In this document: in pieces, positions 1 to 64,000 of the stretch
Numbering within the stretch: position 1 is the stretch's first letter
How the letters are laid out: each line of letters starts with the position of its first letter
DNA from: a virus
DNA: 64,000 nt
Direction: 5' to 3' (one strand)
Virus record (IMG/VR): IMGVR_UViG_3300019487_000028
Location: 2,834-66,833 of that record
The notes under the pieces: model-generated
What the model saw: only the letters and a program-made list of their open reading frames with translations
Database searches by the model: none
What the model was told of the DNA's origin: nothing
Program-made: the position numbers and the translations under genes

Positions 1-411
1 CCCTACAGGTGGCGCGGCCGATACAACGAGGACACTGACCTCTGCCTACAGGTGCTCTCCGGAGGGTGGTGCACGATCCTGGTCAACGCGTTCTCCATCA
101 AGAAGAGTGCGACTATGTCCATGAGGGGCGGGAACACCGACGAGCTCTACGAGGGGGACGGCCGCCTGGAGATGTCTCGAAGCCTCGAGCGAAGGTGGGG
201 CCCGTACGTGGTGTCTACGAAGCGCATGTTCAAGAGGCCGCAGCACTATGTCAGGTCGTCGTGGAGGAGGTTCGACACCCCACTGAAGCTTAAGCCTGGG
301 CTGGTGGTGAAAGACGGCCCGAACGAGTACGGCCTGAAGCTGGTCCAGGTAGCGCCAATCAAGAGTGAGAGGGTGAGGAAGATCCTCGAGCGGTCAAAGG
401 CCAAGCCGTGA
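1..411 (+). CDS. GREB1-like / TET-associated glycosyltransferase (TAGT), 5'-truncated by window edge
   Basis: Frame 1 is open from base 1: PYRWRGRYNEDTDLCLQVLSGGWCTILVNAF..KK.ATMSMRGGNTDELY. The NEDTD and GGNT motifs match this phage family as I recall it. Confidence 0.7.
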   Translation, partial: PYRWRGRYNEDTDLCLQVLSGGWCTILVNAFSIKKSATMSMRGGNTDELYEGDGRLEMSRSLERRWGPYVVSTKRMFKRPQHYVRSSWRRFDTPLKLKPGLVVKDGPNEYGLKLVQVAPIKSERVRKILERSKAKP

Positions 412-562
412 CTTGCGCCTGCTGCGGCTCGACCGAGTCCCTGAGGTGGAAGTTCACCGTGGAGCGCGGGTGGGTTTGCGACCGCTGCGCAGGAGGGCAC
501 GTCCACGTCATCAGAGTTAGAGAGGGTGATTTCAAGATGGTCTATGGGGAGATTCAACCTAC

Positions 563-988
563 TTGAAGCCGTTACTGGTCGGAGAAGACAACCCGCTCCG
601 CAGTGACCCCGTGTTCGCCCTCTACCCCCTCCCGGCAGGGAGGTCTGGGGACAGGCTGAGGAAGATCCTCGGTCTCACTTGCGGAGAGTACGTCCGGAAG
701 TTCTCTCGGGTGAACTTGTGCGGCGGGGCGTGGGCCTGGAAGGAAGCCCGGGCAGAGGCTTCCAAGATCATGACGGACCGCGTCCTGAGTGGAGCCCCGG
801 TAATCTTGCTGGGGGCCAAGGTCGCCGCCGCGTTCGGACTGCCGTCGACTCCGTTCAAGAAGTACGGCAGCGTCCTGGTGCTCCCACACCCAAGCGGGAG
901 GTGCCGAGTGTGGAACAAGAGGGGGAGCGCGGCCAGGGCACGAAGGGCGGTGTCCAACTTGATCGAAGAGCCCAGGAGGGGAGCATGA
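563..988 (+). CDS. Uracil-DNA glycosylase superfamily protein
   Basis: N-terminal LLVGEDNP, central VILLGAKVA, and C-terminal LPHPSG (UDG motif B). Confidence 0.65.
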   Translation: MKPLLVGEDNPLRSDPVFALYPLPAGRSGDRLRKILGLTCGEYVRKFSRVNLCGGAWAWKEARAEASKIMTDRVLSGAPVILLGAKVAAAFGLPSTPFKKYGSVLVLPHPSGRCRVWNKRGSAARARRAVSNLIEEPRRGA

Positions 989-1305
989 GGGACATCGTCG
1001 TCACGATTCCAAAGAGTAGGCTCGAAGCAGTCGCAGCAGAAGAGGCGATAGTAGAGCGTGCGGTCTCCAGAGGTGAGGCGTTTAACTACTTCTGGAAGGT
1101 CGGGAGGCTGCCTAAGGAGATACCACGGAGGATCTACTTCGTGTGGGAGGGCGCGGTGCGGGCCTTCCACGAAGTGAACCGCATGACTGTGGTGGGGGGG
1201 GCGAAGATCTTTATGGCCACGAAGATCCACGACATCGAGCCGATCCCGATGCGGGGGTTCCAGGGTAGGCGCTACTTCGACGAGTCAGAGTCCAGGCGGT
1301 CATGA
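985..1305 (+). CDS. Hypothetical protein, possible PUA/ASCH-like fold
   Basis: ATGA overlap with the upstream stop and GGAG RBS; ends with PIPMRGFQGRRY. Confidence 0.5.
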   Translation: MRDIVVTIPKSRLEAVAAEEAIVERAVSRGEAFNYFWKVGRLPKEIPRRIYFVWEGAVRAFHEVNRMTVVGGAKIFMATKIHDIEPIPMRGFQGRRYFDESESRRS

Positions 1306-1910
1306 ACTGGAAAGGCCCCGGTCTGGACCTAGCCCTAGTAGAGATCGCTTCTCTGAAGCGAGACCCGAAGAACGCCAGGAAGCACTCCCGACGCAGCTTG
1401 GACGCGATCAAGACGTCTCTGTCTGAGTTCGGCCAGCGGAAGCCCATCGTCGTCAGGGACGGGCTGGTGGTCGCCGGCAACGGGCTGCACCAGGCCGCCG
1501 AGGAGCTGGGTTGGACGCACGTCAGGGTGGTCTACGCGAGCGACCTCACCTCCGATCAAGCGCGCGAGTACGCCATCGCCGACAACCAGACCGGACTCCT
1601 CAGCGAGTGGGACTACGACGCCCTCGGGGAGCACTTCAGGGAGATCCAGGAAGACCGGCGCCTCCTCCTCGGGTTCGACCCGGAAGAGGTCAAGGCCCTG
1701 CTGGACGGGAAGTCTCCGGAGGAGTGGAGAGCTTCCCACGAGTGGGGGGGCGGCGACAGGCCAGAGATGGTATCGTTCCGGGCCACGGAGGACCAAGCTC
1801 AGACTATACGGGAGGCCCTGAAGTCACTCCGAGAGCGGGAGGGCGAGGACTCGATCCCAGACGGCAGGGCCCTCGAGCTGATCTGCGCGGACTACCTGAG
1901 CGGAGCCTAG
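1302..1910 (+). CDS. ParB/Sulfiredoxin N-terminal domain protein
   Basis: LKRDPKNARKH..IKTSLSEFGQRKPIVV..VVAGNGL..AA..LG..IADN. Confidence 0.85.
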   Translation: MNWKGPGLDLALVEIASLKRDPKNARKHSRRSLDAIKTSLSEFGQRKPIVVRDGLVVAGNGLHQAAEELGWTHVRVVYASDLTSDQAREYAIADNQTGLLSEWDYDALGEHFREIQEDRRLLLGFDPEEVKALLDGKSPEEWRASHEWGGGDRPEMVSFRATEDQAQTIREALKSLREREGEDSIPDGRALELICADYLSGA

Positions 1911-1925
1911 GTGTAGAATAGCCAC

Positions 1926-2135
1926 ATGGGTTCTTCCTCTGACCACGAGTGGGCTCCGAGGCTGGCCAAGAAGCCCACCATCTTGCCAAACGAGAGGGGC
2001 GGACGGTACGCACGGTTTAAAGGCGAGCGAGGGGCGAAGTGTAAGTCTAGGTCGGGACGGAAGAGGAAGGAGCACGACTTCGACCGGGACGGGAACTGCT
2101 ACTTCTGCCCGGCCAAGTCGAAGGGGGAAGAATGA
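1926..2135 (+). CDS. Small basic hypothetical protein
   Basis: Fits the coupled + strand gene run. Confidence 0.45.
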   Translation: MGSSSDHEWAPRLAKKPTILPNERGGRYARFKGERGAKCKSRSGRKRKEHDFDRDGNCYFCPAKSKGEE

Positions 2136-2584
2136 TGAGAACAACGACGGCGCTTGTCGCGGCCACGATCCTGGCGGCGACGGCCCACGGGAAGCCGGAC
2201 CAGTACCAGGTCAGGGTCCACGGCAGGGTCAACCTGGCCGGCCCGAAAGGCTACTCGACGGTCATGGTGGTGGCCGAGATCAAGGGAGACGTCACCGAGG
2301 AGAACTACTGCGTCCACGCGGAGTTCGACCTCGGAGACGGCACCAAGCCGAGCTCCCAAGACTCAGACTGCCCGGCGTGGGACGACTACCTGAGGCAGCA
2401 GTCCAGGTACGAGCTCTGCGTGGACAACAGCCGAGAGCCGGAAGAGTGCCGCGAAGAGTACGAGCTGCAACGCGTGTGGAGGTTCATCAGGAACTACGTC
2501 CCCGGAGACCACCAGGTGGTGGTACGCTTCAAGCTCGGAGAGAAGACGGTCAGCACCCAGCAGGCGAGGTTCAGGGTGGTCTAG
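2132..2584 (+). CDS. Secreted protein, PKD/Ig-like
   Basis: N-terminal signal-peptide-like segment; FDLGDGT and YVPGDHQVVV resemble PKD strands. Confidence 0.55.
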   Translation: MMRTTTALVAATILAATAHGKPDQYQVRVHGRVNLAGPKGYSTVMVVAEIKGDVTEENYCVHAEFDLGDGTKPSSQDSDCPAWDDYLRQQSRYELCVDNSREPEECREEYELQRVWRFIRNYVPGDHQVVVRFKLGEKTVSTQQARFRVV

Positions 2585-2585
2585 G

Positions 2586-2900
2586 ATGCGGTCACTGGCG
2601 TTGGTAATGTCGCTCTCGGCCGCTGCGTTCGCCGGAGAGCAGCCCGTCCACTGGAACTCCAAGAACAAACCCGTCGTCGTCCTGGCCGACCGGGACAGGT
2701 CAGACCCCGAGGAGTACCGCTACGTACTGGTCAACGCCCGCCACGAGGAGTACTGCTTGGTGGTAGACCGACACGACGGACGGATCTGGCTCTGCGACCA
2801 GAGGGCCGGGAACGAGGTCCGGTACAACTCCCAGGGCCAAATACTGCTCGGGTCTTGCGCCCAGGTCTATGACGGCCCGGTACTCGTGCGTGGGAAGTGA
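2586..2900 (+). CDS. Secreted hypothetical protein
   Basis: Signal peptide MRSLALVMSLSAAAFA. Confidence 0.55.
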   Translation: MRSLALVMSLSAAAFAGEQPVHWNSKNKPVVVLADRDRSDPEEYRYVLVNARHEEYCLVVDRHDGRIWLCDQRAGNEVRYNSQGQILLGSCAQVYDGPVLVRGK

Positions 2901-3145
2901 CGGACCCGCTCAGGCACTTGGTCATAAGGGACTGCAACATCTGCCGAGAGCGGGCTCCGGTAAGGTACTGCCACCGGTGCGGCGCGTGGCTCTGCACTCC
3001 CTGCCGCAAGTCGTGGTGGCGGAGGGCGAAGGCTGCCTTCTGGAAAACTACGGGGTGCAGGCCGTGCGGGTCGCAGTCCGCTAGACAACTGATCCTGAAG
3101 GTGTTAAAGTCTCTCGGGTTGGGACAGAGGAGGAGTGGGCCGTGA
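2897..3145 (+). CDS. B-box-like zinc-finger protein
   Basis: CNIC..YCHRC..LCTPC; GTGA overlap with the upstream stop. Confidence 0.55.
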   Translation: MTDPLRHLVIRDCNICRERAPVRYCHRCGAWLCTPCRKSWWRRAKAAFWKTTGCRPCGSQSARQLILKVLKSLGLGQRRSGP

Positions 3146-3354
3146 AAGAGTACCCGCCGTATTCCGTGGGGAGAGCCTACCCGGTGGGGGAGTCCGAGTC
3201 ACTGGGGAACGTCCTCGCAGAACTCCGAGCCATGCGGAAGTCGATGGAGAGGCTCGAGGTCTTCTTCGAAGAAGCAGTCAAACTAGCGAAGGAGTTCGGC
3301 ACCAAAGGGGCGAAGTCTGGGCGTCGCTGTGGTGGGAAGGAGGACTTGGGTTGA
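3142..3354 (+). CDS. Hypothetical protein
   Basis: GTGA and TTGA overlaps with both neighbours. Confidence 0.55.
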   Translation: MKEYPPYSVGRAYPVGESESLGNVLAELRAMRKSMERLEVFFEEAVKLAKEFGTKGAKSGRRCGGKEDLG

Positions 3355-4292
3355 GATACTTCAGGTTCGTGGTGCCCGGCGACGAAGTCCACCTCTACCC
3401 GTTGCCTTGCTGGCACATCGGAGCCAGGCAGTCGTCGGAGGGGTTCATAAGGCACGTACTGAAACTGATCCGGGAGGACCCGCTAGCCAGGTGGATCTAC
3501 CTCGGTGACGGCGGGGAGTGCGCCCTGAAGAACTCCAAGGGCAACATCTACGAGCAGCTCATGAACCCCGGAGAGCAGCTCCGCACGGTGGCTGCACTGT
3601 TGGCTCACGTCAAGGACAAGGGCTTGTTCGGGATCAGGGGTAATCATGGCAACCGGATCGACAGGGAGACCGGCCTCGGGTGGGACGAGATGCTCTGCTC
3701 CAGGATCGTAGTACCGTACCTCGGGGTCTCGTCGTTCGGGACCATCGAGCTCAGACCAGACGCCGGGCCGGGAGTCCCCGTCTCGGTCTACGTGCACCAC
3801 GGGTCTTCGTCGTCGGTCAGCGTCGGGGGGAAGTTCAACGCGGCCAAGAAGCCCGAGGCTTACTCCATGGCGGACGTGACACTGACGGCCCACACTCACA
3901 TGTTGGCCGAGGTCCCTGAGCGCCTGGTCGCGTGGGTGAATCACGAGTCGTTCCGGGTGGAGTGGAAGCGACTCTACGGGTTCGTCTGCGGGTCGGCCTA
4001 CGACTCTCGGTCGGGCTACGCCGAAGAGAAGCAGTACCCTCCGATAGTCCCGGGGCACATGGTGGTCAAGCTGAAAGTGCTCCAGGAGGGCCACTCGCGC
4101 AGGATCGTCGTGTCAGGCGAAAAAATCCGGGGCATCGGCGAGGAGTTCACCGACGACCGGGAACTGATGAAGTGGACGCTGTCCGCGGCCCAGGGGGTGA
4201 AGGGGACGATCGACGACGAGCCGAGACCCTGGGTCGACACGAACCTGGACGACTTCGTGCTGGTCGACCCAGAGCCGGAGGTGCAGTCGTGA
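3351..4292 (+). CDS. Calcineurin-like metallophosphoesterase
   Basis: CWHIG, YLGDGGE, GNH, HHG and AHTH motifs; probable TTG start overlapping the upstream stop. Confidence 0.8.
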   Translation: MRYFRFVVPGDEVHLYPLPCWHIGARQSSEGFIRHVLKLIREDPLARWIYLGDGGECALKNSKGNIYEQLMNPGEQLRTVAALLAHVKDKGLFGIRGNHGNRIDRETGLGWDEMLCSRIVVPYLGVSSFGTIELRPDAGPGVPVSVYVHHGSSSSVSVGGKFNAAKKPEAYSMADVTLTAHTHMLAEVPERLVAWVNHESFRVEWKRLYGFVCGSAYDSRSGYAEEKQYPPIVPGHMVVKLKVLQEGHSRRIVVSGEKIRGIGEEFTDDRELMKWTLSAAQGVKGTIDDEPRPWVDTNLDDFVLVDPEPEVQS

Positions 4293-4552
4293 TCCCTCGT
4301 GAGAAACCGGAGTCTCTCAGGTCAGACTACATCGAGCGGTTCGAGCCCACCAAGTTGGAGCCGCCGTCCAGGGAGGATACCAGACCAAAGAAGCGGATCA
4401 TCGACGAGGCCGCGCTGGCGCAGCTGGAGGACAGGATCGACGAGGCGCTGAGGTCTGGAGCTTCTACCACCCAGGAGATAGCGGACCTCCAGAGGGAGCG
4501 GTTGGCCTTAATTTACGGGGAGGACTTGATCGGGTTTTACGAGTCGTATTGA
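4289..4552 (+). CDS. Hypothetical protein
   Basis: GTGA overlap; helical acidic C-terminus. Confidence 0.5.
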   Translation: MIPREKPESLRSDYIERFEPTKLEPPSREDTRPKKRIIDEAALAQLEDRIDEALRSGASTTQEIADLQRERLALIYGEDLIGFYESY

Positions 4553-4563
4553 GATCGAATCGC

Positions 4564-4663
4564 GGCGAGGCGTGGCAAGGCTTGGCGAGGCGTGGCTCGG
4601 CGTGGCAAGGCAAGGGACGTACCCTCGGGGAGTCGGCGCGAGCCGATGATAGACCGAGGGGGT
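4564..4663 (+). ncRNA. GGC-NN array 1 (10 units) plus conserved 3' stem-loop; putative guide RNA
   Basis: NN = GA GT AA TT GA GT TC GT AA AA, then GGGACGTACCCTCGGGGAGTCGGCGCGAGCCGATGATAGACCGAGGG. Confidence 0.8.
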
Positions 4664-4691
4664 TATGGATTTGAGAGAGAGAGAGTATGTG

Positions 4692-5258
4692 ATGAGTAAC
4701 GACTCCAAGAAGTACGCGGTACGGTTCGAGGGCAACAAGCCGATCCTGTTCGACCGGTACGCCGGAGACAACAAGACGAAGCTTCCGGCGCAGGACAAGT
4801 TCTACTTTGGTCCTGACGGCAAGACTCTGGTGATCCCGGCGTTCAACTTGAATTCAATGTTATCCGCAGAGAACACCAAGTCTGTATGCAAGCTCCTGAT
4901 GGGCCGGAGCGGACGACAGGTCGGTCAGGCCCTGGGGTCGAACCTGGAGATCACGCCGGCCGACATCCCGCTGCTGGGGGAGGGCGACAAGCCCCTCGTC
5001 TGGGCCGGGAAGTTCGATGGTCAGTTCGGAGTCCGGCACGACGTAGCCAGAGTAAAGAACGGAGTCCCCGTCCCCAAGGAGCGGCCGTTCGTCAGGCTTC
5101 CGTGGGCGATCGACTTCGAGATCGGCTGGACCAAGCACCCCGACGTCTCCTACGACACACTGAAGAACGTCTTCGAGCTGGCCCAGAAGATCGGCCTGGG
5201 GACGTTCCGGCCATTCTTCGGGACTTTCGTACTGGTCAAATTCAAGGAGATTTCGTAA
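4692..5258 (+). CDS. Stand-alone Cas7/RAMP-like protein (Vipr-like), putative guide-RNA-binding effector
   Basis: RAMP-like beta1 YAVRFEGNKPILF, LVIPAFNL motif and C-terminal Gly-rich loop IGLGTFRPFFGTF; flanked on both sides by GGC-NN arrays. Alternative start at 4665. Confidence 0.7.
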   Translation: MSNDSKKYAVRFEGNKPILFDRYAGDNKTKLPAQDKFYFGPDGKTLVIPAFNLNSMLSAENTKSVCKLLMGRSGRQVGQALGSNLEITPADIPLLGEGDKPLVWAGKFDGQFGVRHDVARVKNGVPVPKERPFVRLPWAIDFEIGWTKHPDVSYDTLKNVFELAQKIGLGTFRPFFGTFVLVKFKEIS

Positions 5259-5262
5259 CCGC

Positions 5263-5302
5263 GGCATTGCGCGGCTTGGCTCGGCGAGGATTGGCAAGGC
5301 AA
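5263..5302 (+). repeat. GGC-NN array 2 (8 units, two degenerate), no conserved tail
   Basis: GGC AT TGC GC GGC TT GGC TC GGC GA GGA TT GGC AA GGC AA, starting 5 nt after the RAMP stop codon. Confidence 0.7.
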
Positions 5303-5316
5303 AGGGAGGTTCGGCT

Positions 5317-5629
5317 ATGAAGTGGGCGGTGTGGGCTGTGGGCAGCGATCTTGTTGACGCAGAACTTGTCTTTCACCCTGGTCAGCAGGGCCAGGAACTC
5401 CGGTAGCTACGCGTGGCACGCGGTGGCGGCGGTCGGCTCCAACGGGGTGTGGATCCTGAGTCAATTTTTCCTAATCGAAAGTATCGTGTCGGCCATGAAG
5501 GCGGCCACGCTCTGGCCTGCCGTCGGGCTCGGTGCGTTCTACACGACCTTCACGGTGCTGGGGTCTCTGCTCGGGCACTACGTGGCCATCCGGTACATCG
5601 AGAAGGGTCGGAGGAAGGTCGGCGCGTGA
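5317..5629 (+). CDS. Small multi-pass membrane protein, apparent +1 frameshift near 5341
   Basis: ATG at 5317 with AGGGAGG RBS reads MKWAVWAV. Removing one G continues as AAILLTQNLSFTLVSRARNSG, with three hydrophobic segments. Confidence 0.55.
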
Positions 5630-5889
5630 AGAAGATCCGGCTGCGGCGCGTGACGGCTCCACACTACGTTGTCGAGGGGATGGTTGAGAGCCGCTCCGCA
5701 CGCCGACTGCTCTCTCAGTGTGGGGATGCCACGGACGCGATCGTAGCTACTCGTAGCGGTAGGCTAGTGGGCTTTGTCCGATGGTTCGACGAAGACGGGG
5801 AGGCGGTCTCTGCCGGAACGTGGGTAGACCCGAAGCTCAGACGCCGGGGTCTGGCGAAGCGCATGTGGCGATGCGCCACGTTGAGTTGA
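5626..5889 (+). CDS. GNAT-family acetyltransferase-like protein (possibly frameshifted into 5975)
   Basis: LVGFV..AGTWVDPKLRRRGLAKRM is GNAT motif A (R/QxxGxA). Confidence 0.6.
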   Translation: MKKIRLRRVTAPHYVVEGMVESRSARRLLSQCGDATDAIVATRSGRLVGFVRWFDEDGEAVSAGTWVDPKLRRRGLAKRMWRCATLS

Positions 5890-6008
5890 TGCAGCTAGTA
5901 ACCTGCACCAAGAGCGGACTCGCACTGGCCACGACCGTGCAAGAGATGCATGTGGGACGGGTGGTTATTTCATGAAACAACTTCGTCCGACAAGACAACC
6001 GGTGAGCA

Positions 6009-6245
6009 TTGAACGACGCTGAAGAAGAGAACCTCCAGGGCTGGGTGGCGATGTGCTCCCGGGGCTACCCCGGGCTGATCCTGGGGAACACCCGGCAGTC
6101 CGTGACCTACCCGGACGGGAACACCGGGACGGCCTGGACCGGGATCCACCTCGACCCGGACATCTTCGGTCAGCCGTGGTCCAGCCGGAACCCGAAGCTG
6201 ATGTACAGGGCGTACAGTCCGACTCGGGCAGCAGAACGTTTTTGA
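6009..6245 (+). CDS. Hypothetical protein (true start possibly 5972 with a frameshift)
   Basis: Protein-like composition. Confidence 0.45.
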   Translation: MNDAEEENLQGWVAMCSRGYPGLILGNTRQSVTYPDGNTGTAWTGIHLDPDIFGQPWSSRNPKLMYRAYSPTRAAERF

Positions 6246-6276
6246 ACAGGGTGGCAGAACAAGTTTTCGTAACCGC

Positions 6277-6394
6277 GGCAGTGCACGGCGTGGCGAGGCA
6301 CGGCGCGGCGAGGCACGGCACGGCACGGCACGGCAAGGCAAGGGACGTACCCTCGGGGAGTCGGTCCGACGCGGGACTGATTATTGACCGAGGG
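6277..6394 (+). ncRNA. GGC-NN array 3 (13 units) plus variant stem-loop
   Basis: NN = AG AC GT GA AC GC GA AC AC AC AC AA AA; tail CCCTCGG...CCGAGGG. Confidence 0.8.
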
Positions 6395-6422
6395 AAACTA
6401 GGTTCTTGACGGGAGGGATGAG

Positions 6423-6719
6423 TTGAATTTCGAATCACCGGAAGAACATCGTGAATCAATCGTCGAAGAGTTCTCGGCAGCGTATCGGGAAAAATACAAC
6501 CGGGGTCAGGCCGAGCACGGCGGGAACTTATGGCGAAAAGACAACCTGAGCTTCGCCAAAGAAGAAGTCCTCGATTTCGCCAGCTACGTTTTCACCGCAG
6601 ACTGGCAGCGCCGTAAGGCCCTGCGGCTACTGGAGCTCGCGGTCCAGTCGCCGGAGACCTTGCAGTACGTCTACGAGGCGATGTCGGTCCTGAGGGGCGA
6701 GTCTGGCCTGGGGACATGA
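6423..6719 (+). CDS. Hypothetical protein, possible MazG-like nucleotide pyrophosphatase fold
   Basis: KY..GQAEHGG..AKEEVLDFASYV acidic helical motif. Confidence 0.4.
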   Translation: MNFESPEEHRESIVEEFSAAYREKYNRGQAEHGGNLWRKDNLSFAKEEVLDFASYVFTADWQRRKALRLLELAVQSPETLQYVYEAMSVLRGESGLGT

Positions 6720-7261
6720 GCCGGAAACGGGCCGGGATCGACCTCGACGGGGTCTGCTACGACTGGGATTCTTCCGCGAAGTTCCTGCTGTCGCACAGCT
6801 TCGGCTACTCCCTCGACGTGACCACGAGGTGGAACCACATAAAGGACTCCGTACACGCGGTCCACTGGGAGTGGCTGTGGACTGAGGGCGTGAAGCTCGG
6901 ACTCTTCCGCCACGGGAACCTCTACCGGGGGAGCATCGAGGCGCTGCGGACGCTGGACAGGAAGGGCCACAACTTGGTCATTATCACGACCAGGCCGGAC
7001 TCGGCCAGGGTCGACACCCTGGACTGGCTGTCATACCACAAGATCCCGGCGAAGGAAGTCCACGTCCTAGGCCAGGGTGCCAACAAGGCCAACGTCGAGT
7101 GCGACTGGTACGTCGACGACATGCCGAACAACGTCTCGGACATCTGCGCCGCCGGGAAGACCGCCTACCTCTTCGACCGTTCCTGGAACCGAGAATGCCG
7201 CGACGGGGTCCGGGTCGCGTCCTGGGCCGAACTCCTCTACCACCACGGGATAGTCTTCTAG
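6716..7261 (+). CDS. HAD-superfamily 5'(3')-deoxyribonucleotidase (NT5C-like)
   Basis: GIDLDGV (DxD), IITTR and YVDDMP motifs. Confidence 0.85.
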   Translation: MSRKRAGIDLDGVCYDWDSSAKFLLSHSFGYSLDVTTRWNHIKDSVHAVHWEWLWTEGVKLGLFRHGNLYRGSIEALRTLDRKGHNLVIITTRPDSARVDTLDWLSYHKIPAKEVHVLGQGANKANVECDWYVDDMPNNVSDICAAGKTAYLFDRSWNRECRDGVRVASWAELLYHHGIVF

Positions 7262-7282
7262 AGAGAAGAGTAAACTGGAGGC

Positions 7283-7456
7283 ATGGCCTCCCTCTTCGAC
7301 GAGAGAGTCATGTACCTAATGAGGGGAGACATCGCGCGGGTCGAGCTGTGCCAGAGACTCGTGACGGCGCTGGACGAGATCGAAGACTTGAAAAAGTTGA
7401 TTGACAGCATCTCTCCGGCGGTATATGATCAGCCGTCGTCGGGGGGGCTGAGGTAA
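7283..7456 (+). CDS. Small hypothetical protein
   Basis: GGAGG RBS; 57 aa; the 3' end overlaps tRNA-Trp. Confidence 0.4.
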   Translation: MASLFDERVMYLMRGDIARVELCQRLVTALDEIEDLKKLIDSISPAVYDQPSSGGLR

Positions 7457-7515
7457 CGGCAGCCGGAGGGCCTCCAAATCCCTCAGTCTGGGTTCGACCC
7501 CCAGGTCCCCCGCCA
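7442..7515 (+). tRNA. tRNA-Trp(CCA)
   Basis: Acceptor GGGGGGC/GTCCCCC; loop CTCCAAA; TTCGA T-loop; CCA end. Confidence 0.85.
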
Positions 7516-7536
7516 ACTGGAAAGACTCAATCGCGT

Positions 7537-7650
7537 AGCGAGGCAGAGCCAGGCGGGGCGGGGCGAGGCGTGGCTAGGCGAGGCATGGCCCGGCAAGGCA
7601 AGGGACGTACCTTCGGGGAGTCGGCGCGGCCGATGATAGACCGAGGGGTC
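7537..7650 (+). ncRNA. GGC-NN array 4 (13 units) plus stem-loop
   Basis: NN = GA AG CA GG GG GA GT TA GA AT CC AA AA; directly after tRNA-Trp. Confidence 0.8.
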
Positions 7651-7723
7651 GTGGCTCGGCGGTATTGAATCTGCCGAGAGCCGGCCGGAAGCTGGAGCCG
7701 GCACCAGGCGTGGCCGGGGGACA

Positions 7724-7737
7724 TCTTTGAAAACTGA
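7724..7737 (+). promoter_or_regulatory. rrn-type boxA-like antitermination element
   Basis: TCTTTGAAAACTGA, about 40 nt before the main tRNA run. Confidence 0.5.
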
Positions 7738-7778
7738 GCGAAGAAGAAAAGGCGGCGCTAGTGTGGAGCGCTGCTCAA

Positions 7779-7871
7779 GGGCGTCACGGGACAAAGGAGT
7801 CCCACCTGGCTGTAAACCAGGCGCCCCCTGATGGGGGATCACGGCAGGTTCGATCCCTGCGGCGCCCACCA
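7779..7871 (+). tRNA. tRNA-Tyr(GTA)
   Basis: CCTGG-CTGTAAA-CCAGG; long variable arm; CCA. Confidence 0.9.
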
Positions 7872-7877
7872 ACTAAT

Positions 7878-7952
7878 GCGACGCGGGCCGGGCGGTAAGG
7901 CTCCAGTCTTCCAAACTGGGAACGCGGGGTTCGACTCCCCGGCGTCGCTCCA
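7878..7952 (+). tRNA. tRNA-Gly(TCC)
   Basis: CCAGT-CTTCCAA-ACTGG; U73; CCA. Confidence 0.9.
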
Positions 7953-8047
7953 AGCAGCCCATCCAGCAGGGCTGAGAGGCGCCTGGCCCGGGCCAGGAAC
8001 CGCGCGCAGGTGCGGGCTCGTCCTAGGGCGAGTGCCGCTGGCTACTC

Positions 8048-8122
8048 GCTCTCGTAGGATCAACAGCAGACCGTCGCCTTGGTAAGGCGAAAGTCCGGGG
8101 GCAGGACCCGGTGAGAGCTCCA
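8048..8122 (+). tRNA. tRNA-Thr(GGT)
   Basis: TCGCC-TTGGTAA-GGCGA; atypical T-loop GGCAGGA; CCA. Confidence 0.85.
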
Positions 8123-8127
8123 CTAAA

Positions 8128-8203
8128 CCACCGCAGGTGCTAGCGGCAGCACGTCGCGCTCTTAACGCGAGAGGTCGGGGTTCGAGCCCCCGGCGGTGGA
8201 CCA
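8128..8203 (+). tRNA. tRNA-Lys(CTT)
   Basis: TCGCG-CTCTTAA-CGCGA; CCA. Confidence 0.9.
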
Positions 8204-8204
8204 T

Positions 8205-8281
8205 CTGCTCGTGGTGGAATGGCAGACACCCTGGTCCGAGAAGCCAGGCTAATAGGGGTTCGAGTCCCCCCGGGCAGACCA
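8205..8281 (+). tRNA. tRNA-Leu(GAG), short variable region
   Basis: CTGGT-CCGAGAA-GCCAG; Leu-type D-loop GGAATGGCAGAC. Confidence 0.85.
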
Positions 8282-8283
8282 TC

Positions 8284-8362
8284 CCCCAGGTACTCCAATC
8301 AGGCAGAGAGCGTCGGCTCAGACCCGGCGAAGGTGGGCGTTCGAGTCGCCCCCTGGGGACCA
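8284..8362 (+). tRNA. tRNA-Leu(CAG), short variable region
   Basis: GTCGG-CTCAGAC-CCGGC; CCA. Confidence 0.85.
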
Positions 8363-8378
8363 AATTCAGAAACGAGAG

Positions 8379-8639
8379 ATGAGAATGGACCCGACGAAGG
8401 ACATGGACCTCGAGAGCCTATACGACGAGTACGTGTACGAGTGTGCATACTGCTGGCTGACCAGGGACAAACACCCGGACAGGGAGTACGCGTCGTACTC
8501 CAGAGACAGGGACATCGTGTCCGCGGCCGCCAGGGAGCACCGCCGCAAGACGGGACACCCGGTCCACGTGTACCTAAAGAAGTGGTTGTACGAGGAGTCG
8601 GGCAGGTCCGACGCCAGAGAAGAGCGGGGCTGTCGCTAG
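8379..8639 (+). CDS. Hypothetical protein, possible zinc-binding
   Basis: CAYC..HRRKTGH pattern. Confidence 0.5.
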   Translation: MRMDPTKDMDLESLYDEYVYECAYCWLTRDKHPDREYASYSRDRDIVSAAAREHRRKTGHPVHVYLKKWLYEESGRSDAREERGCR

Positions 8640-8777
8640 TTAAAAGTCGAGGGCGCTGTACCGGACCCACGGCGCTACACCTTTAAACGGAAGGGCAGGA
8701 GTTAATTGAGACGAACGGCGAGCTGGCCTTCGACTTCCTGGGGCTGTTGGTCCGGCGCTCGCTGTTAACTAAGACGC

Positions 8778-8855
8778 GCGCGGGTGACGGTAACTGGCAA
8801 ACCTCACTGCCTTAGAAGCAGTGGTCTGTGGGTTCGACTCCCACTCCGCGCACCA
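8778..8855 (+). tRNA. tRNA-Leu(TAG), short variable region
   Basis: ACTGC-CTTAGAA-GCAGT; CCA. Confidence 0.9.
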
Positions 8856-8857
8856 CT

Positions 8858-8934
8858 CGCCGCCTAGCCCAGATGGCAGAGGCCCCGTCTTAAACACGGG
8901 TCAAGCGTGGGTTCGACTCCCACGGCGGCGACCA
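8858..8934 (+). tRNA. tRNA-Leu(TAA), short variable region
   Basis: CCCGT-CTTAAAC-ACGGG; CCA. Confidence 0.9.
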
Positions 8935-8936
8935 TA

Positions 8937-9012
8937 CCATCCCTGGCGCAAATGGCAGACGCGCACGGCTCAATCCCGTGAGATCAGGGTTCGAATCCCT
9001 GGGGATGGACCA
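8937..9012 (+). tRNA. tRNA-Leu(CAA), short variable region
   Basis: CACGG-CTCAATC-CCGTG; CCA. Confidence 0.9.
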
Positions 9013-9019
9013 CTCTGGA

Positions 9020-9098
9020 GGGGACGTAGATCCTGCGGGCTAGGATCACTGCGTTGTCAGCGCAGAGGGCGCGGGTTCGAGTCCCGTCGTCCCCGCCA
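9020..9098 (+). tRNA. tRNA-Asp(GTC)
   Basis: CTGCG-TTGTCAG-CGCAG; G73; CCA. Confidence 0.9.
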
Positions 9099-9117
9099 AA
9101 GTGGTACCGACTGTACT

Positions 9118-9192
9118 GGGCGGCTAGTGTTAACGAGAGCACGAGTGGTTTGCACCCACTAGGACGGAGTTTGAATCTCCGGCTGTCCACCA
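9118..9192 (+). tRNA. tRNA-Ala(TGC)
   Basis: AGTGG-TTTGCAC-CCACT; G3.U70 identity pair. Confidence 0.9.
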
Positions 9193-9416
9193 TTTCTTCA
9201 CCGCGGCCGAGCGACCTGGCCGGTGCGGCTCCAAGGCAGGTGCGCAATTCCCGCCAGGAGGCCGCCGCTCCTTTCTCCACTCCTGCGAGGTGGAGGTCGC
9301 GTTCGCAGCCGGACCCGAGACCTGGGCGGAGAGAGCTGCCGCGGGGAGTGAGAAACCCCCAACGCTTACCTGCCGCCGCCTGTCGCAACCGCCGGGTGAG
9401 GGCCCCGGCTTTCTAA

Positions 9417-9490
9417 GCCGCCGTACGCTAATGGAAGGCGACCGTCCTCTCAAGGCGGTGGTCCGAGTTCGATCCTCGGCGGCGGTACCA
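9417..9490 (+). tRNA. tRNA-Glu(CTC)
   Basis: CCGTC-CTCTCAA-GGCGG; CCA. Confidence 0.9.
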
Positions 9491-9492
9491 GA

Positions 9493-9575
9493 CGCGGACG
9501 AGTGGGCACGGACACATAAACCACGTCAGCCTCATAAGCTGAAGATACCGGGTTCGACTCCCGGGTCCGCTCCCA
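9493..9575 (+). tRNA. tRNA-Met(CAT), initiator-like unpaired C1
   Basis: TCAGC-CTCATAA-GCTGA; enlarged D-loop; lacks the GGG/CCC anticodon-stem signature of fMet. Confidence 0.75.
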
Positions 9576-9576
9576 T

Positions 9577-9654
9577 CGCAGGGAAGTTCCTTGGTAGGAA
9601 CGCAGGTCTCATAAGCCTGGCGCTAGTAGGGTTCGAATCCCACCCCTGCGACCA
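9577..9654 (+). tRNA. tRNA-Met/Ile2(CAT)
   Basis: CAGGT-CTCATAA-GCCTG; CCA. Confidence 0.85.
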
Positions 9655-9657
9655 ACG

Positions 9658-9731
9658 AGCCGGTTCGTTCAAAGGAAGGACGGCGGTCCTACAAACCGCT
9701 CATGGGGGTTCGATTCCCTCACCGGCTACCA
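9658..9731 (+). tRNA. tRNA-Val(TAC)
   Basis: GCGGT-CCTACAA-ACCGC; CCA. Confidence 0.85.
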
Positions 9732-9887
9732 CCACAACTCGGTCAGAGAGAAGCCGGCGGGCAGGCCGGAGGCGTCGCGATGCCAAGCGCGGCGTTCTGC
9801 TCGCCGGCTGCTCTGTGGCCGAGACGTCGGGGGTCGACACCCGATTAGCCACGAGGAGCCCGGAGATGGTCAAGCCTCCGGGCCGCT

Positions 9888-9961
9888 GGGTCGCGAGTGT
9901 TGAGGAAGCATGGCAGGTTGTGTCCCTGCCGGGTGGGGTTCGAGTCCCCAGCGACCCTCCA
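9888..9961 (+). tRNA. tRNA-His(GTG)
   Basis: GCAGG-TTGTGTC-CCTGC; CCA. Confidence 0.85.
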
Positions 9962-9962
9962 T

Positions 9963-10036
9963 TGGGGAGAAGTGTTACGGTAGCATCCCGGCGTCGGAAG
10001 CCGGTGGCGAGGGTCCGACTCCCTCCTCTCCAACCA
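9963..10036 (+). tRNA. tRNA-Pro(CGG)
   Basis: CCGGC-GTCGGAA-GCCGG; CCA. Confidence 0.85.
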
Positions 10037-10053
10037 AAATCTCAGTCTGCATC

Positions 10054-10127
10054 CGGGGATTGATGTAACGGAAGCATCCGGCGTTTGGAACGCCGTCGCG
10101 GGAGTTCGACTCTCCTGTCCCCGACCA
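10054..10127 (+). tRNA. tRNA-Pro(TGG)
   Basis: CGGCG-TTTGGAA-CGCCG; CCA. Confidence 0.9.
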
Positions 10128-10128
10128 T

Positions 10129-10203
10129 CGGGCCTTAGCTCAACGGCAGAGCACTCGGCTGGGGGCCGAGGAAATGCGAGTTCGAGTCTCGTGGGCCCGA
10201 CCA
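10129..10203 (+). tRNA. tRNA-Pro(GGG)
   Basis: CTCGG-CTGGGGG-CCGAG; CCA. Confidence 0.9.
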
Positions 10204-10454
10204 ATAACCAACGACGCACTGAGCGGTGGAGCCGTGGCGGGTGGCTCCAGACTGAAAGCTGCGAACACGGGGAGCGCTTTACCAGTCAAAGGGCGCGAGG
10301 ATCCGGACCGCGGCCCCGCCCTGCTTCATTCCTAGGTCAATGAAGTGAGACGACCTCGTGCGGTACGTATGGCCTGCGGGAGTGAGAATCTCCCGGAGGT
10401 GCAGGAATCATTCTCCTGAGTTCTCGGCCAGCGTGTAGAAACCGCACACCTTAC

Positions 10455-10530
10455 TGCGGTGTAGCACAACGGAAGTGCGGTCGGCTCTGAACCGACGTCA
10501 ATGGGGGTTCGACTCCCTCCGCCGCAGCCA
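10455..10530 (+). tRNA. tRNA-Gln(CTG)
   Basis: GTCGG-CTCTGAA-CCGAC; U1-A72; G73. Confidence 0.9.
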
Positions 10531-10533
10531 AAC

Positions 10534-10607
10534 TGGGGGATCATTCAATGGTAGGATGCGCCGCTGTTACCGGCGTCATGGCGGTTCGAGTCCGCCGCCC
10601 CCAGCCA
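10534..10607 (+). tRNA. tRNA-Asn(GTT)
   Basis: CGCCG-CTGTTAC-CGGCG; CCA. Confidence 0.85.
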
Positions 10608-10634
10608 ACTGCCAGAGGTTTTCAATCGTACCGT

Positions 10635-10735
10635 GGCGGGGCGGGGCGCGGCTCGGCGTAGCTCGGCAAGGCGCGGCACGGCAAGGGACGTACCTTCGGG
10701 GAGTCGGCCGCACTCCGATGATAGACCGGGGGGTC
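10635..10735 (+). ncRNA. GGC-NN array 5 (10 units) plus stem-loop
   Basis: NN = GG GG GC TC GT TC AA GC AC AA; between tRNA-Asn and tRNA-Lys. Confidence 0.8.
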
Positions 10736-10745
10736 GGAAATTCGG

Positions 10746-10821
10746 GGGACCGTAGCAAAAGATGGGTTGCGCCCGCCTTTTAAGCGGAACAACGTCGGTT
10801 CGATTCCGACCGGTCCCACCA
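10746..10821 (+). tRNA. tRNA-Lys(TTT)
   Basis: CCCGC-CTTTTAA-GCGGA; CCA. Confidence 0.9.
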
Positions 10822-10829
10822 TACGGATT

Positions 10830-10903
10830 CCACGGATCGTCCAAAGGTAGGACGCGCGGCCGATAACCGCGCAATGTGAGTTCGATTCTCGCTCCGTGGA
10901 CCA
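10830..10903 (+). tRNA. tRNA-Ile(GAT)
   Basis: CGCGG-CCGATAA-CCGCG; CCA. Confidence 0.9.
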
Positions 10904-10906
10904 ACC

Positions 10907-10979
10907 GCCGGTCAGGCCGAGGTGGCCAAACTGCCCCGTAAGCAGCAGGGCGTGGGTTCGACTCCCCGGGCCGGCTCCA
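10907..10979 (+). tRNA. tRNA-Thr(CGT)
   Basis: Loop CCCGTAA; short D-arm; U73; CCA. Confidence 0.7.
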
Positions 10980-10994
10980 CAAAATAGGAGCTAA

Positions 10995-11345
10995 GTGGCG
11001 ATCAGTATCAAAGTCTTTGGTGGCACCGCGTCTTCCGACGAGAAGTCGCTCTGCCTCTCGTGCAAGAGGGCGACGATTATCCGGGGCCAAGCTCTCGACG
11101 AAGAGATCATCGAGTGCGGCGCTCTGTCCGGCGGTGGGGACCGGCTGTCCGGCGGTGGGGACCGGATCAGGTTCAAGGTCACCAGCTGCAACGCTTACAG
11201 AGACAGCGCGCAGCCCTCCCTCCAGGACATGCAGGAGTTGGCGTGGGTCCTGAAGACCGACAACAGGACCAGGACGATCGGGTTCGTCCCGGCAAAGAAG
11301 CTGAGCTCCGCCGAGCGGTATTCCTTGACGGAATATCAGGACTGA
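10995..11345 (+). CDS. Cys-containing hypothetical protein
   Basis: AGGAG RBS; contains an in-frame 21-bp tandem duplication (LSGGGDR x2, 11124-11165). Confidence 0.6.
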   Translation: MAISIKVFGGTASSDEKSLCLSCKRATIIRGQALDEEIIECGALSGGGDRLSGGGDRIRFKVTSCNAYRDSAQPSLQDMQELAWVLKTDNRTRTIGFVPAKKLSSAERYSLTEYQD

Positions 11346-11364
11346 AACGCGAGAGGGGGGAGGA

Positions 11365-11559
11365 ATGAGTAACTGCGAGAGGGCCAACGGGGACACGAGC
11401 TTCATCGGCCGCTTTGGGGGGACGAGCTGTACCTGCCCGGTAGGCTCTCAGGCGCCGGTGTGCCAGTGGTGTGCGGAGGTCATCACCGCTCTTGACGAGA
11501 TCAGACGGCAGGCGTGGAACGAAGGCTGGGACGCGAGAAGGAGGGCCACGAAGTGGTGA
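11365..11559 (+). CDS. Small zinc-binding hypothetical protein
   Basis: GGAGG RBS; CTC..CQWC. Confidence 0.5.
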   Translation: MSNCERANGDTSFIGRFGGTSCTCPVGSQAPVCQWCAEVITALDEIRRQAWNEGWDARRRATKW

Positions 11560-11996
11560 ACGCCCAAGTGACCAAGCAGCAGCTCGACGCCTACCGGAAG
11601 ATGGACGTGTGGGCGATGCTGCTGAGTAGCAGCCCACTCATTTACTTGTGTACCCGAGCCCAGGTACTGTGGTTCGATCGCAAAATTTCGGGTGATGAGT
11701 TCAAGTACGTGCTCGGGGTCGTGGAGAAGGCCCGGCCCACCGAGGCCGAGCAACCCAGAATGGTGCGCTTCTTCACATCTCCCAGTGTGGGCGTCCCGCT
11801 CACCGCGCCGCAAACTGTGGGTCCTCGAACAGATCGCCAAGGCCGGACAGGAGGCGATCCAGAACTGAAGTCCGCAGTGCTCCTCAAGCTAACCCAGTGG
11901 AAGCGCTTCGCTGAAGACGAAGAGGGCCCGGTGCGACACCGGGGGGGGGCACCACTACGGGGGCGCAACGGTATCGACCGGGGCGCTTCGGCGTGA
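11556..11996 (+). CDS. Hypothetical protein
   Basis: GTGA overlap; the 3' end runs into the tmRNA 5' end. Confidence 0.45.
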   Translation: MNAQVTKQQLDAYRKMDVWAMLLSSSPLIYLCTRAQVLWFDRKISGDEFKYVLGVVEKARPTEAEQPRMVRFFTSPSVGVPLTAPQTVGPRTDRQGRTGGDPELKSAVLLKLTQWKRFAEDEEGPVRHRGGAPLRGRNGIDRGASA

Positions 11997-12262
11997 CGTG
12001 CAGGCGGAGGGGCTCCGAGTCTCCCTCCTAAATCTCGACCGGAAACCTCAAGCGCAGACTACGCTCTGCCGCAGGCCGCCTAGGCGGCCTCGTCGCCCAG
12101 GTTCCTCCCTCGCTAGTGCCTGGAGCGGCGTCACGACGGCGAGGACCAGTACCCCAACGCCGTGAAGGGGTGACGCTCACGGCCAACTGACGCACACAAG
12201 CCTGTGCAACTCGTCGCGTCGTTCGTGTCGGGACGCGGGTTCGACTCCCGCCGCCTCCACCA
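11959..12262 (+). ncRNA. ssrA: tmRNA (SsrA)
   Basis: 5' GGGGGCGCAACGGTATCGAC and 3' GCGGGTTCGACTCCCGCCGCCTCCACCA (G3.U pair); tag frame ...ADYALPQAA-TAG with the stop in a hairpin. Confidence 0.9.
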
Positions 12263-12282
12263 CTTCTCAAGGGGGACAAGAC

Positions 12283-12354
12283 GCCACCCGGTCACGGGAC
12301 CGGCGGAGGTTTGTATCTTCAGCCAGCGGGGTTCGACTCCCCGGGGTGGCTCCA
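12283..12354 (+). tRNA. tRNA-Thr(TGT), weak D-arm
   Basis: Acceptor GCCACCC/GGGTGGC; loop TTTGTAT; U73; CCA. Confidence 0.65.
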
Positions 12355-12359
12355 GAAAC

Positions 12360-12433
12360 GGGGTCGTATGCTAACGGTAGGCGGGCTGCCTTTCACGCAG
12401 TTGATGCGGGTTCGACTCCCGCCGACCCCACCA
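12360..12433 (+). tRNA. tRNA-Glu(TTC)
   Basis: GCTGC-CTTTCAC-GCAGT; CCA. Confidence 0.9.
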
Positions 12434-12444
12434 AACAGGAGAGC

Positions 12445-12618
12445 ATGCAGATGGCGTGGGCACACAAGAGGAAGGGAAAGAAGCGCAAGCGCGAACTCCG
12501 CATCGTCCGCGAGCTTCACCGCCGCAGCGGTCCTAAAGCGGGCCACGGGTGGGCCGCCCGCAGGGCTGCCCGAAGAGCCAACGTTTCTGCTTCGAAGCGG
12601 AAGCGCCGGAAGGTCTAG
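12445..12618 (+). CDS. Small very basic protein
   Basis: AGGAG RBS; Arg/Lys-rich. Confidence 0.45.
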   Translation: MQMAWAHKRKGKKRKRELRIVRELHRRSGPKAGHGWAARRAARRANVSASKRKRRKV

Positions 12619-12630
12619 GGACTCTCTCTG

Positions 12631-12813
12631 ATGGGGAAACACGTCACTCGGGCAGACGTTGTGCTGGACCTCTACCACAGGGGCTACTCCGTCACTGAGA
12701 TCGCGAAGGAGTTGTGCTGGAAAGGCCCCCGGTCGGAAATCAGAGCCATAATCGAAGAGTCAGGATCGGATCCGGACGATTCCCCGAGTACCGGCCAGGT
12801 CTCCGAAACCTGA
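12631..12813 (+). CDS. Small HTH-like protein
   Basis: LYHRGYSVTEIAKEL. Confidence 0.5.
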   Translation: MGKHVTRADVVLDLYHRGYSVTEIAKELCWKGPRSEIRAIIEESGSDPDDSPSTGQVSET

Positions 12814-12857
12814 CGCCGTAACTGGAGATGCGGGTTCGAGTCCCGCCTCGGGGTCCA
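12782..12857 (+). tRNA. D-armless tRNA-like RNA, anticodon CCG (Arg)
   Basis: CCCCGAG/CTCGGGG acceptor; only 7 nt before CAGGT-CTCCGAA-ACCTG; 17-nt variable region; full T-arm; CCA. Confidence 0.6.
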
Positions 12858-12860
12858 CAA

Positions 12861-12934
12861 AGCCGCGTGGTCCAACGGAAAGGCGTAGGGCTACGAACCC
12901 TGAGATGGCAGTTCGACTCTGCCCGCGGCTTCCA
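12861..12934 (+). tRNA. tRNA-Arg(ACG)
   Basis: TAGGG-CTACGAA-CCCTG; CCA. Confidence 0.9.
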
Positions 12935-12936
12935 GA

Positions 12937-13011
12937 GCTCCACATTCGCGGCGGACGCGAACCGGTTTCCTAAACCGGCAAAGCGGGGTTCGACTCCCCG
13001 GTGGGGCTCCA
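12937..13011 (+). tRNA. tRNA-Arg(CCT)
   Basis: CCGGT-TTCCTAA-ACCGG; CCA. Confidence 0.9.
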
Positions 13012-13025
13012 TCTTCATCCAACGT

Positions 13026-13136
13026 GGCCCGGCGAGGCGGGGCGCGGCGCGGCCCGGCTGGGCTAGGCGAGGCGCGGCAAGGCAAGGGACGTACCCTCGG
13101 GGAGTCGGCCGCACGCCGATGATAGACCGGGGGGTC
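13026..13136 (+). ncRNA. GGC-NN array 6 (12 units) plus stem-loop
   Basis: NN = CC GA GG GC GC CC TG TA GA GC AA AA; between two tRNA-Arg genes. Confidence 0.8.
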
Positions 13137-13144
13137 GTGACGGA

Positions 13145-13218
13145 GGCCCGCTGGTGGTGGACACCGCCGGCACTTCTAATGCCGGACCATCTCGGTTCGA
13201 CTCCGGGGCGGGCTTCCA
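13145..13218 (+). tRNA. tRNA-Arg(TCT)
   Basis: CGGCA-CTTCTAA-TGCCG; CCA. Confidence 0.85.
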
Positions 13219-13225
13219 GTTTCAT

Positions 13226-13314
13226 CCACGGTGGGAGGACGGTTCTCAGGGCGGCCTATAACCGCTCCCCCAGATCGGGGCCAGAACGGGGTTCGACTCC
13301 CCGACCGTGGTCCA
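13226..13314 (+). tRNA. tRNA with TAT anticodon (Ile) and long variable arm
   Basis: GGCGG-CCTATAA-CCGCT; variable hairpin CCCC-(CAGATC)-GGGG; U73; CCA. Confidence 0.75.
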
Positions 13315-13428
13315 TTGTTTGGGAGGGAGACAAAACGTGGTCGAGTTTGGTTCTGAAGGCTACACCGCAAGGCTGTCTGGATGGCGCTGAAGGATGGGCC
13401 TCCTGCTAGCAGCGGTGGGGAGGTCGGA

Positions 13429-13842
13429 GTGAAGGTGGCAGTAGTAGGTTCGAGGAACTTCAAGTATCTGGACCTCGTGAAGGACTACATCGACTCCCTA
13501 CCGGACAAGACGGTGGTGGTCACGGGAGGGGCTCGCGGAGTCGATGCTGCGGCCGAGGATGCAGCCAGGAAGCGGGGCCTGGAGGTGGTCGTGGTGACTC
13601 CCGACTACTCTTCGTATGGCCACATCGCCACGAAGGTCAGGAACTCGGTCATAGCCAGGATGGCCGACAAGGTGACGGCCTTCTGGGACGGGCTCTCGGG
13701 AGGTACGGCCAACACGCTAGCGTGGGCCGCAGTTTGGGGACGGCCAGTTGAGGTCTTCATGAAACGCAGATGGCGCAACACGCTCCACTCAACATGGGGA
13801 CCGACGGATGCCCGAGGAGTGGGCAGTACGAAGGGGGGTTGA
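13429..13842 (+). CDS. SLOG-family protein (YspA/DUF2493-like)
   Basis: VAVVGSR, VVTGGARGVD, RN and FWDG.SGGTANT motifs. Confidence 0.8.
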   Translation: MKVAVVGSRNFKYLDLVKDYIDSLPDKTVVVTGGARGVDAAAEDAARKRGLEVVVVTPDYSSYGHIATKVRNSVIARMADKVTAFWDGLSGGTANTLAWAAVWGRPVEVFMKRRWRNTLHSTWGPTDARGVGSTKGG

Positions 13843-13844
13843 TA

Positions 13845-14126
13845 ATGAGCAAGGCGAGACAGAAACTCGTTCGTAAAGCCCTGAGGGCAAAAGAGAGCGA
13901 GTGTCGCTCCTGGAGGTACTACGTCGTTGTCGAGGAAGGCGGGCATCCCCTCAACATGGGGATCGACGGATGCCTGTGGAGAGGAATGGGCAGTGAAGCC
14001 TGCTCAAATATGTTTTTCAGTAGCAGGCGCGCCGCCAGTTCGGCCATCACGAGGACGGTGAGGCGGGGCCTCGCCTGGACTCGGGACAACAAGCTCAGGG
14101 TCGTGGAGAAGCTGGAGCGGTTCTGA
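13845..14126 (+). CDS. Hypothetical protein
   Basis: GGGGG RBS followed by ATG. Confidence 0.5.
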   Translation: MSKARQKLVRKALRAKESECRSWRYYVVVEEGGHPLNMGIDGCLWRGMGSEACSNMFFSSRRAASSAITRTVRRGLAWTRDNKLRVVEKLERF

Positions 14127-14133
14127 CCACACT

Positions 14134-14203
14134 GGAGGGTGCGCAGTTGGACAGCGGGTCGCCTGCTAAGCGGTCTAACGGGGTTCGATTCCCCGACCCT
14201 CCG
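14134..14203 (+). tRNA. tRNA-Ser(GCT), no variable arm, CCA not encoded
   Basis: GGAGGGT/ACCCTCC; loop CTGCTAA; 4-nt variable region; G73. Confidence 0.8.
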
Positions 14204-14230
14204 AACCTGAGAAGCTGGAGACAAAAGTAC

Positions 14231-14304
14231 GGAGAGTTTGCTTTGGGACAAGGCTGGGATTCGAATCCCTGGCTAGGCCGGTTCGAATCCGGCACTCTCC
14301 GCCA
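14231..14304 (+). tRNA. tRNA-Ser(CGA), no variable arm
   Basis: GGAGAGT/ACTCTCC; loop TTCGAAT; G73; CCA. Confidence 0.75.
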
Positions 14305-14329
14305 AACTAACGAGGGAGAGAATATAGCC

Positions 14330-14929
14330 ATGACGGAAGAGACTGGGTCCGCACTTAGCTTCAACGAGTTCTCGGGCTTTGAGGAGTTCCCGAAGATCGC
14401 GAGGCTGTCGAGGGAGATCGTCGTAACCGAGAAGATCGACGGGACGAACGCCCAGGTCGCAGTAGATCATGACGGGACCGTCCGGGCCGGGAGCAGGAAC
14501 CGCTGGATCTCCCCCGAGAACGACAACTTCGGCTTCGCCCGGTGGGTCAAGGAAAACGAAGCCTTGCTGCGCGAGACCCTCGGGGTGGGACGACACTACG
14601 GGGAGTGGTTCGGGGCTGGGATCCAGAGAGGCTACGGACTCAAAGAGAAGCGCTTCGCACTATTCAACGTGAGCCGCTGGGCCGACGTCAAGCCCCCGCT
14701 CTACAGCGTGCCGATCCTCTACAGGGGTCCCTTCAGCACGGACGCGATTGACGACGAACTGGCCTGCCTGGCTGAGCTCGGGTCTGAGGCGGCATCCGGG
14801 TTCAAGCCGGCCGAGGGGGTCGTGATCTACCACGTGGCCGGGAACGTCTACTTCAAGAAGACCCTCGTCGGGGACGATTCGCCCAAGTCGGCCCCAGACA
14901 GAGTCCTCCTGGGGGTGACCAAGGCATGA
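14330..14929 (+). CDS. ATP-dependent RNA ligase (Rnl2-like nucleotidyltransferase)
   Basis: Motif I TEKIDGTNA; GEWFG; FALFN; EGVV. Confidence 0.85.
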   Translation: MTEETGSALSFNEFSGFEEFPKIARLSREIVVTEKIDGTNAQVAVDHDGTVRAGSRNRWISPENDNFGFARWVKENEALLRETLGVGRHYGEWFGAGIQRGYGLKEKRFALFNVSRWADVKPPLYSVPILYRGPFSTDAIDDELACLAELGSEAASGFKPAEGVVIYHVAGNVYFKKTLVGDDSPKSAPDRVLLGVTKA

Positions 14930-15186
14930 AGGTCCGGGTCAAGTGCTCTTGCGGCTGGTCCGGAGTCCGCAAGGACAGCCCGTCAGAGTGCTGCTGTTAC
15001 GACGAGTGGGCCGTAGTCTGCACCGGGATGAGTCCTGGCCCCGGCTGCCCGCGCCCGTGGCTGTGCGCACCGTGCCCGAAGTGCGGCCTGAAGCCTTGGC
15101 GACAGAGGACAAGAGCCGAGAAGGCGGAAGATGCCAGAGTGGACGCCTTGCTCGCCCGCGAGCTGGCCACACAAGCCGGAAACTGA
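14926..15186 (+). CDS. Cys-rich zinc-finger hypothetical protein
   Basis: CSCG..CCC..CPKCG; ATGA overlap. Confidence 0.5.
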   Translation: MKVRVKCSCGWSGVRKDSPSECCCYDEWAVVCTGMSPGPGCPRPWLCAPCPKCGLKPWRQRTRAEKAEDARVDALLARELATQAGN

Positions 15187-15235
15187 CGGACGGGACCGAG
15201 AGCCTCTGGGCAGGGTTCGATGATAGAGTGGTGAC

Positions 15236-15748
15236 ATGGCAGAACGTCGGTGGAAAACTCTGGGCGGGGAGCCGGTCCAAGACATAGCACGGTGGGTCCG
15301 CGAGGCGTCCAGCGGTGGTCAGGTGGTCCACGTGGGTACCGACTCGCTACAGACCGGACGCTGGACCCAGTTCGTGACAGTCATAGTGATACATACTCCG
15401 GGCAAGGGGGGGCGCGTTTCTTACTCCAGGGAGGCCGTCACCAGGATCGTCTCGCTCCGAGAGAGGCTGCTGAAGGAAGTCTGGCGCTCGGTCGAGATAG
15501 CGCTGACCCTGGAGGCCGGGCCGAACCCGATGTCGATCCACATCGACGCGTCTCCTGAGGAAAAGAATCTTTCAAGCAAGTACCTCCAAGAGCTTGCGGG
15601 GATGGTCATGGGCAACGGTTTCAAGGCCGTAGTGAAACCAGACGCGTGGGCGGCCAGTCACTCCGCAGACTGGGTCGTCCGACACAAGGGGAAGATTCCG
15701 CGGGACGGTCCGCAAGCCGCTTTGAAGGCGGCGATGGGGGCGCGGTGA
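15236..15748 (+). CDS. RNase H-like YkuK-family protein
   Basis: VHVGTDS, RLLKEVWRS, IHID and KPDAWAASHSAD motifs. Confidence 0.85.
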   Translation: MAERRWKTLGGEPVQDIARWVREASSGGQVVHVGTDSLQTGRWTQFVTVIVIHTPGKGGRVSYSREAVTRIVSLRERLLKEVWRSVEIALTLEAGPNPMSIHIDASPEEKNLSSKYLQELAGMVMGNGFKAVVKPDAWAASHSADWVVRHKGKIPRDGPQAALKAAMGAR

Positions 15749-15781
15749 GCGCCAGGGGTTCGACTCCTCAATCTTCCTCCA
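15690..15781 (+). tRNA. tRNA-Ser(TGA), long variable arm, overlapping the YkuK 3' end
   Basis: GGAAGAT/ATCTTCC; GCCGC-TTTGAAG-GCGGC; CCA. Confidence 0.8.
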
Positions 15782-15785
15782 CCTC

Positions 15786-15874
15786 GGAGGCGAGGCGAAC
15801 GGAAAGCAGCGGCGTTGGAAGCGCCGTGAGGCCCGAAGAGGGCCGTGCGGGTTCGAGTCCCGCCGCCTCCGCCA
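15786..15874 (+). tRNA. tRNA-Ser(GGA), long variable arm
   Basis: CGGCG-TTGGAAG-CGCCG; G73; CCA. Confidence 0.9.
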
Positions 15875-16035
15875 CTCCTACAGAGGCACTTTGTGCTGAC
15901 TGCGGAGGAGTGCCGGTCGTCCGACTGGTGACCATGTCGGCGCTCTGGAGGTCTCCGGCGAAGATTTTGCCGCTCTGCGAAGATTGTGCGTTCGGCACGG
16001 GGGAGTTGATCGTCGTCTAGGATTTCGGAAAATGT

Positions 16036-16141
16036 GGCGCGGCGCGGCGCGGCGCGGCGAGGCGCGGCATGGCCCGGCAAGGCAAGGCAAGGGACGTACC
16101 GCTCGGGGAGTCGGCGCGAGCCGATGATAGACCGAGGGGTC
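16036..16141 (+). ncRNA. GGC-NN array 7 (11 units) plus stem-loop
   Basis: NN = GC GC GC GC GA GC AT CC AA AA AA; just upstream of tRNA-Cys. Confidence 0.8.
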
Positions 16142-16158
16142 GTGGTTGACGGCAGGTG

Positions 16159-16232
16159 GAGCCGGTGGCCGAATGGCGAGGCAAGCGACTGCAAATCGCT
16201 CTATGCGGGTTCGAGTCCCGCCTGGCTCTCCA
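16159..16232 (+). tRNA. tRNA-Cys(GCA)
   Basis: AGCGA-CTGCAAA-TCGCT; U73; CCA. Confidence 0.9.
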
Positions 16233-16260
16233 CTATGCCACCATGCCCAGAGAGGTTTCG

Positions 16261-16512
16261 ATGTCTCACAGGACTGTGTCGTGGTCTGACCTGACTTCTG
16301 ATCAACGATCCCACCCAGAACGTACCAGGAGGAGGGTGCTCCGCTGCTTCTGCGGGGTGGCGACTGTTGGCCGCTGCGACCTGTGCGGGAAGCCGAGGTG
16401 CAGGATGTGCTCCAGCCGAGTCCGGGCCAGAGGGAAGCGCGGACGCGCTCACGTCAGGTGCGCCGTTCAGATAGGCGGGGTTCGGTCTCTGCACCAGATT
16501 ATCGGGGCGTAG
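16261..16512 (+). CDS. B-box-like zinc-finger hypothetical protein
   Basis: GAGG RBS; CFC..CDLC..CRMC. Confidence 0.45.
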   Translation: MSHRTVSWSDLTSDQRSHPERTRRRVLRCFCGVATVGRCDLCGKPRCRMCSSRVRARGKRGRAHVRCAVQIGGVRSLHQIIGA

Positions 16513-16578
16513 CGTAACGGCAGCGCGCGGGGCTTTGACCCCCGGCCAGTCCAGGTTCGACTCCTGGCGCCCCGGCCA
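16503..16578 (+). tRNA. tRNA-Gln(TTG)
   Basis: CGGGG-CTTTGAC-CCCCG; CCA. Confidence 0.9.
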
Positions 16579-16636
16579 ACCCTACTTCTTGGACGGACTG
16601 GACAGACGTTTCCGTCCACTCGTGTTCGGGCCGGAG

Positions 16637-19564
16637 CTAAGCCTGGCCGGGCACGATTTGGCCACCTTTGGAGAGCCCCGAGCGTCTCAGGTTCGCTATC
16701 AGTTCGCGTATCGTCTTCTGCACGATCGGATCGTTCTTGAGAGCCTCGAAAGCGTTCATGAAGGCTGATTCTGTCGCCGAGAGTCCGCGGCGCTTCGGGA
16801 GGTTCACGTCGGTATGTTCGGTCATTGGCTCGGCGATGATCTGCTTCCCTCTCTGGGTGAACAGTGTGGCCGGTCCAAAACTCTCTTTCCCTGGGAGACT
16901 GGTCCCGAAGTCGTGCGTCGCCTTCTGGTGTGCGAGTTCGTGGAGTAGGGTGTCCGCAACATATTCAGGAGTCCCTTCCCTGATCGACTTCGGCGAGAAG
17001 ACGATCGTGTCGGAGCGCCTGTCGTAATGAGGGACTGTGGAGTCGTTTTTCCCTATTCGTACCCTCGTCGGCTTCGTCTCTCCGAAGACGAACTTAAGCC
17101 TCGGGCGGATCCGGTTGAGCGCGATGTTGAGCATGTTGCTGAAGCGGTCGGCCTCAGTGCGCTCCCATTCGCCAACGAAAGTTCCAAGCCTCCTGTAGGA
17201 GGGCGGCGCCAGGTTCTCGAACTGCTCGCGCAGCGACTTGTACCTGGTGGCCTGCTCCATGACTTCCAGCAGCGCCTTCCGCTCCCAGGGCAGTCTGTTG
17301 TAATGCTTGAGGCTCATGTTCCAGTGAGGCTCAGGCCAGCCCATGAAGTATCCTGACCGCACGTTATTCCCCGCGGGATCGTAGATTCGTATGGTCCCGT
17401 ACCTGCGGACTCCCATGGCCGTCTCTTGGCCCTTCTTCACTCCGCCCACGATCCGGACTGTATAGCCGACAGGATCCGTGAAGGATGCCAGCAGTTTCTT
17501 CGGAGGAGTTTGGCCGTACGAAGCTCCTGGTGCTTGGTACTCTCCACCCTGGCGCCACGGCACCTTGTACACGGCCTCGACTGGAGACTCGTTCCATTTT
17601 GGGCGCGGAACCGTCACGTCTTCAACCAACGGAGACTTGCGCGGAGCGGCGAACAGACCCTCCGCGGCGGAGGCGCTCAGGGCTTTCTCTGGAGGTATCA
17701 GTTCTTTCCCGGCCCCGACCACCTGAGCTCCTGGCTTGGCAGCCTGCTCAGGGGTGATCTTAGCTAGCGGACGGTTCTTCTTCGCAGCCTCGATGGACGC
17801 CCGGAGCTGCGCTTCGAGGTCAACCTGCTCGCCCCCCTCAGCGGGGGCTGGACCTTTTGGGCGGGGCCGTCTCCTGGAGAGGGACTTGAGGAGGGGCGGG
17901 CCAGGCTTGGCTCCGGCCTCGACCTCGGCGAACTTGGCCTCTATAGAAGGAGGCGCCGTCCCCTCTCTGGTGGACGGGTACTTTCTCTCCAGGGCTAGTA
18001 TCGCCGCGCCACGACTCTTGGCTCCCTCAACGGCGGCGGCCTCTTTAGGGGTCACCCCGTGGATCCTGTACAGGGACCCGTCCGGCCTCTCCACTTCCAT
18101 GACCCTCTGCTCTGGGTCGTAGCCGTAGCTCCTGAACCCCTTGGAGGAGATGCCACTCCTCTCGACTGGGGTCAGGCCGGGGCGCTCCGGCAGGACCAGC
18201 CTACCTTTGGGTGACCTCTCCGTCCTGAAGAGGTCCATGATGCTTGGCTTCGGGCTCTCGCCCCTGCGAGTCGCAGCCGCCGCCCTTCCGAACATCTCCT
18301 CCATCGCCTTCCCTGGGGCGGCTGGGACAGATGGGGCCGGTTCGGGGAGCGCTGCCTTAGCCAGCGGTGGGGATAGAGACGGATTTACAACGCGCGGTGC
18401 GTCTCCGGTGGCTGGCCCTACGATCCCGCCACGCTCCAGTCGATCTAGCAGATCAGTGGCTTTGGAGAAGCCGATGCTGAACCGGCGCTGAAGCATGCCG
18501 CTCGTAGCTTGGCCCTCCCGTCTAACGAAACGTGCGGCCTCGTCAAACAGATCACCTCCGCGTGAGGCTGCGCCCGAGCGGGAGGTAGTCTCTTGGACCG
18601 GTGGTGCTCCCTCCCTGGCCGGCTTCCCTGTCGGCCTCATCGTTGGGGCGGTGTCCGTCCTGCGCGGTCTGGCCTGCATACCAGTCAATCCCTGGCGTTC
18701 TGCCTGCAGCGCCCTGCCTGCCCACACCTCAGCTTCGGCCCTTGTCATCTCCCCGAGCGGGCTCCTGGGCCCGAACCGAGCCCTCCCCGCCATGAACTCC
18801 TGGATGAGCCACTCGCGGGTTCCCGGATCGGGTACAGTAGGTTCTGCTTTCTTCGGTGAGAACAATTTGTAGAGTCGAGCTAGATACCCGACCTTGCCTG
18901 GGACAGCCTCAGCGATGTCTGGCACGGAAGCGCGCCCGGACCCAAGCTTGCCTCCTGCAATGCCGCCGATCAGTCCTCCAGCGACCGCTCCGGGAGTCCC
19001 GGCGACCCTCCCTCCGACGTCTGAACCGACCATTCCTCCGAGGGTGGCCGTAGCGCCGATCTTGGTCCCCCGGGCGAGCATAGGAAATACTCCGGTCGCT
19101 CCGGACCCGAGCCCAAAGCCTGGCGACGTGGCGATGACGTTAGTCCCGATGCGTCCGGCCAACTGTCCGGCCTCTTCACCACTGGTCGGTTCGGCCGCTT
19201 CTTCGGCGAGCCTCATAGCTGCTCCCGGCAGGCCACTCGCCAGTTGTGGGAACAACGTCCTGGCTATGTCAGGTCCGGCCGCCAGCACTCCCTTCGTCAG
19301 GCCACGAGCTGTCGGAGACGACAGTCCAACAGACTCCAGTGCTGACGTCCCCCCGGACGCCAGCTCTTCTGCTGCCGGGATTATGCTCCGCGCGGGCTTG
19401 GACCGCTCCGACGCACGACCAGCGGCGACGTCCGCCTGCTTGGTCACAACGTCTTTCAAATAGACGGAAGAGAAGATCCTCTCCAGTTCTCTCTGGGTCG
19501 GCGGAGTCGGCCCTGTGATCTCGATCGCTCTCCCGTCTGGAGATGTCACCTCGTAGGTTGGCAT
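16637..19564 (-). CDS. Large polyvalent putative ejection protein with FtsK-gamma, KTSC and zincin HExxH domains
   Basis: DLFDEAARFVRREGQATSGMLQRRFSIGFSKATDLLDRLERGGIVGP (FtsK gamma); SSKGFRSYGYDPEQRVMEV..G..Y..GV..AKSRG (KTSC); TLLHELAH. Confidence 0.75.
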   Translation of the reverse strand: MPTYEVTSPDGRAIEITGPTPPTQRELERIFSSVYLKDVVTKQADVAAGRASERSKPARSIIPAAEELASGGTSALESVGLSSPTARGLTKGVLAAGPDIARTLFPQLASGLPGAAMRLAEEAAEPTSGEEAGQLAGRIGTNVIATSPGFGLGSGATGVFPMLARGTKIGATATLGGMVGSDVGGRVAGTPGAVAGGLIGGIAGGKLGSGRASVPDIAEAVPGKVGYLARLYKLFSPKKAEPTVPDPGTREWLIQEFMAGRARFGPRSPLGEMTRAEAEVWAGRALQAERQGLTGMQARPRRTDTAPTMRPTGKPAREGAPPVQETTSRSGAASRGGDLFDEAARFVRREGQATSGMLQRRFSIGFSKATDLLDRLERGGIVGPATGDAPRVVNPSLSPPLAKAALPEPAPSVPAAPGKAMEEMFGRAAAATRRGESPKPSIMDLFRTERSPKGRLVLPERPGLTPVERSGISSKGFRSYGYDPEQRVMEVERPDGSLYRIHGVTPKEAAAVEGAKSRGAAILALERKYPSTREGTAPPSIEAKFAEVEAGAKPGPPLLKSLSRRRPRPKGPAPAEGGEQVDLEAQLRASIEAAKKNRPLAKITPEQAAKPGAQVVGAGKELIPPEKALSASAAEGLFAAPRKSPLVEDVTVPRPKWNESPVEAVYKVPWRQGGEYQAPGASYGQTPPKKLLASFTDPVGYTVRIVGGVKKGQETAMGVRRYGTIRIYDPAGNNVRSGYFMGWPEPHWNMSLKHYNRLPWERKALLEVMEQATRYKSLREQFENLAPPSYRRLGTFVGEWERTEADRFSNMLNIALNRIRPRLKFVFGETKPTRVRIGKNDSTVPHYDRRSDTIVFSPKSIREGTPEYVADTLLHELAHQKATHDFGTSLPGKESFGPATLFTQRGKQIIAEPMTEHTDVNLPKRRGLSATESAFMNAFEALKNDPIVQKTIRELIANLRRSGLSKGGQIVPGQA

Positions 19565-21115
19565 CTAGGGCTTCACCCTGACCTTGAATTGTCCTACTTC
19601 GTACAGCTCCCCTCTCGGGGTGACCGCCCCCGATGCTTCTGGCACCCTGACTTTGAACCTGCCGACCTCGAACGCCTCTGATTCAGGAAGGAGGTGGCTC
19701 ACGTCGATCCCGAGGTCTCCGAGCTTCTTGAGCGTGGACTTCTTCAGCAGAGGTTCCTTCGGTGGTCCTCCCATTACCCTCTCGTACTGGTTCTGGATGG
19801 CCTCGACCCTTCCGGCTAGAAGGTTGACCGCCTGCTGGATGGCGGCCCTGATCTGCGCCGGGGAGTTCGACGCGTCGAACACGGCCCTCCACTGCCTGAT
19901 CTCCTGGTCGGTCGCACCCATGCCCTTGAACACGGCCGCCAGTTCGCCCTCGACTCCAGTCGCGGCGGTCTTGAACGAGGCCAGCCTTGGGTCACCTGTG
20001 GTCTGGGCCAGGCCGACGTTCTTGATCCTGTTCAGGATCGGGACCGGGAAGTTCTCTAGTTCGTCCGACGCCTTCTTCAGGTCCGCGAGGTGCTTTACGG
20101 ACGTCTCCAGAGAGATGATGTTTCCTCCGGCCGTCCCCCTTCGGCTGGACTTCAGCTCCTTGAGGAATCCGGCCCTGGCCTGGTACTGGCTCATGTCGAA
20201 GCTCGGGTCGAACTGCTTCGTCATGTCGATGATGTGCTGCCTCTCTCCGGACCTGATCGACGCCACCTTCGCCGGGTCCAGGGTGTAGTCGGCTATGCCC
20301 TTCACCAGGTTCCTCTCGCTGATCGGGATGAGCCTCAGGAAGTCTTCTCCTGTGGGGACGTCCTGTCCCTCCGGGACCTGTGCGATGATCTTGTCCCAGG
20401 CGGCGGTGGCCAACTCCGTCCCCTTCTGGGGCTCTGGCTTCGGACCGAACCTCCCCGGGTCTGACGCGATCTGCTCATCCGTCCTGAGGACGGTCTCTCC
20501 AGTCTGCTTGTCCAGCACCGGCTTGAACGTCCCGACGCTAGGAGGCTTCCTGTACTTCGCCTCGATCCTGGCCCTCTCTTCCGCTACCTGCCCCTCCTGG
20601 AACAGCCTCTCCGCGAACGCCCTCGCGGCCTCGCGCTCGGTCGACACCCTGGCGGTGAGGGCCTCTTCGACCGGGCTCGCTTCCCTGGGCTGTATCCCGA
20701 ACTCCTCTACTCCTGGGATCTGGACCTTCGGGAGCGCTGGCAGCCCCAGTTCGGACGGGGGGCCTACCGGGGCCGGGAACTGCCTCTCCTTCGTCGCGGC
20801 CTCGACAAGTTCTTGCGGGGCCCTGGACAGCTCCCTCTCTCCTGTCGCCAGCGCCCCCTGGGTGGCCATCTCCAGGGCGTCCATCTTGGCCCCCAGCTTC
20901 ATCCCCCTGAGGCGGTGCTGGAGCGTCTCCATCTCCAGCTTCTTCTTCGCCTGGTCGAACTCACGGTCCTGCTTCTCCCTCTCCCGGTCTTCTTTCTCCT
21001 GCCTCGCCAAGAACACCGAGCCGAAGGCGTGGCTCAGCGCCCCACCGAGGGAGTCCCTCGGGTCTCGCTGGGTCCCGTAGGCTGCGAACGGGATGATGGG
21101 AGGACGAGTCGCCAT
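19565..21115 (-). CDS. Putative internal virion / ejection protein
   Basis: Helical and coiled-coil; position at the end of the virion operon. Confidence 0.55.
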   Translation of the reverse strand: MATRPPIIPFAAYGTQRDPRDSLGGALSHAFGSVFLARQEKEDREREKQDREFDQAKKKLEMETLQHRLRGMKLGAKMDALEMATQGALATGERELSRAPQELVEAATKERQFPAPVGPPSELGLPALPKVQIPGVEEFGIQPREASPVEEALTARVSTEREAARAFAERLFQEGQVAEERARIEAKYRKPPSVGTFKPVLDKQTGETVLRTDEQIASDPGRFGPKPEPQKGTELATAAWDKIIAQVPEGQDVPTGEDFLRLIPISERNLVKGIADYTLDPAKVASIRSGERQHIIDMTKQFDPSFDMSQYQARAGFLKELKSSRRGTAGGNIISLETSVKHLADLKKASDELENFPVPILNRIKNVGLAQTTGDPRLASFKTAATGVEGELAAVFKGMGATDQEIRQWRAVFDASNSPAQIRAAIQQAVNLLAGRVEAIQNQYERVMGGPPKEPLLKKSTLKKLGDLGIDVSHLLPESEAFEVGRFKVRVPEASGAVTPRGELYEVGQFKVRVKP

Positions 21116-21118
21116 CCG

Positions 21119-22123
21119 CTATCCCGGGAAGACTCCTGCCCTCATGAGGTCCCCGAGGGGGGGCGTCGCGGCTCCAGGGACTCCACCTCCTATCCCTCCG
21201 CCTCCACCGAAGAGCGGGTAGAGTGAGGAGAAGATGTTGGCTCCGGCCCCTATACCAGAAGCCAGCGGGCTGGGACCTGCCGGAGGAGGCTGTACGATCG
21301 GGCGCGGCTGCGGAGCCAGCAGTCCCAGGACGCTCAGGATGGACCCGATGTCGGCCGGGCCGGTCGCCTCAGTGAGTCCGGAAGTCCTGGTCGTCCCCCG
21401 CTGCCTCTGGCCTAGCCCGAACGTCTGGGCGAGCCTCTCTGACAGACCGATGTCCTCGGTCTCCCGAGACCTGCGCATCTCCTCCAGTTCGACTGGGAGC
21501 CGGGCCAGGGCTCCAGCGCGCTCTCGGCCGGCTGCGCTCACCGGACCGAGCCCTCCGCCTAGCCTGGCCGCCCTGTTCCTCTCGGCAGCCTCCGGACCGG
21601 CGAAGGCGCGGTTGATGTCCTGGGCCCTGGTCTCGGCGAACCCCGCCGGAAGAGCTCCGCCTTCGGACAGTCGGCCCCTGAGCACCTGCTGTAGGTTCGA
21701 TATGTCCGGCTTGAACTGCTCCGCTATCTCCGGGGCGGTGAGCATGTCCGTCGTCGTGCCTCCGGAAGTCCTGGTCGTGGAAGTCCTAGGCCCGAACAGG
21801 AGTCCCCCCAGCGGCCCTCCGCCGACCGCTCCGCCTAGGGCCGACCCTCCCTGGCTTGCGGACCCGACCCCGAGAGCAGTGTCGATCCCACCTCCGTAAG
21901 CTCCAGGACCGAACTTGCCGGTCACCTGCTGCTGGAACGGGAGGCCGAACAGGCCAGATACCAAGTTCTGGAACTGCTGGAGGTCGGAGCGGTCAAGTCC
22001 GGACTGGCGCTGCTGCTGCTTGAACTGCTGCTGCTGCTGCTGCCTCGCGCGGTGCGCTCCGACGGCACTGGCGCCTGCTCCTGCCAGTCCGATTGCTGCG
22101 GGTATTGCTGCTCCTGCCGGCAT
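21119..22123 (-). CDS. Putative DNA pilot / ejection protein
   Basis: GA-rich N-terminus AAIPAAIGLAGAGASAVG, Gln run, Gly-rich segments. Confidence 0.55.
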   Translation of the reverse strand: MPAGAAIPAAIGLAGAGASAVGAHRARQQQQQQFKQQQRQSGLDRSDLQQFQNLVSGLFGLPFQQQVTGKFGPGAYGGGIDTALGVGSASQGGSALGGAVGGGPLGGLLFGPRTSTTRTSGGTTTDMLTAPEIAEQFKPDISNLQQVLRGRLSEGGALPAGFAETRAQDINRAFAGPEAAERNRAARLGGGLGPVSAAGRERAGALARLPVELEEMRRSRETEDIGLSERLAQTFGLGQRQRGTTRTSGLTEATGPADIGSILSVLGLLAPQPRPIVQPPPAGPSPLASGIGAGANIFSSLYPLFGGGGGIGGGVPGAATPPLGDLMRAGVFPG

Positions 22124-22125
22124 CT

Positions 22126-22500
22126 CTATTTCCTCCCCGGGGTGACCATGAAGACTCGACCAGGCAGCTCCTCGGCCCCGAGCCAGTCCGCCACCCTCCT
22201 GGTTTCTACCTTAGAGTCCAAGATGACGGCTACCGCTGCCTTCAGCCCCATCGCGGACATCGCGTCGGACACCAAGTTCCAGAGCCTCCGTATGATGGTC
22301 GGCGACTTCCTGTGCTCCGCACTTATCCACAACGGCTCGAGGTGCACCACAGGTATCATAGCCCATATGGCGGCCACTCCTCCAGCCTCGTCTACCGCCG
22401 CGAACACCAGCCCTGTGTCCGGCATCTTCATCCCGTCGAGAGCTTCGCTCGGGATCTTCTCGTACTCGTCGCGCCCCAGGGCGCGGTACTCCATGCTCAC
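22126..22500 (-). CDS. GNAT-like virion assembly protein
   Basis: HLEPLWISAEHRK; same position as the acetyltransferase-like genes of podoviruses, upstream of ejection genes. Confidence 0.5.
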   Translation of the reverse strand: MSMEYRALGRDEYEKIPSEALDGMKMPDTGLVFAAVDEAGGVAAIWAMIPVVHLEPLWISAEHRKSPTIIRRLWNLVSDAMSAMGLKAAVAVILDSKVETRRVADWLGAEELPGRVFMVTPGRK

Positions 22501-23468
22501 ACTAGCCTCCCGTCCGAGGCCCTGAACACCATCACGGAGTAGTCAGCGACAGTCACGTCTGTAGACGCTCCGCCCTGGGCGGTCAGCTTGAGGAGCTGGT
22601 TGGTCCTCCAGTCCACTGTGCCTACTACGTCGTTCTTGAGGATCGTCTCCGGAGCCGCGCCGCTGGCCGCGTTCCTGAGGTAGAAGCCCTGCAGGGCTCC
22701 CCCGGTAGGAGTCCTGACCGTGATGATCATGAAGAAGATCCCTACGTGGCCTGCTACGGCGGACGCTGAGGAGAACACGGTCACGCCAGTCCCACCCCCC
22801 ACATACAGACGCACGGTCTTGGTGTTCGTGTTGTTGGCTAGAGAGACGACCCCAAGCACTAGTATCTTGCTGCCTGCGCACAGGCCGGCTTCGATGATCT
22901 TCCCGTACCGGGTCATTTCTGTCTCGGTCGTGGAGACGTTCGCCTGCCCGGACGAGAACCCCACCCCGAGGACGTTCTGCCCGGACAGCCGGAACTGGTC
23001 CACGGCTCCGAACAGGGTCCCCAGCACGTTCACGTCTCCGTCGAGAAATACTGCTCCGAGGTGACCGCTTGCGCTCTGCACGGCCCCCCCACCCCTGTCT
23101 GCGGTCGGTGTGGGCGGAGTGCTCCCGTCTCCTGGGACCAGTCTTATGTCGTATCCGCTCTCTAGGATCAGCTTGAGCGCTGACGTCAGCCTCAAGTCCC
23201 AACCTCCGGCGTCTAACGACACCCCCCCGTCGACGGACTGGGAGAGCAGGGACTCCTTGCTCACCTGGCCCCCCGGGAACACGTCGTTCGGGTCTTGCCA
23301 CTGTGGCTTGACGGACAAGTTCCTCGCGACTCGCTCAAGCTCTAGCAGGCGAGCTTCTGCGTCGACCGGCTGGTCTTGGCTCTCCGGCCGCTCAAGGTGT
23401 TTTATCCTGGTCTCGAGGTCCTTCAGCGCTCGCTGGACGGAGACCGGTGCGTCCGTGGGTAGTATCAA
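22497..23468 (-). CDS. Tail-associated structural protein
   Basis: N-terminal coiled coil, beta-rich C-terminus; operon position. Confidence 0.5.
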   Translation of the reverse strand: MILPTDAPVSVQRALKDLETRIKHLERPESQDQPVDAEARLLELERVARNLSVKPQWQDPNDVFPGGQVSKESLLSQSVDGGVSLDAGGWDLRLTSALKLILESGYDIRLVPGDGSTPPTPTADRGGGAVQSASGHLGAVFLDGDVNVLGTLFGAVDQFRLSGQNVLGVGFSSGQANVSTTETEMTRYGKIIEAGLCAGSKILVLGVVSLANNTNTKTVRLYVGGGTGVTVFSSASAVAGHVGIFFMIITVRTPTGGALQGFYLRNAASGAAPETILKNDVVGTVDWRTNQLLKLTAQGGASTDVTVADYSVMVFRASDGRLV

Positions 23469-23592
23469 GACCCCTCGCAGAGTGGGCTGCTGGCCGACTG
23501 GCGGCTTCTATCCCACGGGGAGGGGTGGGAGCCGGGACAGGCCCTGCCAGGCGCTCTCAGGCGATCCTGGGGCTCCTGGAGCCCTCCTGGTG

Positions 23593-26532
23593 CTAGGCGT
23601 GCTGCCCTACCGGCCAGACCTGTACCCACTTGTGCTCCGACCTGTCGTTGCCAGAACCCCTGGTCCTGACCCTGACGGAGTACGGCTCGAACCCTATGTT
23701 TCCGGTACCGCTGGGGTTGGTCGTCCTGATCAGCAGCCTCGGCCTGCGCGCCTTGAGGCCCCTCGGGATTACCCTCCTGTACATGCTCCTCCGGTTTGGA
23801 GTGACGGCGATGGTGAGCGGGGACTGCGCCACGTCGTCCTTGTACGGCACGAGCTCCAGGTTCACCGGCGATATGCAGTCGCACTCGACTTCCTGAATCC
23901 AAGTCAAGTCGCCGTTGTCTTGCGGGAGGATGGCCCCGGTGTCCAGGGCCATCATCTGCTGTGGCCTCTGCCTGTAGCTCAGGTTGAAGTTGTTCAGGAC
24001 GAACCCGAACCCGAACGTGCCAGAGATCCTGAGCTGCGCCCTGAAGAACGGAGCCAGGGACGACACGTCCACCCTCGCTACCCCGAGTCCGCTGGACTGG
24101 AAAGACTGGCTGAGTGAGGCCGTGATGGACCCGTCCAGCAGCACTTCCACCACCCCGGAGGTCCCGCCGGTGTTGCAGAGGAGCTGGAGGTCGAAGGGGT
24201 CCTTCCTGGAGAGCGGACTGCCGCCGTCCTCGACCGCGGTCAATATTGAGACTGGGATCCCAAGACCGAGGTCCTGCGTCCCCGACTCCAGCTCCAGGAC
24301 CCTGCCGTTGTCCGTACCGGCTATCATCTTCCCGTCCGGCTCTCTGAACAGGGACAGGATTTTGTGTGGGTAGACCGTCCTCGACCAGCGCCCCGACATG
24401 AACCTCCACACGACGTTGGAGTCGACGTCGCTGCTCTCTGGGGCCACCATGTACAAGATGTGGTTGTCCACCGCCAGGCGGAACCTCCCGCTCACCGTGT
24501 TGAGCGGCTCTACCCCGTGCCTCGTCTTCCCCCTCCACAGGAGAGACACCTGGGTCTCTGGGACGGCCGTCGTCGTCACGCCTGAGACCTGCATCAGTCC
24601 GTCGGCGGCTCTGTAGACGACCGAGTTCCCGTCGGTGTAGTACGACTCGTCCACTGGGGGGTTGCCTACTCCGAGCGGCTCCGGGAACATGTCCACCGCA
24701 GACCTGTCCGCGCTCTCGTCGCCGCTTCCCCCTATCCGGACTATGTCCTTGGTCATGCCCACCAGGATCCCGCCGTTCGTCCTCACCGCCCACTTGGGGA
24801 CACCCCACGGCCTGAAGTCTAGGACGTGGTACAGGGAGAAGTTGGACGGGCTGTCGGAGGCGCTCGGGTAGACGTAGCCCTCCTCGGTGATGGCGAACAT
24901 CCTCCCCGCCCACGGGCCGGCCACGGCCACGATGTTATCCGGGGCCCCGACGGCGCCTGGCTCCAGTGCGATGTTCTCTACCAGAACGTCCATCTCGCCC
25001 TTCAGGACGTCGACGCTCACTGTCGGGTCGATCGTGAAGCTGGCGATGGCCAGCTCGTACGCAGCGTGCCTCATGCTGTCGGCCGCGTCTATCGACCCGT
25101 CTCCGGACGGGTCCGTCTCCTCCAGTGCCAGGGTGGAGGTGGACGGGTTGCTGCTTGTCACTGCGAAACGATAGAAGGTGTCGAGGAACCCACCGAACAG
25201 GTAGATCCATATCTGGTTCGTCTGCGGGTCGGCCGCGTTGACCGCCTCGGCCGGGATGGTCACCCTGAGCGCCTGCTGGGTCAGCACGATCTCGTCCGAC
25301 AGCGGGGACACTGGGGACTTCTCGACGTAGTTCCCGGTGTCGCGGACGAACCTGTAGCAGACCCGGTACTTCCCCGTCAGGGACCGCGCTCCTCCTCCCT
25401 GGATCACGGCGCTGTCGAACTGGGCCACTGCCGTGGAGCCCGGGACCACGGTGTACACGACCTTGAATCCGCGAACGGTCTTCCAGTCCCGCCCCTGTGT
25501 TCCGCCGACCCTCTTGAACTGCCCCCGCATGACCGAGAAGTGGGTCCAGGCGGGGGACGCCTCGGAGGCGTCGTGTCTCGCCCGGGCTCTCGGCCCGGAG
25601 AACCTCTGGAGCCTCTTCAGGACGCGGGACACGTCCGCTGGGGTCCTGACTTGAGTCACGTCGCTGATGGTGAGGGCGGTGGCGGTCTTTATCGCGGCCG
25701 CGCTGTAGGCTATCGACGTGTTGGCGGTCTCGTCCTTGACGTCGACCTCTCCGTCCTCCCTGATCCTGAAGTCGAAGTAGTAGTAGTCGTCTCGGAACGG
25801 GTCGTCCCCGGTGTTCAGCCCGAACATGACCGTGACCTTGTCGACCCGGCGCGGGTCTTCCAAGAACGTGTACATGTCGAACAGGTCGGTGTCTCCTCCT
25901 ATGCTCCCGGAGATGTTGAGCATGTTCTGGTCAGAGGCGAACTTCTTAGACGCCGACGCCCTCCCGGTCGTCGGGTTCGGGGCTAGCCGGATGGCTCCGT
26001 TCGCGGTGGAGTCGAACCCGGTAGTGAACGAGCCTGTACCCTCGTTGACCACGAACGCCGGACTCTCGGTGTTCTGGAAAGTAGCGACGGTGAAGAAGAC
26101 GGCGTTGGTCGCCGTCAGGGTCGGCTTGGCCACCGGGGCAGCAATGCTCCAGTTCCTTAGGGCGGACCCGTCAAACTTCTTCTTCACCGTGCCGCGGGCC
26201 GCGAACACCTGGTATGAGTCGTCTGCGAACGAGACGTCACCAGACCCGTCGAACACGACGCTCTGGTCCACCCCGTTCAGGTACAGGTTGTTGTCGACGC
26301 ACATCAGGCGCCGTATGGTCCCGTCGATCTCGGCAGAGTAGAGGCTGTGGGCCCTCTGGTGGAACAGTCCGGAGTAGACGGACCCGGTCCCGAGCCTGAC
26401 TGACATGGCTCCGGCCTCGTCTGGCACTACGTTGTCTGCCCGCAGGAGCGCGCCCTCCGGGGCCCCGACGGAGTCGGCGTCCGGGAACCAGGAGTGCCCA
26501 CCCAGCGCCTTGAAGAGGTTCTGGGCCGTCAT
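23593..26532 (-). CDS. Tail tubular B / stabilisation (nozzle)-like protein
   Basis: 979 aa, beta-rich; N-terminal FKALGG..ALLRADNV..G...R.G pattern; operon position. Confidence 0.6.
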   Translation of the reverse strand: MTAQNLFKALGGHSWFPDADSVGAPEGALLRADNVVPDEAGAMSVRLGTGSVYSGLFHQRAHSLYSAEIDGTIRRLMCVDNNLYLNGVDQSVVFDGSGDVSFADDSYQVFAARGTVKKKFDGSALRNWSIAAPVAKPTLTATNAVFFTVATFQNTESPAFVVNEGTGSFTTGFDSTANGAIRLAPNPTTGRASASKKFASDQNMLNISGSIGGDTDLFDMYTFLEDPRRVDKVTVMFGLNTGDDPFRDDYYYFDFRIREDGEVDVKDETANTSIAYSAAAIKTATALTISDVTQVRTPADVSRVLKRLQRFSGPRARARHDASEASPAWTHFSVMRGQFKRVGGTQGRDWKTVRGFKVVYTVVPGSTAVAQFDSAVIQGGGARSLTGKYRVCYRFVRDTGNYVEKSPVSPLSDEIVLTQQALRVTIPAEAVNAADPQTNQIWIYLFGGFLDTFYRFAVTSSNPSTSTLALEETDPSGDGSIDAADSMRHAAYELAIASFTIDPTVSVDVLKGEMDVLVENIALEPGAVGAPDNIVAVAGPWAGRMFAITEEGYVYPSASDSPSNFSLYHVLDFRPWGVPKWAVRTNGGILVGMTKDIVRIGGSGDESADRSAVDMFPEPLGVGNPPVDESYYTDGNSVVYRAADGLMQVSGVTTTAVPETQVSLLWRGKTRHGVEPLNTVSGRFRLAVDNHILYMVAPESSDVDSNVVWRFMSGRWSRTVYPHKILSLFREPDGKMIAGTDNGRVLELESGTQDLGLGIPVSILTAVEDGGSPLSRKDPFDLQLLCNTGGTSGVVEVLLDGSITASLSQSFQSSGLGVARVDVSSLAPFFRAQLRISGTFGFGFVLNNFNLSYRQRPQQMMALDTGAILPQDNGDLTWIQEVECDCISPVNLELVPYKDDVAQSPLTIAVTPNRRSMYRRVIPRGLKARRPRLLIRTTNPSGTGNIGFEPYSVRVRTRGSGNDRSEHKWVQVWPVGQHA

Positions 26533-26538
26533 TGGTCC

Positions 26539-27480
26539 TTACGGTCCGTCCTGTGCCCCGACCACCTGGAGGTTCCCGCTGTCTGAGGTCGACGCGTTGG
26601 TCAGGACCGTGGTGCCGTCGGCCTTGTACATGGTCTGGGTGTTGACGCCCTTGTCGTGCTCCCTCTTGAATGCGAGGCGCTGGAACAAGAACTGGAGCTT
26701 CTCTCCGGTCGTGCTGCCGGTGAGCTGAGCTCCGCTCCACGACGCCAGCTCAGAGATCACGATGTTCCACACGTCGTCCCCAGGGACGATCACGTACTCG
26801 GTCCCGCTGGCCGGGGCCGTCCACGCCCTGTTCACGGTGCCGACCCTGGTGGAGCCAACGTAGTCCGTGATCACGCGAGCTTGTCCAGCTCCGGTTCCTG
26901 CCGTGAGCAGTATCAGGCCCCCGTTGAAGAAGTCGTCCTGGGTCGGTGGGGCCGGAGAGCTCTCAAGAGTGAAGGAGGTTCCTCCTCCGGCAGACAGGAT
27001 GCCGGCCCTCAGGACCATCGACTCCAGGTAGCCCTTGATCCTCGGGAGGGTAGACGCGCTAGGGGCCACGCCCTCGAAGGAGTAGCCACCAGTGGACGCC
27101 TTGGCCCTGATCGCCGAGGCCGACGACCCGATCTGCGAGGCGTCGATGTCGATCTGCCCGAGGCGCTGCTTGGTCTCAACCTGCAGGTGGAGGTCCCTCC
27201 AGGCACTCCCGGCGTCCTGGAGCACGACCACGACGTCGGTGGCCGTCATCTCCCCGGCCGTCAGGGTCAGGCTGAACAATCCCTCCGAGGCGAGTGTCGT
27301 GACCACCGCGTTGGTGGTCTGAGCGAAGGCGCCGCCGTCCTTGCTCACCCTGGAGTCGGCCGCCACCACGTCGGTCCCGGTGTAGAAGTCGTTTGGGCCC
27401 GTGGCGGCTGGCTGGTCTAGCGAGAAGTACAGGGTGCGGGCGACCCCGTACTGGCCCTGGAACATCTCCATCCTAGGCAT
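26539..27480 (-). CDS. Virion structural protein, paralog of the C-half of 27495-29570
   Basis: Shared QYGVARTLYFSLD, DLHLQVET.QR.GQ.D and RVKGYLESMVLR.G segments. Confidence 0.6.
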   Translation of the reverse strand: MPRMEMFQGQYGVARTLYFSLDQPAATGPNDFYTGTDVVAADSRVSKDGGAFAQTTNAVVTTLASEGLFSLTLTAGEMTATDVVVVLQDAGSAWRDLHLQVETKQRLGQIDIDASQIGSSASAIRAKASTGGYSFEGVAPSASTLPRIKGYLESMVLRAGILSAGGGTSFTLESSPAPPTQDDFFNGGLILLTAGTGAGQARVITDYVGSTRVGTVNRAWTAPASGTEYVIVPGDDVWNIVISELASWSGAQLTGSTTGEKLQFLFQRLAFKREHDKGVNTQTMYKADGTTVLTNASTSDSGNLQVVGAQDGP

Positions 27481-27494
27481 GTGGCTATTCTACC

Positions 27495-29570
27495 TCACGA
27501 GACGAACCGGTCTATGTCTTCCTTGCTCCCGTCGAAGCTTACTGACGTGGACGCGTAGACCGTCCCCGTCGGGAGCTGGCTGTGGAAAACGGCGTCCGAC
27601 TTGTAGAGCTGGATGGTGGTCGCGGACCTGTCGTGCTGGAAGGCGAACCGCTGGAAGCACTGCTGCAACTTGTCGCCGCCGTCTCCCCCGGGAGCGACCG
27701 CCGCGGACAACTCCGTCGTGGTAGACGCTCCGGTGATCCCGGCGTAGGTCGTGTCCCACATCTCGGCCCCAGGCATCAAGACGAACACCGACGTCGAGTC
27801 CGGGTTGACGACCCAACTCCGGTTCACGTCCGCGATCCTGGACGCCCCGGTGTAGTCCTTCACGAGGCGAGCCTGGCCAGCTCCGGTCCCTGCCACGACC
27901 ACGACCACGGCGCCGTTGTAGAAGTCGTTGGACGAGCTGGCCCCGGAGTCCAGGGTGATCGTCCCGGCCGCCCCACCCTGGGCGATCCCCACCCTCAGGA
28001 CCATCGACTCCAGGTAGCCCTTGACGCGCGGAACCTCGGACGCGCTCGGGGCCACCCCTTCGAAAGAGTTCCCTCCGGCAGACGCCTTGGCCCTGATCGC
28101 TGAGGCCGAGCCTCCCACTCCGCTGTAGTCGAGGTCCAACTGCCCGACTCGCTGCCTGGTCTCCACCCGGAGGTGGAGGTCCTGGCATATCGGGACGATA
28201 GCGAAGACGTCGTCGTGGATCATGACCAGTACGTCCGTAGCGGCGGTCTCGGCCGGGGTGAGGTCTAGGGAGTATAGCTTCTCCCCAACGTGTACCGGGA
28301 GGTTCGTGGCGTTGGCGAAAGCGGCTCCGTCCTTGCTGATCCTCACGTCCCCGGCCTCGAACGCGAACGCCCCGGAGGCGAACACGTCCGGGTTGACGGA
28401 CACCGGGACGTCCAGGGAGAAGTACAAGGTCCGGGCGACGCCGTACTGCGCTCGGAACCTCTCCATCCTCGGTGACGACTGCCTGCGGGCCGTCTCGCCT
28501 GGGTCTGCTCCCGTGGTGAAGCTGAGGGTCGAACCGGAAGCTCCGTTGGCGAAGCCAGGGCTCGGCCACTCCACGAAGGCCCTGAAGAAGTAGGTGGTAG
28601 AAGCAGAGAGTCCCGCCAGGGCCTGCAAGAACGCCTTCTCGGTGGATCCGGTGAGGTTCTGGTACGCCGTCAGGTTGGCCCAGGACCCCGGGGTCGCACC
28701 TCCGTCTGAGGTCCCCCAGCCGAACCTGACCCTGACGCTGATGGAGTTCGGGTTCGAGGTCCCGTTGAGCGTGGCCGAGTCGTGTCCAACCCCGCTGGCA
28801 GCGACCGTGGTTATGGTAGGAGCGTCCGGGCTAGTCGTGAAGGTCCCTATGGTCCCGAAGTTGTCCGTCCCGTTGTTGGTAGTCCGGGTGACCCGCAGCC
28901 GGTACTCGTACGTCGTGCTCCCGACCAGGCCGGTGACGGTCACCTGCCGAGTCTGGACCGAGTAGCCCGAGTAGACCTGGCCGGCGGTCTCTGTCCACGT
29001 GCTGCCCCCGAGGACCCTGTACTGGAACAGCGCCGTCGCCGTGGACTCGTTCGTGTTCGGGAAGAAGCTCTGGCTCAGCGTGGCCTGGCTGTTGGTCACT
29101 CCGCTGGTGGACGGGGAGCCAGAGAAGGTCAGGTTGACGGCGTCGGTCTTGAAGGCGAGCTGGCCTCCCGTGTGGGTGGCGATGAAGTCGCCAGTGTCGC
29201 ACACGTACAGAGTTCCTCTGGCACGGAAGACGTGGCCCCTGTCTGCCGCGAGCTCAGACACGGTGAGGAAGCCCGAGTACGACAGCCCGGGGACCCACTC
29301 GAAGTCTTCTCCCCAGGCGGAGCTCGGGATGCAGATCGTAACGGTGAAGAACCCGAACGACCCGTCGGAGAGTAGGATCGGTCCCTCGCTGTCGAAGGGA
29401 GGAGCTGTGAAATTATTCCCCACCTCGTAGTCGAACCCTACCCGGTAGTCTCGGTCTTGGGTCGGAGAGAACGCTCCGCTCCCGGTGGCCCGGCCCTTGA
29501 AGGTGACCTGCTCAGTGCGAGCGGACTGGTTCACCGGGCCGTGCGTGGCCGAGATGGTGTTGATGGCCAC
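27495..29570 (-). CDS. Fibronectin type III-repeat virion protein
   Basis: Two Fn3-like repeats (VTGLVGSTTYEYRLRV; LAGLSASTTYFFRAFV). Confidence 0.7.
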   Translation of the reverse strand: MAINTISATHGPVNQSARTEQVTFKGRATGSGAFSPTQDRDYRVGFDYEVGNNFTAPPFDSEGPILLSDGSFGFFTVTICIPSSAWGEDFEWVPGLSYSGFLTVSELAADRGHVFRARGTLYVCDTGDFIATHTGGQLAFKTDAVNLTFSGSPSTSGVTNSQATLSQSFFPNTNESTATALFQYRVLGGSTWTETAGQVYSGYSVQTRQVTVTGLVGSTTYEYRLRVTRTTNNGTDNFGTIGTFTTSPDAPTITTVAASGVGHDSATLNGTSNPNSISVRVRFGWGTSDGGATPGSWANLTAYQNLTGSTEKAFLQALAGLSASTTYFFRAFVEWPSPGFANGASGSTLSFTTGADPGETARRQSSPRMERFRAQYGVARTLYFSLDVPVSVNPDVFASGAFAFEAGDVRISKDGAAFANATNLPVHVGEKLYSLDLTPAETAATDVLVMIHDDVFAIVPICQDLHLRVETRQRVGQLDLDYSGVGGSASAIRAKASAGGNSFEGVAPSASEVPRVKGYLESMVLRVGIAQGGAAGTITLDSGASSSNDFYNGAVVVVVAGTGAGQARLVKDYTGASRIADVNRSWVVNPDSTSVFVLMPGAEMWDTTYAGITGASTTTELSAAVAPGGDGGDKLQQCFQRFAFQHDRSATTIQLYKSDAVFHSQLPTGTVYASTSVSFDGSKEDIDRFVS

Positions 29571-29577
29571 CCGGACT

Positions 29578-29970
29578 CTACCTCGGCCTCAGGACCAGCA
29601 CTCTCAGCGTCCCTGAGGATAGGTCGACCGCGGCGGTGGTGTGGTTACTGAGGACCACCGTGACGGTGTTCGCCGAGGACACGTAGGACGAGAGAGTGAG
29701 CCCGCCCAGGCTCAGGCTGAACGAGGTCAGTACTAAGTCACCGAGTTGTGCTCCCTGCACCGTGACCGTGTTCGTCACCGCCTGCGTCGCCGGGACGGAG
29801 CCTGGGTCCCAGGTGGACGTGACTGCGGACGTGGACGCACCGCTCAATCCTAGGGTACTTATCGACACCTGGGTCCCGTTGAGAGTACCTCCCCCGGGGG
29901 CAGTCTTCGAGACCTGCCCGGTCCCCAGGTCGATGTCTTCTCCGACCAAAGTCTCAAAGACCAAGGCCAT
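29578..29970 (-). CDS. Small virion structural protein
   Basis: GGAGG RBS before MALVF; beta-sandwich-like DPGSV..VTV.GA.LGD.V pattern. Confidence 0.6.
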   Translation of the reverse strand: MALVFETLVGEDIDLGTGQVSKTAPGGGTLNGTQVSISTLGLSGASTSAVTSTWDPGSVPATQAVTNTVTVQGAQLGDLVLTSFSLSLGGLTLSSYVSSANTVTVVLSNHTTAAVDLSSGTLRVLVLRPR

Positions 29971-29984
29971 TTGGAATAACCTCC

Positions 29985-31004
29985 TTACCAGTTTACACGC
30001 GGGTACGGCCACGGGAGCTGCACGATCGGCTTGCGGAACGGACGCGGCTTCGTCAGCCCGAAGTGCCCCACGCGAGCAGCAGTGGTCCGGCTCATCCTCC
30101 GGATGATCCTCGCCACCCCGGAATCGAACCTAGCCATGTAGTGGCCCGCCATCTTGAGGTTCTGCCCAGGACCTTCTCTCTTGAGCGCTTTCGACATCGC
30201 GTAGAACACGACGTAGCGGACGTAGTGGTCTGGCATCTCGAACTGCGCGGACCCGGGGTCGGTGCCCCTTCGGAATACCTCCACGCGCACGTTCTTTCCG
30301 TCCCTGTAGACCCTCCTGGGGGTTCCTCTCCCTGGACCGGCAGGGAAGTGCTCTGGAGCCTGCCTCAGACCTCCCCAGGACCCGAGCACCGGCTCACCGG
30401 AGCCGAACTCGTCTGAGGAGGCCCTCCTCAGGGTGCCGTATGTGCCGCTGTGCTCGAAGGTGTCGGCCCTACCGTCCGGGACGGGGACTTTCCTGATAAC
30501 GAACACTCCGTCCTCGTCCAGCACGTACGCGGTGGTCGGGCCGACCGTGTACAGGTACCTCCCGTCCGCCCGCTTGACTCTGGACGAGTGCACCGGACCG
30601 ATGAGGTAGTCGTCGTAGGTGACCCTGTCGACCTCCAGGAGAGAGTTCGGGAGCTCCGTCGCCGGAACGAACAAGTCGGTCTCGATGTGGTCTCGCTCCC
30701 ACGGGGAGGTGTGGTTCGCTGGTCCTGCCCCGTTCGAGTCGTAGTCGCGCTCCCACTCCCCTCCGGTGAAAGACAGGAGACCCTGGAACAAAACTGCGAA
30801 CGGCTCTTCGAACCGACCGGTGTGGTCGCCGGCGTACGGGAGGTTTTCTGAGTACGTCACGTCCCAGACGGCGCGAGTCCTGCGGCAGAGTTGATCGTAC
30901 CCGTCCCGGACGTAGCCCCCGACCTCAGCCCTGCTGGTCCACACCTCCTGGGCCTCGTCCTCCAGCTGCCTGAAGGTCTTGTCCGTGGCAGTATCTAGGT
31001 TCAT
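29985..31004 (-). CDS. Head-tail adaptor-like protein
   Basis: W..AEVGGYVRDGYDQLCRRT..MPDHYVRYVVFYAMSKAL adaptor-like pattern. Confidence 0.55.
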   Translation of the reverse strand: MNLDTATDKTFRQLEDEAQEVWTSRAEVGGYVRDGYDQLCRRTRAVWDVTYSENLPYAGDHTGRFEEPFAVLFQGLLSFTGGEWERDYDSNGAGPANHTSPWERDHIETDLFVPATELPNSLLEVDRVTYDDYLIGPVHSSRVKRADGRYLYTVGPTTAYVLDEDGVFVIRKVPVPDGRADTFEHSGTYGTLRRASSDEFGSGEPVLGSWGGLRQAPEHFPAGPGRGTPRRVYRDGKNVRVEVFRRGTDPGSAQFEMPDHYVRYVVFYAMSKALKREGPGQNLKMAGHYMARFDSGVARIIRRMSRTTAARVGHFGLTKPRPFRKPIVQLPWPYPRVNW

Positions 31005-31645
31005 CTCGTACCGAAGTGCCCCCTCATCGGTATCTGGGTCCTGTTGGCGACCCTCTTGTCTAGTTCCCTAGACATCTTCTCGAACTCGGAGAAGTGCTCC
31101 AGGGCCTTGGCAGTCTCGTCGTCCCTGGCTAGAAGGTCGTAGACCGCGTACTCCACAAGGGTCCTGTGGTACTCCTCCGGGAGCTGCCTCGGCCTCTCGG
31201 TCTCGTCGGTCATGTGTGGGTGGAGGGCTTTGCCCTTGAGATGAAGGACGCTGTCCTGGGACCTAGACCTCGGGTATATCCCGAGCCACCATAGGCCGCG
31301 CATGAACCACTGGTCCGGTTCTCCGTCGTTGCGGATCCACTGACGGGACGTGAAATCGTCCAGGTCGCGCACGTTCGTGGCGTCTATCCATCGGCTCCTG
31401 GCGGGGTTGTATATGCTGGAGACACGCAGGAACGGCTCGTCTCCTACTGTCCGTACGTCGTGGTAGACCGCCCTGGCCCTGAGCGTGAAGACCGCCGTCC
31501 GCTCGTAGAACTCCGTGGCGTCCGACAGCTCGTCGAGTCCGTCGTTGATGCTGTCCCTCGCGTCAGACCTGGACCACCTGCTAGGCGAGCCGGTCTCCTC
31601 CTCGATGCGCGTCAGCACATCGTCTATGATCTCGCCGAGAGTCAC
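31001..31645 (-). CDS. Head-tail adaptor / tail tubular A-like protein
   Basis: MTLGEIIDDV..WS..D..DSINDG..LPEEYHRTLVEYAVY. Confidence 0.6.
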   Translation of the reverse strand: MTLGEIIDDVLTRIEEETGSPSRWSRSDARDSINDGLDELSDATEFYERTAVFTLRARAVYHDVRTVGDEPFLRVSSIYNPARSRWIDATNVRDLDDFTSRQWIRNDGEPDQWFMRGLWWLGIYPRSRSQDSVLHLKGKALHPHMTDETERPRQLPEEYHRTLVEYAVYDLLARDDETAKALEHFSEFEKMSRELDKRVANRTQIPMRGHFGTR

Positions 31646-31662
31646 GGCCCAACTTCCCTCCC

Positions 31663-31935
31663 TCAGTCGAAGCGGGCCACGTCGCTGAACGGGACCGAGT
31701 CTACCACCTCGACCCGCTCGATCGGGATCTCAGAGGCGGGGACCCCGTGGGAGTCCTGCGCGAGGGCTCCAGTGAGGACGTCGGAAACCGGCTCGATGAA
31801 CACCTGGGGCTCTCCGGGGAGGTCGGAGTTGTACCTCACGGTGCGGAACTTGAGGTGCTCCAGGAGTCCCCCGTCTTCGGTCTTCTTCCTCAGGTAGACA
31901 GTAGCTCGGGCGGACGCGTTGTCGTAGTTCGCCAT
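31663..31935 (-). CDS. Hypothetical protein
   Basis: GAGG RBS before MANYD. Confidence 0.5.
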   Translation of the reverse strand: MANYDNASARATVYLRKKTEDGGLLEHLKFRTVRYNSDLPGEPQVFIEPVSDVLTGALAQDSHGVPASEIPIERVEVVDSVPFSDVARFD

Positions 31936-31981
31936 TCTTGGTACCTCTGCAAGGCCGGGCGATGGCCGGGCCGCTCTAAGT

Positions 31982-32713
31982 TTACCTCTTGTCGCCCGCG
32001 TCCTCAACCCTGATGAACGAGCCCTCGGCTCCGTCCCTGTGCTTGGTGAACGTGTCCACAGTCACTACTAGCGGGTCCGCCTCGTGCCCGCACATAATTC
32101 CGGTGTCGACGTACGGGGGGAACCCGGCCTTGGCCGCCGAGATGCAGAAGGACAGGTCTTCGCTGTACTTCCCGTACTGGAACGGGCCTCCGGCCTCCTT
32201 GACCTCCGGGAGGTCGGACACCGCCCTCAGCATCTTCAGGGAGGTGGCGCAGAACCCGAACCCGACCCCTCCGACCAGAACCAGGGAGTTCTCGGACCAC
32301 GTCCTGGCCCAGTGGAACGCCTCTCCGTCGAACTTCCCGAAGAGCGGGTGGTGCGGCGGCCTCCTCTGGAAGTAGACCCCAGACACGAAGTCCAGCGCTT
32401 TACCTAACGGGCACGTGTCCTGAGACAGGTACGCCGCGAGCCTGGCTATCGCCTGCTTCGGGACCACCACGTCGTCGTCAACCCACACGACGGCGTCCGG
32501 GGAGTCTTCAGACATGAGGGCTGTCTTGACGACCATGTTTCGGGCAGCGGCGTAGCCGAGTCGGTCCGGGCACGCCGCGCCAACCCACTCGTGCCCGCTG
32601 TTCGCTGCGTGCATGACGGCCGCGAGGAGGTAGTTCGCCGGGGTGGTCGGTATCGGTCCGTAGGACGGCCTGGCCAGTACCAACCTCACGCTTCGCCCCT
32701 GTACCTTAGCCAC
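31982..32713 (-). CDS. GT-A fold glycosyltransferase (GT2-like)
   Basis: YAAARN, VWVDDDV (DxD), GFGF and SEDLSFC..A..AGF..YVDT..CGH. Confidence 0.85.
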   Translation of the reverse strand: MAKVQGRSVRLVLARPSYGPIPTTPANYLLAAVMHAANSGHEWVGAACPDRLGYAAARNMVVKTALMSEDSPDAVVWVDDDVVVPKQAIARLAAYLSQDTCPLGKALDFVSGVYFQRRPPHHPLFGKFDGEAFHWARTWSENSLVLVGGVGFGFCATSLKMLRAVSDLPEVKEAGGPFQYGKYSEDLSFCISAAKAGFPPYVDTGIMCGHEADPLVVTVDTFTKHRDGAEGSFIRVEDAGDKR

Positions 32714-33006
32714 GCGAAAGCCCTGACGTTAGGCCTCCTCCACTCGTCCGTGGCTCCGTCCATCGCCAGGTCGAACAGTCTCTTTGCTTCGTCCACCGAC
32801 AGCGAGGCTCCCGCCCCGGGCTCGAGGTCAGGAGCCTCTCCGGCCGGATTGGTCGGGGAGTAACGGGAAGCTCCGCACGGGCACGCCTGTCCGCTCCCGC
32901 CCTTGCACGTGGCGGAAAGTTCTTGGAGCCGTGTTATGACGGCGTGGCACTGGGAGCAGCGGTAGAAGTCGTACACGTTCCCTCCGGTCAGCTCTTCTTC
33001 ACTCAT
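32686..33006 (-). CDS. Zinc-ribbon hypothetical protein
   Basis: CSQC..CPCG. Confidence 0.5.
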   Translation of the reverse strand: MSEEELTGGNVYDFYRCSQCHAVITRLQELSATCKGGSGQACPCGASRYSPTNPAGEAPDLEPGAGASLSVDEAKRLFDLAMDGATDEWRRPNVRAFAWLRYRGEA

Positions 33007-33013
33007 GTGTTCC

Positions 33014-33895
33014 TCACACCCTCGTGCACTTCGCGCAGGCTCCGTAAGTGTCCGCTCGGTTGTTGAAGTGGTCTTCCCTAAACTTGGAGTACTTCTCGGA
33101 CGAGTAGACGTCTCGGAGGCTCTGCGCCTTCAGGTCTCCGAACCCGTCCGGGTGTCCGGTCGCTTCTCGGGCGAAGTTTCCCAGCGGGTCTAGGCAGCAC
33201 ATCGTCACGATTCCGTCGAACGTGACGTATATCTGCCCCAGGGCTCGTCCGCACGCCTCGGCGTAGTCCACCGTCCTCTCGTTCTCGTTCTCCCCGGCCC
33301 AGTTGGACTCCAGGACTACCTGCCCGTAGCCACCTCCGCTGCGGTGACCCCACCGGTAGTAGAAGCTTCGCATGTCGTCGCTGGTGAAGTTGGTCCCGTC
33401 CATCACGGCCTTGACCTGGATTTGTGGGTGTCCCCTCCTCGGGGTTGACCCTATCGCGTCCTCTATGTTGCGCACTACTCTGTCGAACACCTTGGGCGAA
33501 ACGCCCATGATCTTCGCGTGCTGGTCCGCCCGGACCGCGTTGAGGCTGACGCTGACGCACGACACTCCAGCCTCCGAGGTCTCTAAGAACTTTTTCCTGG
33601 TAAGGGAGAACCCGTTGGTGTAGTAGTCGATGAACCAGTCCGGCCTCTTCTCCCTGGCGTACTTGATCCTCTTGGGGAGCATGGCGTCGAGCAGGGTCTC
33701 CCCTAGCCCCGTGATGCAGAGCTGGTCTATCTTGTCGGACCCGGCGGCCTCGTCGACGATCTTCGTGTACAGTTCCCACGACATGATCCCGGCCGGCCTC
33801 CCGTGGACTTCGTAGTAGGACCTGTCCGTGAGCGGGCAGAAAGTGCACGCAGCGTTGCACCTGCCGCCGACATTTTCCAGTTGGAGGTGGATCAC
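33014..33895 (-). CDS. Radical SAM / SPASM-twitch domain protein
   Basis: CNAACTFC (CxxxCxxC), GLGETLL, and C-terminal C..DG.V..CC.D..CAKC. Confidence 0.9.
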   Translation of the reverse strand: MIHLQLENVGGRCNAACTFCPLTDRSYYEVHGRPAGIMSWELYTKIVDEAAGSDKIDQLCITGLGETLLDAMLPKRIKYAREKRPDWFIDYYTNGFSLTRKKFLETSEAGVSCVSVSLNAVRADQHAKIMGVSPKVFDRVVRNIEDAIGSTPRRGHPQIQVKAVMDGTNFTSDDMRSFYYRWGHRSGGGYGQVVLESNWAGENENERTVDYAEACGRALGQIYVTFDGIVTMCCLDPLGNFAREATGHPDGFGDLKAQSLRDVYSSEKYSKFREDHFNNRADTYGACAKCTRV

Positions 33896-34416
33896 CTCGT
33901 CAGCCTCGCCGGCTTGACCGCCCTGAGACCGAACTCCAGGAAGTCGTCTCCCTCTTTCACGTGCTCAGCGACGAAGTCCCCCTTCCACAAGTGCCTGAAG
34001 TCTGACATCGGGGTAACCCCGACCTCCGAGTACTTCGACTGGTCTAGGAACGTCATTGACCCGGACGTGATGACACGCTTGTGGCTGGGGTCTCCCCACG
34101 CCCACATGCTCTTGTAGCTCGGGCAGGTGCCTACCAAGACCCCGCCGCTCTTGAGAATCCGCCATATCTCGTAGAAGTGGGAGAAGAAAGATACCTCGTC
34201 TCCCTGCCTCCCGAGGTGCTCCAGGATCTCGAACGCCCCGACCACGTCGAAGCTGTACGACTCCAGGGGCCACGGGGTCTTCTCCATGTCCCACACGACG
34301 TCTGGGTTGTGAGCCGGGTTCACGTCGAGCCTGACCAGCTCGTCTGGCTCAGCCAGTCCGACCGGGTAGAGCGGGAACCCAATCCTAGACCCGGCCCCGA
34401 CGAGCAGACCCCTCAC
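33892..34416 (-). CDS. Class I SAM-dependent methyltransferase
   Basis: LLVGAG, D/N at strand 2, FEILEHL, EIWRILKSGG, DPSH. Confidence 0.85.
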   Translation of the reverse strand: MRGLLVGAGSRIGFPLYPVGLAEPDELVRLDVNPAHNPDVVWDMEKTPWPLESYSFDVVGAFEILEHLGRQGDEVSFFSHFYEIWRILKSGGVLVGTCPSYKSMWAWGDPSHKRVITSGSMTFLDQSKYSEVGVTPMSDFRHLWKGDFVAEHVKEGDDFLEFGLRAVKPARLTR

Positions 34417-34466
34417 GCCTCACCTCTCTATCTCCCCAACGTCCCGGCCGTGAGCCGGGAGACCGA

Positions 34467-34781
34467 TCAGTAGTCGTCGCCGGTCTTGCTCTCGCTGCCG
34501 TAGTTCGCCGGTAGCTTCCCGCCGCTGTACTTGCGGACGGCGTCGCGGCTCTGGCCACCACCGTAGCTCATGCCGCCGTTGTTCTCCCTGGTGGCCACCC
34601 CGTCGAGCTTCGTGTGCTCGCGGTCGCACTCGGCCTTGGCCTCCTTCAGGTACTTCGAGAATGAAGACCCTCCGGACTTCTCGGAAGCCGGCGCCCCCAT
34701 GTCGTCGTAAGACTCCTCCTTGACGCTCGGGACCTTCGGCTCCGGCTTCACGTCGTGCGCGTAACCCATCTTCTCCGGCAT
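34467..34781 (-). CDS. Hypothetical protein
   Basis: Plausible codon use and RBS. Confidence 0.5.
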   Translation of the reverse strand: MPEKMGYAHDVKPEPKVPSVKEESYDDMGAPASEKSGGSSFSKYLKEAKAECDREHTKLDGVATRENNGGMSYGGGQSRDAVRKYSGGKLPANYGSESKTGDDY

Positions 34782-34807
34782 GGCTCAAGACCTCCAATAA
34801 AAAGAGT

Positions 34808-35062
34808 CTACCACAGGGCCGACACTGACTTCAGGGCCGCCACCGCCTGGGTCGCGGCCGCGGTCAGCATAGCTCCGCCCAGGAGAGCCACTAGTCCGTA
34901 CGCTATCTTCTGGACCGGCCCGAAGGCGTCCTTAGAGACGAACTTCTCCCCGAGGTCTTCCACGGCCTCTGCTACCTGGTCCACCTTCTCCTTGATGTAC
35001 CGGATCTCCACCCTCGCGGCGTCGACCTGGTCGCAGTGTTCACAGCACGCGGCCGGCATCAC
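34808..35062 (-). CDS. Small membrane protein (holin/XhlA-like)
   Basis: Coiled coil followed by one C-terminal TM helix. Confidence 0.5.
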   Translation of the reverse strand: MMPAACCEHCDQVDAARVEIRYIKEKVDQVAEAVEDLGEKFVSKDAFGPVQKIAYGLVALLGGAMLTAAATQAVAALKSVSALW

Positions 35063-35389
35063 CTACGTCCAGTTCTCGGTCTCGGCTAGCCACAGCCCAC
35101 CGTCCGGGTCGCCGTTGTTCCTCACCGGGACCAGACGGAGGACCGCCCCGGAGTGGCCCCCGCTTCGGAGGTGCGGGGCCTGGTCGCCAGAGCTGATGGT
35201 CTCTCCGCCGAACCCGCTCACGATGCTGTCTCCCGACGCTAGGACGACGCTGACGAGCCCAGCTTGGGTCGCGAGAATCGTTACGTTGGAGCCAAGCAGT
35301 GCGGCCGGGAGGTTGACCGTGATGTTCGCGGAATCAGCGTTCGTGTACACCCGGTGCTGTACCAGGCCCGGCCAGTCTGACAGTGCCAT
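35063..35389 (-). CDS. Virion-associated hypothetical protein
   Basis: GAGG RBS; ITVNLPAA..G beta-rich. Confidence 0.5.
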   Translation of the reverse strand: MALSDWPGLVQHRVYTNADSANITVNLPAALLGSNVTILATQAGLVSVVLASGDSIVSGFGGETISSGDQAPHLRSGGHSGAVLRLVPVRNNGDPDGGLWLAETENWT

Positions 35390-35491
35390 CAGTTCACCTC
35401 AGTGGGGTAGTGGGTGTCCGCCGGGAGACCGCCGAGCCTGGCCCGGAAGGTCTCCCGACGGCTTCGTCCTGTCGTGCGGCGAGGCGCTACC

Positions 35492-35929
35492 CTAGAGGGC
35501 CCTGATCCACGCCTTCTTTTGCGCCACAGCCGGGGTCGTAGCGGTCACGAAGTCCTCCGCGGCGTAGAAGAACCCGTTGGCTCCGGTGGCAGCGGTGGTC
35601 TCCAGGGAGGCCAGGTGGTTCGCGCTGGCCACGGCGATCAGCACGTCACCGGCGTTGATCGAGTTGTTGGTCGAGTTGGTGACGTAGACCTGGCTGTTGA
35701 AGCCGTAGACCTGGAACTTGCCGAAGGCCGAGTCAGCGACGGACTCTGCCGCGACTCCGACCGCCAGCCCGAGGGTGGCGGCGGCGGCCTGGCTGACCCT
35801 CACCCCGTTGACCGAGCTCGTGATGTCGAGGACGGCGATGGCCCCCTGGGAGATGGTCGACGCCTGGACGTTCTGCAGGACCGAGAAGACCTTCTCCGCG
35901 TCGGTGCGGTTGATGCGCTGGAACAGCAT
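35492..35929 (-). CDS. Capsid cement / decoration protein
   Basis: Directly after the MCP; GVAAESVAD.AFG..QVYG pattern. Confidence 0.65.
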   Translation of the reverse strand: MLFQRINRTDAEKVFSVLQNVQASTISQGAIAVLDITSSVNGVRVSQAAAATLGLAVGVAAESVADSAFGKFQVYGFNSQVYVTNSTNNSINAGDVLIAVASANHLASLETTAATGANGFFYAAEDFVTATTPAVAQKKAWIRAL

Positions 35930-36046
35930 GTGTTCACTTCCTCAATGAGCGTTTCACTTGCCCGCGCGCCCAACGCTCTGACCCGACGCGCGGAGTTGGG
36001 TTAACGGGGGCCGGTGCTCTGGCCCCCGCCGTTTTGCTCAGTTCGA

Positions 36047-37105
36047 CTACGAGGACACGGTCAGGTCGATGTTCCCGGCCACGCCCTGCTTCCTGCGGTT
36101 CGAAACCCAGTGCACGCCGTACCAGAGGATCTGGGCCGTGCGCGCGTCCTGGTTCTCCGGCCGGATGAACGGCCCCGGGGCGAAGTTGTGCTCTTTGTCG
36201 AAGGTCACTCCCAAGAACTGCGTGTTGAGCATGAACCACGAGCCCTTGGTGACGGTCGTGGAGCCGTTCTGCACGTCCACGGTGAACTCCTCGGCCACGA
36301 CCGGCTTGCCCTTGAAGAGCAGGCTCTGGAACGGGATGTCGGCCTTCTGGTAGTCCGGGTTGCGGTGCGAGGCCGCGAGGGCGGTCTCGTACAGGTCGAA
36401 GGTGCCCAGGTCGACGATGTGGGCGTCGGGAGACCCTCCCGGGCCCTTGGAGCACTGCGTGTACAGCTCGCGCAGCTGCTTCAGGATGGCCGCGAACGAG
36501 GCGCCGTTGGCGTTCTTGGTCTGGTTCCTCCACCAGGTGTTGGTGTTCTGGTTGATGCTGCCGATGACGGTCGAGGTGGTCGGGGCGAACTTGATCAGCA
36601 GTGGCAGCGGGTCGATGAACACGCTGGCGTTCAGGGGCGAGACGTAGGCGGACGTGACGGACGTGGTGTCGTTCTTGCCCTGGCCCCTCATCAAGGTCTG
36701 GGCGAAGAAGTCCTCGATCCCCAGGAGGGCCTGCTTGGTGCGGAGCTTGAGCAGGTCGAGGACCCTGGTCCCCTGGGCGTCGCGGTTCTGGAACTCCTCC
36801 AGCCCAGAGATGGTCACGTGGCTGGCGGTCTGGCGCCAGTCGAAGAAGGCGTCGGTCACGCCCTCGAACGGCGTGGTGTCGAGCTGGGAGTAGCCGGCGT
36901 AGGAGTCCGAGGCCACGAGCTCGTACATCAGCGGAACGGCGTACTTGGCCCCACCGGAGCTGACGCCCTTCCAGTTGCCCTTCTTCTTGTAGAAGTACAG
37001 CAGCTTGGTCCCGGTGCTGATCTGGTCCTCGATACCCGGACGGATGAGGTCGAGGGTGGTCGTCAGGACCGAATCGTAGATCCGGGTGAGTGTCGTTGCA
37101 GGCAT
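36047..37105 (-). CDS. Major capsid protein
   Basis: 352 aa downstream of the scaffold; HK97-like features (..Y.GY..LDT.P., LLK.R..QA, ENQDA..AQILWYG...SNR). Confidence 0.85.
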   Translation of the reverse strand: MPATTLTRIYDSVLTTTLDLIRPGIEDQISTGTKLLYFYKKKGNWKGVSSGGAKYAVPLMYELVASDSYAGYSQLDTTPFEGVTDAFFDWRQTASHVTISGLEEFQNRDAQGTRVLDLLKLRTKQALLGIEDFFAQTLMRGQGKNDTTSVTSAYVSPLNASVFIDPLPLLIKFAPTTSTVIGSINQNTNTWWRNQTKNANGASFAAILKQLRELYTQCSKGPGGSPDAHIVDLGTFDLYETALAASHRNPDYQKADIPFQSLLFKGKPVVAEEFTVDVQNGSTTVTKGSWFMLNTQFLGVTFDKEHNFAPGPFIRPENQDARTAQILWYGVHWVSNRRKQGVAGNIDLTVSS

Positions 37106-37237
37106 TCTGTCAGTCCTCTCGTCAGAGAGTAGTTAACGCGGGCGGACAAAACTGCTCGCGCGGAGCCCCCGCCCGGGACTGCCCGCGCCTGCTGAACTAC
37201 CTGGCTCTGACGTCGCTGCGTGTCGCCCGACTACCTT

Positions 37238-37363
37238 CCCGCCGGCGCGCCCTGTGGGCGTTGGCTCTCGGGGACGGTGGGGCTGTTCCTGCGACGGCGC
37301 CTGCTCCCGCTCCGTGTCTTTCCCGCCCTCGACCCCGCCGGCGCGCCCTGTGGGCGTTGGCTC
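37238..37363. repeat. 30-bp perfect direct repeat x2 in the MCP leader
   Basis: CCCGCCGGCGCGCCCTGTGGGCGTTGGCTC at 37238-37267 and 37334-37363. Confidence 0.85.
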
Positions 37364-37471
37364 GGCTTCAGGTCTGGCGGCGTGTCACGCGGTCGCCTGC
37401 TGGCCGCTTCCGCTCTCTGTCTCTCTCGCTCCGGCTCAGACCCTCCGGCTGGCGCCGGCGGTCAAATGCTT

Positions 37472-37501
37472 ACGCTACCACGACCATGAGGATGCCGTCA
37501 A
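37472..37501 (-). promoter_or_regulatory. sigma70-like promoter upstream of the MCP
   Basis: TTGACG-18 bp-TAGCGT on the - strand. Confidence 0.5.
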
Positions 37502-37518
37502 GTACCTAGCTGCTGGAA

Positions 37519-38460
37519 CTAGGCCGTACCGCGGTGCTCGGTGGAGGCCATTTCGAAAGCCTTCTCCAGCATCTCGTCGAAGGACAGCCCCTTGAGCTGT
37601 TCCGCCCTGTCAGCCGCGACCTTCGACTCCGACGCCGCGCGGCTAGGCTCCTGCTCTTCCGCAGCCTTCTTGATCCTGTCCGCCACCTGCGCCGTGGCCT
37701 TCTTCCCGCCCAGTTCGGAGCTGGCGATCTGGTAGAGCCTCTTGAGGTATGCCTGCGGGGTGCTCCGCTCCCCGGCGGCGATCTCGTAAGTCAGCTCGGT
37801 CATCCGCTTCTCGACTTCCGGGGTGACGGCGCCCTTCATGGACGCCTTGAACGCCTGGATCTCGGACTCGCTGCTGCTGTCCAGTACGTTCCTGGTGAGC
37901 TCCTCGGCTCTGGCTTGTAGCGGCGCTACGGCGGAGGCCACGACGCTGCGCGACACCTCCTCTATGACCGACCGGACGTCCGCGGCGTACTCCTCGCCGT
38001 ACAGCTTGGCGATCTTGGCGGTGATGGCGTCCTCCACCGCCTTCGTCTCCTTTTCTGGCTTCTGGTCTTCTACCACCCTGAGCCCCACGTGGGCGGCGAT
38101 GGCCTTCGCGGCCTCGAGAGGGTTCGCGCGGATCTGTTCGAGGACCTCCGAGTCCCTGGCGATGGCCTGGAACTTCTTGGTGGCGGCCCTGCTCAGGTTC
38201 TTGTAGACCCTCTTGAGCCGAGGGTCCGCTTTGATGGCCGTCAGGTCCTCGGCGGTGACGGTGAAGACCTCGTCGTCGTCGTCGGCTCCGCCGTCGTCGT
38301 CGTGGAGGTCTTCCTCTCCGTTGTCGACGGTCTCGTCCGCCTTGTCCGTCTCCTGCGAGGTTGCCGGACTCTTCGTCGGCTCGGACTTGGCCTGGTCCGC
38401 CGCTCCGGCGGGGGACTTCTTGTCCGCGGCCTCTCCCTCGACCTTCTCTTCTACGGGCAT
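37519..38460 (-). CDS. Capsid scaffolding protein
   Basis: Acidic disordered N-terminus, long helices, C-terminal SFDEMLEKAFE helix; between portal and MCP. Confidence 0.8.
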   Translation of the reverse strand: MPVEEKVEGEAADKKSPAGAADQAKSEPTKSPATSQETDKADETVDNGEEDLHDDDGGADDDDEVFTVTAEDLTAIKADPRLKRVYKNLSRAATKKFQAIARDSEVLEQIRANPLEAAKAIAAHVGLRVVEDQKPEKETKAVEDAITAKIAKLYGEEYAADVRSVIEEVSRSVVASAVAPLQARAEELTRNVLDSSSESEIQAFKASMKGAVTPEVEKRMTELTYEIAAGERSTPQAYLKRLYQIASSELGGKKATAQVADRIKKAAEEQEPSRAASESKVAADRAEQLKGLSFDEMLEKAFEMASTEHRGTA

Positions 38461-38507
38461 CTTCTTACCTCCTCTATCCCAACAAGTGTGAGTCTAGCAC
38501 AGAACAA

Positions 38508-38714
38508 TCACTGCTTAGTCGGGGTCTTGCCCCCAGCGATGAGTCCGAACAGCCCGCGCTGCTTCTTGGTCAGGGATCTCCCCCGGACCTCCCCGTGCCT
38601 CATGATCTCCTTCGCCTTGGCTTGGCTCAGCCCCTTCTTTCGAGTCTTTCCGCGCAGCTTCCCGCGCATCTTCATCTCGGTGAGCCTGTCGGACAGGGAC
38701 GCCTTCTTCGCCAT
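38508..38714 (-). CDS. Small basic phage protein
   Basis: KAKEIMRHG..LTKKQRGLFG..AG. Confidence 0.6.
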   Translation of the reverse strand: MAKKASLSDRLTEMKMRGKLRGKTRKKGLSQAKAKEIMRHGEVRGRSLTKKQRGLFGLIAGGKTPTKQ

Positions 38715-38721
38715 GCGGTCC

Positions 38722-39027
38722 TCACTTGCCCCCGTTGATCTTGGCCTGGACCTCCATGAGGCGGGCCTTCTTCACCGCCAGGTCCGTCTTGAGGGAGCGG
38801 AGGACCTGATCGGCGGCAGACTTCGGGTTGAAGTTCTTGATGATCTTGTCCGTCTCCTTGATCTCCTTCTCCAGGCGGTCCCGCTCTTCCTTCCTCCAGG
38901 AACTCGGAGTCTCGCCGTGCGGGGCGTAGAAGTCGACCCTGGCCGACACGTCCAGGGAGGGCCTCATCTTCTTCTTCTTCGACTCCGAGAGCCTCGAGGC
39001 CAGGGACGGTTCGGGGTAGTGTGCCAT
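38722..39027 (-). CDS. Hypothetical coiled-coil protein
   Basis: AGGAG RBS. Confidence 0.55.
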   Translation of the reverse strand: MAHYPEPSLASRLSESKKKKMRPSLDVSARVDFYAPHGETPSSWRKEERDRLEKEIKETDKIIKNFNPKSAADQVLRSLKTDLAVKKARLMEVQAKINGGK

Positions 39028-39038
39028 CTGTTTTCTCC

Positions 39039-39989
39039 TCAGAACATTGGCGCCGCGGCCGACCCGTAGAGGTCAGACTGCGCGCGGAAAGCTGGCGCGG
39101 CGCGGCGTCGCTGACGCGACATCGCCTGCCCGAGCGGTGACGTGGGGGTGAAGGTCGGTATCACCGGAGGCGCTGCCGGCTGCTGTGGGGCTGGACTGGG
39201 CGGCTGCTGCTGCGCCGTGTTGAAGATCGTTCCACCGCCTGGCGTCATGGCCCCTGGCTGTATCGGGGACAAAGACCTGGCCGTCGTCGGGAGCATCGGA
39301 CCCGACGGTCCGAGTCCGGTGGGCTGATCGAACGGCCTGTAACCAGCCGTCCCGACGTCGTACACGAGGCCGGTGCCCTCCGTCTGGGCTCCTCCGGTCA
39401 GCAGTGGGTTGCTCCCGAACCCAGAGAGGTCTGTGTATCCCCCGGTAGGCCCCCAGACTATCCCCCCACCGGCCAGAGCCCTCCCCTTGATCCCTGGGGA
39501 CCCGGCGAGCGCCTGTCCTGCTGGGCCAGAGAACATGCCGCTGAGCTGCTGTGCCAGTGGGTTCCTGCCTCCAGAGAACCCGAAGAGTCCCCTCTGGCCC
39601 GTGAACATCTGCTCGAGTTGCTGCTGGAGAGTTAGCGGGGCCGCTGGAGCGGCAGGAGCGCCCGGGGCCGCTCCGGCTCCTCCGGCGCCTCCCGGCTGTC
39701 CGCCGAGCATGGCTGCCGTCCTGGCCTGGGCCTCGGCCTCTGGGATGGCCTGGTTCTGACCCCACGCGGTGAACCCGTCCGGAGCGTTGTCGGGCTTCTC
39801 CACGCAGGTGTTCGCGCTTCCGAAGTTGCCTTGCTTGGCCGTCCTGAACGGCTTGTTGTCGGGGCAGGACGGGTCGTGCCAGCCCTCGGCGACGTAAGCT
39901 TCCCACTGGTCCACCGAGACGGACGGGTCTATGTTCTGCTGGGCCCACTCTGCCAGCTCCCTGTGGTTCTGTCCGCTCGGGCGGTGCAT
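39039..39989 (-). CDS. Pro/Gly-rich hypothetical virion protein
   Basis: Cys-containing N-terminal domain plus low-complexity tail. Confidence 0.55.
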   Translation of the reverse strand: MHRPSGQNHRELAEWAQQNIDPSVSVDQWEAYVAEGWHDPSCPDNKPFRTAKQGNFGSANTCVEKPDNAPDGFTAWGQNQAIPEAEAQARTAAMLGGQPGGAGGAGAAPGAPAAPAAPLTLQQQLEQMFTGQRGLFGFSGGRNPLAQQLSGMFSGPAGQALAGSPGIKGRALAGGGIVWGPTGGYTDLSGFGSNPLLTGGAQTEGTGLVYDVGTAGYRPFDQPTGLGPSGPMLPTTARSLSPIQPGAMTPGGGTIFNTAQQQPPSPAPQQPAAPPVIPTFTPTSPLGQAMSRQRRRAAPAFRAQSDLYGSAAAPMF

Positions 39990-40009
39990 GGTGACAGTCT
40001 ACACTAACC

Positions 40010-40300
40010 CTAGAACATCACGCCTTTCGAGCGGCCGTACCTGCGTCCCCCGAACTCGATCTTGTTCGCCCTCATGATGGCGCGACGCTGCTCTCGTGAT
40101 GTGATGCGAGTCCCGCGGACGACCTCTCCGGCCCCGTTCAGTCCGACGTCGGTCCCTCCCTCGAGGATGTGCTCGTCGACGTAGTCCCGGAACGGCTCGA
40201 ACCCGTACCTACCCGGCCGGTGCTCTCCTCCACCACCGCACCAGGGCCAGTCTCCGACCCGGTAGTCGTTCCCGCACTCGTCACACTTCGTCGTGTTCAC
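40010..40300 (-). CDS. Zinc-ribbon protein (FmdB-like, portal-adjacent)
   Basis: CDECG..WPWC..ITSREQRRAIMRAN. Confidence 0.55.
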   Translation of the reverse strand: MNTTKCDECGNDYRVGDWPWCGGGGEHRPGRYGFEPFRDYVDEHILEGGTDVGLNGAGEVVRGTRITSREQRRAIMRANKIEFGGRRYGRSKGVMF

Positions 40301-40310
40301 TCAGTAGACC

Positions 40311-42290
40311 TCACTGCTGAGGGGGAGCCGCCGCGGGTTGGACGATGGGGCCAGGCTGCGGTTGGGCTTGGTCTGGAGTCGGCGCCCCCGGCCCTGCCGG
40401 GGCGGCTGCGAACTGTGGGCCTCCTGGCCCCGGCTGCTGGGCCTGGGACGGGTTCGGCATCGAACCGGGGACCTGCATGTTCGCCGCGGCGACAAGGCCC
40501 AGGGCCTCCTGGACCATCTTGTGGTCGGCCGAAGACCTGAACCCGAACGTGTCCAGAGCCCTCTTGAGCAGGGTCGGAGCCTTGGCCAGGAGCATCGCCG
40601 CGGCCGGCTGGGAGATCATGGTTATGAGCTGACTCATCTCGGCCCGAGCCTCTTGCTCCGTCACTGGAGACATGGTCTCGATGTCCACCGCTACGTCCCA
40701 GCGGAGCGTGCGGTCGGCCTCCATCAGGTCATCCAGGGTTATCTCCCTGTGCAGCTCGGCTATCTTCTCTGCGTCCCTGGGTGCGCTTGGCGAGTGGAGG
40801 TCTACGTTACGCTTGACCCACATGGGGAGGGTCATCTTGTCTATGGCCAAGTTCATCAGCGCCTTGATGGCGGAGCCGAGCCACTCGGCCACCAGCATCC
40901 GGGCGAAGCTCTCCGTGATCGTCTGCCTCCTGTCCACGATGGCGGCCTGCGTGGCGGTGTCAGACTCGGCCTGCCCGCGAGACTCCCCGGACACGTGGCT
41001 GACCTGGAGCAGGTCCTCTTTCGCGACGGCCAGGGTCCTGACGACCGCCGAGTCGACCAACGGCTGCTGGAGAGGGACCACCACCCCGGTCGGGTCTCCC
41101 TCCACCACGGCATAGACGTTCGGCCCTCCCATCTCCAGCTTCTCGCGCTCCTCCGTCTTCAGCCTGTCGCTGACCAGGTGGCGGGGGTAGACGGTCTTCC
41201 TGAGCCCGCGGAGCATCTCTCTGCTGTCGTTGTACTCGTCCTGCGGGAAGAGCATCGAGTAGATCGGGGGTATCGGGTAGAACTCGTCGGGGTCCTCTTC
41301 TAGCCTGAGGACGTGGAGCAGCATGACGCGGTACTTCTTCTTCAGCAGGAAGTAGTCGTGACCGTCCGCGAGCACGTACCTGGTGTTGTCCCGGAGGCTC
41401 CACACCTTCCAAATTTTCACCATGCCGGACCGCTCGTGCCTGTCCGAGTCCTCGTCCTCCACCGCGTCGAGGTCGTCCGGAGTCGTGGTCGTCTTCGTCA
41501 GAGACGAGTACTCGTTGGCCAGCTTCCCGGACGACTTCAGGCTGGAGGTCCTCCTGTAAGCCGGGGCCTTCTTCACGTCCTCGACGTACATCCACTCGTA
41601 GTAGCCTACCCAGTCGTTGTGTTCCAGCGTCGGATTGCTGTTGACCGAGCACCGGAACGTCTGGGGCGGGATCCTCTTGACGTAGAAGTGCTCTTCTGAC
41701 ACCAGCTTCTCCAGCGAGCTGATGTCGTCGGCGACCTCGTCTAGGTCAGCCGGCTCGTCCTCTGGGGCGAGCTTGGCCGTGCTGCTGCCGAGGTCTTCCT
41801 TGGCCTTCTCGTCCTCGTACAGAGGGGGCCTCTTGAAGGCCGGGTTGTCCGAGAAGACGGCGCTGTACCCGGTCTCCACCACCCCGAAGGCCCAGAAGGC
41901 GTCCTTCATCGCCAGTCGGGTCTGGAACTTGAAGTCGGTCCTCTTGTCCCTGACGATGGTGTTCGCGGTGTCCTGGAGGAGCTGCTTCTTCTCGTCCAGG
42001 GTCGAGTCAGCGGTCTCGCTGATGGCCGGTGACGCGCTGATCCGCACGAAGGGGTGGTTGAAGTACATGCTCGGGATCTGCACCCCTACCGAGGGCTTGA
42101 TGAGGTTGACCACGGCGCGCTCCTCGTCGTGGGCGTCGAGTCGGTCCTCCCCCACCCTCTGGTGTCCCTTCCAGTAGCGCTTGCAGCGAGCGATCTTGTA
42201 GTCCTTGGCCCAGGCGTTGTAAGCCTTTTCGGCCTGGTCGATCCTCTCTCGCCAGCGCTTGACGGCTTTCTTCTCGGACTCTTTGGCCAC
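40311..42290 (-). CDS. Portal protein
   Basis: 659 aa after the terminase; W..RI..A, SGESRG...TATQA.I; Q/P-rich tail. Confidence 0.85.
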   Translation of the reverse strand: MAKESEKKAVKRWRERIDQAEKAYNAWAKDYKIARCKRYWKGHQRVGEDRLDAHDEERAVVNLIKPSVGVQIPSMYFNHPFVRISASPAISETADSTLDEKKQLLQDTANTIVRDKRTDFKFQTRLAMKDAFWAFGVVETGYSAVFSDNPAFKRPPLYEDEKAKEDLGSSTAKLAPEDEPADLDEVADDISSLEKLVSEEHFYVKRIPPQTFRCSVNSNPTLEHNDWVGYYEWMYVEDVKKAPAYRRTSSLKSSGKLANEYSSLTKTTTTPDDLDAVEDEDSDRHERSGMVKIWKVWSLRDNTRYVLADGHDYFLLKKKYRVMLLHVLRLEEDPDEFYPIPPIYSMLFPQDEYNDSREMLRGLRKTVYPRHLVSDRLKTEEREKLEMGGPNVYAVVEGDPTGVVVPLQQPLVDSAVVRTLAVAKEDLLQVSHVSGESRGQAESDTATQAAIVDRRQTITESFARMLVAEWLGSAIKALMNLAIDKMTLPMWVKRNVDLHSPSAPRDAEKIAELHREITLDDLMEADRTLRWDVAVDIETMSPVTEQEARAEMSQLITMISQPAAAMLLAKAPTLLKRALDTFGFRSSADHKMVQEALGLVAAANMQVPGSMPNPSQAQQPGPGGPQFAAAPAGPGAPTPDQAQPQPGPIVQPAAAPPQQ

Positions 42291-42355
42291 TCTGGGGCGG
42301 ACCTCCGGTAACTAGTGTACGACGCTAAGTCCGGTAACGTCCAGGAGTGTGGCCT

Positions 42356-42646
42356 CTACTCTTCCGGCAGTATGTCGACCTGCTCCCTGCTGTGCTTCGG
42401 TCGGCCCTGCCCCGCCCTGGGCTCCTTGGCGTTCGGGATGTAGCTGGCCAGCTCCCTGACCGCCTGCTCGAGGTCGTTGAGCCTCCTGTGTGCCCACCTG
42501 AGGATCCTCTGGTCCACGGCCACCAGCAGCGGCGGGCGCGACCTGTCGAAGTTGCTCTTGCGGTCCTCGATCTCGATCTCCCTGGCCGCGACCGTGAGCT
42601 GGTACCACTCGGCGTCGGTCAGGTCTTCGTGCTTCTTGTCGCTCAT
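42356..42646 (-). CDS. Hypothetical protein
   Basis: GAGG RBS. Confidence 0.5.
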   Translation of the reverse strand: MSDKKHEDLTDAEWYQLTVAAREIEIEDRKSNFDRSRPPLLVAVDQRILRWAHRRLNDLEQAVRELASYIPNAKEPRAGQGRPKHSREQVDILPEE

Positions 42647-42704
42647 CGTCTTGTTTCCCTCACTTTTACACCCTACCGTCTCAAGGAGAAGGCTACCACA
42701 CCTC

Positions 42705-45170
42705 CTACTCCGTTGTCGCGGCCCTCCTCCGCCGCTTGCGGTTCGCCTCCTTGGCGAGCTTGGCGTACCCGGCCCACGTCAGGGTCCCCGGCTTGTCCTT
42801 CGGCGGGACGAACGCGACGGGCCGGCTGTTGGATATGTATCGGACGCAGTTGTGAGAGGCCAGCCCCTCGGCCATGAACGTTCGAGTGGAAGTCTTGATC
42901 GCGACCACGTCTACGACTCCGATGTACTCGTTCCTCACGACGCTCACTCGGTCCTGACCCCAGACCTGGAATCTCCCCACGTTCAGGTCCAATTTTTCCA
43001 AGAGCCTGCGAGGTCGCACTTCTCCAAGGAAACGCAGGCGTTCGCCCAGAGTTCCGGCTAGCACCACTGTACACACGCCAGGCTGGCTGCTCGTGTGTCT
43101 ATACAGAGAATGCTGGAATCCGAGCGCTCTCAGCGCAGACATGGTGTCCTCAAGAGCAGAGTTGTCTTTCTGTGACATGGAGATGTTCCGTATCCCCCTG
43201 TATTTCAGCTTGCCTTGAGACAGACTACCTTCTCCGTCGAACATCCCAGCTAAGTAACCGTGAGAGCGAGTGTCACCCTCTTTCCAGACGGACAGAGGCT
43301 TGAGTAGGAGCCTCTCGACGGAAGTAGCTCCTCTCGGGACCCCAGGCTCCCAATGTCCCCTTCCGTCAAGAGAAGCTGTGGACACCCACTTCCTCTTGCA
43401 TGAAGTAGCACTGGGAAGGTCTGACAACCACCTGTGGTCGTGTGACGACACGACAACAGTCCCGTCGGAGAGCGTCGTCCTGTACGAGGGCTTCTTCGTG
43501 AACTCTACGGACTCGACGAGAGCAGGACGCCAGTGTCTTGGACTCAGCGTCCCGTCACCAAACTCATCGAAACCGACGAGTGTGTCCCCAACTTTCACTT
43601 CGTCTGCCCTGATCCACCGCAGGTCCCCCCGGAGTATCTTCGTCTCTGGGGCGACGCAATCTAAAGCGTGGTCTGGAACGCTGTCGTCGCGCTCGTCGCT
43701 GAACACCGGCTTCCCGTTGACGGTGCCCACCTGGACCCTCCTGGCCGACTTCACTTCCAGCAGCGCGTCGAAGCACCCCTCCTGGTAGTCTTGGGTCTTC
43801 TTCACGAAGTACATCCTCGGGGCGCCCTTCTCCCTGGTGATCGGGTGGGAGTGTCCAGGGTCGACCAGGAGCATGTCCTTGATCCTCTGCCTGGAGACCT
43901 GCTCGTTGTTGTCGGCGCCCTCCCACGAGACCCTGTCCCACGCCGGGTAGTTCCTCGAGTCGACCCACTCCTCGGCCACGGACCACCTGTTCGACACTAC
44001 CCGGCCTCCGATCTTTTGCGGGACCTTGTAGAAGATGCTCGGGTCGGCCAGGTTCCGGTAGTGCGTCAGCTCGAACTTGTCTGGCTCCCTCGGGAGGGAG
44101 CCGTCGTAGCTCTTTGAGTCCTTGACCGACATCTTCCACACGTTGGCCCTGGTGTCCCTGATGGTCTGGTCCTCCAAGTAGAGCTCACGGTAGAAGATCA
44201 CGTTGCCGCCGCCGTCGACCGCCGCCCACAGCACGCACGTGACCCCGGAGTCGCCGTGGTCAAGCACGCGGTAGAGCTTGCACGTCTCGCGCAGCTTCTT
44301 CATCAACTCTTCGGAGTACTCCAGCACTGACGACGGGTGCACCCGGAAGAACACCCCCTCCGGGTTGCCCCACTCTCCGCGGACGTAGCGGGCCTGGTAC
44401 GTGTCGTCCTTGGACTGGAGGATCCTGAGGTTCTCCTCGCTCAAGAACTTGTTCTTCCGCGAGTCGAACGTGATCATCTTGTAGCCGCTGCCCTTCCACT
44501 TCGACTGCCACTCTTCCGACTCAGGGTGGAAGCGGTTCCACAGCCAGTGCGTCTCGAGGTCTGGGTTGCACGTGAGCAGCATGAAGCTAGGCGTGGACAG
44601 TTTCCCGTTCCGGAACTTGTACGGCCACTCAGTCCCGGTCGACTCCTCGTGGACCCGCACCACCTCCGAGGGGACGGAGGCGCTCTTCCACCGCCCTATC
44701 CTGGAGTGGAGGGTGTCGTATATCTCCTCGGCGGTCTCCTCGGCCTGGTCGATCAGGGCCGCGTTGATCTCGAGTCCCCGCAGGATGGAGATGGCGTCCA
44801 CGCGGTTGAGGTGGAGGAACACGAACCGCGAGCCGTTGGTGAGGGTGACTACAGCCGCGCCGCCGCCCTCGTTCTTCTGGGCTATGGCCTCTGGGGGGCA
44901 GAGCGTGTAGAAGGTCTGGAGCGTGGTCTCCTTGAGCTCGCTCCAGAACCTCCTGGCGATGGCGACCCTGTACCCTGGGTAGAGCTGCGCGAGGCACAGC
45001 AGCTTGAAGATGGCGACGGCGGTCTTCCCGCTGCCGTAGCCTCCAGACAGCAGGAGTGGAGCGGGGCCGTAGTTGAACGCCTCCTCTTGCTCCCCACCCT
45101 CAAACTTCTCGTTGGGTGGGGTGGCCCACTCCCACTGAGCGGTGTCTTGCCCCTGGCTCTCGTACGGCAA
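42705..45170 (-). CDS. terL: Terminase large subunit with intein
   Basis: Walker A GGYGSGKT; Walker B IDQAEE; LLTCNP; nuclease LDHG and DHALDC.RY. Confidence 0.9.
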   Translation of the reverse strand: MPYESQGQDTAQWEWATPPNEKFEGGEQEEAFNYGPAPLLLSGGYGSGKTAVAIFKLLCLAQLYPGYRVAIARRFWSELKETTLQTFYTLCPPEAIAQKNEGGGAAVVTLTNGSRFVFLHLNRVDAISILRGLEINAALIDQAEETAEEIYDTLHSRIGRWKSASVPSEVVRVHEESTGTEWPYKFRNGKLSTPSFMLLTCNPDLETHWLWNRFHPESEEWQSKWKGSGYKMITFDSRKNKFLSEENLRILQSKDDTYQARYVRGEWGNPEGVFFRVHPSSVLEYSEELMKKLRETCKLYRVLDHGDSGVTCVLWAAVDGGGNVIFYRELYLEDQTIRDTRANVWKMSVKDSKSYDGSLPREPDKFELTHYRNLADPSIFYKVPQKIGGRVVSNRWSVAEEWVDSRNYPAWDRVSWEGADNNEQVSRQRIKDMLLVDPGHSHPITREKGAPRMYFVKKTQDYQEGCFDALLEVKSARRVQVGTVNGKPVFSDERDDSVPDHALDCVAPETKILRGDLRWIRADEVKVGDTLVGFDEFGDGTLSPRHWRPALVESVEFTKKPSYRTTLSDGTVVVSSHDHRWLSDLPSATSCKRKWVSTASLDGRGHWEPGVPRGATSVERLLLKPLSVWKEGDTRSHGYLAGMFDGEGSLSQGKLKYRGIRNISMSQKDNSALEDTMSALRALGFQHSLYRHTSSQPGVCTVVLAGTLGERLRFLGEVRPRRLLEKLDLNVGRFQVWGQDRVSVVRNEYIGVVDVVAIKTSTRTFMAEGLASHNCVRYISNSRPVAFVPPKDKPGTLTWAGYAKLAKEANRKRRRRAATTE
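42849..43658 (-). mobile_element. Intein (270 aa) with LAGLIDADG homing endonuclease
   Basis: Starts CVAPETKIL, ends LASHN followed by Cys+1; internal GYLAGMFDGEGS. Confidence 0.9.
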
Positions 45171-45225
45171 GTCTGCTTCCCCCTCCCGCTGACTGGTACT
45201 AACGTACCACGGGACAGGCGGGGAG

Positions 45226-45318
45226 CTAGTCGCTGCAAGACTGGAAGTACCCGCAGGTCTCGCAGACGAACTTGCAGTGCCCCAGGAACCTCATCGGGCG
45301 ACCGCAGACGCAGGTCAC
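45226..45318 (-). CDS. 30-aa zinc-finger microprotein
   Basis: MTCVCG..CKFVCETCGYFQSCSD; GTGA overlap. Confidence 0.45.
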   Translation of the reverse strand: MTCVCGRPMRFLGHCKFVCETCGYFQSCSD

Positions 45319-45623
45319 GGCAGCTCCATGTACCTGTGCGCTCCGGACGGCCTCTCGGGGGCCGCCGACTTCTTCTCTCGGACTGGCAGTACCTCCACAT
45401 AGAGAAGAACCCTCACCCACGAGTGCTGGAGATCGCCCAGCACCCCCCGGTAGTGCTGGAGATTGCCCAGAACCCCCCGGTACTCGTACAGCCGCTCCGT
45501 GGTCTCGTGGTCCGAGCCGGGGAAGCAAGAGCGGATTGCGACTCTCACCTCTCTCTGTGGAGAATCGACGGCCACGCGCCTCTCCGCCCCGTCCGCCGTC
45601 CTGAGGACCGCGACGTATCTCAC
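45315..45623 (-). CDS. Hypothetical protein with 10-aa tandem repeat
   Basis: YRGVLG(N/D)LQH x2 (30-bp repeat at 45422-45481). Confidence 0.5.
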   Translation of the reverse strand: MRYVAVLRTADGAERRVAVDSPQREVRVAIRSCFPGSDHETTERLYEYRGVLGNLQHYRGVLGDLQHSWVRVLLYVEVLPVREKKSAAPERPSGAHRYMELP

Positions 45624-46219
45624 CTGATCGGCCTCCCGAACGTCATCGGCCTCCAGAACCACGACGGGTTCCCCCCGCTGGAGTCCACCAACCCCACGAC
45701 TCGTCCGCTCCTGTCCCTGATGGGACCACCGGAAGACCCGCGGTTGACCGACACGTCGAGCACGAGGTCGCCGTCAGAGTCCATCCCCACGTACGAGCCG
45801 CACGAGATTCCGAAGCGCCCGCCCTTCATTATGACTGGGGCGCACAGCTCCTTCCCCTGACTCGGGACATCCCCGAACTTCACTTTCTTGAGCCCGCGCG
45901 GCACTCTGTCCAGGAGAGCTACGACCAGGCCCCCGGCGGTAGAGCCCATCCTCTCGGCGGTCCCGGTCTCCGACCCACCGTCGGTCCAGTAGACCTTGTT
46001 TGGCCAACCCTCCCACACGTGGGGGACTGTCGCTATGCCTCCGTCGTCGTCGACGAGCACAGCCAGTGCGCACTGAGAGTCTCCCGTCCTGAGCCCCACC
46101 ATCCCCTGGAAAGCACTCCTGTCCCACTTGAGGTGGGCGCAGGGTCCGTCCTCCGCGGACAGGACCAAGGATGAAGCTGCCGTCACCACCGCGACCAGTA
46201 GGGCTCTTCTCGTCACCAT
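45620..46219 (-). CDS. Secreted trypsin-like serine protease
   Basis: Signal peptide; TVPHV (His) and RGSSGGP (Ser) motifs. Confidence 0.8.
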   Translation of the reverse strand: MVTRRALLVAVVTAASSLVLSAEDGPCAHLKWDRSAFQGMVGLRTGDSQCALAVLVDDDGGIATVPHVWEGWPNKVYWTDGGSETGTAERMGSTAGGLVVALLDRVPRGLKKVKFGDVPSQGKELCAPVIMKGGRFGISCGSYVGMDSDGDLVLDVSVNRGSSGGPIRDRSGRVVGLVDSSGGNPSWFWRPMTFGRPIR

Positions 46220-46238
46220 CTCTTTGCCTCTCTCTTTC

Positions 46239-46622
46239 TCAAGTCTTCGTGACCACGACCAGGTCGAACGTCATCCTGTCCCCCACCCGGCCCATGAGCT
46301 TGGCGAACCCCTGCCTGCTGCCACTGATCCACGACCCGTTGAACGCGTCCGCCACAAGGATGCACCCCTCGGTGTCTTTTTCGTAGTTCCCCTTGTGGAA
46401 TAGGATCCTGGAGTGTCCAGGTACGTTCATGACCTCGAACGTCGTGTATCCGCCGCCGTAGTAAGTGGTCTTGACACAGGAGAAGGTTCCGTCTGGGATC
46501 TTCGTCTTCAGGTCAGGCCCGGTCCACTCCAGGGTGACCGCGAACGGCAGACCGTTGTCGAGCAGCACCCCGAAGGCGCCCTCCGGACGGACGGCCACGC
46601 GGACTAGGTCCAGCTTCTTCAC
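46239..46622 (-). CDS. DUF5675-like protein (putative lysis-associated peptidase)
   Basis: FGVL..AVTLE..IP.G..VPG.S.ILFHKGN..DTEGCILV. Confidence 0.75.
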   Translation of the reverse strand: MKKLDLVRVAVRPEGAFGVLLDNGLPFAVTLEWTGPDLKTKIPDGTFSCVKTTYYGGGYTTFEVMNVPGHSRILFHKGNYEKDTEGCILVADAFNGSWISGSRQGFAKLMGRVGDRMTFDLVVVTKT

Positions 46623-47003
46623 TCGACCTCCAAGAACCTACCGGACGGGAGCTCCATCACCCTCGGCTTCTGTCTGGCCGGCTCCTGCCTGGCCTGCTCC
46701 TGCCTGTCCGGAGCCTGGCTCTTATTGTTGTAGCCATCGTGAGGGCGTATGAACTCCTGGTAGCGTCTGAACGGTGACACCGTGGGGGCCACCATCCCTG
46801 GAACGGGATCGGCTGGGGAGTCGACTGTGGTGTCTGTGGTGGTGGTGTAGTAGTAGTAGAATTTGTTTTCGTTTGCTTGTCATGGTATCGCCGCTCTCCT
46901 CAATCTACTCCTCAGGTTCTCTCCCAGCTCAGACGCTATCACGACGCCGACCACGACTCCCAGGGCTGCCCAGAGGAGAGGCTTCTCCAGTTCGGACAGG
47001 AGA

Positions 47004-47435
47004 TTACGCCAGCCCTTGACCGCCACCGAACCCACCCTGCCTCAGCAGGATCTCAGTTATCACGTCGCGCAGGGTGGGCTGCGGAGCAAAGAGGCTGCTC
47101 ACGGGCCCCGGAGTCGGAGATGCCAACGGGCTCGGGGATGGTACCGGAGAGGGAGTCGGTGTCGGTGACGGAGTTGGGGACGGAGACGGAGCTGGGGACG
47201 GTGACGCCGTTACCCCAGACAGGGTCCTCCTGGTCTCGTACCGTCCCGTGTTCGGGTTGTAGAACGTCTCAGTGCCTCCGGTCCCAGTGGCCAGCTCTGT
47301 CCCTCCCGCGGGCCTGTCTGTGCGGGTCTTCTTGAGGTTGCGCTTCCGGAGCTCTCGCTCGTAAGAGGCGGTCTGGGCCAACCCTGTCGGGTTGTAGGCC
47401 AGCAGTTCGGCGTCCGACATGTTGCTGAAGTTCAT
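47004..47435 (-). CDS. Ser/Pro/Thr-rich hypothetical protein
   Basis: (SPTP)n linker. Confidence 0.5.
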   Translation of the reverse strand: MNFSNMSDAELLAYNPTGLAQTASYERELRKRNLKKTRTDRPAGGTELATGTGGTETFYNPNTGRYETRRTLSGVTASPSPAPSPSPTPSPTPTPSPVPSPSPLASPTPGPVSSLFAPQPTLRDVITEILLRQGGFGGGQGLA

Positions 47436-47445
47436 CGCGTCTCTT

Positions 47446-48000
47446 TCAACTCCTCTTCTTGGCCGTCTTGCGCCTGAAGAACCTGTGCGCCCCGAGCTTC
47501 CCGGCCGGCTCCAGTTTGCGGAAGTCCCAGCTCGGGGTCCTCCCGGTGAAATAGAACTCCGCGCCGCCCGTAGGGTCTTCCACTTCTCCCGACACCAGGC
47601 CCTCTATAATACCCCTGATCCGAGCCAGCAGGGGGTCCTCTTCGGGGACGGAGAGCATCTTCGGCCTGTTGGGGTCGCCCGGGTTCCACGCGCTGAACTG
47701 CTTCGGCTGGAGCGCGACGTCCTCGAGGGTCTCCCCGTGCTTTCCGGAGCGGAGCCGGTTGACCAGCACCGCCGCGACGGCGGGCAAGCTCTCCGGGTCC
47801 CCCCTCGCCTCGCCCCAGACCGTCCTCGCGGCCACGTCGAGGCCGGGTATATGGAGGGGCTGCGGCTGCGCTTCTTGCTCCGGGAGAGGCGTAGGCGGCG
47901 GCGGCTCTGGCTGCCTGTACCTCGCCAGCATCGCCTCGACGAGCCTCTGCCGGAGGGTGGGTCCGGAGGGGAGGAAGACGGGGGCGGCTGGCGAGCCCAT
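47446..48000 (-). CDS. SleB-like cell wall hydrolase (Hydrolase_2)
   Basis: ARTVWGEARG..AVAAVLVNR..PKQFSAWN..DPTGGA.FY..G.H.F. Confidence 0.9.
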   Translation of the reverse strand: MGSPAAPVFLPSGPTLRQRLVEAMLARYRQPEPPPPTPLPEQEAQPQPLHIPGLDVAARTVWGEARGDPESLPAVAAVLVNRLRSGKHGETLEDVALQPKQFSAWNPGDPNRPKMLSVPEEDPLLARIRGIIEGLVSGEVEDPTGGAEFYFTGRTPSWDFRKLEPAGKLGAHRFFRRKTAKKRS

Positions 48001-48010
48001 GCCTACAAGT

Positions 48011-48202
48011 CTAACTCGACTCTGGCACAGGCTCCACGTCTACCTCGTGGGCCTTGGTCAGCGGGTACAGCTGGCCCGGGTGCTGCTCGTGCCGACCGAC
48101 CCAGTCCGAGTACTCTTCTCTGCTTGAGTGGGTGGCCTCTGCCCAGCACCCGTCGCACTTCCACCTCGATGGGAACACCATTCGCCCTCGGTACTCTGTC
48201 AT
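48011..48202 (-). CDS. Small zinc-binding protein
   Basis: CDGC..H..H; ATG overlaps the upstream stop. Confidence 0.45.
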   Translation of the reverse strand: MTEYRGRMVFPSRWKCDGCWAEATHSSREEYSDWVGRHEQHPGQLYPLTKAHEVDVEPVPESS

Positions 48203-49410
48203 CACTTCACCCTGAAGTACACCTGCGCCGACAGCGCCCCCACCCCAACCGTCCCGTCTTGCTGCACCGTCACGCCCTCGTTGGTGTTGCAGACCACCGG
48301 CCCCCCGCACAGGCTCTCGTCGAACATGACGGCCCGACCCTCGGCTCCGCCAGACTCGTCCTCGTAGATTGCCGAGCCGCCGAGGGCGCCGCCGCTCACG
48401 GTGGCGTTCTGGCCGTTGGACCTCGCCGTTATCGAGGCATTCAGGTTCGGCTGGGACGTGTCTCTCTTCTCCGGGGTCACTGTGGTCCCCGCGGAGTGCG
48501 CCGTGATCCTGAACAACCTGTAGCCTCGAACGAGACCGGTCACGGCCGCGGTGTTCTCCTGCCACACGGCCACGCGCACCACCTCCACCTTCAGCGTCGC
48601 GTGCGCGTTGAAGACGGACAGGTAGTGCTTGTTGGCGGACTTGGACATGGCCAGGGCCGACGCGACGAACACGTCTCCCCCGGGGGCGCCGACTGACACC
48701 GGGACGGAGGCCGCCCGCAGCTGTGCGTCGGTGAGCGGGCCGGACACTGTGACCGCGCTCTGGTCGGACGCGACCACGACCGGGATCGACTGCCCCATCG
48801 CCTTCTGGCCCGTGGTCGGGGCGTTCGAGCCCAGCCACCTCCCGACGTTCACCCTCTGGTGTCCGGACAGGTCCACCGACAGCGCGACAGGAGAGCTCTC
48901 TCCGTGGAAAGGAGGAGACGAGTTCGCCACGGCGGGTGGTACCGAAGTGACGTTGGCCTGCACGGCCAGCTCTCCGAGAGCAGTCACCGTCGCTGGAGTT
49001 CCGACGGCCGAGTCCAGGATCACGACGCCCTGGGTCGGCCTGGACACCAGGTCGTCCCCGTTGATGGTGACCAGGACGCTGCCTGAGTTCGTGATGGCGG
49101 AGGACAGCCTCACCCTGAACTTTGCCCACCCGGTCACGTCCACGTGCCACGCCGTGTCCTGCGGCGCGGACGGGAGTTGCAGCGAGGTAGCCCTGACCCC
49201 AGTGTCGCTCCTGGTGGCCTGTCGGGCGTGCCACCTCGACCCAGTGCTTGAGACTTCGAACGCCACCGTACCGAGGTCGATCTGTCCGGACTTGCTGAAC
49301 TCGACTACCAGCGAGGCGACGGCGCTCGCGTCCGCCTGGAGCTCTTCCCCGGGGGGAGTGGCAGAGTTCCACGTGGCCGTCGCTTCTGTGAAGTTCCCTC
49401 TGACGCTCAT
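48202..49410 (-). CDS. Virion structural protein
   Basis: Beta-rich; GQKAMGQSIPVVVASDQS..LTDAQLRAASVPVS motif common in phage tail proteins. Confidence 0.6.
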   Translation of the reverse strand: MSVRGNFTEATATWNSATPPGEELQADASAVASLVVEFSKSGQIDLGTVAFEVSSTGSRWHARQATRSDTGVRATSLQLPSAPQDTAWHVDVTGWAKFRVRLSSAITNSGSVLVTINGDDLVSRPTQGVVILDSAVGTPATVTALGELAVQANVTSVPPAVANSSPPFHGESSPVALSVDLSGHQRVNVGRWLGSNAPTTGQKAMGQSIPVVVASDQSAVTVSGPLTDAQLRAASVPVSVGAPGGDVFVASALAMSKSANKHYLSVFNAHATLKVEVVRVAVWQENTAAVTGLVRGYRLFRITAHSAGTTVTPEKRDTSQPNLNASITARSNGQNATVSGGALGGSAIYEDESGGAEGRAVMFDESLCGGPVVCNTNEGVTVQQDGTVGVGALSAQVYFRVK

Positions 49411-49411
49411 C

Positions 49412-49801
49412 TCAGTACGCCTCCGTGCAGTAGATTACGACACCCCTGGCCGCCGTGCCCGTCGTGATAAAGTTGAGTTGCTCTCCGGATGACGTCAGGC
49501 AGAACGGGTACCTCTCCCCCATAGTCCACGTGAGGTGGGCGTCTTTCCCAAGGTGCGCAGTCCCGGAGATGTTGGTTCCTGGAGGACTGCCCGAAGTAAA
49601 GCGCCAAGTCATGCTCTTCCCGTCCTCGGTCGAAATGTAGAACCCGATCACCTTGTGGATCTGTCCCGACTCCGCAGCAGCGACCACCACGGTCCCTGGG
49701 GACGACTGGCTCAACACGAACCGCCTAGAGAGGGTGGTTGTCGAGAACGTGGACGTCGCTGGCATCAGCTGAACTCCAAGAAGTCCAACGAGGCTGAGCA
49801 C
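49412..49801 (-). CDS. Small beta-sandwich structural protein
   Basis: Operon context; the start is uncertain. Confidence 0.45.
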   Translation of the reverse strand: MLSLVGLLGVQLMPATSTFSTTTLSRRFVLSQSSPGTVVVAAAESGQIHKVIGFYISTEDGKSMTWRFTSGSPPGTNISGTAHLGKDAHLTWTMGERYPFCLTSSGEQLNFITTGTAARGVVIYCTEAY

Positions 49802-51045
49802 TGCGGGTCCGTCCCGACGCCCACCTTGGACGTGGCCAGCGTAAGGGCTATTGGTGTCGTCCCGGCGATGTTCAGGGTGATCGGAAGCTTGGTCTTAGAA
49901 TCCAACTCTATCGACGACGAGCCTACAGAGCCGGTAGACGCCGGGACGTAACCGCTCTGGACAACGAGGCCACCAGTGAACGCGCCAGCGTTGGCGTCGC
50001 CGTGGACGCTGAACTCGACTCCGCTCTGGCTGTTGACTTGGGTCCACGTCAGCGCGCCGGAACTGGTCGTGAACGTAGGGTCGTAGACCAGCTCCCACAA
50101 GACCAGGGCTCCGGTGGCCAAGATGCTCGTCCGCCGGGCTACGATTTGGATGCGGTACACCTTCGAGGACGGGCCGAAGGTCGCCTTCGGACGTATGGAC
50201 AGTATCGCTCGGCGCGTGGTGACCGTGACCAGGGACGTCCCCCTTGAGGCGCTGAAAGGTGCGTAGAAATCGTCGTCGAACCCTCCTTCCGAAGCGACAG
50301 AGGCGCATATCTGCCGCATCGTCGGAGCCGAGCCCTGGGCGGAGGTGTTCAGTATCGAGTACCTCAGCGGGAGCGTCGCCGTGCCCATGAACACGATCTG
50401 GGTCTGCCCGCCGAACTGGAACTGGTGCGCGTAGATTACTTCCCCGTGGATGTAGAAGCCGCACCGGACCCTGCCCACGCCTAGCCACTGGAAGTCCAGC
50501 ACGAGGTTCTGGGCGTTGGCTGAGTACAGCTCCTCCTTCGAGGCTCCGGTACCGTCCAGCTTGTCCATGTTCCACGACGATTGCTCGGCCTTGGTCTCGA
50601 CTACGCTCCCTGACGCGGACGACCTCACGACGAAGCTCAGGACCGACCCGTGCTGCTCAAAGTAGATCCCGTTAGCGCCGTCGAAGTACCCCACTCTCCT
50701 CCTCACTCCGTCGACCCCAGCGCCGAACGCGAAGGTGAGGTTGACGAGGTGACTCTTCCCGGCCTGGTACTTGAAGTAGCGACGCGTCTGCCTCACCACG
50801 CTGTCATTGTTCGAGGTGCCGTTCGTAATGAGCAGGCTGCTCTCGCTCCCGAGGTGCGTCACTGAGCCTCCCCCGATAATGGAGGTCTCCCAGTCCAGCG
50901 GGTCGTCGTCGTAGTCCAGGGTCGACGAGAAGCGGGTCAGTGGCCGGCTCACCCTGAGTCGGCCGAAGGTGTCCCTCTGTGGTCCGTCCGACAAGACCAC
51001 CCCACCGGGAGACCTCCTGGAGCCGAAGGAGTCGTAGCCCGTCAC
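49765..51045 (-). CDS. Conserved phage structural protein (lectin-like fold suspected)
   Basis: DTFGRLRVSRP..QTRRYFKYQAGKS..GYFDGANGIYF..WN.DKLDGTG.S..WLGVG.VR.GF. Confidence 0.7.
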   Translation of the reverse strand: MTGYDSFGSRRSPGGVVLSDGPQRDTFGRLRVSRPLTRFSSTLDYDDDPLDWETSIIGGGSVTHLGSESSLLITNGTSNNDSVVRQTRRYFKYQAGKSHLVNLTFAFGAGVDGVRRRVGYFDGANGIYFEQHGSVLSFVVRSSASGSVVETKAEQSSWNMDKLDGTGASKEELYSANAQNLVLDFQWLGVGRVRCGFYIHGEVIYAHQFQFGGQTQIVFMGTATLPLRYSILNTSAQGSAPTMRQICASVASEGGFDDDFYAPFSASRGTSLVTVTTRRAILSIRPKATFGPSSKVYRIQIVARRTSILATGALVLWELVYDPTFTTSSGALTWTQVNSQSGVEFSVHGDANAGAFTGGLVVQSGYVPASTGSVGSSSIELDSKTKLPITLNIAGTTPIALTLATSKVGVGTDPQCSASLDFLEFS

Positions 51046-51154
51046 TTGGACGACACCGGCTTGGCCGCGTTCTTCTTTCTGAAGAGGCGCCTCAAGGCTC
51101 TGGAGGCGCGAGAGAGCACTGACGGAGACGTCCTGACCACGTCGTACCTGATCG

Positions 51155-51469
51155 TCACGTCAGCGCCACCATGTACAACTCGTCCCCGTCTGCCACCTGG
51201 ACGAACACGTACTCGCTCTTGACGTTCACGCCCTCGAACGAGATGGACTCCCCAGGGCTGACGAAGCCCATTTTTGACTGGACCGGGTTGTACTCAGGGG
51301 GATGAGTGGAGGACCACACGGTGACGTCCTCCAGGTTGTTCTTGGAGGCTCTCAGGACTATGTCCGTGAAGTCCAAGCCGCCGGCCTGGAGGCTCGGGAC
51401 GCACGCGCTCGTGAGCGGCTTCTTTAGGCCGCCGGTCCCAGGTATCGTCCTCCCGACAACGTAGGCCAT
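51155..51469 (-). CDS. Hypothetical protein
   Basis: GAGG RBS before MAYVV. Confidence 0.55.
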   Translation of the reverse strand: MAYVVGRTIPGTGGLKKPLTSACVPSLQAGGLDFTDIVLRASKNNLEDVTVWSSTHPPEYNPVQSKMGFVSPGESISFEGVNVKSEYVFVQVADGDELYMVALT

Positions 51470-51492
51470 ATACTGTCGACCTCGACTGGACC

Positions 51493-52026
51493 CTATTCTA
51501 CCTCTTCTGCCTCTACGTCCGTGACGTCCACGTCGGGAGAGGGGAGTCGTCGTCTGACCGGGATGGTCTGCGTCACCCCCTCGACTAGCATGGCTATCCT
51601 GGCCCCGGCCGGGAGGACCACGAGCGGCCTGTGGTCTGTCGGGGCGTCCGGGTTGAGCGTTGGGTGGACGGAGAGCCTGTCCGCTGAGGCTCCGAGGGCC
51701 ATCGCCGCTCGCAGGACGAGCTCCTGGTGGCGTATGACCTCCATCGGCGACGACTTGGCCGGGGGCTGGGAGGTGAGTATCTCGATCTGCTTGGACTGCG
51801 CGACCAGACCACCCTGGAGCGCCCTCACCACGTAGACGTCGAGGGTGGACCTCATCCGCTTCGACAGCTCGTCGCGGAAGGGCGTCATGCCCATCCACTT
51901 CTCTGCCGTCCGCTTCGAGACTCCCGCCTTAGCGGCGGCTTCTTTTACGGACTGGCCTTTGAGCAGTTCGTCGATGAGGTCGAGTCGCTTCGAGTCGATC
52001 TCGCCAGGCTTCCGCACTCCCAGCAC
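51493..52026 (-). CDS. HTH protein, probable terminase small subunit
   Basis: LLKGQSVKEAAAKAGVSKRTAEKWM..FRDEL. Confidence 0.65.
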   Translation of the reverse strand: MLGVRKPGEIDSKRLDLIDELLKGQSVKEAAAKAGVSKRTAEKWMGMTPFRDELSKRMRSTLDVYVVRALQGGLVAQSKQIEILTSQPPAKSSPMEVIRHQELVLRAAMALGASADRLSVHPTLNPDAPTDHRPLVVLPAGARIAMLVEGVTQTIPVRRRLPSPDVDVTDVEAEEVE

Positions 52027-52235
52027 ACACTCTCCACTGACGGCTCCCGCTCCTACTATTGCCCCTTCTTCCTGTCCCGGATCAAGTCGACCAGCTTGCA
52101 GCCCAAGACCGACACTGACACCAACGCCACCGACGCCACGAGGAGTTGAAGGGACATTACCACCTCAGACAACTTGGCCGCAATGAACAGCATCACGTCC
52201 ATCGAGCCTGGGCCGGCCACGAGTCGGTAGTCTCC

Positions 52236-52511
52236 CTACGACCTGGGTCCGAAGAAGGGCGCCTTGCCCAAGTACTCGGCGAAGATGTTCGCCAGCTTCC
52301 GGAAGTAGCCCAGGGCCAGCAGCGCTGCCTGAGACAGCTTCGAGATGGCGTCCACGACCTCCAGGTCCGGAGACGCCCCGAACAGGCCCAGAAAGTTCAC
52401 GACCTGCTGGGCGATGGCGTCCCCGCTGGCAGGCAGGACGGCTTGAACGGCGAGGGCGAGGCCGGCGACAAGGGGACCGAACCGAAGGACCAACTGGATC
52501 AGTTTGCTCAC
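52236..52511 (-). CDS. Small membrane protein (holin-like)
   Basis: Two hydrophobic segments. Confidence 0.5.
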   Translation of the reverse strand: MSKLIQLVLRFGPLVAGLALAVQAVLPASGDAIAQQVVNFLGLFGASPDLEVVDAISKLSQAALLALGYFRKLANIFAEYLGKAPFFGPRS

Positions 52512-52544
52512 GTTCTAAACCTCCGAGTTAGAGTCTAGCACGGC

Positions 52545-53924
52545 TCAGGGCGTCAGCAGGGCAGAGCTGCACGGGCCGGCCCCGTCGAGGGCGCACACGG
52601 TCACGGAGCCCTGCGTCGTCGGTGGCCAAACGAAGACCGCCAGTGGGTTTCCGGTGCTCCAGCAGGACGAGTCCGGCTTGGCCCACGGGTCGCACCGGCG
52701 CCCGTTAACGTACCACGCATAGGGCCAGCCGCGCTCAGACTCGCACACCCCCCGCTGGTGCCAGCCCTCGGCGCTGCCCTCCGCGCCGTAGTCGCAGTGA
52801 CCTGAGGGACACGCGTACTTCGGGGTGCCGTCCACAGTGAGCGTGTTCGGGGCGTTGTGAAGGCTCAGGGCGATCCTCGAAACCGGGTCTGGCACCGGAC
52901 ACGGGTACCTCAGGTCGTCTCCGTCCCCCCGGAGCGCGGCGAGGAACTCCGCGTCGCTCATCATCCCGCGCCAGACGATCTTCGACCCCACGGCCTTCCA
53001 CTGGTACGGAGGGTGCCACCCGCCGTCGTCCTCAACCAGGATCACCGGGGTCGTGATGGAGTAGCTCTGTGTGACCTTCGTTCCTGGAGCTGGGGTCGAG
53101 TAGAACACGTCCCCGACGGCGACGTAGTCGTAGGTGGTCCTCACGTCCGGGAGCCACCACTCCGAGCCGACCAGGTGCCTGCGCGAGCCGCGCGCGGCCT
53201 CGGTGGCCCTGATCTGGGCCACGAGCCCGTCCTCCCAGGCGGCCGAGGGCTTGCACCGGAACGCTTCGTTGCCGAGGTTGTAGATCACCTCCAGGTCCCA
53301 CGTGCTCGACACGAGGGCGTCGACCCACGCAAGGTAGTCCTGGGTTGGGGCCTGCTGCGTGACGCGGCAGTCGTGACCGAAGGCACCCTGGTCCGGGTGC
53401 GAGGCGTGGGTCCAGTAGTCCACGACGGAGACCTCGACGTAGTACCCCCGGCGGTTCGCCTCGACGGCGAAGGCGCGCAAGTGCGGGAGCACTTCTGCTC
53501 CAGCCTTTCCCTCGTACTTCGTGCCGCGCAGGCCCTGGCGACTGTAAGGCCCCGGCCGGACGTGGACGAAGTTGCAGCGGCCTCCGGAGCACGCCGGCTC
53601 TACGCGGTCCAGTGCTTCCTTGTTGGCCATAGGCCAACCGTCGCGGAGGCCCTCGTCTTCTACCAGTGGGTCTCCACCGCCGGCGGTGTCGTTGCGCGGG
53701 TCGTTGCAGCAGAAGATCGGCCCCTTGAGCTCAGGCACGAAGCTCCCGCCCTCTACCCGCAGCGGCGCCAGCGTCAGTTGGGGAGGAGACGGCGGGCTCG
53801 GCGGGGTGTTCCTGGAACACCCGACCAGCAGCAATGCCAGCGCCGCCGCCGTGGACGCCGCGAGCGCCGCCCCCAAGAAAACCTTGAGGAAGAACCGGAA
53901 CCTGCGCCAGTCGTCAGCCATCAC
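52545..53924 (-). CDS. Lipoprotein with putative GH-A clan TIM-barrel domain
   Basis: Lipobox LLVGC, Pro linker, YNLGNEA motif, Cys-rich C-terminal domain. Confidence 0.55.
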   Translation of the reverse strand: MMADDWRRFRFFLKVFLGAALAASTAAALALLLVGCSRNTPPSPPSPPQLTLAPLRVEGGSFVPELKGPIFCCNDPRNDTAGGGDPLVEDEGLRDGWPMANKEALDRVEPACSGGRCNFVHVRPGPYSRQGLRGTKYEGKAGAEVLPHLRAFAVEANRRGYYVEVSVVDYWTHASHPDQGAFGHDCRVTQQAPTQDYLAWVDALVSSTWDLEVIYNLGNEAFRCKPSAAWEDGLVAQIRATEAARGSRRHLVGSEWWLPDVRTTYDYVAVGDVFYSTPAPGTKVTQSYSITTPVILVEDDGGWHPPYQWKAVGSKIVWRGMMSDAEFLAALRGDGDDLRYPCPVPDPVSRIALSLHNAPNTLTVDGTPKYACPSGHCDYGAEGSAEGWHQRGVCESERGWPYAWYVNGRRCDPWAKPDSSCWSTGNPLAVFVWPPTTQGSVTVCALDGAGPCSSALLTP

Positions 53925-54049
53925 TTGAGCCCGTCGCGGAAGAGCTCTCCGGCGCTATCTTTGCGCGACCACCAGCCCTTATTGCGACCTATCAGCAGCA
54001 GGTCGGTGGCGACCTTGAGGACGGCCCGGACCTTGTTGATAAAGTTCAT
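53921..54049 (-). CDS. 42-aa amphipathic microprotein
   Basis: MNFINKVRAVLKVATDLLLIGRNKGWW; stop overlaps the next start. Confidence 0.4.
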   Translation of the reverse strand: MNFINKVRAVLKVATDLLLIGRNKGWWSRKDSAGELFRDGLK

Positions 54050-54084
54050 TGTTCACACCAGAGTCAATGTTATTTGATATTCTC

Positions 54085-54182
54085 TCCCAGGTCTATCATC
54101 GGCGTGCGGCCGACTCCCCTGAGGTACGTCCCTTGCCTTGCCGTGCCGTGCCTCGCCGCGCCTCGCCTCGCAGTGCCGCGCC
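54085..54182 (-). ncRNA. GGC-NN array 8 (10 units) plus stem-loop, on the minus strand
   Basis: NN = GC AC GA GA GC GA AC AC AA AA; tail GGGACGTACCTCAGGGGAGTCGGCCGCACGCCGATGATAGACCTGGG. Confidence 0.8.
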
Positions 54183-54183
54183 G

Positions 54184-54747
54184 CTAAAAGACTCTACAGA
54201 CCCGGCCATTATATCCTGGCGGGTGACTCCTGAGGTCCGCCCCGCCGTGGTTCACGATGGACCAGGTGGTGCAGCTCGTCTCCCCCTGGTCGCAGACCAC
54301 TAGTTCATCTGTCCCGAACGAGCCGGCGCAGAACCCCCGCGACTGGACTCCTGCTACCGCGGCGTCGTAGAGCCACCTCCTCGCCTCGTGCGACCCAGGC
54401 TCCTCGTGCCTGGCCCTGGTACCGTCTAACTTCAGCAAGAACACCGGCCCTCCCCACGCCCCCTCGAACCGACTCGGCTCTGCGTCGAACAGGTCCTTCT
54501 CTGCTCCGACGACGGCGGACTCGTGGTCCGGGTCTCGGTCTCCCTCGCAAGAGTCAAACTCGTGCTGCGGAGCCGGGAGGCCGCACGGTTCTGGATTCGA
54601 GGTCGGCTCCGGACTAGGGGCCTCGGTCGGGCTGGGTGTCGGCTGTGGTGCTGGGACCTCTCGGCACGTAGCGTGGAACCCGAACGCGAACATCGCCGCC
54701 ATCACGGCCGGCGCTAGAGGCCATGCCCGCCTTTCTCTCGCAGTCAT
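54184..54747 (-). CDS. Secreted / lipoprotein-like Cys-containing protein
   Basis: Signal-like N-terminus and PT linker; GGAG RBS. Confidence 0.5.
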   Translation of the reverse strand: MTARERRAWPLAPAVMAAMFAFGFHATCREVPAPQPTPSPTEAPSPEPTSNPEPCGLPAPQHEFDSCEGDRDPDHESAVVGAEKDLFDAEPSRFEGAWGGPVFLLKLDGTRARHEEPGSHEARRWLYDAAVAGVQSRGFCAGSFGTDELVVCDQGETSCTTWSIVNHGGADLRSHPPGYNGRVCRVF

Positions 54748-54799
54748 GTCTGTTTCTCCACGGTAGAGTTTTGCCCGAAAAAATACTTCGTTTTTCCTC

Positions 54800-56206
54800 C
54801 TAATACAGCGCGAGACCCGAGCCACCGTTGAACAGCCTGGTCCGCTGGGCGGCGGTCAAGACTGCGCTGTACACTGCCACCGGCCCGACCCTGCCATTCC
54901 AGTACTGACCGTCGACCACGCCGGGCCTGCCGATAGTGAGGTTCGTGCTGGTAGAGTTGCCTCCGGTTATAGTGGTGGTCGCCCCGGAGTCGTCGTTGAC
55001 GTAGAGGTGGGCGGTGTCAGTCGCCGCCGTATACGTCGCTATCAGGTGGTACCAGGTCCCGGCGGACAGAGCCGTCGGGTTCGTGAGGAACGTGCTTCTC
55101 ACAGCGAATTCAAACTTGTCAGCACTGCTCCAGTAAAGTGTGCCGAACCCGAAGTGGGCCCCCCCGATGAAGCTAGAGTATGCAGCACGGTAGGACCCGA
55201 TCGAGTCTGACAGCACCCACGCCTCCACCGAGAAGTCCGACTGTCCCCCGCTGGCGGACACCGTTCTCTGGAGGTACTCGCTGTTGGCCGCGACGGGGGC
55301 GGCCGCCCTCGCGTACACTTTGCCGGTCCCGCTCGGCACTGTGTTGAAGTCCGTCAGGTGGTACCCGTTCGGTCCGCTGTCCAGCCGGTCGGAGTCAACA
55401 GCGTCGAGCTTGAACCACACCGGGTTGAGCGCGGCGATCCCTGGCGGAAGGACCGTCACCCCCGACCCGGCGTTGTACAGGTCGGACCTGTTCTGGGCAC
55501 TCAGGACGGAGTCGAACTTGTAGACCGGCCCCGCGATGACGTCCGCCCGGTCGAAGGAGTTGATGGTCGCCCCCACGTTGGTAACCGCGCTCCCCTCCAG
55601 GCTCCCCAATCCCTGGGTGCCGCCGGACCAGGAGACAGAGTCCACCGTCCCGTCGTTGACCTGTATGTTGATCGTGTCCGCCACTGGGTCGTGCCAGCAG
55701 ACCACGAAGACCTTGGCCCCCACGACGGTGGCGCCGTAGCTGTCGGCGAACACCTGGGCGAAGGAGGTGTTGTTCCCCAAGTAGAAGGAATACCTGTCTG
55801 GCGAGTGCCAGCGGTACATCGCGTAGGTGCCGTCCTTCCCGGCGGCCCCGTCCGCCCTGGTGAAGAGCCCGTAGTAGTCGGACTTGGCGGTGAGCTTGAA
55901 CCACCCGGAGACCGTGAACGCCTGGTCGTCAGTAGGAAGTCCGAGCGCTGCTCCCTGTGCGGCCGGTATCGTCAAGTACTGAGTGGAGGCGCGGACGAAC
56001 TCTACCGACGTGCCGTACACCAGACCGGCCACCTCAGTGGGTCCGCCGACTGTTCCCCAGTGGGTGCCAGAGCCGCCTTCGTCCGTGAGCGCACCGGCTT
56101 CGTCCAGCTTCCAGTAGGCGACGACCAGAGCCTTCAGGTCAACGTTCGGGTCGAAGAGGTCTCTGTTCCCAAGGAGCATCGCCCGGTCTAGCCTCATCAT
56201 CAGCAC
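54800..56206 (-). CDS. Double LamG / concanavalin A-like domain virion protein
   Basis: LVVAYWKLDE, FTVSGWFK, WYHLIATY and WNGRVGPVAVYSAVLT..LFN.G.G. Confidence 0.85.
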   Translation of the reverse strand: MLMMRLDRAMLLGNRDLFDPNVDLKALVVAYWKLDEAGALTDEGGSGTHWGTVGGPTEVAGLVYGTSVEFVRASTQYLTIPAAQGAALGLPTDDQAFTVSGWFKLTAKSDYYGLFTRADGAAGKDGTYAMYRWHSPDRYSFYLGNNTSFAQVFADSYGATVVGAKVFVVCWHDPVADTINIQVNDGTVDSVSWSGGTQGLGSLEGSAVTNVGATINSFDRADVIAGPVYKFDSVLSAQNRSDLYNAGSGVTVLPPGIAALNPVWFKLDAVDSDRLDSGPNGYHLTDFNTVPSGTGKVYARAAAPVAANSEYLQRTVSASGGQSDFSVEAWVLSDSIGSYRAAYSSFIGGAHFGFGTLYWSSADKFEFAVRSTFLTNPTALSAGTWYHLIATYTAATDTAHLYVNDDSGATTTITGGNSTSTNLTIGRPGVVDGQYWNGRVGPVAVYSAVLTAAQRTRLFNGGSGLALY

Positions 56207-56210
56207 GGGG

Positions 56211-56630
56211 CTAGTCCAGAAGGTTGCTCCAGGGCCAGCACCGCCACCACGGACGCAGCGCCACCCCTATGAGCTTCTGCCCGACGGAATCTTTTAGGGC
56301 CTGCTCCTTGATGAGCTTCAATCCCAGTTCGGCGTGCTCTCCCTTCAGTTCTTCTAGAGCCGACCGCGCCGAGTCCCTCTCCTTCCTGGTCTTGTCCAAC
56401 AAGGACTCTAGCGCGCACCTCACCCTCTGCTCTTTCTCCAGCTCTTCAGAGAAGACGGTAAAGCCCGCCGAGAGGTCGGCCAGGGAGTCGACTAACTTGA
56501 CGACCAGAGTCTCTATCTTGGCCAACCTCCCCAGGTCTGTAGTCGCCTGGTGTTCTTTCTTCCTCTCAGCGACGCGGCAGAGCTCCTCAGAGAGAATCCT
56601 CAGCTGTTCGCTGAGCTCTGGGACTGGCAC
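56211..56630 (-). CDS. Coiled-coil hypothetical protein
   Basis: Heptad pattern; ends in RPWWRCWPW. Confidence 0.55.
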   Translation of the reverse strand: MPVPELSEQLRILSEELCRVAERKKEHQATTDLGRLAKIETLVVKLVDSLADLSAGFTVFSEELEKEQRVRCALESLLDKTRKERDSARSALEELKGEHAELGLKLIKEQALKDSVGQKLIGVALRPWWRCWPWSNLLD

Positions 56631-56637
56631 CAGCGCC

Positions 56638-56898
56638 TCAGGCCATCCCGACCAGGTTCGTCGCCGTGGTGCCGGTGGCGAACACCTTCCTGGCCCTGAT
56701 CGAGAGGACCTGACCGGTCGGCACCCTGGCGAAGACGGCGATGGTCCCCTGGACGAGCATGACAGAGACGTCCCCTGTGTTGCCGACGTAGAGGGCCCGT
56801 GTCACGACAGAGAGCTCCGACGAGTCGCTCGGGGTGATGCTGAAGACGTGGGTGGCCGGCTGGCCGTAGCCCCCGCCGGTGATGTCCTCGGCCGCCAT
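56638..56898 (-). CDS. Spike-base protein (RcGTA Rcc01079-like)
   Basis: PA.H.F.ITPSD..L...TRALYVG..GDV.V..V.F..VP.G..L.IR..KV.ATGTTAT.LVG. Confidence 0.8.
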   Translation of the reverse strand: MAAEDITGGGYGQPATHVFSITPSDSSELSVVTRALYVGNTGDVSVMLVQGTIAVFARVPTGQVLSIRARKVFATGTTATNLVGMA

Positions 56899-56908
56899 GA
56901 GTACAAGT

Positions 56909-57136
56909 CTACCTCAAAGACCTGCGGTTCCGCCTGCGGCTCTGCCTCTGCAAAGCATCGCGGCGGCGGTTGCGCTTCCTGCGCTTGGCGTTGCGGATCT
57001 TCTGCGCCAGGAGTCGCCGGCCCTCGCGGATCGTCCTCAGGGCCCGAGTGCCTATCTCCACGAGGTTCTCCCCGCGCGAGAGAGCGGCCGCGACCTCTTC
57101 AGGACCTTCGTAGACCTTGCCCGTGTCGGTGTTCAT
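56909..57136 (-). CDS. Arg-rich small protein
   Basis: GAGG RBS before MNTDTG. Confidence 0.5.
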   Translation of the reverse strand: MNTDTGKVYEGPEEVAAALSRGENLVEIGTRALRTIREGRRLLAQKIRNAKRRKRNRRRDALQRQSRRRNRRSLR

Positions 57137-57585
57137 CTTTGCCTCGGAGCTCTCAGGCCCCAATCCCTGGCCAGCCCCATTACGGCCTCTTTCTTTAGTC
57201 GCCCTCTGCGCCAACTGTCAGGAGAGTCGTGGAGCACCTGGAGTTGGGTGGCGAAGTCTTTCTCTCGATACCTCCTCACGTCGAAGCCGCACGAAGAAAG
57301 CAATCTGTCCGGGAAGTTGTGCGGGCTGATGCCTTCCAGAGATTCCGAGTAACTCGAGTCGGGCATGAGCGCTCCGATGGCACACTTGAGCCCCTCTTTT
57401 CCGCGATAGGCACAGACCTCGAGCGTGCCTCCCTTCAGCCGAAGGGACCTCTCTCCCTGCTGGTCGCAGTGTCGGACTACCTTTTCGAGCAGCTCTTGCC
57501 TGGTCATTTCAGAGGCTCCAGGTGCCAGGACCTTGCCCCGCTTCGGCTTCCTGGCCCTGTGTCCTGTCGGCTTCGGCTTGTGCAT
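57133..57585 (-). CDS. Conserved phage hypothetical protein
   Basis: CAYRG..GLKCAIGALMPD..LQ.LHD. Confidence 0.6.
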   Translation of the reverse strand: MHKPKPTGHRARKPKRGKVLAPGASEMTRQELLEKVVRHCDQQGERSLRLKGGTLEVCAYRGKEGLKCAIGALMPDSSYSESLEGISPHNFPDRLLSSCGFDVRRYREKDFATQLQVLHDSPDSWRRGRLKKEAVMGLARDWGLRAPRQR

Positions 57586-57606
57586 GTCTCACCTCCACAA
57601 AAAGCT

Positions 57607-58086
57607 CTAGCCCAGAAGTGCTCCGGGCAGTTCTGCGCCACGCAGGTCGGCCCTACGCATGTCGGCCCCGGTCACGTTGGCCCCGGTAAGGTCGGCCCCG
57701 GAAAGGTCGGTGCCGTACAGATCGGCCCCGGTCAGGTTGGCCCCACGCAGATTGGCCCCATGCAGGTTGGCCCGGATCAGGTTAGCCCCGGTCAGATTAG
57801 CCCCGGTCAGGTCGGCTTTGCGAAGGTTGGCCTCGCGCAGATCGGCCCATCGCAGGTCGGCACCGATCAGGTCGGACCCTTCCAGGTTGGCATCTCCCAG
57901 GTCGGCACCGATCAGGTCGGCCCATCGTAGGCTAGCCCCGCGCAGGTCGGCTTCGCGCAGGTCGGCCTCTTCCAGGTTGGCCCCGGCCAGACTGGAACCA
58001 GCCAGGCTGGACCCGGCCAGGTTAGCCCTGCGCAGGTCTGCGCCGTACATATCGGCCCTTCCATTCTCGGCTTCTTTCTTTTCCAT
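57607..58086 (-). CDS. Pentapeptide repeat protein
   Basis: About 28 tandem A(D/N)LXX repeats. Confidence 0.95.
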
Positions 58087-58149
58087 TATTCCACCAAATA
58101 TCTTCCCAAAAGCCCTCGCTTGAGCAAAAGCCCTCTGTCGAACAGCTCC

Positions 58150-58386
58150 TTACTCCTCACCCTTCGTGCGGATGAAGTGCTCGATGCGGTTAGCGGCGAT
58201 CCTGGCTCGGCCCTTGAGCGTCTTGGACTTCTGGAAGGCATCCCGATACCTGTCCGGCCAGTGGGCCAAGAGGAATAGCCGAATCGCTTGCGTGTCATCC
58301 ACCCCAAGCGCATCGGCTGCGGCCACGCAGTGCGTCCGCCAGAGGAATCCCCACCGGCGCGGACACAGCTCCTGTCTGGTCATCAC
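58150..58386 (-). CDS. Hypothetical protein
   Basis: Poly-G RBS before GTG/ATG; part of the 58150-58437 ORF; the start is approximate. Confidence 0.4.
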   Translation of the reverse strand: MMTRQELCPRRWGFLWRTHCVAAADALGVDDTQAIRLFLLAHWPDRYRDAFQKSKTLKGRARIAANRIEHFIRTKGEE

Positions 58387-58400
58387 CCCACCCCCCCTCC

Positions 58401-58769
58401 CTATTCGTCGCCAAGTTTGCGCAGCAAGGTATCCCACTTCGAAAACAGCATGTCGGTTCGCTGATCGTCCGTAAGGTCTGGCGGTCGGGATGGCTTCCCA
58501 TCCAGCAGTTCCCCGATCAGGTTATCCACGCAGTTGGCTGTTTCGATCAGGGTCCTATGGGCCTCCCCGACCTCCGCTGTACTCGCTGTGATTAGGAGAG
58601 ACGTGAGCCGTCCGATGACCCCTTTCAGGCTCTCATTGATCGAACCGAGCCGCTCGGCAGTCTCTTCTGTCTTTAACAGGTACACCTCGCTCACGCCGCT
58701 CCACCGCACCGGCCCAGCACTCGGACACCGGCAGCAGAAAGCCCGCTGCGCATCAACAAAAGTGTCCAA
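58401..58769 (-). CDS. Hypothetical helical protein
   Basis: ORF track; plausible composition. Confidence 0.4.
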   Translation of the reverse strand: MDTFVDAQRAFCCRCPSAGPVRWSGVSEVYLLKTEETAERLGSINESLKGVIGRLTSLLITASTAEVGEAHRTLIETANCVDNLIGELLDGKPSRPPDLTDDQRTDMLFSKWDTLLRKLGDE

Positions 58770-58917
58770 GCTTGCACCGGTCTAGCGGCCGGCGCGGCCG
58801 GCTCCCCTCTTCCCTAATGTGGACGCAGTGCATCCGCCAGAGGAAACCCCACTTACGTGGGCACAAGTCCATCGCTCTACCCCCTTTTCCTCCACGTACT
58901 CAATGATGCTGCCAAGC

Positions 58918-59208
58918 TCACTTCAGCAATCCCGATTCATTCAGCGCTTGATACAGCCCGTTCGCAAGCCGGTCGGTGGCCTTCTCCCCGAGCTTCACGC
59001 CGTAGACCCACGCGACCGCGTGGATCAGCTCGTGGAAGAACGTCACCTCCTCGATGCTCGGCTCCACTCCTCCGCAGATGTGGATCTCGAGGCCGGAGTG
59101 GTCCGTCTGTCCGTAGAGGTCTCCGTCTTCGAACTGATAGTCTCTGACCACCCTGTAGGTGTGGCCGCCGACCCGGACCCAGCTGGGGAACTTCAAGGCA
59201 GTCAACAC
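58918..59208 (-). CDS. Small zincin-like metallopeptidase (HExxH)
   Basis: G..Y.V..G.T....I.I..TFFHELIHAV..E..T.RLANGL. Confidence 0.7.
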   Translation of the reverse strand: MLTALKFPSWVRVGGHTYRVVRDYQFEDGDLYGQTDHSGLEIHICGGVEPSIEEVTFFHELIHAVAWVYGVKLGEKATDRLANGLYQALNESGLLK

Positions 59209-59240
59209 CCTAATGCAAAGCGCCTTCCAGGGTCAAATTG

Positions 59241-59268
59241 CTTATATGGTATGTTGTATAGTTGTCGA
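59241..59268 (-). promoter_or_regulatory. Putative leftward sigma70-like promoter
   Basis: TCGACA-16 bp-TATAAG in an AT-rich island. Confidence 0.4.
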
Positions 59269-59327
59269 CCCATCCGAAAACTATTTTTTAACCCCTTACT
59301 TATCAATAACTTACAGGAATAGCCGTC

Positions 59328-59356
59328 TTGCATTGTGCAAGCCGGGGCTTTAGAAT
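59328..59356 (+). promoter_or_regulatory. Putative rightward sigma70-like promoter
   Basis: TTGCAT-17 bp-TAGAAT. Confidence 0.6.
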
Positions 59357-59369
59357 AGTCCTTGACAGT

Positions 59370-59405
59370 GGGGACCGGGAAGGGCCCCTCAGTTCTTTGA
59401 CAACC
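59370..59405 (+). promoter_or_regulatory. Hairpin plus boxA-like element
   Basis: GGGGACC-GGGAA-GGGCCCC followed by GTTCTTTGACAA. Confidence 0.45.
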
Positions 59406-60056
59406 TAACCGAGCGCGGCCAGCCAAAGCGAACCTCTTCACTGAAAGCCGGATGAGCCCCCTAGACGGGGGCGACGATCCCGGGAGTGGCTGGGGAGGGG
59501 CCGCGGTTCGAGCAGGAAGGACCGCTAGGGAGTCGTACTTGGCGCTGGGGGCAGGGAGGCCGAAGAGCTTCTAACAGCCCGACCCCAGCCGCTCATTATG
59601 AATGACCAGCGGCTCAAGCCTGCCGGGCGAGAGGGGCGAAGAGCCCCGCGAGCCGAGCCGGGAGCACACCCCCGGCGAGGCGGCAAACGACTCGGGCGTG
59701 ACGAGGCAGACGGCCGCGCCAGACACGATTCTGGCACGGCTCCAGTCGCCCCCATCCCGCGACCAGCAGCGCAGACCCCAGAGCCATAGAGCCAGATGGT
59801 CACGAGCGCGACCGGGCAAAACGGCGGGGAAGTAGAGGGGCGTAAGCAAGACGTCAGATGGCGGACGGGCCGAGGTGCGGTGAACCACGTGAACCACCCC
59901 AGCGTGCCCGAGCGGCAGACCAGCCGCGAGTCATTCTTGCGGGGAGCCGAGAGTCGAGCCGTCGGTTGCGTCACGGACGGAGGCTGCGGGGTCGGCCGGT
60001 TCTCACCGGCCGGTTCCGCTGCTCCCTTTGAGCCCACCAGCAACCCGCGAGAGCGC

Positions 60057-60365
60057 ATGGCGAGATGGAGAGCTGCTCGCCGGACAGGCCGGTCGGGGAA
60101 CAGGCTGGTGGGCTCAAGAGGAGCAGTTGACGAAGACGGACGTCCGACTCCCGACGCGAACCCGGCAGTCGGATTCGCAGTGTACGAGGCCCACGATCAA
60201 GTGATCGGCGGCCGGAAGATCCGCCACGATGAGCAGCGGTTCCCGGTCTGCGCCGACCACGCTCGCATGATCAACAGTCTGAAGCATTGGCGGTTCCAGG
60301 AGTGGCCTTCTCGTCAGATGCTCGAAGACGCCGAGCGAGAACTGAAGCACGCCCAGGAGAAGTGA
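60057..60365 (+). CDS. Hypothetical early protein
   Basis: Protein-like C-terminus; the start is uncertain. Confidence 0.4.
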   Translation: MARWRAARRTGRSGNRLVGSRGAVDEDGRPTPDANPAVGFAVYEAHDQVIGGRKIRHDEQRFPVCADHARMINSLKHWRFQEWPSRQMLEDAERELKHAQEK

Positions 60366-60451
60366 ACCGTGGCTCTGTCCCCCCGGGGGGATTCTTCCGG
60401 GGGGGCAGCGACGACGGCTCATTAGACTAGCCGCCGAAGGGGGGAGAAGTC

Positions 60452-60661
60452 ATGAGGACACCGTACAGGACTTGCAGGGCTTGCGGAGAGAAGGACGTCA
60501 CGGTGTCGTGGCGCGGCGAGAACCTGGCGCTGCTCTGCGTCTCGTGCCACAGCGACGGAGCCAAGCCGCAGCGGACCGGCCGCAGGCCGCTCTCGCTGGA
60601 CCAGCACCGGGACGGACTCGTGAGGCTCAGCCCCGCGGCCCTTCGCGCCGCGATGGCGTAG
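60452..60661 (+). CDS. Zinc-ribbon small protein
   Basis: CRAC..CVSC; GGAG RBS. Confidence 0.55.
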   Translation: MRTPYRTCRACGEKDVTVSWRGENLALLCVSCHSDGAKPQRTGRRPLSLDQHRDGLVRLSPAALRAAMA

Positions 60662-60676
60662 GAGGGGAGAAAGGTC

Positions 60677-60852
60677 ATGGCGAAGAAGAAGACGGCGAAT
60701 GGCTGGACAACAAGGGCGGGTTCGACGTTGACCTTGCCGGCGAGGACACCGCGGTGGCTCACTGCCGAGCCTACGTTCTCGGCCCAAAAGCGTACCGCGA
60801 GACAGACGGCCAGCCGGGCGACTTCGCTATCGTCGACGAGTGGAAAGAGTAG
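60677..60852 (+). CDS. Small protein, apparent -1 frameshift near 60697
   Basis: MAKKKTA joins EWLDNKGGFDVDLAGED if one G is restored. Confidence 0.4.
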
Positions 60853-60862
60853 GGGGGGGGCC

Positions 60863-61168
60863 ATGACACGACGCAGCCGTTCGTTCGACGGACTCCTGAG
60901 AGACGTCAAGCACAGAGCCCGCGTCACCAAGACGGTCGACCAGTGCACTCTCGTCACGCTGAGAGAGGCTACCGTGAAGCTCAACGCCGCTTACGATGCT
61001 CTCGCCGCCGCCGAGCACGCGCTGGACCGATCCGCCTGCGACTCGAAGGCGACGGACCGACTCCGCCGACTCATCCGGGGGCGCAGGAGCTCGGTATACG
61101 GGTTGCGCAACTCCTCTGAGTTCCTCTACGAGAGGGTCCTCTCTCTCGTAGGCAGCGAAAAGGAGTAG
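60863..61168 (+). CDS. Helical hypothetical protein
   Basis: Poly-G RBS before ATG. Confidence 0.5.
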   Translation: MTRRSRSFDGLLRDVKHRARVTKTVDQCTLVTLREATVKLNAAYDALAAAEHALDRSACDSKATDRLRRLIRGRRSSVYGLRNSSEFLYERVLSLVGSEKE

Positions 61169-61420
61169 GTGGCCAATGGCGAAGCCGTCGTGATGAGCAC
61201 CAACACGTACGCCGTGACGTACACGGTCACCGACCCGTCGAGCGTCGTGCGCGGAGCCGGGGCGTGGGGTCGGGGAGGCACCCTGGACGACGCGCGCGCG
61301 GCCGCGCTGAAGGAGTTGAAGGAGACGTTCGGGTACACGAAGCGGGGCGCCAAGACGAAGTGCCGGGAGAGGGTCTTCACCGAAGACGGAGAGGGCAAGT
61401 CGACGGAGGTGAAAGCGTGA
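61169..61420 (+). CDS. Hypothetical protein
   Basis: AGGAG RBS; GTGA overlap downstream. Confidence 0.55.
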   Translation: MANGEAVVMSTNTYAVTYTVTDPSSVVRGAGAWGRGGTLDDARAAALKELKETFGYTKRGAKTKCRERVFTEDGEGKSTEVKA

Positions 61421-61623
61421 GCCGCTACAGCGTCATCTGCAAGTCGTGCGAGGTCACCGTCTGGTCTCTCGACAGCGAGGAGGAGGCGCGCAAGCTGGCG
61501 TCCGACTCGGCCAACAGGGAGACCGCTGACTGCAACCTCTTCGTCTGGGACAACGCCAAGCGGGAGCGCCTCTCGGGCGAGCCAGAGATCGTCAGGACCT
61601 ACAAGGAGTTGAAGAAGCGATGA
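61417..61623 (+). CDS. Small hypothetical protein
   Basis: GGAGG RBS; MSRYSVICKSC. Confidence 0.5.
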   Translation: MSRYSVICKSCEVTVWSLDSEEEARKLASDSANRETADCNLFVWDNAKRERLSGEPEIVRTYKELKKR

Positions 61624-62030
61624 TGAAGATCAACCTGCTCGACCGCCTGCGGTTCATGCAGTACTCCGGGCACGCGTCCGCCGTCGTCGCGTACAAGGAG
61701 TCGAAGACGCTCCGGAGGATCCGCGTGTTCCCGACACCGTACTGCCGGGTCAAGTCCGAGTACACGGAGTTGGCCTCTGTGGAAAGGATAACTGATCCCA
61801 TGTTCAAGTGCTTCGCAGGCCACGTGACCGAGCCTGGAGTCAAGTGCACCACCGCGCCGACCGAAGTCCGCTCGGTGGTCTACCGGGACCACGACCTGGG
61901 TCCGATCGGTCGCGGCTACGAGACGGTCAGAGAAGAGAAGTTCTGCCCCGAGCACCAGGGAGGCGGCGCGCGAGTCGTAGGTTTCGAGAAGACAGTCGTG
62001 GAGCCGAAGAGAGAGGAGAGGGAGTCATGA
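61620..62030 (+). CDS. Zinc-binding hypothetical protein
   Basis: C..GH..FCPEH; ATGA overlap. Confidence 0.55.
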   Translation: MMKINLLDRLRFMQYSGHASAVVAYKESKTLRRIRVFPTPYCRVKSEYTELASVERITDPMFKCFAGHVTEPGVKCTTAPTEVRSVVYRDHDLGPIGRGYETVREEKFCPEHQGGGARVVGFEKTVVEPKREERES

Positions 62031-62317
62031 CACAGATGGCGGACGCATTGCGAGCGGTGGGGTTCAAGACGTCGAAGGAGGAGGAGGCCGCGGTCAAGCG
62101 CCAATTCCTGGCTTGGCTCAGGCAGGACCACTTGGCCTGGGTGGAGCAGGGCAAGCGAATCGCCCTGCGCTACCGCTGGGTCGCCAACAAGAGGGCCCAC
62201 CGGGCGCGGGCGAAGGTCAAGCAGTTCGAGGCCAAGCTCGCCTCGGGGGCGGCCGGGTTCCTGCCCTCCGGAAAGGCCATCAGGCCGATCCGGGCGGGAG
62301 CGCTGGGGGCGTCGTGA
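62027..62317 (+). CDS. Hypothetical protein
   Basis: MTQMADALRAVGFK; ATGA overlap. Confidence 0.55.
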   Translation: MTQMADALRAVGFKTSKEEEAAVKRQFLAWLRQDHLAWVEQGKRIALRYRWVANKRAHRARAKVKQFEAKLASGAAGFLPSGKAIRPIRAGALGAS

Positions 62318-62460
62318 GCGTCGCCAAGACCCATAGCAAGAAGGTTGCCAAGGTCGCCGTGCGCGAGACGCAGAAGTGCGCCCACCCGTCGGTCCAGAAG
62401 CTCGGGACGCCCGGACGCCTCTACGTCTGCGTCGACTGCGGCTCGGAGGTCCGCTTGTGA
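62314..62460 (+). CDS. Small zinc-finger protein
   Basis: CAH..CVDCG. Confidence 0.45.
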   Translation: MSVAKTHSKKVAKVAVRETQKCAHPSVQKLGTPGRLYVCVDCGSEVRL

Positions 62461-62657
62461 GAACAGAGACGCGATACGAGCAGATCGCCCGCTGGGAAGC
62501 AACGGGGCTGCTGGACCCGAACTGCGCCGCGTGCCAGCGTGACTACTACGCGGCGACGGACAAGACGCCGGCCGACGTGTTCGCGCCCCGACACAGGGCG
62601 CGACCTGGCTGCCAGAGCGGCAGCGCGCCGCACTGCACGTGCGACACCTGTTTCTGA
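62457..62657 (+). CDS. Cys-rich small protein
   Basis: CAACQ..HCTCDTCF. Confidence 0.5.
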   Translation: MRTETRYEQIARWEATGLLDPNCAACQRDYYAATDKTPADVFAPRHRARPGCQSGSAPHCTCDTCF

Positions 62658-62672
62658 AAAGAAGGGGGGATC

Positions 62673-62960
62673 ATGAGAAGCGGACCACGGGACGGGAAGG
62701 AGTTCGAGCTGACAGAAGTCGAGGTGGACACGCCGGAGGGGACGCACGTGTGCCGGGTGGCGGGGGCCTACGAGGCCGGCGACACGTCCGTGGGGATCTG
62801 GCCCGGGTGGCACGTGGTGGGGGTCTACAGGGATTCCGACAAGGCCGAGCTGACCGACTCCCTCTCTTGGAGCACGCTGAGCAGGCTGGCTGACAAGCTG
62901 GCGGACTCCTACGAGTCGGGCGAACTGGCCGCCGCCCACGCTGCCGACGATCAGTTCTGA
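62673..62960 (+). CDS. Acidic hypothetical protein
   Basis: Poly-G RBS. Confidence 0.55.
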   Translation: MRSGPRDGKEFELTEVEVDTPEGTHVCRVAGAYEAGDTSVGIWPGWHVVGVYRDSDKAELTDSLSWSTLSRLADKLADSYESGELAAAHAADDQF

Positions 62961-63137
62961 GGAGGAAACTTCGATGGCGAAATCGAACCTGACCAGTCGT
63001 GAGAGGGCGAAGCTGGCTCACGCGATCCACGCGGAACTGCGGGTCGCCATGCTCCAGATCGAGGACGCGCAGCGCAAAGTCTCGCTCCTGCTGGACGAGT
63101 TGAACGCGCTGGCGTTGGAGGCGTCGGAGGAGGTGAG

Positions 63138-63476
63138 ATGAAGCTCACGATAGACCGATCCCGGTGGCTGCGCGGGGAGGGAACCGACTCCAGCTTCCTC
63201 CAGCGCCCGACGGACCAGAAGCAGTGCTGCGTTGGGATGTACTTGGCCTCACTCGGGGTGGAGGAAGAGAAGCTTGACGGTGTCCTCTCGGCCCAGGGGG
63301 TGAAGGATCTCCCCGAAGGTGCAGGATGGCTCCTCACCTCGTGTCTTTCGTCGAGCGCAGCTGATGAGTTGTATTCCGTTAACGACGACGAAGACATACG
63401 CGAGTCCGAACGAGAATCGAGGGTCGCCGTGCTGTTCAAGGTGGCCGGCATCGACGTCGAGTTCACCGGACCATGA
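63138..63476 (+). CDS. Conserved phage hypothetical protein
   Basis: MKLTIDRSRWLRG..L..CC.G..Y.VND..I.E.ERE......F...GI.VEF. Confidence 0.65.
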   Translation: MKLTIDRSRWLRGEGTDSSFLQRPTDQKQCCVGMYLASLGVEEEKLDGVLSAQGVKDLPEGAGWLLTSCLSSSAADELYSVNDDEDIRESERESRVAVLFKVAGIDVEFTGP

Positions 63477-63822
63477 AGGAGAAAGAGAAGGCTTTGATCC
63501 CAGAAGACGGGCATGAGGTGAGCTTGCCGAAGCTGTTCGTCTTCTCGGTCCTCCTGGGGACAGCGGCCGCCGTGGCCGGTGGCGCCTTGGCCGTCGCGAT
63601 CATCGTGGCCGTCAAGGCGCTGGTGCGGGTGCTGCCGTGAGGGGGCGGCAGAGCCTCACGGCGGCGGCCCTCGCCAGCGTGCGCAAGCACGGCCCCTGGG
63701 GTCGTACCGGCCGGCTGAGGAGGCGCAACACGGGTGCGGTCTATATCCCCGCCAGCCTAGCCCCTAGGCTCGTTCCGGCCCGCGCCCAGGATAAGCCTGC
63801 AAGCCGCTGAGTCGTATACCCT

Positions 63823-63854
63823 TATCAGTACTAGCAAGTATCAGTACTAGCAAG
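63823..63854. repeat. 16-bp perfect tandem repeat x2
   Basis: TATCAGTACTAGCAAG twice, followed by TGCTTG. Confidence 0.85.
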
Positions 63855-64000
63855 TGCTTGCCAATCAACAACTTGCGCCGCGAGCCCCTGGGCGCCCCCT
63901 GGGCGCGCTCAGAGTGGGGTCATCGGCGTACGACACAGCCTGCCGCAGCGGGGCCCCCTAGGCGGGCCCAGCGCACGTATGGAGGGGATCTAGGAATGAA

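What the first reader, a model, noticed from the sequence alone, without database searches (positions are those of the whole stretch)
4564..16090. The NN dinucleotides look like a gapped target code, possibly codon positions 1-2 with the wobble base skipped
Seen NN strings (5'-3'): A1 GA GT AA TT GA GT TC GT AA AA; A2 AT GC TT TC GA TT AA AA; A3 AG AC GT GA AC GC GA AC AC AC AC AA AA; A4 GA AG CA GG GG GA GT TA GA AT CC AA AA; A5 GG GG GC TC GT TC AA GC AC AA; A6 CC GA GG GC GC CC TG TA GA GC AA AA; A7 GC GC GC GC GA GC AT CC AA AA AA; A8 GC AC GA GA GC GA AC AC AA AA. All end in AA, which is probably structural; the rest differ, like spacers. Inference: read as NNx codons they give plausible peptide patterns, for example A4 (D/E)(R/S)(H/Q)GG(D/E)VY(D/E)(I/M)P, A6 P(D/E)GAAP(W/C)Y(D/E)A and A1 (D/E)V(N/K)(F/L)(D/E)VSV. 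Such targeting would be immune to synonymous escape. I found no convincing self-target by eye.
Basis: inference. Interest (0 to 1): 0.8.

Follow-up and report, generated by a model that had tools for sequence, protein, structure and literature searches.

The report
Phage VIPR guide RNAs, gapped code

Summary
All eight NN strings are in the sequence as written, and two more arrays lie outside the window.

The arrays are vrRNAs of a VIPR system (bioRxiv 10.64898/2026.04.26.720920 and .720927).
- The 188-aa ORF between arrays A1 and A2 folds as a minimal Cas7-type RAMP.
- Its five best AlphaFold-cluster matches are the five founding Vipr proteins of the discovery paper.
- It aligns with the tested SUSP1 Vipr across the thumb and G-loop.
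- 25 of 26 viral loci that encode relatives carry same-strand GGY-NN arrays next to the gene.
- Nine arrays end in a conserved, covarying hairpin tail.

The papers show experimentally that NN pairs with DNA under a "1-nt skip" rule, and that the skipped base usually falls on the wobble position.

I found no target above chance for this phage. Exact gapped seeds for five guides gave hit counts that fit random expectation. There are no self-targets. NN composition fits codon positions 1-2 best, which is weak support.

Verdict: a new member of a known kind. The same scan found VIPR arrays before on other genomes. The possibly new detail is that four guides sit between tRNA genes.

The parts
4564..4661 (+). 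vrRNA A1: 10 GGC-NN units (4564-4613) plus conserved tail (4614-4661), directly upstream of vipr
4692..5258 (+). vipr gene: 188-aa minimal RAMP (Cas7-like) protein with a G-loop, GLGTFRPFFG
5263..5302 (+). Array A2: 8 units, no tail. It starts 5 nt after the vipr stop and runs into a Shine-Dalgarno-like GGGAGG and an ATG at 5317
   Evidence: same layout in relative L161
6277..6394 (+). vrRNA A3: 13 units (6277-6341) plus tail (6342-6394, longer inner hairpin)
7401..7429 (+). Sigma-70-like promoter (11 of 12 consensus bases) upstream of tRNA-Trp, vrRNA A4 and the tRNA cluster
   Evidence: tRNA positions
7537..7648 (+). vrRNA A4: 13 units (7537-7601) plus tail (7602-7648), 21 nt after tRNA-Trp
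10635..10733 (+). vrRNA A5: 10 units plus tail, between tRNA-Asn (ends 10607) and tRNA-Lys (starts 10746)
13026..13134 (+). vrRNA A6: 12 units plus tail, between tRNA-Arg (ends 13011) and tRNA-Arg (starts 13145)
16036..16139 (+). vrRNA A7: 11 units plus tail, 19 nt before tRNA-Cys (starts 16159)
54084..54182 (-). vrRNA A8: 10 units (54182-54133) plus tail (54132-54084) on the minus strand. A TATAAT box lies about 35 nt upstream. The outer tail stem carries the compensatory change

Best explanation
The arrays are genes for VIPR guide RNAs (vrRNAs), and ORF 4692-5258 is their Vipr protein.

Shown here:
- There are ten arrays of 8-13 GGC-NN units, nine of them with a conserved structured 3' tail.
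- A minimal RAMP-fold protein is encoded between two of the arrays.
- The protein family is almost always found next to such arrays.
- The genome has no CRISPR array and no Cas1 match.

Taken from published work on relatives (type II, phage SUSP1):
- One Vipr protomer binds each unit.
- The thumb and G-loop flip out and hold the GGY bases.
- The two N bases of each unit are presented and pair with double-stranded DNA, in which every third base is skipped.
- This gives a gapped R-loop triplex that blocks transcription of a competing phage, satellite or prophage.
- In coding targets the skipped base is usually the wobble base, so synonymous mutations do not escape.

Inferred for this phage: the same rule applies, the ten guides are aimed at rivals in the cave community the contig comes from, and action is repression rather than cutting, since I found no nuclease partner. 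Four guides sit inside tRNA clusters behind a promoter, so they are probably cut out of a tRNA-vrRNA precursor by tRNA processing enzymes.
For: Array anatomy and NN strings.
Tail: 13 predicted pairs, 3 of them with compensatory changes.
Protein: AF2 model pLDDT 88.5. Foldseek PDB top hits are Csm3/Cmr4. VIA-align Z 12.5, 161 residues, rmsd 3.7 to Csm3. The five best AFDB-cluster hits are X1U2U4, A0A1F4YLN4, A0A0F9A1L0, A0A661D0E2 and A0A2D6XG06, the five founding Vipr entries named in the paper. hhalign to SUSP1 Vipr gives 87.5% probability, E 3.6e-6, with the G-loop aligned.
Association: 25 of 26 viral loci with relatives have same-strand arrays within about 600 bp. 25 of 120 array-bearing loci hit the family by tblastn.
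No self-target above shuffles, as the paper reports. No Cas1 match and no CRISPR array.
NN composition fits codon positions 1-2 best. Own arrays: log-likelihood -241 against -256 to -271. For 266 other arrays: -6351 against -6439 to -6731.
Mechanism from the papers.
Against: - I found no natural target above chance for any of the five guides I could test, so neither the skip length nor the target class is shown for this clade.
- The best hit is A9 on an 83.8-kb phage contig, 22 of 24 variable positions, in frame. About one such seed hit is expected by chance, and the other guides do not converge on that contig.
- NN never uses CT or CG (0 of 86 variable units). That is odd if NN samples sense codons of a GC-rich target.
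- No conserved vap partner was found.
- The sequence link to the tested SUSP1 protein is remote.
- No RNA data exist for this phage.
Confidence: 0.8

Rival explanations
1. The arrays are Vipr-binding RNAs, but some or all do not guide the complex to foreign DNA. They would act as decoys or regulators: sponges for a rival phage's Vipr, or autoregulatory sites. An example is the tail-less A2 in the leader of the next ORF. NN would then be only loosely constrained.
For: A2 lacks the tail and abuts a ribosome-binding site, and a relative has the same layout. The October 2026 paper shows solo vrRNAs used to redirect a rival's VIPR to decoy sites. No target was found here. Several NN strings are low in complexity, for example four GC units in A7 and four AC units in A3.
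Against: Nine arrays carry the full conserved tail and lie in the same genome as vipr. The NN strings all differ from one another, whereas a sponge needs no diversity. Published decoy vrRNAs still work by NN-coded pairing.
Confidence: 0.09
2. It is a VIPR system, but this Vipr clade reads targets with another register (0, 2 or 3 skipped bases) or targets RNA.
For: The skip rule was tested experimentally only for type II. This protein is only remotely similar to SUSP1 Vipr. My skip-1 seeds found nothing above chance.
Against: The paper applied the 1-nt rule to types III and V and found hits of at least 80% in IMG/VR. The thumb and G-loop elements that set the geometry are conserved here. NN composition fits positions 1-2 of codons, as a period-3 reading predicts. 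The one long gapped match in my local pool was at skip 1.
Confidence: 0.07
3. It is not a guide system at all. The GGC triplets with 2-nt spacers would be a binding track for a ring or filament RNA-binding protein, as in TRAP on the trp leader. Alternatively they would be a DNA-level element such as a promoter upstream element or a two-tier G-quadruplex tract.
For: A triplet plus a 2-nt spacer repeated 8-13 times resembles TRAP sites, and (G2N3)n can form G-quadruplexes (both from my own knowledge). The arrays lie in intergenic leaders.
Against: The adjacent protein is a RAMP that groups with the Vipr founders, not a TRAP-like protein. The protein and the arrays co-occur in 25 of 26 loci. The published structures explain the GGY-NN period directly.
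Confidence: 0.03

Closest known systems
VIPR system, type II exemplar of Escherichia phage SUSP1 (KT454805; bioRxiv 10.64898/2026.04.26.720920, 10.64898/2026.04.26.720927, 10.64898/2026.10.15.759431)
   Same: - A small single-RRM RAMP protein of about 190 aa with a thumb and a G-loop.
- Guide RNAs of 9-16 GGY-NN units followed by a conserved structured 3' tail.
- One guide upstream of vipr and others downstream.
- No cas genes and no CRISPR array; phage-encoded; no self-targets.
- A semi-constant last unit before the tail (AT or GT in SUSP1, AA here).
   Different: - Units are GGC throughout here, where SUSP1 uses mostly GGT.
- The tail has a different sequence: a nested hairpin. A pseudoknot was not tested.
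- No vap1-like neighbour.
- The ten guides are spread over about 70 kb instead of sitting in one locus. Four lie between tRNA genes and one on the opposite strand.
- One array has no tail.
- The protein is related to SUSP1 Vipr only at profile level.
- Targets are unknown.
Class 1 CRISPR backbone: Cas7-family RAMPs (Csm3/Cmr4) on crRNA
   Same: The same fold (Z 12.5 to Csm3). One protomer binds per RNA repeat interval, and the thumb breaks the guide-target duplex periodically (from the papers).
   Different: There is no repeat-spacer array, no Cas1/Cas2, Cas5, Cas6 or Cas10, and no second RRM. The guide is read as 2 of every 5 RNA bases against 2 of every 3 DNA bases, rather than 5 of 6 against 5 of 6.
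TRAP binding sites in the Bacillus trp leader (GAG/UAG triplets with 2-3 nt spacers); own knowledge
   Same: A conserved triplet plus a short variable spacer, repeated about 11 times, bound by one protein subunit per repeat.
   Different: In TRAP sites the spacers carry no information and the protein is a ring of a different fold. Here the protein is a RAMP and the spacers are the code. I considered this early and dropped it.
Synthetic polycistronic tRNA-gRNA arrays, and the hammerhead-interspersed vrRNA arrays mentioned in the VIPR paper
   Same: Guides flanked by self-contained processing signals, so that one transcript yields several guides.
   Different: Here natural phage tRNA genes would be the punctuation. 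This is inferred from positions only. The main texts of the two VIPR preprints I searched for 'tRNA' (discovery paper and October 2026 paper) do not mention it.

Membership tests
VIPR system | Vipr protein: a minimal single-RRM RAMP fold with a thumb hairpin and a glycine-rich loop | tested here: met
   AF2 model pLDDT 88.5, with a beta-hairpin at residues 112-134 and G-loop residues 168-177. Z 12.5 to Csm3. Foldseek PDB top hits are all Cas7-type RAMPs.
VIPR system | The protein belongs with the Vipr clade rather than with CRISPR RAMPs | tested here: met
   The five best AFDB-cluster hits are the five founding Vipr accessions of the discovery paper. hhalign to SUSP1 Vipr gives 87.5%, E 3.6e-6. 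I built no phylogeny.
VIPR system | vrRNA: about 9-16 tandem GGY-NN units with conserved GGY and hypervariable NN | tested here: met
   Ten arrays of 8-13 units. 101 of 111 units are perfect GGC. The NN strings all differ.
VIPR system | A conserved structured 3' tail after the repeats | tested here: met
   Nine of ten arrays have it. The consensus fold has compensatory pairs. A pseudoknot was not examined. A2 lacks the tail.
VIPR system | vipr flanked by vrRNA-bearing intergenic regions; no CRISPR array or cas adaptation genes | tested here: met
   A1-vipr-A2 layout. 25 of 26 relatives have adjacent same-strand arrays. No Cas1 match and no CRISPR-like repeats. The contig is about 81% complete.
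VIPR system | An accessory vap gene next to vipr | tested here: inconclusive
   The neighbours have no telling Pfam domain apart from a GNAT fragment and an NT5C nucleotidase. No protein neighbour is conserved across 24 relatives. The paper calls vap 'typical', not universal.
VIPR system | Natural targets that match NN under the 1-nt skip rule (at least 80% of NN) in competing mobile elements | tested here: inconclusive
   Exact gapped seeds for A1, A4, A5, A6 and A9 in the viral, metagenome and genome collections gave counts that fit chance. The best hit is A9, 22 of 24.
VIPR system | No self-targeting by the system's own guides | tested here: met
   Best own-genome matches at skips 0-3 do not exceed shuffled guides.
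VIPR system | vrRNAs are expressed and co-purify with Vipr; programmable DNA binding and repression | not testable with these tools
   Only DNA runs of a cave metagenome hold the sequence.
CRISPR-Cas (class 1) | A repeat-spacer array with adaptation genes and a multi-subunit effector | tested here: not met
   No CRISPR-like array and no Cas1 match. I found a single RAMP gene; not every ORF was scanned.

The most novel reading that the evidence does not exclude
This phage has turned its tRNA cluster into a guide-RNA factory. Four of its ten vrRNAs lie 10-27 nt from flanking tRNA genes, downstream of a near-consensus promoter, so host RNase P and RNase Z would release them from a tRNA-vrRNA precursor. 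This would be a natural counterpart of engineered tRNA-gRNA arrays, and a vrRNA layout that the two VIPR preprints I searched for 'tRNA' do not mention in their main text. Together with the guides scattered at 54 kb, 67 kb and 73 kb, VIPR here would be a genome-wide guide set without a vap partner rather than a compact locus.
Probability: 0.45. Interest if true: 0.5.

Novelty: new member of a known kind. Interest (0 to 1): 0.35.

Why it matters
- A reader working from raw sequence alone independently reached the noncontiguous "read two, skip one" code, which was only published in 2026.
- The locus extends VIPR to an uncultivated, tRNA-rich, GC-rich phage from a cave community, in a Vipr clade far from the tested coliphage system.
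- It gives ten natural guides with a new tail to test whether the 1-nt skip rule is general.
- If the tRNA-flanked guides are processed as proposed, it adds a new maturation route for these RNAs and a compact natural design for multiplexed guide expression.
- It does not change the known mechanism.

Tried and rejected
- The exact 15-mer at the array-tail junction gave only chance hits in viral contigs, so that collection holds no close relative with this tail.
- Rfam finds only tRNAs and a tmRNA in the window.
- Pfam finds nothing for the Vipr ORF.
- Target scans with exact 1-nt-skip seeds:
  - A6, 10 units, viral: 0 hits.
  - A4, 9 units, viral: 0 hits.
  - A9, 9 units, viral: 1 hit.
  - A5, 9 units, viral: 1 hit, in a 40% GC jumbo contig.
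  - A1, 8 units, viral: 14 hits, none continuing into AAxAA.
  - A6, 9 units, metagenomes: 3 hits, none extending.
  - A4, 9 units, genomes: 7 hits, in unrelated taxa on peptide motifs of the form (Q/H)GG(D/E)VY(D/E)(I/M)P.
  - The counts scale by about 16 per added unit, as random matches do. No control scans with other skip lengths could be afforded.
- The other nine guides do not converge on the A9 hit contig.
- Local pool test, 426 arrays against 1.75 Mb: after removing loci fetched by my own skip-1 seeds, the seed hits were 5, 6, 1 and 1 for skips 0-3. That is no clear enrichment.
- I looked for the host through the phage tmRNA against 401 Actinomycetota genomes. Only a generic 30-nt 3' end matched. 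One unpublished genome, G320, was in that sample, and nothing here rests on it.
- Relatives cannot be drawn for a virus record.
- No RNA holder is listed among public runs.
- Complex prediction with three Vipr copies returned no verdict.
- I considered TRAP-like, promoter-element and G-quadruplex readings before the literature search and dropped them.
Full report
**Observation**

The window is part of a 76-kb viral contig from IMG/VR. Two cave-metagenome runs hold it.

A8 is on the minus strand at 54182-54133. Two more arrays lie beyond the window end. Of 111 units, 101 are perfect GGC. Runs of five or more units occur 9 times, against none in 200 shuffles.

Nine arrays continue into an invariant GGGACGTACC and a nested hairpin. 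Its outer stem shows compensatory changes in the minus-strand copy. A2 has no tail and runs into a ribosome-binding site and an ATG at 5317.

**How general the arrays are**

The exact array-tail junction has no true match elsewhere. Hits often have several arrays per contig, placed upstream of genes or tRNAs.

A full-text search then found the explanation: the VIPR preprints of 2026. They describe a phage-encoded minimal RAMP protein, Vipr, and vrRNAs of 9-16 GGY-NN units with a conserved 3' tail. They show the following by database search, binding assays, reporter repression and cryo-EM:
- NN pairs with double-stranded DNA while every third target base is skipped.
- The skipped base mostly falls on the wobble position.
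- Natural targets are competing satellites, prophages and phages.
- Guides do not hit their own contig.

**Membership of this locus**

ORF 4692-5258 lies between A1 and A2.
- It has no Pfam match.
- It has over 140 homologues of about 185 aa, none of them named beyond "hypothetical protein".
- Its AF2 model (pLDDT 88.5) matches Csm3/Cmr4-type RAMPs (Z 12.5, 161 residues, rmsd 3.7).
- The five best AlphaFold-cluster hits are the five accessions the discovery paper names as the first Vipr proteins.

I fetched phage SUSP1 and found its vrRNAs and vipr gene. A profile alignment links the two proteins over the thumb and G-loop at 87.5% probability, E 3.6e-6. There GLGTFRPFFG here lines up with GVGDWRPRFG, the segment whose D, W and R residues hold the GGY bases in the structure.

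In the other direction, 25 of 26 viral loci that encode relatives carry same-strand GGY-NN arrays within about 600 bp, and none on the opposite strand. The genome has no Cas1 match and no CRISPR-like array. I found no conserved accessory (vap) gene.

**Testing the code here**

*Self-targets.* For skips 0-3, the best own-genome matches do not exceed shuffled guides. This agrees with the papers.

*Public collections.* Only exact IUPAC patterns can be scanned, so I used 1-nt-skip seeds of 8-10 units and scored the remaining units afterwards.

| Guide | Seed | Collection | Hits |
|---|---|---|---|
| A1 | 16 bases | viral | 14 |
| A4 | 18 bases | viral | 0 |
| A9 | 18 bases | viral | 1 |
| A5 | 18 bases | viral | 1 |
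| A6 | 20 bases | viral | 0 |
| A6 | 18 bases | metagenome contigs | 3 |
| A4 | 18 bases | genome contigs | 7 |

This is the scaling expected of random matches.

The best hit is A9 on a complete 83.8-kb phage contig. It matches 22 of 24 variable positions, in frame, with NN on codon positions 1-2, near the end of a 347-aa ORF. About one seed hit is expected by chance, and the other nine guides do not converge on that contig. The metagenome and genome scans gave chance-like hits. For A4 these fall in unrelated bacterial ORFs on short peptide motifs of the form (Q/H)GG(D/E)VY(D/E)(I/M)P. So no target is established, and I tested no other skip length against the public collections.

*Indirect support.* NN composition fits the dinucleotide make-up of codon positions 1-2 better than the other two phases:
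- This phage: log-likelihood -241 sense and -246 antisense, against -256 to -271.
- 266 arrays from other phages: -6351 and -6398, against -6439 to -6731.

By my reading of the open-frame lengths, 9 of the 14 A1 hits fall in the wobble-skip frame of the longest ORF. This shows that the strings are codon-like. It is not evidence of targeting.

In a 1.75-Mb pool of fetched loci, seed counts did not separate the skip lengths once loci fetched by my own seeds were removed. The one long match was at skip 1, antisense and in frame: 23 of 24 over 12 units, a guide in L134 against an ORF in L074.

**Mechanism and what is new**

I conclude that these are vrRNAs that Vipr coats one protomer per unit, presenting NN for gapped pairing with rival DNA and silencing it. 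For this phage the rule, the targets and expression are all inferred.

Some features differ from the published main texts:
- Ten guides are spread over about 70 kb.
- Four lie 10-27 nt from flanking tRNA genes, downstream of a near-consensus promoter at 7401-7429. The two VIPR preprints I searched for 'tRNA' (the discovery paper and the October 2026 paper) do not mention it in their main text.
- The tail is of a new sequence.
- One array has no tail.
- The terminal units are invariant AA.

**Verdict**

The reading is supported by membership in a family for which the code has been shown. The kind of system is already known, and this scan has met it before on other genomes. This locus is a new member with a possibly new processing layout.

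Noticed in passing
window 7401-16232: vrRNAs A4-A7 are interleaved with tRNA genes: tRNA-Trp then A4; tRNA-Asn, A5, tRNA-Lys; tRNA-Arg, A6, tRNA-Arg; A7 then tRNA-Cys. A near-consensus promoter lies at 7401-7429. This suggests tRNA-vrRNA precursors cut by tRNA processing enzymes.
   Followed up: partly
window 5263-5319: Array A2 has no tail and runs straight into GGGAGG and an ATG that opens only a 29-codon frame. A 92-aa ORF rich in hydrophobic residues, possibly a membrane protein, starts at 5351 in another frame. Relative L161 also has a tail-less array directly before the next gene's start.
   Followed up: partly
G000:C1:70307-70371 and 75737-75791 (outside the window): Two more full vrRNAs with the same tail. 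Each is followed within about 30-35 nt of the tail by a protein-coding start.
   Followed up: partly
window 4567 and 4672: Between the two cave-metagenome runs, one of only four clean SNPs in 12 kb falls on the first N of the first unit of A1 (G to T). A GAGA insertion lies in the GA-rich stretch before vipr.
   Followed up: no
window 5260-5275, 6274-6290, 54170-54185(-); genome 70300-70320: Arrays A2, A3, A8 and A9 share a 5' leader of the form GCGGCA-N-TGC, so their second or third unit is TGC rather than GGC. The first units may be a conserved leader rather than guide.
   Followed up: no
all ten arrays: NN never uses CT or CG (0 of 86 variable units), and the first N is a purine in about 80% of units. 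Arrays in other phages do use CT and CG.
   Followed up: partly
L134 (minus strand, array from 10261) and L074 (minus strand, about 5615-5675): A guide in one IMG/VR phage matches a repeated NTIQDNTINT-coding stretch of an ORF in another phage: 23 of 24 positions over 12 units at skip 1, antisense and in frame.
   Followed up: partly
window 11959-12262: A phage-encoded tmRNA (Rfam 86 bits) with tag peptide ADYALPQAA sits inside a cluster of 33 tRNA genes.
   Followed up: no
window 57640-58021: A long tract of 15-nt tandem repeats. If it is coding, that is a 5-residue period, as in a pentapeptide-repeat protein.
   Followed up: no
window 7649-7778, 9200-9410, 10205-10450: GC-rich non-coding spacers, hairpin-rich by eye in the sequence, lie between tRNA genes. 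Rfam has no match for them at gathering threshold.
   Followed up: no

What the first reader, a model, noticed from the sequence alone, without database searches (positions are those of the whole stretch)
7516..16158. Guide arrays are interleaved with tRNA genes, suggesting tRNA processing releases the guides
Seen: A4 starts about 20 nt after tRNA-Trp; A5 fills the gap between tRNA-Asn and tRNA-Lys; A6 fills the gap between tRNA-Arg(CCT) and tRNA-Arg(TCT); A7 ends 18 nt before tRNA-Cys. All are on the tRNA strand. Established: RNase P and 3' endonucleases excise tRNAs from polycistronic precursors. Inference: the phage matures several guides without a Cas6-like nuclease, a natural version of tRNA-gRNA multiplexing.
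Basis: partly seen in the sequence, partly recalled or inferred. Interest (0 to 1): 0.75.

Follow-up and report, generated by a model that had tools for sequence, protein, structure and literature searches.

The report
VIPR guide RNAs inside a tRNA operon
Four guide-RNA genes of a phage's CRISPR-like VIPR system sit wedged between tRNA genes in one operon, so the host's tRNA-trimming enzymes probably cut them free, but five identical-type guides elsewhere in the genome manage without tRNA neighbours.

Summary
Four (GGC-NN)10-14 arrays, each followed by a conserved, covarying tail of about 50 nt, lie on the tRNA strand at the stated places. A5 and A6 fill tRNA-tRNA gaps of 138 and 133 nt. A4 follows tRNA-Trp. 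A7 precedes tRNA-Cys.

They are vrRNA genes of a VIPR system, described in 2026 preprints. The neighbouring 197-aa protein folds as a Cas7-like RAMP, and its best AlphaFold-cluster match is the reference Vipr, X1U2U4.

Co-transcription with the tRNAs is strongly implied. A near-consensus promoter sits 13 nt before tRNA-Trp. A4-A6 have no promoter of their own, no terminator follows any tail, and no ribozyme is present. RNase P and tRNA 3'-end processing must therefore sever these guides from their neighbours.

Five further guides with the same tail have no tRNA beside them and sit in mRNA leaders. tRNA processing is therefore sufficient for some guides, not the phage's general mechanism.

Real tRNAs beside guides are rare in other VIPR loci. 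However, relatives in the same Vipr clade end each guide with a tRNA-like acceptor/T-arm module, which supports the idea across the clade.

There are no RNA data. This scan had already noted the VIPR system on this genome and tRNA-like tails on other DNA. I class it as a new variant of a known kind.

The parts
4665..5258 (+). vipr gene (Cas7-like RAMP effector). The true start is probably the ATG at 4692, since homologues are 180-190 aa.
   Evidence: AF2 model with pLDDT 88.5. Top PDB matches are Cmr4/Csm3. Top AFDB-cluster match is X1U2U4, E 9.5e-10, the accession named as the reported Vipr in 10.64898/2026.10.21.760802. There are 296 homologues and no Pfam family.
4564..4662 (+). vrRNA A1 (10 GGC-NN units plus tail), directly upstream of vipr, with no tRNA neighbour.
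5263..5302 (+). A2: a tail-less array of 8 units immediately after the vipr stop codon. It runs into AGGGAGG.
6277..6394 (+). vrRNA A3 (13 units plus tail with a longer, compensated inner hairpin), in the leader of ORF 6423-6719, with no tRNA neighbour.
7401..7429 (+). Sigma-70-type promoter-like site, TTGACA-17-TATGAT (11 of 12 positions), 13 nt before tRNA-Trp. Candidate promoter of the tRNA/vrRNA operon.
7442..7515 (+). tRNA-Trp (encodes CCA), the 5' neighbour of A4.
7542..7651 (+). vrRNA A4 (12 clean units, 14 with degenerate ones from 7532, plus tail).
10534..10607 (+). tRNA-Asn (encodes CCA), the 5' neighbour of A5.
10635..10736 (+). vrRNA A5 (10 units plus tail).
10746..10821 (+). tRNA-Lys(UUU), the 3' neighbour of A5.
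12937..13011 (+). tRNA-Arg(CCU) (encodes CCA), the 5' neighbour of A6.
13026..13137 (+). vrRNA A6 (12 units plus tail).
13145..13218 (+). tRNA-Arg(UCU), the 3' neighbour of A6.
16036..16142 (+). vrRNA A7 (11 units plus tail). Upstream is a small ORF, 15910-16020.
16159..16232 (+). tRNA-Cys, the 3' neighbour of A7.
54085..54182 (-). vrRNA A8 (10 units plus tail with compensatory outer-stem changes), between two minus-strand genes. A TATAAT hexamer ends 25 nt upstream. No tRNA neighbour.

Best explanation
What the arrays are. They are vrRNA (guide RNA) genes of a phage VIPR system, whose effector, Vipr, is encoded at 4665-5258. Four of the nine complete guides are embedded in the phage's co-directional tRNA operon.

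Proposed mechanism:
1. Transcription starts at the promoter at 7401-7429 and runs through tRNAs, guides and small ORFs as long precursors. This step is inferred from sequence.
2. Host RNase P cuts at the 5' end of every tRNA. That leaves A5, A6 and A7 with 3' overhangs of 10-18 nt. Maturation of the CCA-encoding upstream tRNAs leaves A4, A5 and A6 with 5' leaders of at most 14-27 nt. It would involve an endonuclease cut in the trailer, then exonuclease trimming. This step is inferred from textbook tRNA processing.
3. The two- to three-helix tail and the Vipr filament protect the core of about 100-110 nt while the overhangs are trimmed. In the published SUSP1 structures the filament grows 3' to 5' from the tail. 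This step is inferred by analogy.
4. The ribonucleoprotein silences foreign DNA by the published one-nucleotide-skip code. The targets are unknown.

Limits of the tRNA route. tRNA processing is thus a sufficient, ready-made release route for these four guides. It is not the phage's only one. Five guides with the same tail sit in mRNA leaders between co-directional protein genes and must be released by general RNases, or, for A8 and A9, perhaps from their own -10 elements.
For: VIPR identity:
- Each array has 10-14 GGC-NN units with variable NN, and a constant GGCAA-GGCAA-GGGAC junction to the tail.
- In the tail structure, 98% of cells are paired. Three pairs show changes on both sides. Only 1 of 500 shuffles reaches the observed values.
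- The Vipr model is Cas7-like, and its best AFDB match is X1U2U4.
- 69 of 80 IMG/VR loci with a homologue carry GGY-NN arrays.
- The architecture matches the published description: 9-16 repeats plus a structured 3' tail.

Co-transcription:
- All tRNAs and A4-A7 are on the + strand.
- A 11-of-12 promoter match ends 13 nt before tRNA-Trp.
- No sigma-70-like site lies within 150 nt upstream of A5 or A6, even with relaxed criteria, and A4 has only the tRNA-Trp promoter.
- The 14-27-nt leaders leave no room for a promoter.
- No + strand terminator-like site adjoins any guide, and terminator counts do not exceed shuffles.
- No hammerhead or other ribozyme is present.
- All nine guides are co-oriented with both flanking genes.

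The theme across the clade:
- 11 sampled VIPR loci end their guides with a tRNA top-half mimic: an acceptor-like stem of 6-7 bp, then a canonical T-arm.
- That gives 16 distinct sequences, with 91% of cells paired against 52% when shuffled.
- About 0.2 such T-arms would be expected by chance.
- Four of these loci fall in the same well-supported 31-member Vipr clade as this phage.
- In L033 the mimics alternate with four guides in tandem.
- The VIPR preprint reports hammerhead-interspersed arrays, so punctuation of guide arrays by a cleavage element has a precedent.
Against: - No RNA data exist: only two DNA runs from cave metagenomes hold this sequence.
- Five of nine guides lack tRNA neighbours, so tRNA flanks are not required for maturation.
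- A4 lacks a 3' tRNA and A7 lacks a 5' tRNA.
- Enrichment of guides in the tRNA cluster is not significant relative to the available non-coding space (P about 0.08, crude).
- Real tRNAs beside guides are rare elsewhere. Across 215 loci with 592 arrays I found two co-directional cases, L063 and L228.
- No close relative of this phage is available to test conservation. L212 and L213 are the same phage (100% identical), and L143 is 99.9% identical.
- This phage's own tail has no T-loop.
- A7 has a TAGGAT -10-like hexamer 12 nt upstream and could have its own start site.
- The promoter scan covers only sigma-70-type sites, and the host is unknown.
Confidence: 0.66

Rival explanations
1. The neighbourhood is incidental. 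vrRNA genes have spread into whatever non-coding gaps the genome offers, and the tRNA cluster holds many of them. All nine guides mature by one tRNA-independent route: general endonucleases, then trimming back to the footprint protected by Vipr and the tail. tRNA cuts happen nearby but do not determine guide yield or ends, and nothing was selected for.
For: - Five of nine guides with the same tail have no tRNA neighbour and sit in mRNA leaders.
- Enrichment in the tRNA cluster is not significant.
- Short 5'-leader motifs are shared between tRNA-flanked and unflanked copies: AATCG in A1, A4 and A5, and CGTAACCG in A2, A3 and A10.
- tRNA adjacency is rare in other VIPR loci.
Against: - In A5 and A6 the guide plus short spacers fills the whole tRNA-tRNA gap, so RNase P and tRNA 3' processing unavoidably create the precursor ends.
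- tRNA-like punctuation recurs in the same Vipr clade.
- The four tRNA-embedded copies share a 3' GUCG extension, which forms an extra GAC/GUC helix. Of the five other copies, only A10 has the GUC.
Confidence: 0.24
2. Each guide is an independent transcription unit with its own, possibly non-sigma-70 or phage-specific, promoter. The tail acts as a terminator or stabiliser, and the tRNAs are merely adjacent.
For: - -10-like hexamers lie close upstream of A7 (TAGGAT), A8 (TATAAT) and A9 (TAGTTT).
- A T-rich motif lies 8-20 nt upstream of most arrays.
- The published SUSP1 vrRNAs appear as discrete transcripts of about 100 nt.
Against: - No promoter-like site was found for A1, A3, A5, A6 or A10, even with relaxed criteria.
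- Only 14-27 nt separate the upstream tRNA from A4-A6.
- No U-tract follows any tail.
- A1's tail ends 2 nt before the ATG at 4665, the first in-frame start of the vipr ORF, which argues against termination there.
Confidence: 0.07
3. The tRNA-embedded copies are not working guides. They could be decoys, relics or DNA-level repeats.
For: - No targets were found by exact gapped search for A4, A5 or A6.
- A2 shows that degenerate, tail-less copies exist.
Against: - A4-A7 keep perfect GGC register, with different NN sets in each copy.
- Their tails are intact, with pairing kept through G-U and compensatory changes.
- Unit numbers (10-14) lie within the published range of 9-16.
- The exact-match search was insensitive. 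The published criterion is at least 80% NN match.
Confidence: 0.03

Closest known systems
VIPR systems (Vipr plus vrRNA), type II of Escherichia phage SUSP1 and the Pseudomonas fulva prophage (bioRxiv 10.64898/2026.04.26.720920, 10.64898/2026.04.26.720927, 10.64898/2026.10.15.759431)
   Same: - A small Cas7-like RAMP protein.
- Guides of 9-16 GGY-NN repeats capped by a conserved structured 3' tail.
- One guide directly upstream of vipr.
- Encoded by a phage.
- No self-targets under the one-nucleotide-skip rule.
   Different: - Guides are dispersed over more than 68 kb instead of clustered beside vipr.
- Four lie inside a tRNA operon.
- The tail is a nested pair of helices with a GNRA-type loop, not the SUSP1 pseudoknot sequence.
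- No vap gene was identified.
- Protein identity to X1U2U4 is only 22%.
- The preprints' main texts hold no occurrence of 'tRNA'.
Hammerhead-ribozyme-interspersed vrRNA arrays (VIPR types I and V, fig. S19 of 10.64898/2026.04.26.720920)
   Same: Guides are transcribed in a polycistron and separated by a structured RNA element that specifies a cut, without a Cas6-like protein.
   Different: The element here is a real tRNA cut by host enzymes, not a self-cleaving ribozyme. No ribozyme was found by Rfam. Only four of nine guides are punctuated in this way.
vrRNAs with tRNA-like (acceptor/T-arm) tails in related VIPR loci
   Same: They fall in the same Vipr clade. A tRNA-shaped element sits directly 3' of the guide and 4-9 nt before the next guide.
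   Different: There the tRNA mimic is a top half of about 45 nt and is part of every guide unit. Here the tail has no T-loop, and full decoding tRNAs, with anticodons and encoded CCA, take the flanking positions.
Engineered polycistronic tRNA-gRNA (PTG) arrays for CRISPR multiplexing (Xie et al. 2015, from my own knowledge; an example of use is PMC6297969)
   Same: The order tRNA-guide-tRNA on one transcript, with release expected from RNase P and tRNA 3' processing.
   Different: This case is natural, bacterial or phage, and serves a Cas7-like filament rather than Cas9. The tRNAs are functional-looking genes rather than spacers. Cleavage has not been shown.
Natural tRNA-linked small RNAs and tRNA punctuation: MHV68 tRNA-miRNA (TMER) genes cut by tRNase Z (PMC4838037), plant mitochondrial t-elements (PMC1920247), and phage T4 stable RNAs C and D within its tRNA cluster (from my own knowledge)
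   Same: A non-tRNA functional RNA, or an mRNA end, is generated because a neighbouring tRNA or tRNA-like fold recruits RNase P or RNase Z.
   Different: None of these RNAs is a guide for an RNA-guided DNA-binding effector.

Membership tests
VIPR system | A Vipr protein: a small single-RRM RAMP (Cas7-like) with a G-loop and thumb | tested here: met
   AF2 model with pLDDT 88.5. PDB matches are Cmr4/Csm3 at E 1e-6 to 1e-4. The top AFDB-cluster hit is X1U2U4, TM 0.68/0.75, the accession named as the reported Vipr. G-loop and thumb residues were not inspected individually.
VIPR system | vrRNA made of 9-16 tandem GGY-NN units, with conserved GGY and hypervariable NN | tested here: met
   Nine copies with 10-14 units. 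GGC is nearly invariant and the NN sets differ between copies.
VIPR system | A conserved structured 3' tail capping the repeat tract | tested here: met
   98% of cells are paired, and three pairs show changes on both sides. MFE folds recover the structure in A4, A6 and A7. A pseudoknot, as in SUSP1, was not assessed.
VIPR system | vrRNAs are expressed and bound by Vipr | not testable with these tools
   No RNA run is listed for this sequence.
VIPR system | Guides match foreign DNA by the one-nucleotide-skip rule and do not target their own genome | tested here: inconclusive
   No self-match above permuted-guide controls. Exact gapped searches of IMG/VR gave 0, 0 and 1 hit, and the single hit is judged to be chance. 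A mismatch-tolerant search was not possible.
VIPR system | An accessory vap gene next to vipr | tested here: inconclusive
   Neighbouring ORFs give no telling Pfam hits. A GNAT fragment and NT5C lie further downstream.
tRNA-guide polycistron (PTG-like release) | The guide is flanked on the same strand by tRNAs, with only short spacers | tested here: met
   A5 and A6 on both sides, A4 on the 5' side only, A7 on the 3' side only. Spacers are 10-27 nt.
tRNA-guide polycistron (PTG-like release) | One upstream promoter, with no promoter or terminator private to each guide | tested here: met
   A promoter at 7401-7429. None within 150 nt of A5 or A6. No adjacent terminators. These are consensus scans only, and A7 has a -10-like hexamer.
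tRNA-guide polycistron (PTG-like release) | Mature guide ends coincide with RNase P and tRNA 3'-processing cuts and depend on them | not testable with these tools
   Needs end-mapped small-RNA sequencing and RNase depletion.
tRNA-guide polycistron (PTG-like release) | All guides of the system are released in this way | tested here: not met
   A1, A3, A8, A9 and A10 have no tRNA neighbour.
vrRNAs with tRNA-like tails | The tail holds a canonical T-arm stacked on an acceptor-like stem | tested here: not met
   The window's tails have a GNRA-type or variable loop and a 7-nt 3' linker (UGAUAGA), with no T-loop. The feature is present in relatives.
Ribozyme-interspersed vrRNA arrays | A hammerhead or other self-cleaving ribozyme between guides | tested here: not met
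   No ribozyme family at E of 1 or below in 4000-18000. None at gathering score in the whole window plus the A9 and A10 loci.

The most novel reading that the evidence does not exclude
Guide biogenesis in this branch of VIPR systems depends on the host's tRNA-maturation machinery. Relatives build a tRNA top-half mimic into every guide. This phage has gone one step further and parks guides between real tRNA genes of a strongly transcribed operon. RNase P and tRNA 3'-end enzymes would thus take the place that Cas6 holds in CRISPR, making this a natural, selected counterpart of engineered tRNA-gRNA arrays.
Probability: 0.3. Interest if true: 0.75.

Novelty: new variant of a known kind. Interest (0 to 1): 0.55.

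Why it matters
VIPR was described only in 2026, and none of the preprints I could read discuss tRNAs or RNases in how its guide RNAs are cut out of their transcripts. The only processing device they report is hammerhead ribozymes in some types. If tRNA processing releases guides here, and tRNA-like tails do the same in relatives, host tRNA enzymes would be a second, protein-free answer to the Cas6 problem. It would also explain how a one-protein system can multiplex many guides. It would give a natural template for compact multiplexed VIPR tools. Finally, it would tie guide expression to the phage's early tRNA operon.

Tried and rejected
- Rfam. No family matches the arrays or tails, and no ribozyme is present. 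The tRNA-like tails of relatives are not scored as tRNA.
- My first idea was a binding site for a TRAP-like ring protein, or a promoter element. I dropped it once the VIPR literature and the Vipr fold fitted.
- Megablast of 5000-17000 against GenBank phages gave no match.
- Tail-motif scans. The 18 IMG/VR hits are all chance, with no arrays. Of 22 metagenome hits, only L143 is real, and it is 99.9% identical to this phage.
- The closest Vipr homologues (P0003, P0005, P0006) had no DNA available. L212 and L213 proved to be the same phage. Conservation of the tRNA-guide arrangement in close relatives therefore could not be tested.
- Whole-record scans of 10 large VIPR-bearing viral records: six have arrays, four of them only near vipr. 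G006 also has one about 9 kb away, and G003's three lie 10-11 kb from vipr. tRNAs were checked only in the held loci, and none adjoined an array.
- Targets. There are no self-targets. Exact gapped searches for A6 and A4 gave 0 hits. A5 gave 1 hit, in a jumbo-phage contig of 39% G+C, with the next unit mismatched, so I judge it to be chance.
- Sequencing runs. No RNA holder is listed, only two DNA runs from cave metagenomes, which may be the source of this sequence.
- No supplementary files of the VIPR preprint are held.

Full report
**Observation.** ARAGORN finds 33 tRNA genes and a tmRNA, all on the + strand, between 7442 and 16578. A pattern of six GGC-NN units matches 50 times in the window, against 0 in 100 shuffles. 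The matches fall in eight places: 4564, 5273, 6277, 7542, 10635, 13026 and 16036 on the + strand, and 54182 on the - strand. Two more lie outside the window in the same 76.3-kb virus record, at G000 70307 and 75742.

Nine copies have 10-14 units. Each ends in GGCAA-GGCAA-GGGAC followed by a shared tail of about 50 nt. The copy at 5263 has eight units and no tail.

- A4 begins 26 nt after tRNA-Trp, or 16 nt if two degenerate units are counted.
- A5 fills the 138-nt gap between tRNA-Asn and tRNA-Lys(UUU).
- A6 fills the 133-nt gap between tRNA-Arg(CCU) and tRNA-Arg(UCU).
- A7's tail ends 16-18 nt before tRNA-Cys.
- A4 has no tRNA on its 3' side; a 129-nt hairpin-rich spacer follows it.
- A7 has no tRNA on its 5' side; a small ORF ends 16 nt upstream.

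**What the elements are.** Rfam has no family for them. A note from this scan on the same genome (e1-5345035) pointed me to the VIPR preprints, which I read and then tested against the sequence.

The preprint 10.64898/2026.04.26.720920 defines vrRNAs as 9-16 GGY-NN repeats followed by an invariable structured 3' tail. They are bound by Vipr, a small ancestral RAMP, and read DNA with a one-nucleotide skip.

The window meets these criteria.
- The arrays fit the repeat definition.
- The tail forms an outer 7-bp helix (CCYUCGG/CCGRGGG) enclosing a 5-bp hairpin. 98% of cells are paired, three pairs show changes on both sides, and only 1 of 500 shuffles reaches the observed values.
- MFE folds recover this structure in A4, A6 and A7, with an extra GAC/GUC helix.
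- The ORF at 4665-5258 lies between A1 and A2 and has no Pfam or PDB sequence match.
- It has 296 homologues of about 185 aa.
- Its AF2 model (pLDDT 88.5) matches Cas7-type Cmr4/Csm3 subunits.
- Its best match among 2.3 million AlphaFold clusters is X1U2U4 (E 9.5e-10), the accession that 10.64898/2026.10.21.760802 names as the reported Vipr.
- 69 of 80 IMG/VR loci that encode a homologue carry GGY-NN arrays within 10 kb.

I therefore file the locus as a VIPR system. The 'guide' part of the finding is sound.

**Are the four guides transcribed with the tRNAs?**
- Everything from 1 to about 16600 is on the + strand.
- The best sigma-70-like site in 3000-17500 is TTGACA-17-TATGAT at 7401-7429, which ends 13 nt before tRNA-Trp.
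- My own relaxed scan finds no -35/-10 pair within 150 nt upstream of A5 or A6. For A4 it finds only the tRNA-Trp promoter.
- The spacers between the upstream tRNA and the array are 14-27 nt, too short for a promoter.
- No + strand terminator-like site adjoins a guide, no tail is followed by a U-tract, and terminator counts do not exceed shuffles.
- No hammerhead or other ribozyme is present.

The sequence thus points to long precursors in which A4-A6, at least, are joined to tRNAs. RNase P cleavage at each tRNA 5' end is universal, so it would leave A5, A6 and A7 with 3' overhangs of 10-18 nt. Maturation of the upstream tRNAs would leave leaders of 14-27 nt.

All three upstream tRNAs encode CCA. 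RNase Z is therefore an unlikely cutter. An RNase E/J-type cut followed by exonuclease trimming is the textbook route. The host is unknown.

Final ends would be set by trimming back to the tail and the Vipr filament. In the SUSP1 structures the tail caps the 3' end and protomers add in the 3'-to-5' direction. These steps are inferences. Only DNA runs from cave metagenomes hold this sequence.

**Limits of the interpretation.** Five complete guides (A1, A3, A8, A9, A10) carry the same tail but have no tRNA beside them. Each lies between two co-directional protein genes, 20-60 nt upstream of the next start codon. Most have no promoter-like site. A8 and A9 have -10-like hexamers only.

The phage must therefore be able to mature guides out of mRNAs without tRNAs, so tRNA flanks cannot be the general mechanism.

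With a crude gene call, the tRNA cluster holds about a fifth of the usable non-coding space. Four of nine guides there gives P of about 0.08. That is compatible with guides simply occupying the available gaps.

The lack of a Cas6-like nuclease is a property of VIPR as published, not of this phage.

**Comparative evidence.** No close relative is available.
- L212 and L213 are 100% identical to this genome.
- L143 is 99.9% identical. One of its three differences lies in an NN dinucleotide of guide A10.

Across 215 more distant loci with 592 arrays, real co-directional tRNAs next to an array are rare.
- In L063, tRNA-Gly lies 12 nt after a tail-less array.
- In L228, tRNA-Ile lies 58 nt before an array.
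- In ten large viral records searched whole, six have arrays and four of those hold them only near vipr. G006 also has one about 9 kb away, and G003's three lie 10-11 kb from it. tRNAs were checked only in the held loci, and none adjoined an array.

However, 11 loci end their guides with a tRNA top-half mimic. This consists of a 7-nt strand, a linker of about 10 nt, a 5-bp stem with a canonical GTTCGAYYC-type T-loop, and a complementary 7-nt strand.
- There are 16 distinct sequences, with 91% of cells paired against 52% when shuffled.
- 13 of the 16 have at least 6 of 7 acceptor pairs.
- By my estimate, about 0.2 such T-arms would be expected by chance.
- MFE folds give the stacked helices in 4 of 4 cases tested.
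- In L033 four such units stand in tandem, with only 9 nt between a mimic and the next array.

In a maximum-likelihood tree of 83 Vipr proteins, the window groups with L215 and L214 (support 99/96). This group sits inside a supported 31-member clade (98/86) that also holds the mimic-bearing loci L031, L033, L035 and L039.

'tRNA' does not occur in the main texts of the three VIPR preprints, and no supplements are held. Earlier notes of this scan report the same kind of tail in other genomes.

This makes use of tRNA-processing enzymes for guide release a plausible theme of the clade. This phage's own tail has no T-loop.

**Function of the guides.** Under the one-nucleotide-skip rule, none of the nine guides matches its own genome better than permuted controls do. 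This agrees with the preprint's report of no self-targeting.

Exact gapped searches for A4, A5 and A6 in IMG/VR found nothing credible. The published criterion tolerates 20% mismatches, which I could not reproduce at database scale.

| Claim | My confidence |
|---|---|
| The arrays are VIPR guide genes | about 0.93 |
| A4-A6, and probably A7, are delimited by tRNA-processing cuts (the core of my best explanation) | about 0.66 |
| The arrangement is a selected maturation strategy rather than a by-product of where non-coding room exists | about 0.3 |

It is a new variant of a known kind: tRNA-interspersed vrRNA genes, alongside the published clustered, staggered, single and hammerhead-interspersed layouts.

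Noticed in passing
L031:6874-6935, L033:10574-11215, L034:8347-8590, L039:10586-10720, L314:1400-1815, L325:4680-4990(-), L233, L244, L249, L309: In these VIPR loci the vrRNA 3' tail is a tRNA top-half mimic: an acceptor-like stem plus a canonical T-arm, covarying between loci. In L033 four guide-plus-mimic units stand in tandem, 9 nt apart. This is not mentioned in the VIPR preprints I could read. The scan has noted it before in other genomes.
   Followed up: yes
window 5263-5302: A tail-less array of eight units starts 5 nt after the vipr stop and runs into AGGGAGG. Similar tail-less terminal arrays followed by a ribosome-binding site and a gene occur in L033 (11216-11260), L040 and L043. 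They may be relics, or leaders through which Vipr controls the downstream gene.
   Followed up: partly
L143:3635-3674 versus G000 75742-75794: A metagenome contig 99.93% identical over 4.2 kb differs at three positions. One of them lies in an NN dinucleotide of guide A10 (AA to AT), a possible guide variant between strains.
   Followed up: partly
L063:10585-10740; L228:6127-6330: These are the only other co-directional real tRNAs beside VIPR arrays in 215 loci. tRNA-Gly lies 12 nt after a tail-less array of 14 units, and tRNA-Ile(UAU) lies 58 nt before an array.
   Followed up: partly
window 9510-9576, 10910-10980, 12290-12354, 12781-12857: T-arm-like sequences ending in CCA were not called by ARAGORN. 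Rfam gives tRNA 26 bits at 9510-9569 and tRNA-Sec 25 bits at 12781-12854. They are probably further atypical tRNA or tRNA-like genes in the cluster.
   Followed up: no
window 7650-7778: A 129-nt spacer between A4 and tRNA-Tyr folds into four hairpins (MFE -53 kcal/mol, z -1.7). It has no Rfam match and no ORF.
   Followed up: partly
window 14330-14929 and 13381-13842: An RNA ligase (PF09414) and a SLOG/YAcAr-family protein are encoded inside the tRNA cluster. The ligase suggests tRNA repair.
   Followed up: partly
L033:5728-5794(-) and 495-560(-): Two twister-P1-like ribozyme matches (58 and 51 bits, below the gathering score of 67) lie on the strand opposite the VIPR array of that viral contig.
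   Followed up: no
L040-L051 (for example L043:4483-4560): In several related loci an array runs directly into an ORF beginning MGFVYII, a start that resembles GIY-YIG nucleases. This may be an accessory (vap) gene fused to the guide's end.
   Followed up: no
window 12987-13027 versus 13194-13234: The 3' ends and trailers of tRNA-Arg(CCU) and tRNA-Arg(UCU) are 78% identical. A6 looks as if it was inserted between two paralogous tRNA-Arg units.
   Followed up: no

What the first reader, a model, noticed from the sequence alone, without database searches (positions are those of the whole stretch)
16637..19564. Putative ejection protein fusing FtsK-gamma, KTSC and a zincin peptidase
Seen: a close match to the FtsK gamma winged helix (about 18390-18555), a KTSC-like module (about 17975-18150) and HELAH (about 16930) in a 975-aa protein at the end of the virion operon. 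Established: FtsK gamma reads KOPS motifs to orient DNA translocation; KTSC binds nucleic acid; phage polyvalent proteins deliver mixed anti-host domains. Inference: an injected protein that binds polar motifs to steer genome entry, or competes with host FtsK.
Basis: partly seen in the sequence, partly recalled or inferred. Interest (0 to 1): 0.7.

Follow-up and report, generated by a model that had tools for sequence, protein, structure and literature searches.

The report
Small polyvalent phage virion-module protein
The last gene of this uncultured phage's particle-building operon encodes a 975-residue string of modules (a DNA-binding winged helix borrowed from FtsK, a KTSC domain, an unnamed module and a Wss1/SprT-like zinc protease), a new example of the already described "polyvalent" proteins that phages are thought to inject with their DNA, not a device for reading polar DNA motifs.

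Summary
An intact 975-aa ORF (16637-19564, minus strand) ends the virion operon.

**Domains**
- FtsK_gamma, aa 338-393: Pfam E 6e-17.
- KTSC, aa 473-519: just above Pfam's cut-off.
- HELAH, aa 875-879: inside a domain whose predicted fold is closest to the Wss1 and SPRTN proteases (Z 6.7-7.5, moderate).
It is absent from Pfam and PHROGs and has no structural match. Elsewhere it is fused to MuF, ADP-ribosyltransferase, GNAT, InPase and DUF2213 domains.

**Relatives**
- A positional orthologue from another metagenome (P0014, 1253 aa) keeps the KTSC block and the zincin. It lacks the FtsK-gamma domain and the unnamed module and carries other parts instead.
- This swapping is the hallmark of polyvalent proteins. 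Iyer et al. 2017 (PMC5512222) already list the FtsK winged helix and zincin peptidases among their domains.

**The KOPS-reader or FtsK-decoy idea is not supported**
- The three KOPS-reading residues are changed to S, D and D.
- There is no motor domain.
- GGGNAGGG occurs 12 times on one strand and 8 on the other.

**Best reading:** a capsid-carried, co-ejected protein whose DNA-binding domains tether an ArdC-like protease to the entering DNA. Packaging and activity are inferred, not shown.

**Verdict:** a new member of a known kind, of modest interest.

The parts
16637..19564 (-). Whole gene, 975 aa (P0001); last gene of the virion operon
   Evidence: 100% identical single copy in the 76.3-kb IMG/VR record
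19460..19564 (-). N-terminal motif aa 1-35 (MP..V..PDG..I.....PPT..E.E.I); a similar motif opens P0028
   Evidence: read directly from the sequences printed; no statistics
18920..19303 (-). Gly/Ala-rich, moderately hydrophobic glycine-zipper-like segment aa 88-215 (24% G, 16% A; peak Kyte-Doolittle 1.2 at aa 187-205)
   Evidence: comparable G/A-rich stretches in P0014, P0028 and P0037
18386..18553 (-). FtsK-gamma-type winged helix aa 338-393; recognition helix GFSKATDLLDRLE
   Evidence: Pfam E 6.1e-17; PDB 2ve8 E 1.2e-6; only copy in the genome; absent from orthologue P0014
17900..18367 (-). Conserved KTSC-core block aa 400-555 (Pfam KTSC aa 473-519 = nt 18008-18148); the part shared by all four positional relatives
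   Evidence: E 7e-43 to P0014, 4e-28 to P0028, 8e-24 to P0037
17195..17617 (-). Unnamed module aa ~650-790 (core 685-785; LASYTDxDGYT ... RYG ... GYWMNWPE ... EVKQQATAY)
   Evidence: about 35 of the 150 best exhaustive-search hits; alignment A3; AF2 pLDDT 85, core above 94; no Pfam or PHROG family; no structural match
16670..17164 (-). Zincin-like domain aa 801-965 with H875-E876-L-A-H879, H884-D885 and E932xxF; HELAH = nt 16928-16942
   Evidence: 42% identity to P0014 with HELAH conserved; Pfam SprT-like E 0.0018; AF2 model; best structural matches Wss1 and SPRTN
19565..21115 (-). Upstream 516-aa gene of no known family; its stop abuts the start of the target (context)
   Evidence: a gene of like size (484 aa) precedes P0014
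21119..22123 (-). 334-aa gene with Gly-rich hydrophobic stretches, no known family (context)
   Evidence: a 335-aa gene stands in the same place in the P0014 contig
16503..16578 (+). tRNA-Gln, first gene of the converging plus-strand tRNA block; marks the end of the virion operon

Best explanation
P0001 is a small polyvalent protein of a tailed phage. It has an N-terminal carrier part (a short N-terminal motif plus a glycine-zipper-like hydrophobic segment) followed by four modules on Pro/Ala-rich linkers: an FtsK-gamma winged helix, a KTSC block, an unnamed ~100-aa module and a Wss1/SprT/ArdC-like HExxH zincin. I infer that it is made late, packed into the head with the other end-of-operon proteins, and leaves with the DNA at infection. 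Inside the cell the winged helix, and perhaps KTSC, would hold it on double-stranded DNA without reading KOPS. The zincin would then cut the polypeptide at its linkers to free the modules, or, like ArdC and SPRTN, cut host proteins sitting on the incoming DNA. Shown here: the ORF, the domains, the operon position and the module swapping among relatives. Inferred: packaging, ejection, DNA binding and protease activity.
For: Domains. Operon position and coupling. Positional relatives at the end of co-directional gene blocks share the KTSC block but differ in the other modules: P0014, P0028 and P0037. The unnamed module is fused elsewhere to Phage_Mu_F, ADP-ribosyltransferase exoenzyme, GNAT, InPase and DUF2213. 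In IMG/VR locus L011 it forms the C-terminus of a weakly MuF-like protein (Pfam below cut-off) between portal and DUF2213 genes, the slot where phage-delivered cargo domains sit (PMC5512222). [quoted passage not shown] Its best matches are Wss1 5xbn (Z 7.5, rmsd 3.2, 104 aligned), Wss1 5ln5 (Z 7.1) and SPRTN 6mdx (Z 6.7), followed mainly by other zincins. ArdC's protease domain has the same nearest structures, Spartan Z 6.4 and IrrE Z 5.5 (PMC7213743). Iyer et al. list the FtsK wHTH as a rare dsDNA-binding domain of polyvalent proteins and zincin peptidases as their commonest domain. In phage SU10, whose adaptor family matches two genes here, the last five genes of the virion operon (gp20-24) are ejection proteins by mass spectrometry (PMC9509320).
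Against: There is no direct evidence of packaging or ejection; the phage is known only from a metagenome. None of its structural proteins, including this one, shows BLAST similarity to SU10 proteins, so the SU10 parallel is positional only. The zincin call rests on sub-threshold sequence scores (Pfam 18.5 bits against 25.6; proabylysin E 0.039), a medium-confidence model built from two sequences (pLDDT 67) and Z-scores below 8, which the tool warns can be common. The possible third His (H884) lies 5 residues after H879, against 6 in P0014, so metal binding may differ. Only one module is a predicted enzyme, which is fewer than in typical polyvalent proteins. The hydrophobic segment is too weak for a classical membrane helix.
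Confidence: 0.6

Rival explanations
1. One reading: the gamma domain reads polar KOPS-like octamers on phage or host DNA, and so orients genome entry or competes with host FtsK.
For: A genuine FtsK_gamma domain is present. Gamma domains of FtsK do read KOPS (PMC2533119, PMC2680272).
Against: The equivalents of N1296, R1300 and E1303 are S, D and D. Asp at the Arg position is rare, 4 of 218. The protein has no translocase motor. GGGNAGGG is 12 against 8 and GGGCAGGG 4 against 2 on the two strands, and the most skewed octamers are tRNA T-arm and repeat words. The orthologue P0014 does without the domain. The host and its KOPS are unknown, so a different motif cannot be excluded.
Confidence: 0.05
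2. It is not packaged. It is a late cytoplasmic protein: a DNA-bound maturation or assembly protease, or a factor that acts on host or phage DNA during packaging.
For: Late-operon position alone does not prove packaging. DNA binding plus a protease could serve head maturation. No separate prohead protease was identified in the ORFs I scanned.
Against: The gene lies at the far end of the operon, after the adaptor and tail-like genes, not in the head-morphogenesis block. Its unnamed module recurs as MuF C-terminal cargo. Module swapping between orthologues fits conflict cargo better than a conserved assembly enzyme.
Confidence: 0.2
3. The isolated gamma domain acts on the host Xer machinery, activating or sequestering XerD, as FtsK gamma does at dif.
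For: FtsK gamma contacts XerD (PDB 5dcf, listed).
Against: From my memory of the E. coli sequence, which I did not check with a tool, the XerD-contacting stretch (TEKRKA) aligns to RREGQA here. I noticed no integrase or lysogeny gene in the ORFs scanned, but made no systematic search. The domain is dispensable in P0014.
Confidence: 0.03
4. The HExxH domain is not a peptidase but an alpha-ketoglutarate-dependent HExxH oxygenase or an inactive scaffold.
For: NCBIfam mod_HExxH E 0.0033 over 31 residues. The top Foldseek row is the ChlB HExxH oxygenase 8s5f, E 0.12. The third-ligand spacing is unusual.
Against: The NCBIfam score is 17.4 bits against a cut-off of 40. The 8s5f alignments have rmsd about 14 A, while Wss1 and SPRTN align at about 3 A over about 100 residues. 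Most other matches are zincin peptidases.
Confidence: 0.07

Closest known systems
Polyvalent proteins of phages and conjugative elements (Iyer, Burroughs, Anand, de Souza, Aravind 2017, J Bacteriol, PMC5512222)
   Same: Several unrelated modules in one polypeptide. Encoded with virion genes. A zincin-like peptidase as hub. A DNA-binding domain, with the FtsK wHTH explicitly listed there as a rare example. Modules swapped between relatives.
   Different: Small (975 aa) and with only one predicted enzyme. It has a KTSC-centred conserved core, and the paper's text holds no mention of KTSC. It has an unnamed module absent from Pfam, which holds the LPD families I recall. No ArdC-N, methylase-helicase or ART domain was detected.
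ArdC of plasmid R388 (PMC7213743)
   Same: A DNA-binding domain joined to a small HExxH metalloprotease whose nearest structures are Spartan and IrrE. It acts in the recipient cell on entry of foreign DNA.
   Different: ArdC binds ssDNA through the ArdC-N domain and is a 297-aa plasmid protein expressed in the recipient. Here the binder is a dsDNA-type winged helix in a virion-operon protein. No sequence similarity to ArdC was detected.
Wss1 / SPRTN (SprT-like, PF10263) DNA-protein-crosslink proteases
   Same: Best structural matches (Z 6.7-7.5), weak Pfam SprT-like hit, an HExxH followed by a nearby His, and association with DNA-binding parts.
   Different: Below Pfam's cut-off. The His spacing is 5 rather than 6. 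There is no SPRTN zinc-binding subdomain. The context is a phage virion module.
SU10 (Kuravirus) ejection proteins gp20-24, especially gp24 (1473 aa) (PMC9509320; KM044272)
   Same: Same position: the last, largest gene of a virion operon that follows adaptor, nozzle and fibre genes and ends against a convergent block. Neighbour gene sizes are similar (334 and 516 aa here, 322 and 551 aa in SU10).
   Different: No detectable sequence similarity. SU10 gp24 has no Pfam domain.
FtsK gamma domain (PF09397; PDB 2ve8, 2j5p)
   Same: Clear sequence membership of the winged-helix family.
   Different: Detached from any motor. KOPS-reading residues replaced (S, D, D).

Membership tests
Polyvalent proteins (Iyer et al. 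2017) | Two or more domains of unrelated biochemical kind in one polypeptide | tested here: met
   wHTH, KTSC, unnamed module and zincin
Polyvalent proteins (Iyer et al. 2017) | Encoded among virion or late genes, or conjugation genes | tested here: met
   Last gene of the terminase-portal-capsid-adaptor block; relatives stand likewise
Polyvalent proteins (Iyer et al. 2017) | Variable domain make-up among relatives on a conserved carrier | tested here: met
   P0014 is colinear but lacks the gamma domain and the unnamed module and adds about 390 C-terminal residues; P0028 and P0037 share only the KTSC block
Polyvalent proteins (Iyer et al. 2017) | Carried in the particle and delivered with the DNA | not testable with these tools
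   Needs virion proteomics; the phage is known only from a metagenome
FtsK_gamma (PF09397) | Profile score over the curated cut-off | tested here: met
   61.5 bits against 30.6; 66.9 bits in the genome search
FtsK_gamma as KOPS reader | N1296, R1300, E1303-type recognition residues | tested here: not met
   S, D, D by alignment to 2ve8 and to cellular FtsK C-termini
FtsK_gamma as KOPS reader | Attached to an FtsK/SpoIIIE alpha-beta motor | tested here: not met
   No FtsK_SpoIIIE or FtsK_alpha hit in the protein
KTSC (PF13619) | Profile score over the curated cut-off | tested here: met
   27.4 bits against 25; relatives score 46-50 bits; PDB 7x8c E 0.012
SprT-like / Wss1 zincins (PF10263, WLM) | Profile score over the curated cut-off | tested here: not met
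   18.5 bits against 25.6, E 0.0018
SprT-like / Wss1 zincins (PF10263, WLM) | HExxH on the active-site helix after a three-stranded sheet | tested here: met
   H875-E876-x-x-H879 conserved in P0014; AF2 topology
SprT-like / Wss1 zincins (PF10263, WLM) | Fold match to solved members | tested here: inconclusive
   5xbn Z 7.5, 5ln5 Z 7.1, 6mdx Z 6.7 are the top three of 48,161 chains but all under Z 8; model pLDDT 67
SprT-like / Wss1 zincins (PF10263, WLM) | Third metal ligand | tested here: inconclusive
   Candidates are H884 (5 after H879; 6 in P0014) and E932 in an ExxF motif on the next confident helix; model coordinates could not be inspected
SU10-type ejection proteins | Sequence similarity to gp20-24 | tested here: not met
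   BLAST E above 0.07; no tblastn hit

The most novel reading that the evidence does not exclude
The protein is a phage counterpart of ArdC. It would be a DNA-tethered Wss1/SprT-like protease that rides in with the genome on a dsDNA-binding FtsK-gamma winged helix and destroys host proteins, such as restriction or nucleoid-associated defence proteins, as they engage the entering DNA. The unnamed ~100-aa module, shared with MuF cargo slots, would be a second effector with a fold not yet solved.
Probability: 0.2. Interest if true: 0.6.

Novelty: new member of a known kind. Interest (0 to 1): 0.3.

Why it matters
This is a compact, tractable example (975 aa, four modules) of a class of phage proteins that is widespread but almost untested experimentally. 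If the zincin proves to be a DNA-dependent protease delivered with the genome, that would extend the ArdC and SPRTN principle to phage entry. The unnamed module is widespread in metagenomes as a stand-alone gene and as cargo on MuF, ART and GNAT proteins, and has no family name or structural relative, so it is a small addition to the catalogue of virion-delivered domains. The finding does not open a new kind of system. The attractive idea of a phage reading KOPS-like polarity signals is not borne out.

Tried and rejected
- **Full-length relatives.** The word-indexed search found only the protein itself and cellular FtsK gamma tails. A search restricted to aa 790-975 found only itself.
- **GenBank phage records.** There is no DNA match. 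The protein gives matches to the gamma domain only. The unnamed module and the zincin give no match.
- **IMG/VR scan with the zincin alignment.** Nothing. The narrower alignment A5 found one locus.
- **Structural identification of the unnamed module.** Foldseek PDB best E 0.043 with TM below 0.3. VIA wide best Z 4.0. ESM Atlas TM at or below 0.41. BFVD best E 0.083. The atlas feature search gave no usable hit. These blanks do not prove a new fold.
- **Pfam and PHROGs on all 30 members of the module alignment.** No recurrent family.
- **Homology of neighbours and target to SU10 gp22, gp23 and gp24.** None.
- **Strand-polar octamers.** No KOPS or SRS polarity. The skewed words are tRNA T-arm and repeat related.
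- **Promoter and terminator scan around the gene.** Nothing beyond chance.
- **Contexts of the closest stand-alone gamma proteins (P0090, P0068).** The contigs are too short to tell.
- **A possible ART in the C-terminus of P0014.** My impression came from an R ... S-T-S-like motif. Pfam and a PDB sequence search are silent, so I dropped it.
- **A paper for PDB entry 7x8c (KTSC).** None in the library.
Full report
**1. What is there**

The window lies in a 76,323-base IMG/VR virus record that CheckV rates 81% complete. A previous note of this scan says it comes from a cave metagenome. From about 45.2 kb down to 16.6 kb the minus strand carries a virion block:
- large terminase, 42705-45170;
- portal, 40311-42290;
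- major head protein, 36047-37105, phrog_9953 E 9e-39;
- two genes matching Pfam SU10_adaptor, 31001-31645 (E 1.2e-16) and 29985-31004 (E 3e-5, just below the cut-off);
- seven larger ORFs without any family.

The last ORF is the target, 16637-19564, 975 aa. Its ATG directly follows the TAG of the preceding 516-aa gene. Downstream it runs head-on into plus-strand tRNA genes.

**2. The domains**

Pfam places FtsK_gamma at aa 338-393 (E 6.1e-17, 61.5 bits, cut-off 30.6). It places KTSC at aa 473-519 (27.4 bits, cut-off 25) and gives a sub-threshold SprT-like hit at aa 834-887 (E 0.0018). The PDB sequence search independently finds FtsK gamma (2ve8, E 1.2e-6) and a KTSC protein (7x8c, E 0.012). 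HELAH is at aa 875-879, nt 16928-16942.

The exhaustive HMMER search of 1.84 billion representatives added two things.
- About 35 of the best 150 hits match only aa ~650-790. This is a ~100-aa module with strongly conserved motifs (LASYTDxDGYT, RYG, GYWMNWPE, EVKQQATAY; alignments A3 and A5).
- One protein, P0014 (1253 aa, E 1e-59), is colinear with the target.

**3. The zincin**

The region aa 801-965 is 42% identical to P0014, with HELAH and the following H-[DE]-F-G conserved.

An AlphaFold2 model from this two-sequence alignment has medium confidence: pLDDT 67 overall, 77-94 in the core and about 40 in a loop at aa ~886-928. [quoted passage not shown] This is the layout given for the zincin peptidases of polyvalent proteins (PMC5512222).

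Foldseek gave only weak rows (best E 0.12), but most of them are zincins: abylysin, selecase, BepA, IrrE/PprI and M1 aminopeptidases.

The Foldseek-independent search ranked these highest among 48,161 chains:

| Chain | Protein | Z | rmsd (A) | Residues aligned |
|---|---|---|---|---|
| 5xbn | Wss1, S. cerevisiae | 7.5 | 3.2 | 104 |
| 5ln5 | Wss1, S. pombe | 7.1 | 2.8 | 96 |
| 6mdx | SPRTN | 6.7 | 2.9 | 95 |

Other zincins follow. These Z-scores are under the level at which the tool advises trust.

Several lines nevertheless agree: the HExxH motif, the Pfam SprT-like hit, a profile hit to proabylysin (E 0.039) and the nature of the top matches. Together they make a Wss1/SprT-like zincin the best reading.

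The third metal ligand is unsettled. H884 is 5 residues after H879, against 6 in P0014, which reads HELAHSKGAVHE. E932, in an ExxF motif, lies on the next confident helix. ArdC's protease domain has the same nearest structural neighbours, Spartan and IrrE (PMC7213743).

**4. The unnamed module**

With 30 sequences the model of aa 645-800 is confident: pLDDT 85, and above 94 over the core. It shows a five-stranded meander followed by helices.
- It has no convincing match in PDB, BFVD or the ESM Atlas.
- No member hits a recurrent Pfam or PHROG family.

Its partners in other proteins are informative: Phage_Mu_F, ADP-ribosyltransferase exoenzyme, GNAT acetyltransferase, InPase and DUF2213.
- In IMG/VR locus L011 it is the C-terminal end of a 442-aa protein with a weak MuF hit (E 0.0016, below cut-off). 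That gene lies between a portal gene (E 3e-104) and a DUF2213 gene.
- P0034, which carries InPase plus this module, lies near a 1092-aa portal gene.

The C-terminal slot of MuF proteins is where phage-delivered cargo domains are found (PMC5512222). So this module belongs to the repertoire of domains that travel with virion proteins. Its function is unknown.

**5. Relatives and modularity**

P0014 stands in a 13.7-kb contig after genes of 333, 147, 335 and 484 aa, and before a convergent block. The target stands after genes of 323, 334 and 516 aa.
- The two proteins align colinearly (aa 135-964 against 92-865, 31.5% identity without composition correction). The strong blocks are the KTSC region (E 7e-43) and the zincin (E 3e-31).
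- The gamma domain is a clean ~65-aa insertion in the target, between a shared TDTAPTxRPTG stretch and the KTSC block.
- The unnamed module is replaced in P0014 by unrelated sequence, and P0014 has about 390 more residues at its C-terminus.

P0028 (746 aa) is the last gene of a co-directional block in an 84.5-kb contig. P0037 (1023 aa) is followed by an M15 peptidase gene. Both share only the KTSC block, aa 400-555. All four proteins have a Gly/Ala-rich stretch. P0028 opens with a motif like the target's (MP..V..PDG ... PPT..E).

This gives a small family of end-of-operon proteins with a KTSC-centred core and exchangeable additions.

**6. The KOPS idea**

In E. coli FtsK, N1296, R1300 and E1303 read KOPS, and their triple mutation abolishes recognition (PMC2533119).
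- In the P. aeruginosa sequence these are the N, the second R and the E of GYNRAARMIE. The target has GFSKATDLLD at these positions, that is S, D and D.
- Among 218 gamma domains collected from the hits, the Arg position is R in 119, K in 24 and D in only 4.
- The protein has no FtsK motor.
- The whole genome has 12 and 8 GGGNAGGG on its two strands, and no skewed octamer other than tRNA and repeat words.
- Similar gamma domains occur with Mrr nuclease, AAA ATPase, DnaJ, DUF4236 and TrmB parts.
- Iyer et al. already record the FtsK wHTH as an infrequent dsDNA-binding domain of polyvalent proteins.

A motif of unknown sequence in an unknown host cannot be excluded, but nothing points to one.

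**7. Mechanism, with what is shown and what is inferred**

Shown:
- an intact gene at the end of the virion operon;
- four recognisable modules on Pro/Ala-rich linkers (18% P in aa 394-472; 19% A and 13% P in aa 520-650);
- module exchange among positional relatives.

Inferred from the families:
- The protein is packed in the head and released with the DNA. Supporting this, the five end-of-operon proteins of SU10 are ejection proteins (PMC9509320), but SU10 shares only the adaptor family with this phage and no BLAST similarity.
- The winged helix keeps the protein on dsDNA.
- The zincin either frees the modules by cutting the linkers, or removes host proteins from the entering DNA as proposed for ArdC.

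I put 0.6 on this overall picture and about 0.2 on the specific ArdC-like anti-defence role.

**8. Novelty**

This is a new member of a known kind. Earlier notes of this scan describe several larger polyvalent ejection proteins in other genomes. Two of them have a Gly-zipper N-terminus and an FtsK-gamma-like winged helix. Those notes are unchecked and I did not test them, but they agree that this layout recurs. What is particular here is the small size, the KTSC-centred core and the unnamed module.

Noticed in passing
window 33014-33895 (-), 33892-34416 (-), 31982-32713 (-): A radical SAM/SPASM gene (Pfam E 2.8e-14 and 1.4e-10), a methyltransferase-like gene and a glycosyltransferase-like gene (phrog_12406, E 1.7e-6) sit inside the virion block, between the major head protein and the adaptor genes. 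This is an unusual place for a peptide- or sugar-modifying trio.
   Followed up: no
window 31001-31645 (-) and 29985-31004 (-): Two adjacent genes both match Pfam SU10_adaptor (E 1.2e-16 and 3e-5). This may be a duplicated or extended adaptor.
   Followed up: no
window 42705-45170 (-): The large terminase ORF is 821 aa as listed, with terminase matches only in aa ~24-511. Either the listed TTG start is too far upstream, or there is an extra C-terminal part of about 300 aa.
   Followed up: no
window 49765-51045 (-): A 426-aa ORF upstream of the terminase matches phrog_1645 'virion structural protein' very strongly (E 2.8e-90), outside the main structural block.
   Followed up: no
P0014 aa 866-1253 (Logan SRR30312860 contig, no DNA held): The orthologue carries about 390 extra C-terminal residues with no Pfam or PDB sequence match. 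An R...STS-like motif made me think of an ADP-ribosyltransferase, but nothing confirms it.
   Followed up: partly
L004 2164-3537 (+) and 8008-11286 (+): In the contig of P0034, a bacterial-type topoisomerase IB gene lies directly upstream of the InPase-bearing polyvalent protein, and the portal gene is unusually long at 1092 aa.
   Followed up: no
P0023 (204 aa), P0025 (234 aa): Some proteins consist of two or three tandem FtsK-gamma domains with no motor. P0023's recognition helices share the target's Asp at the Arg position.
   Followed up: no
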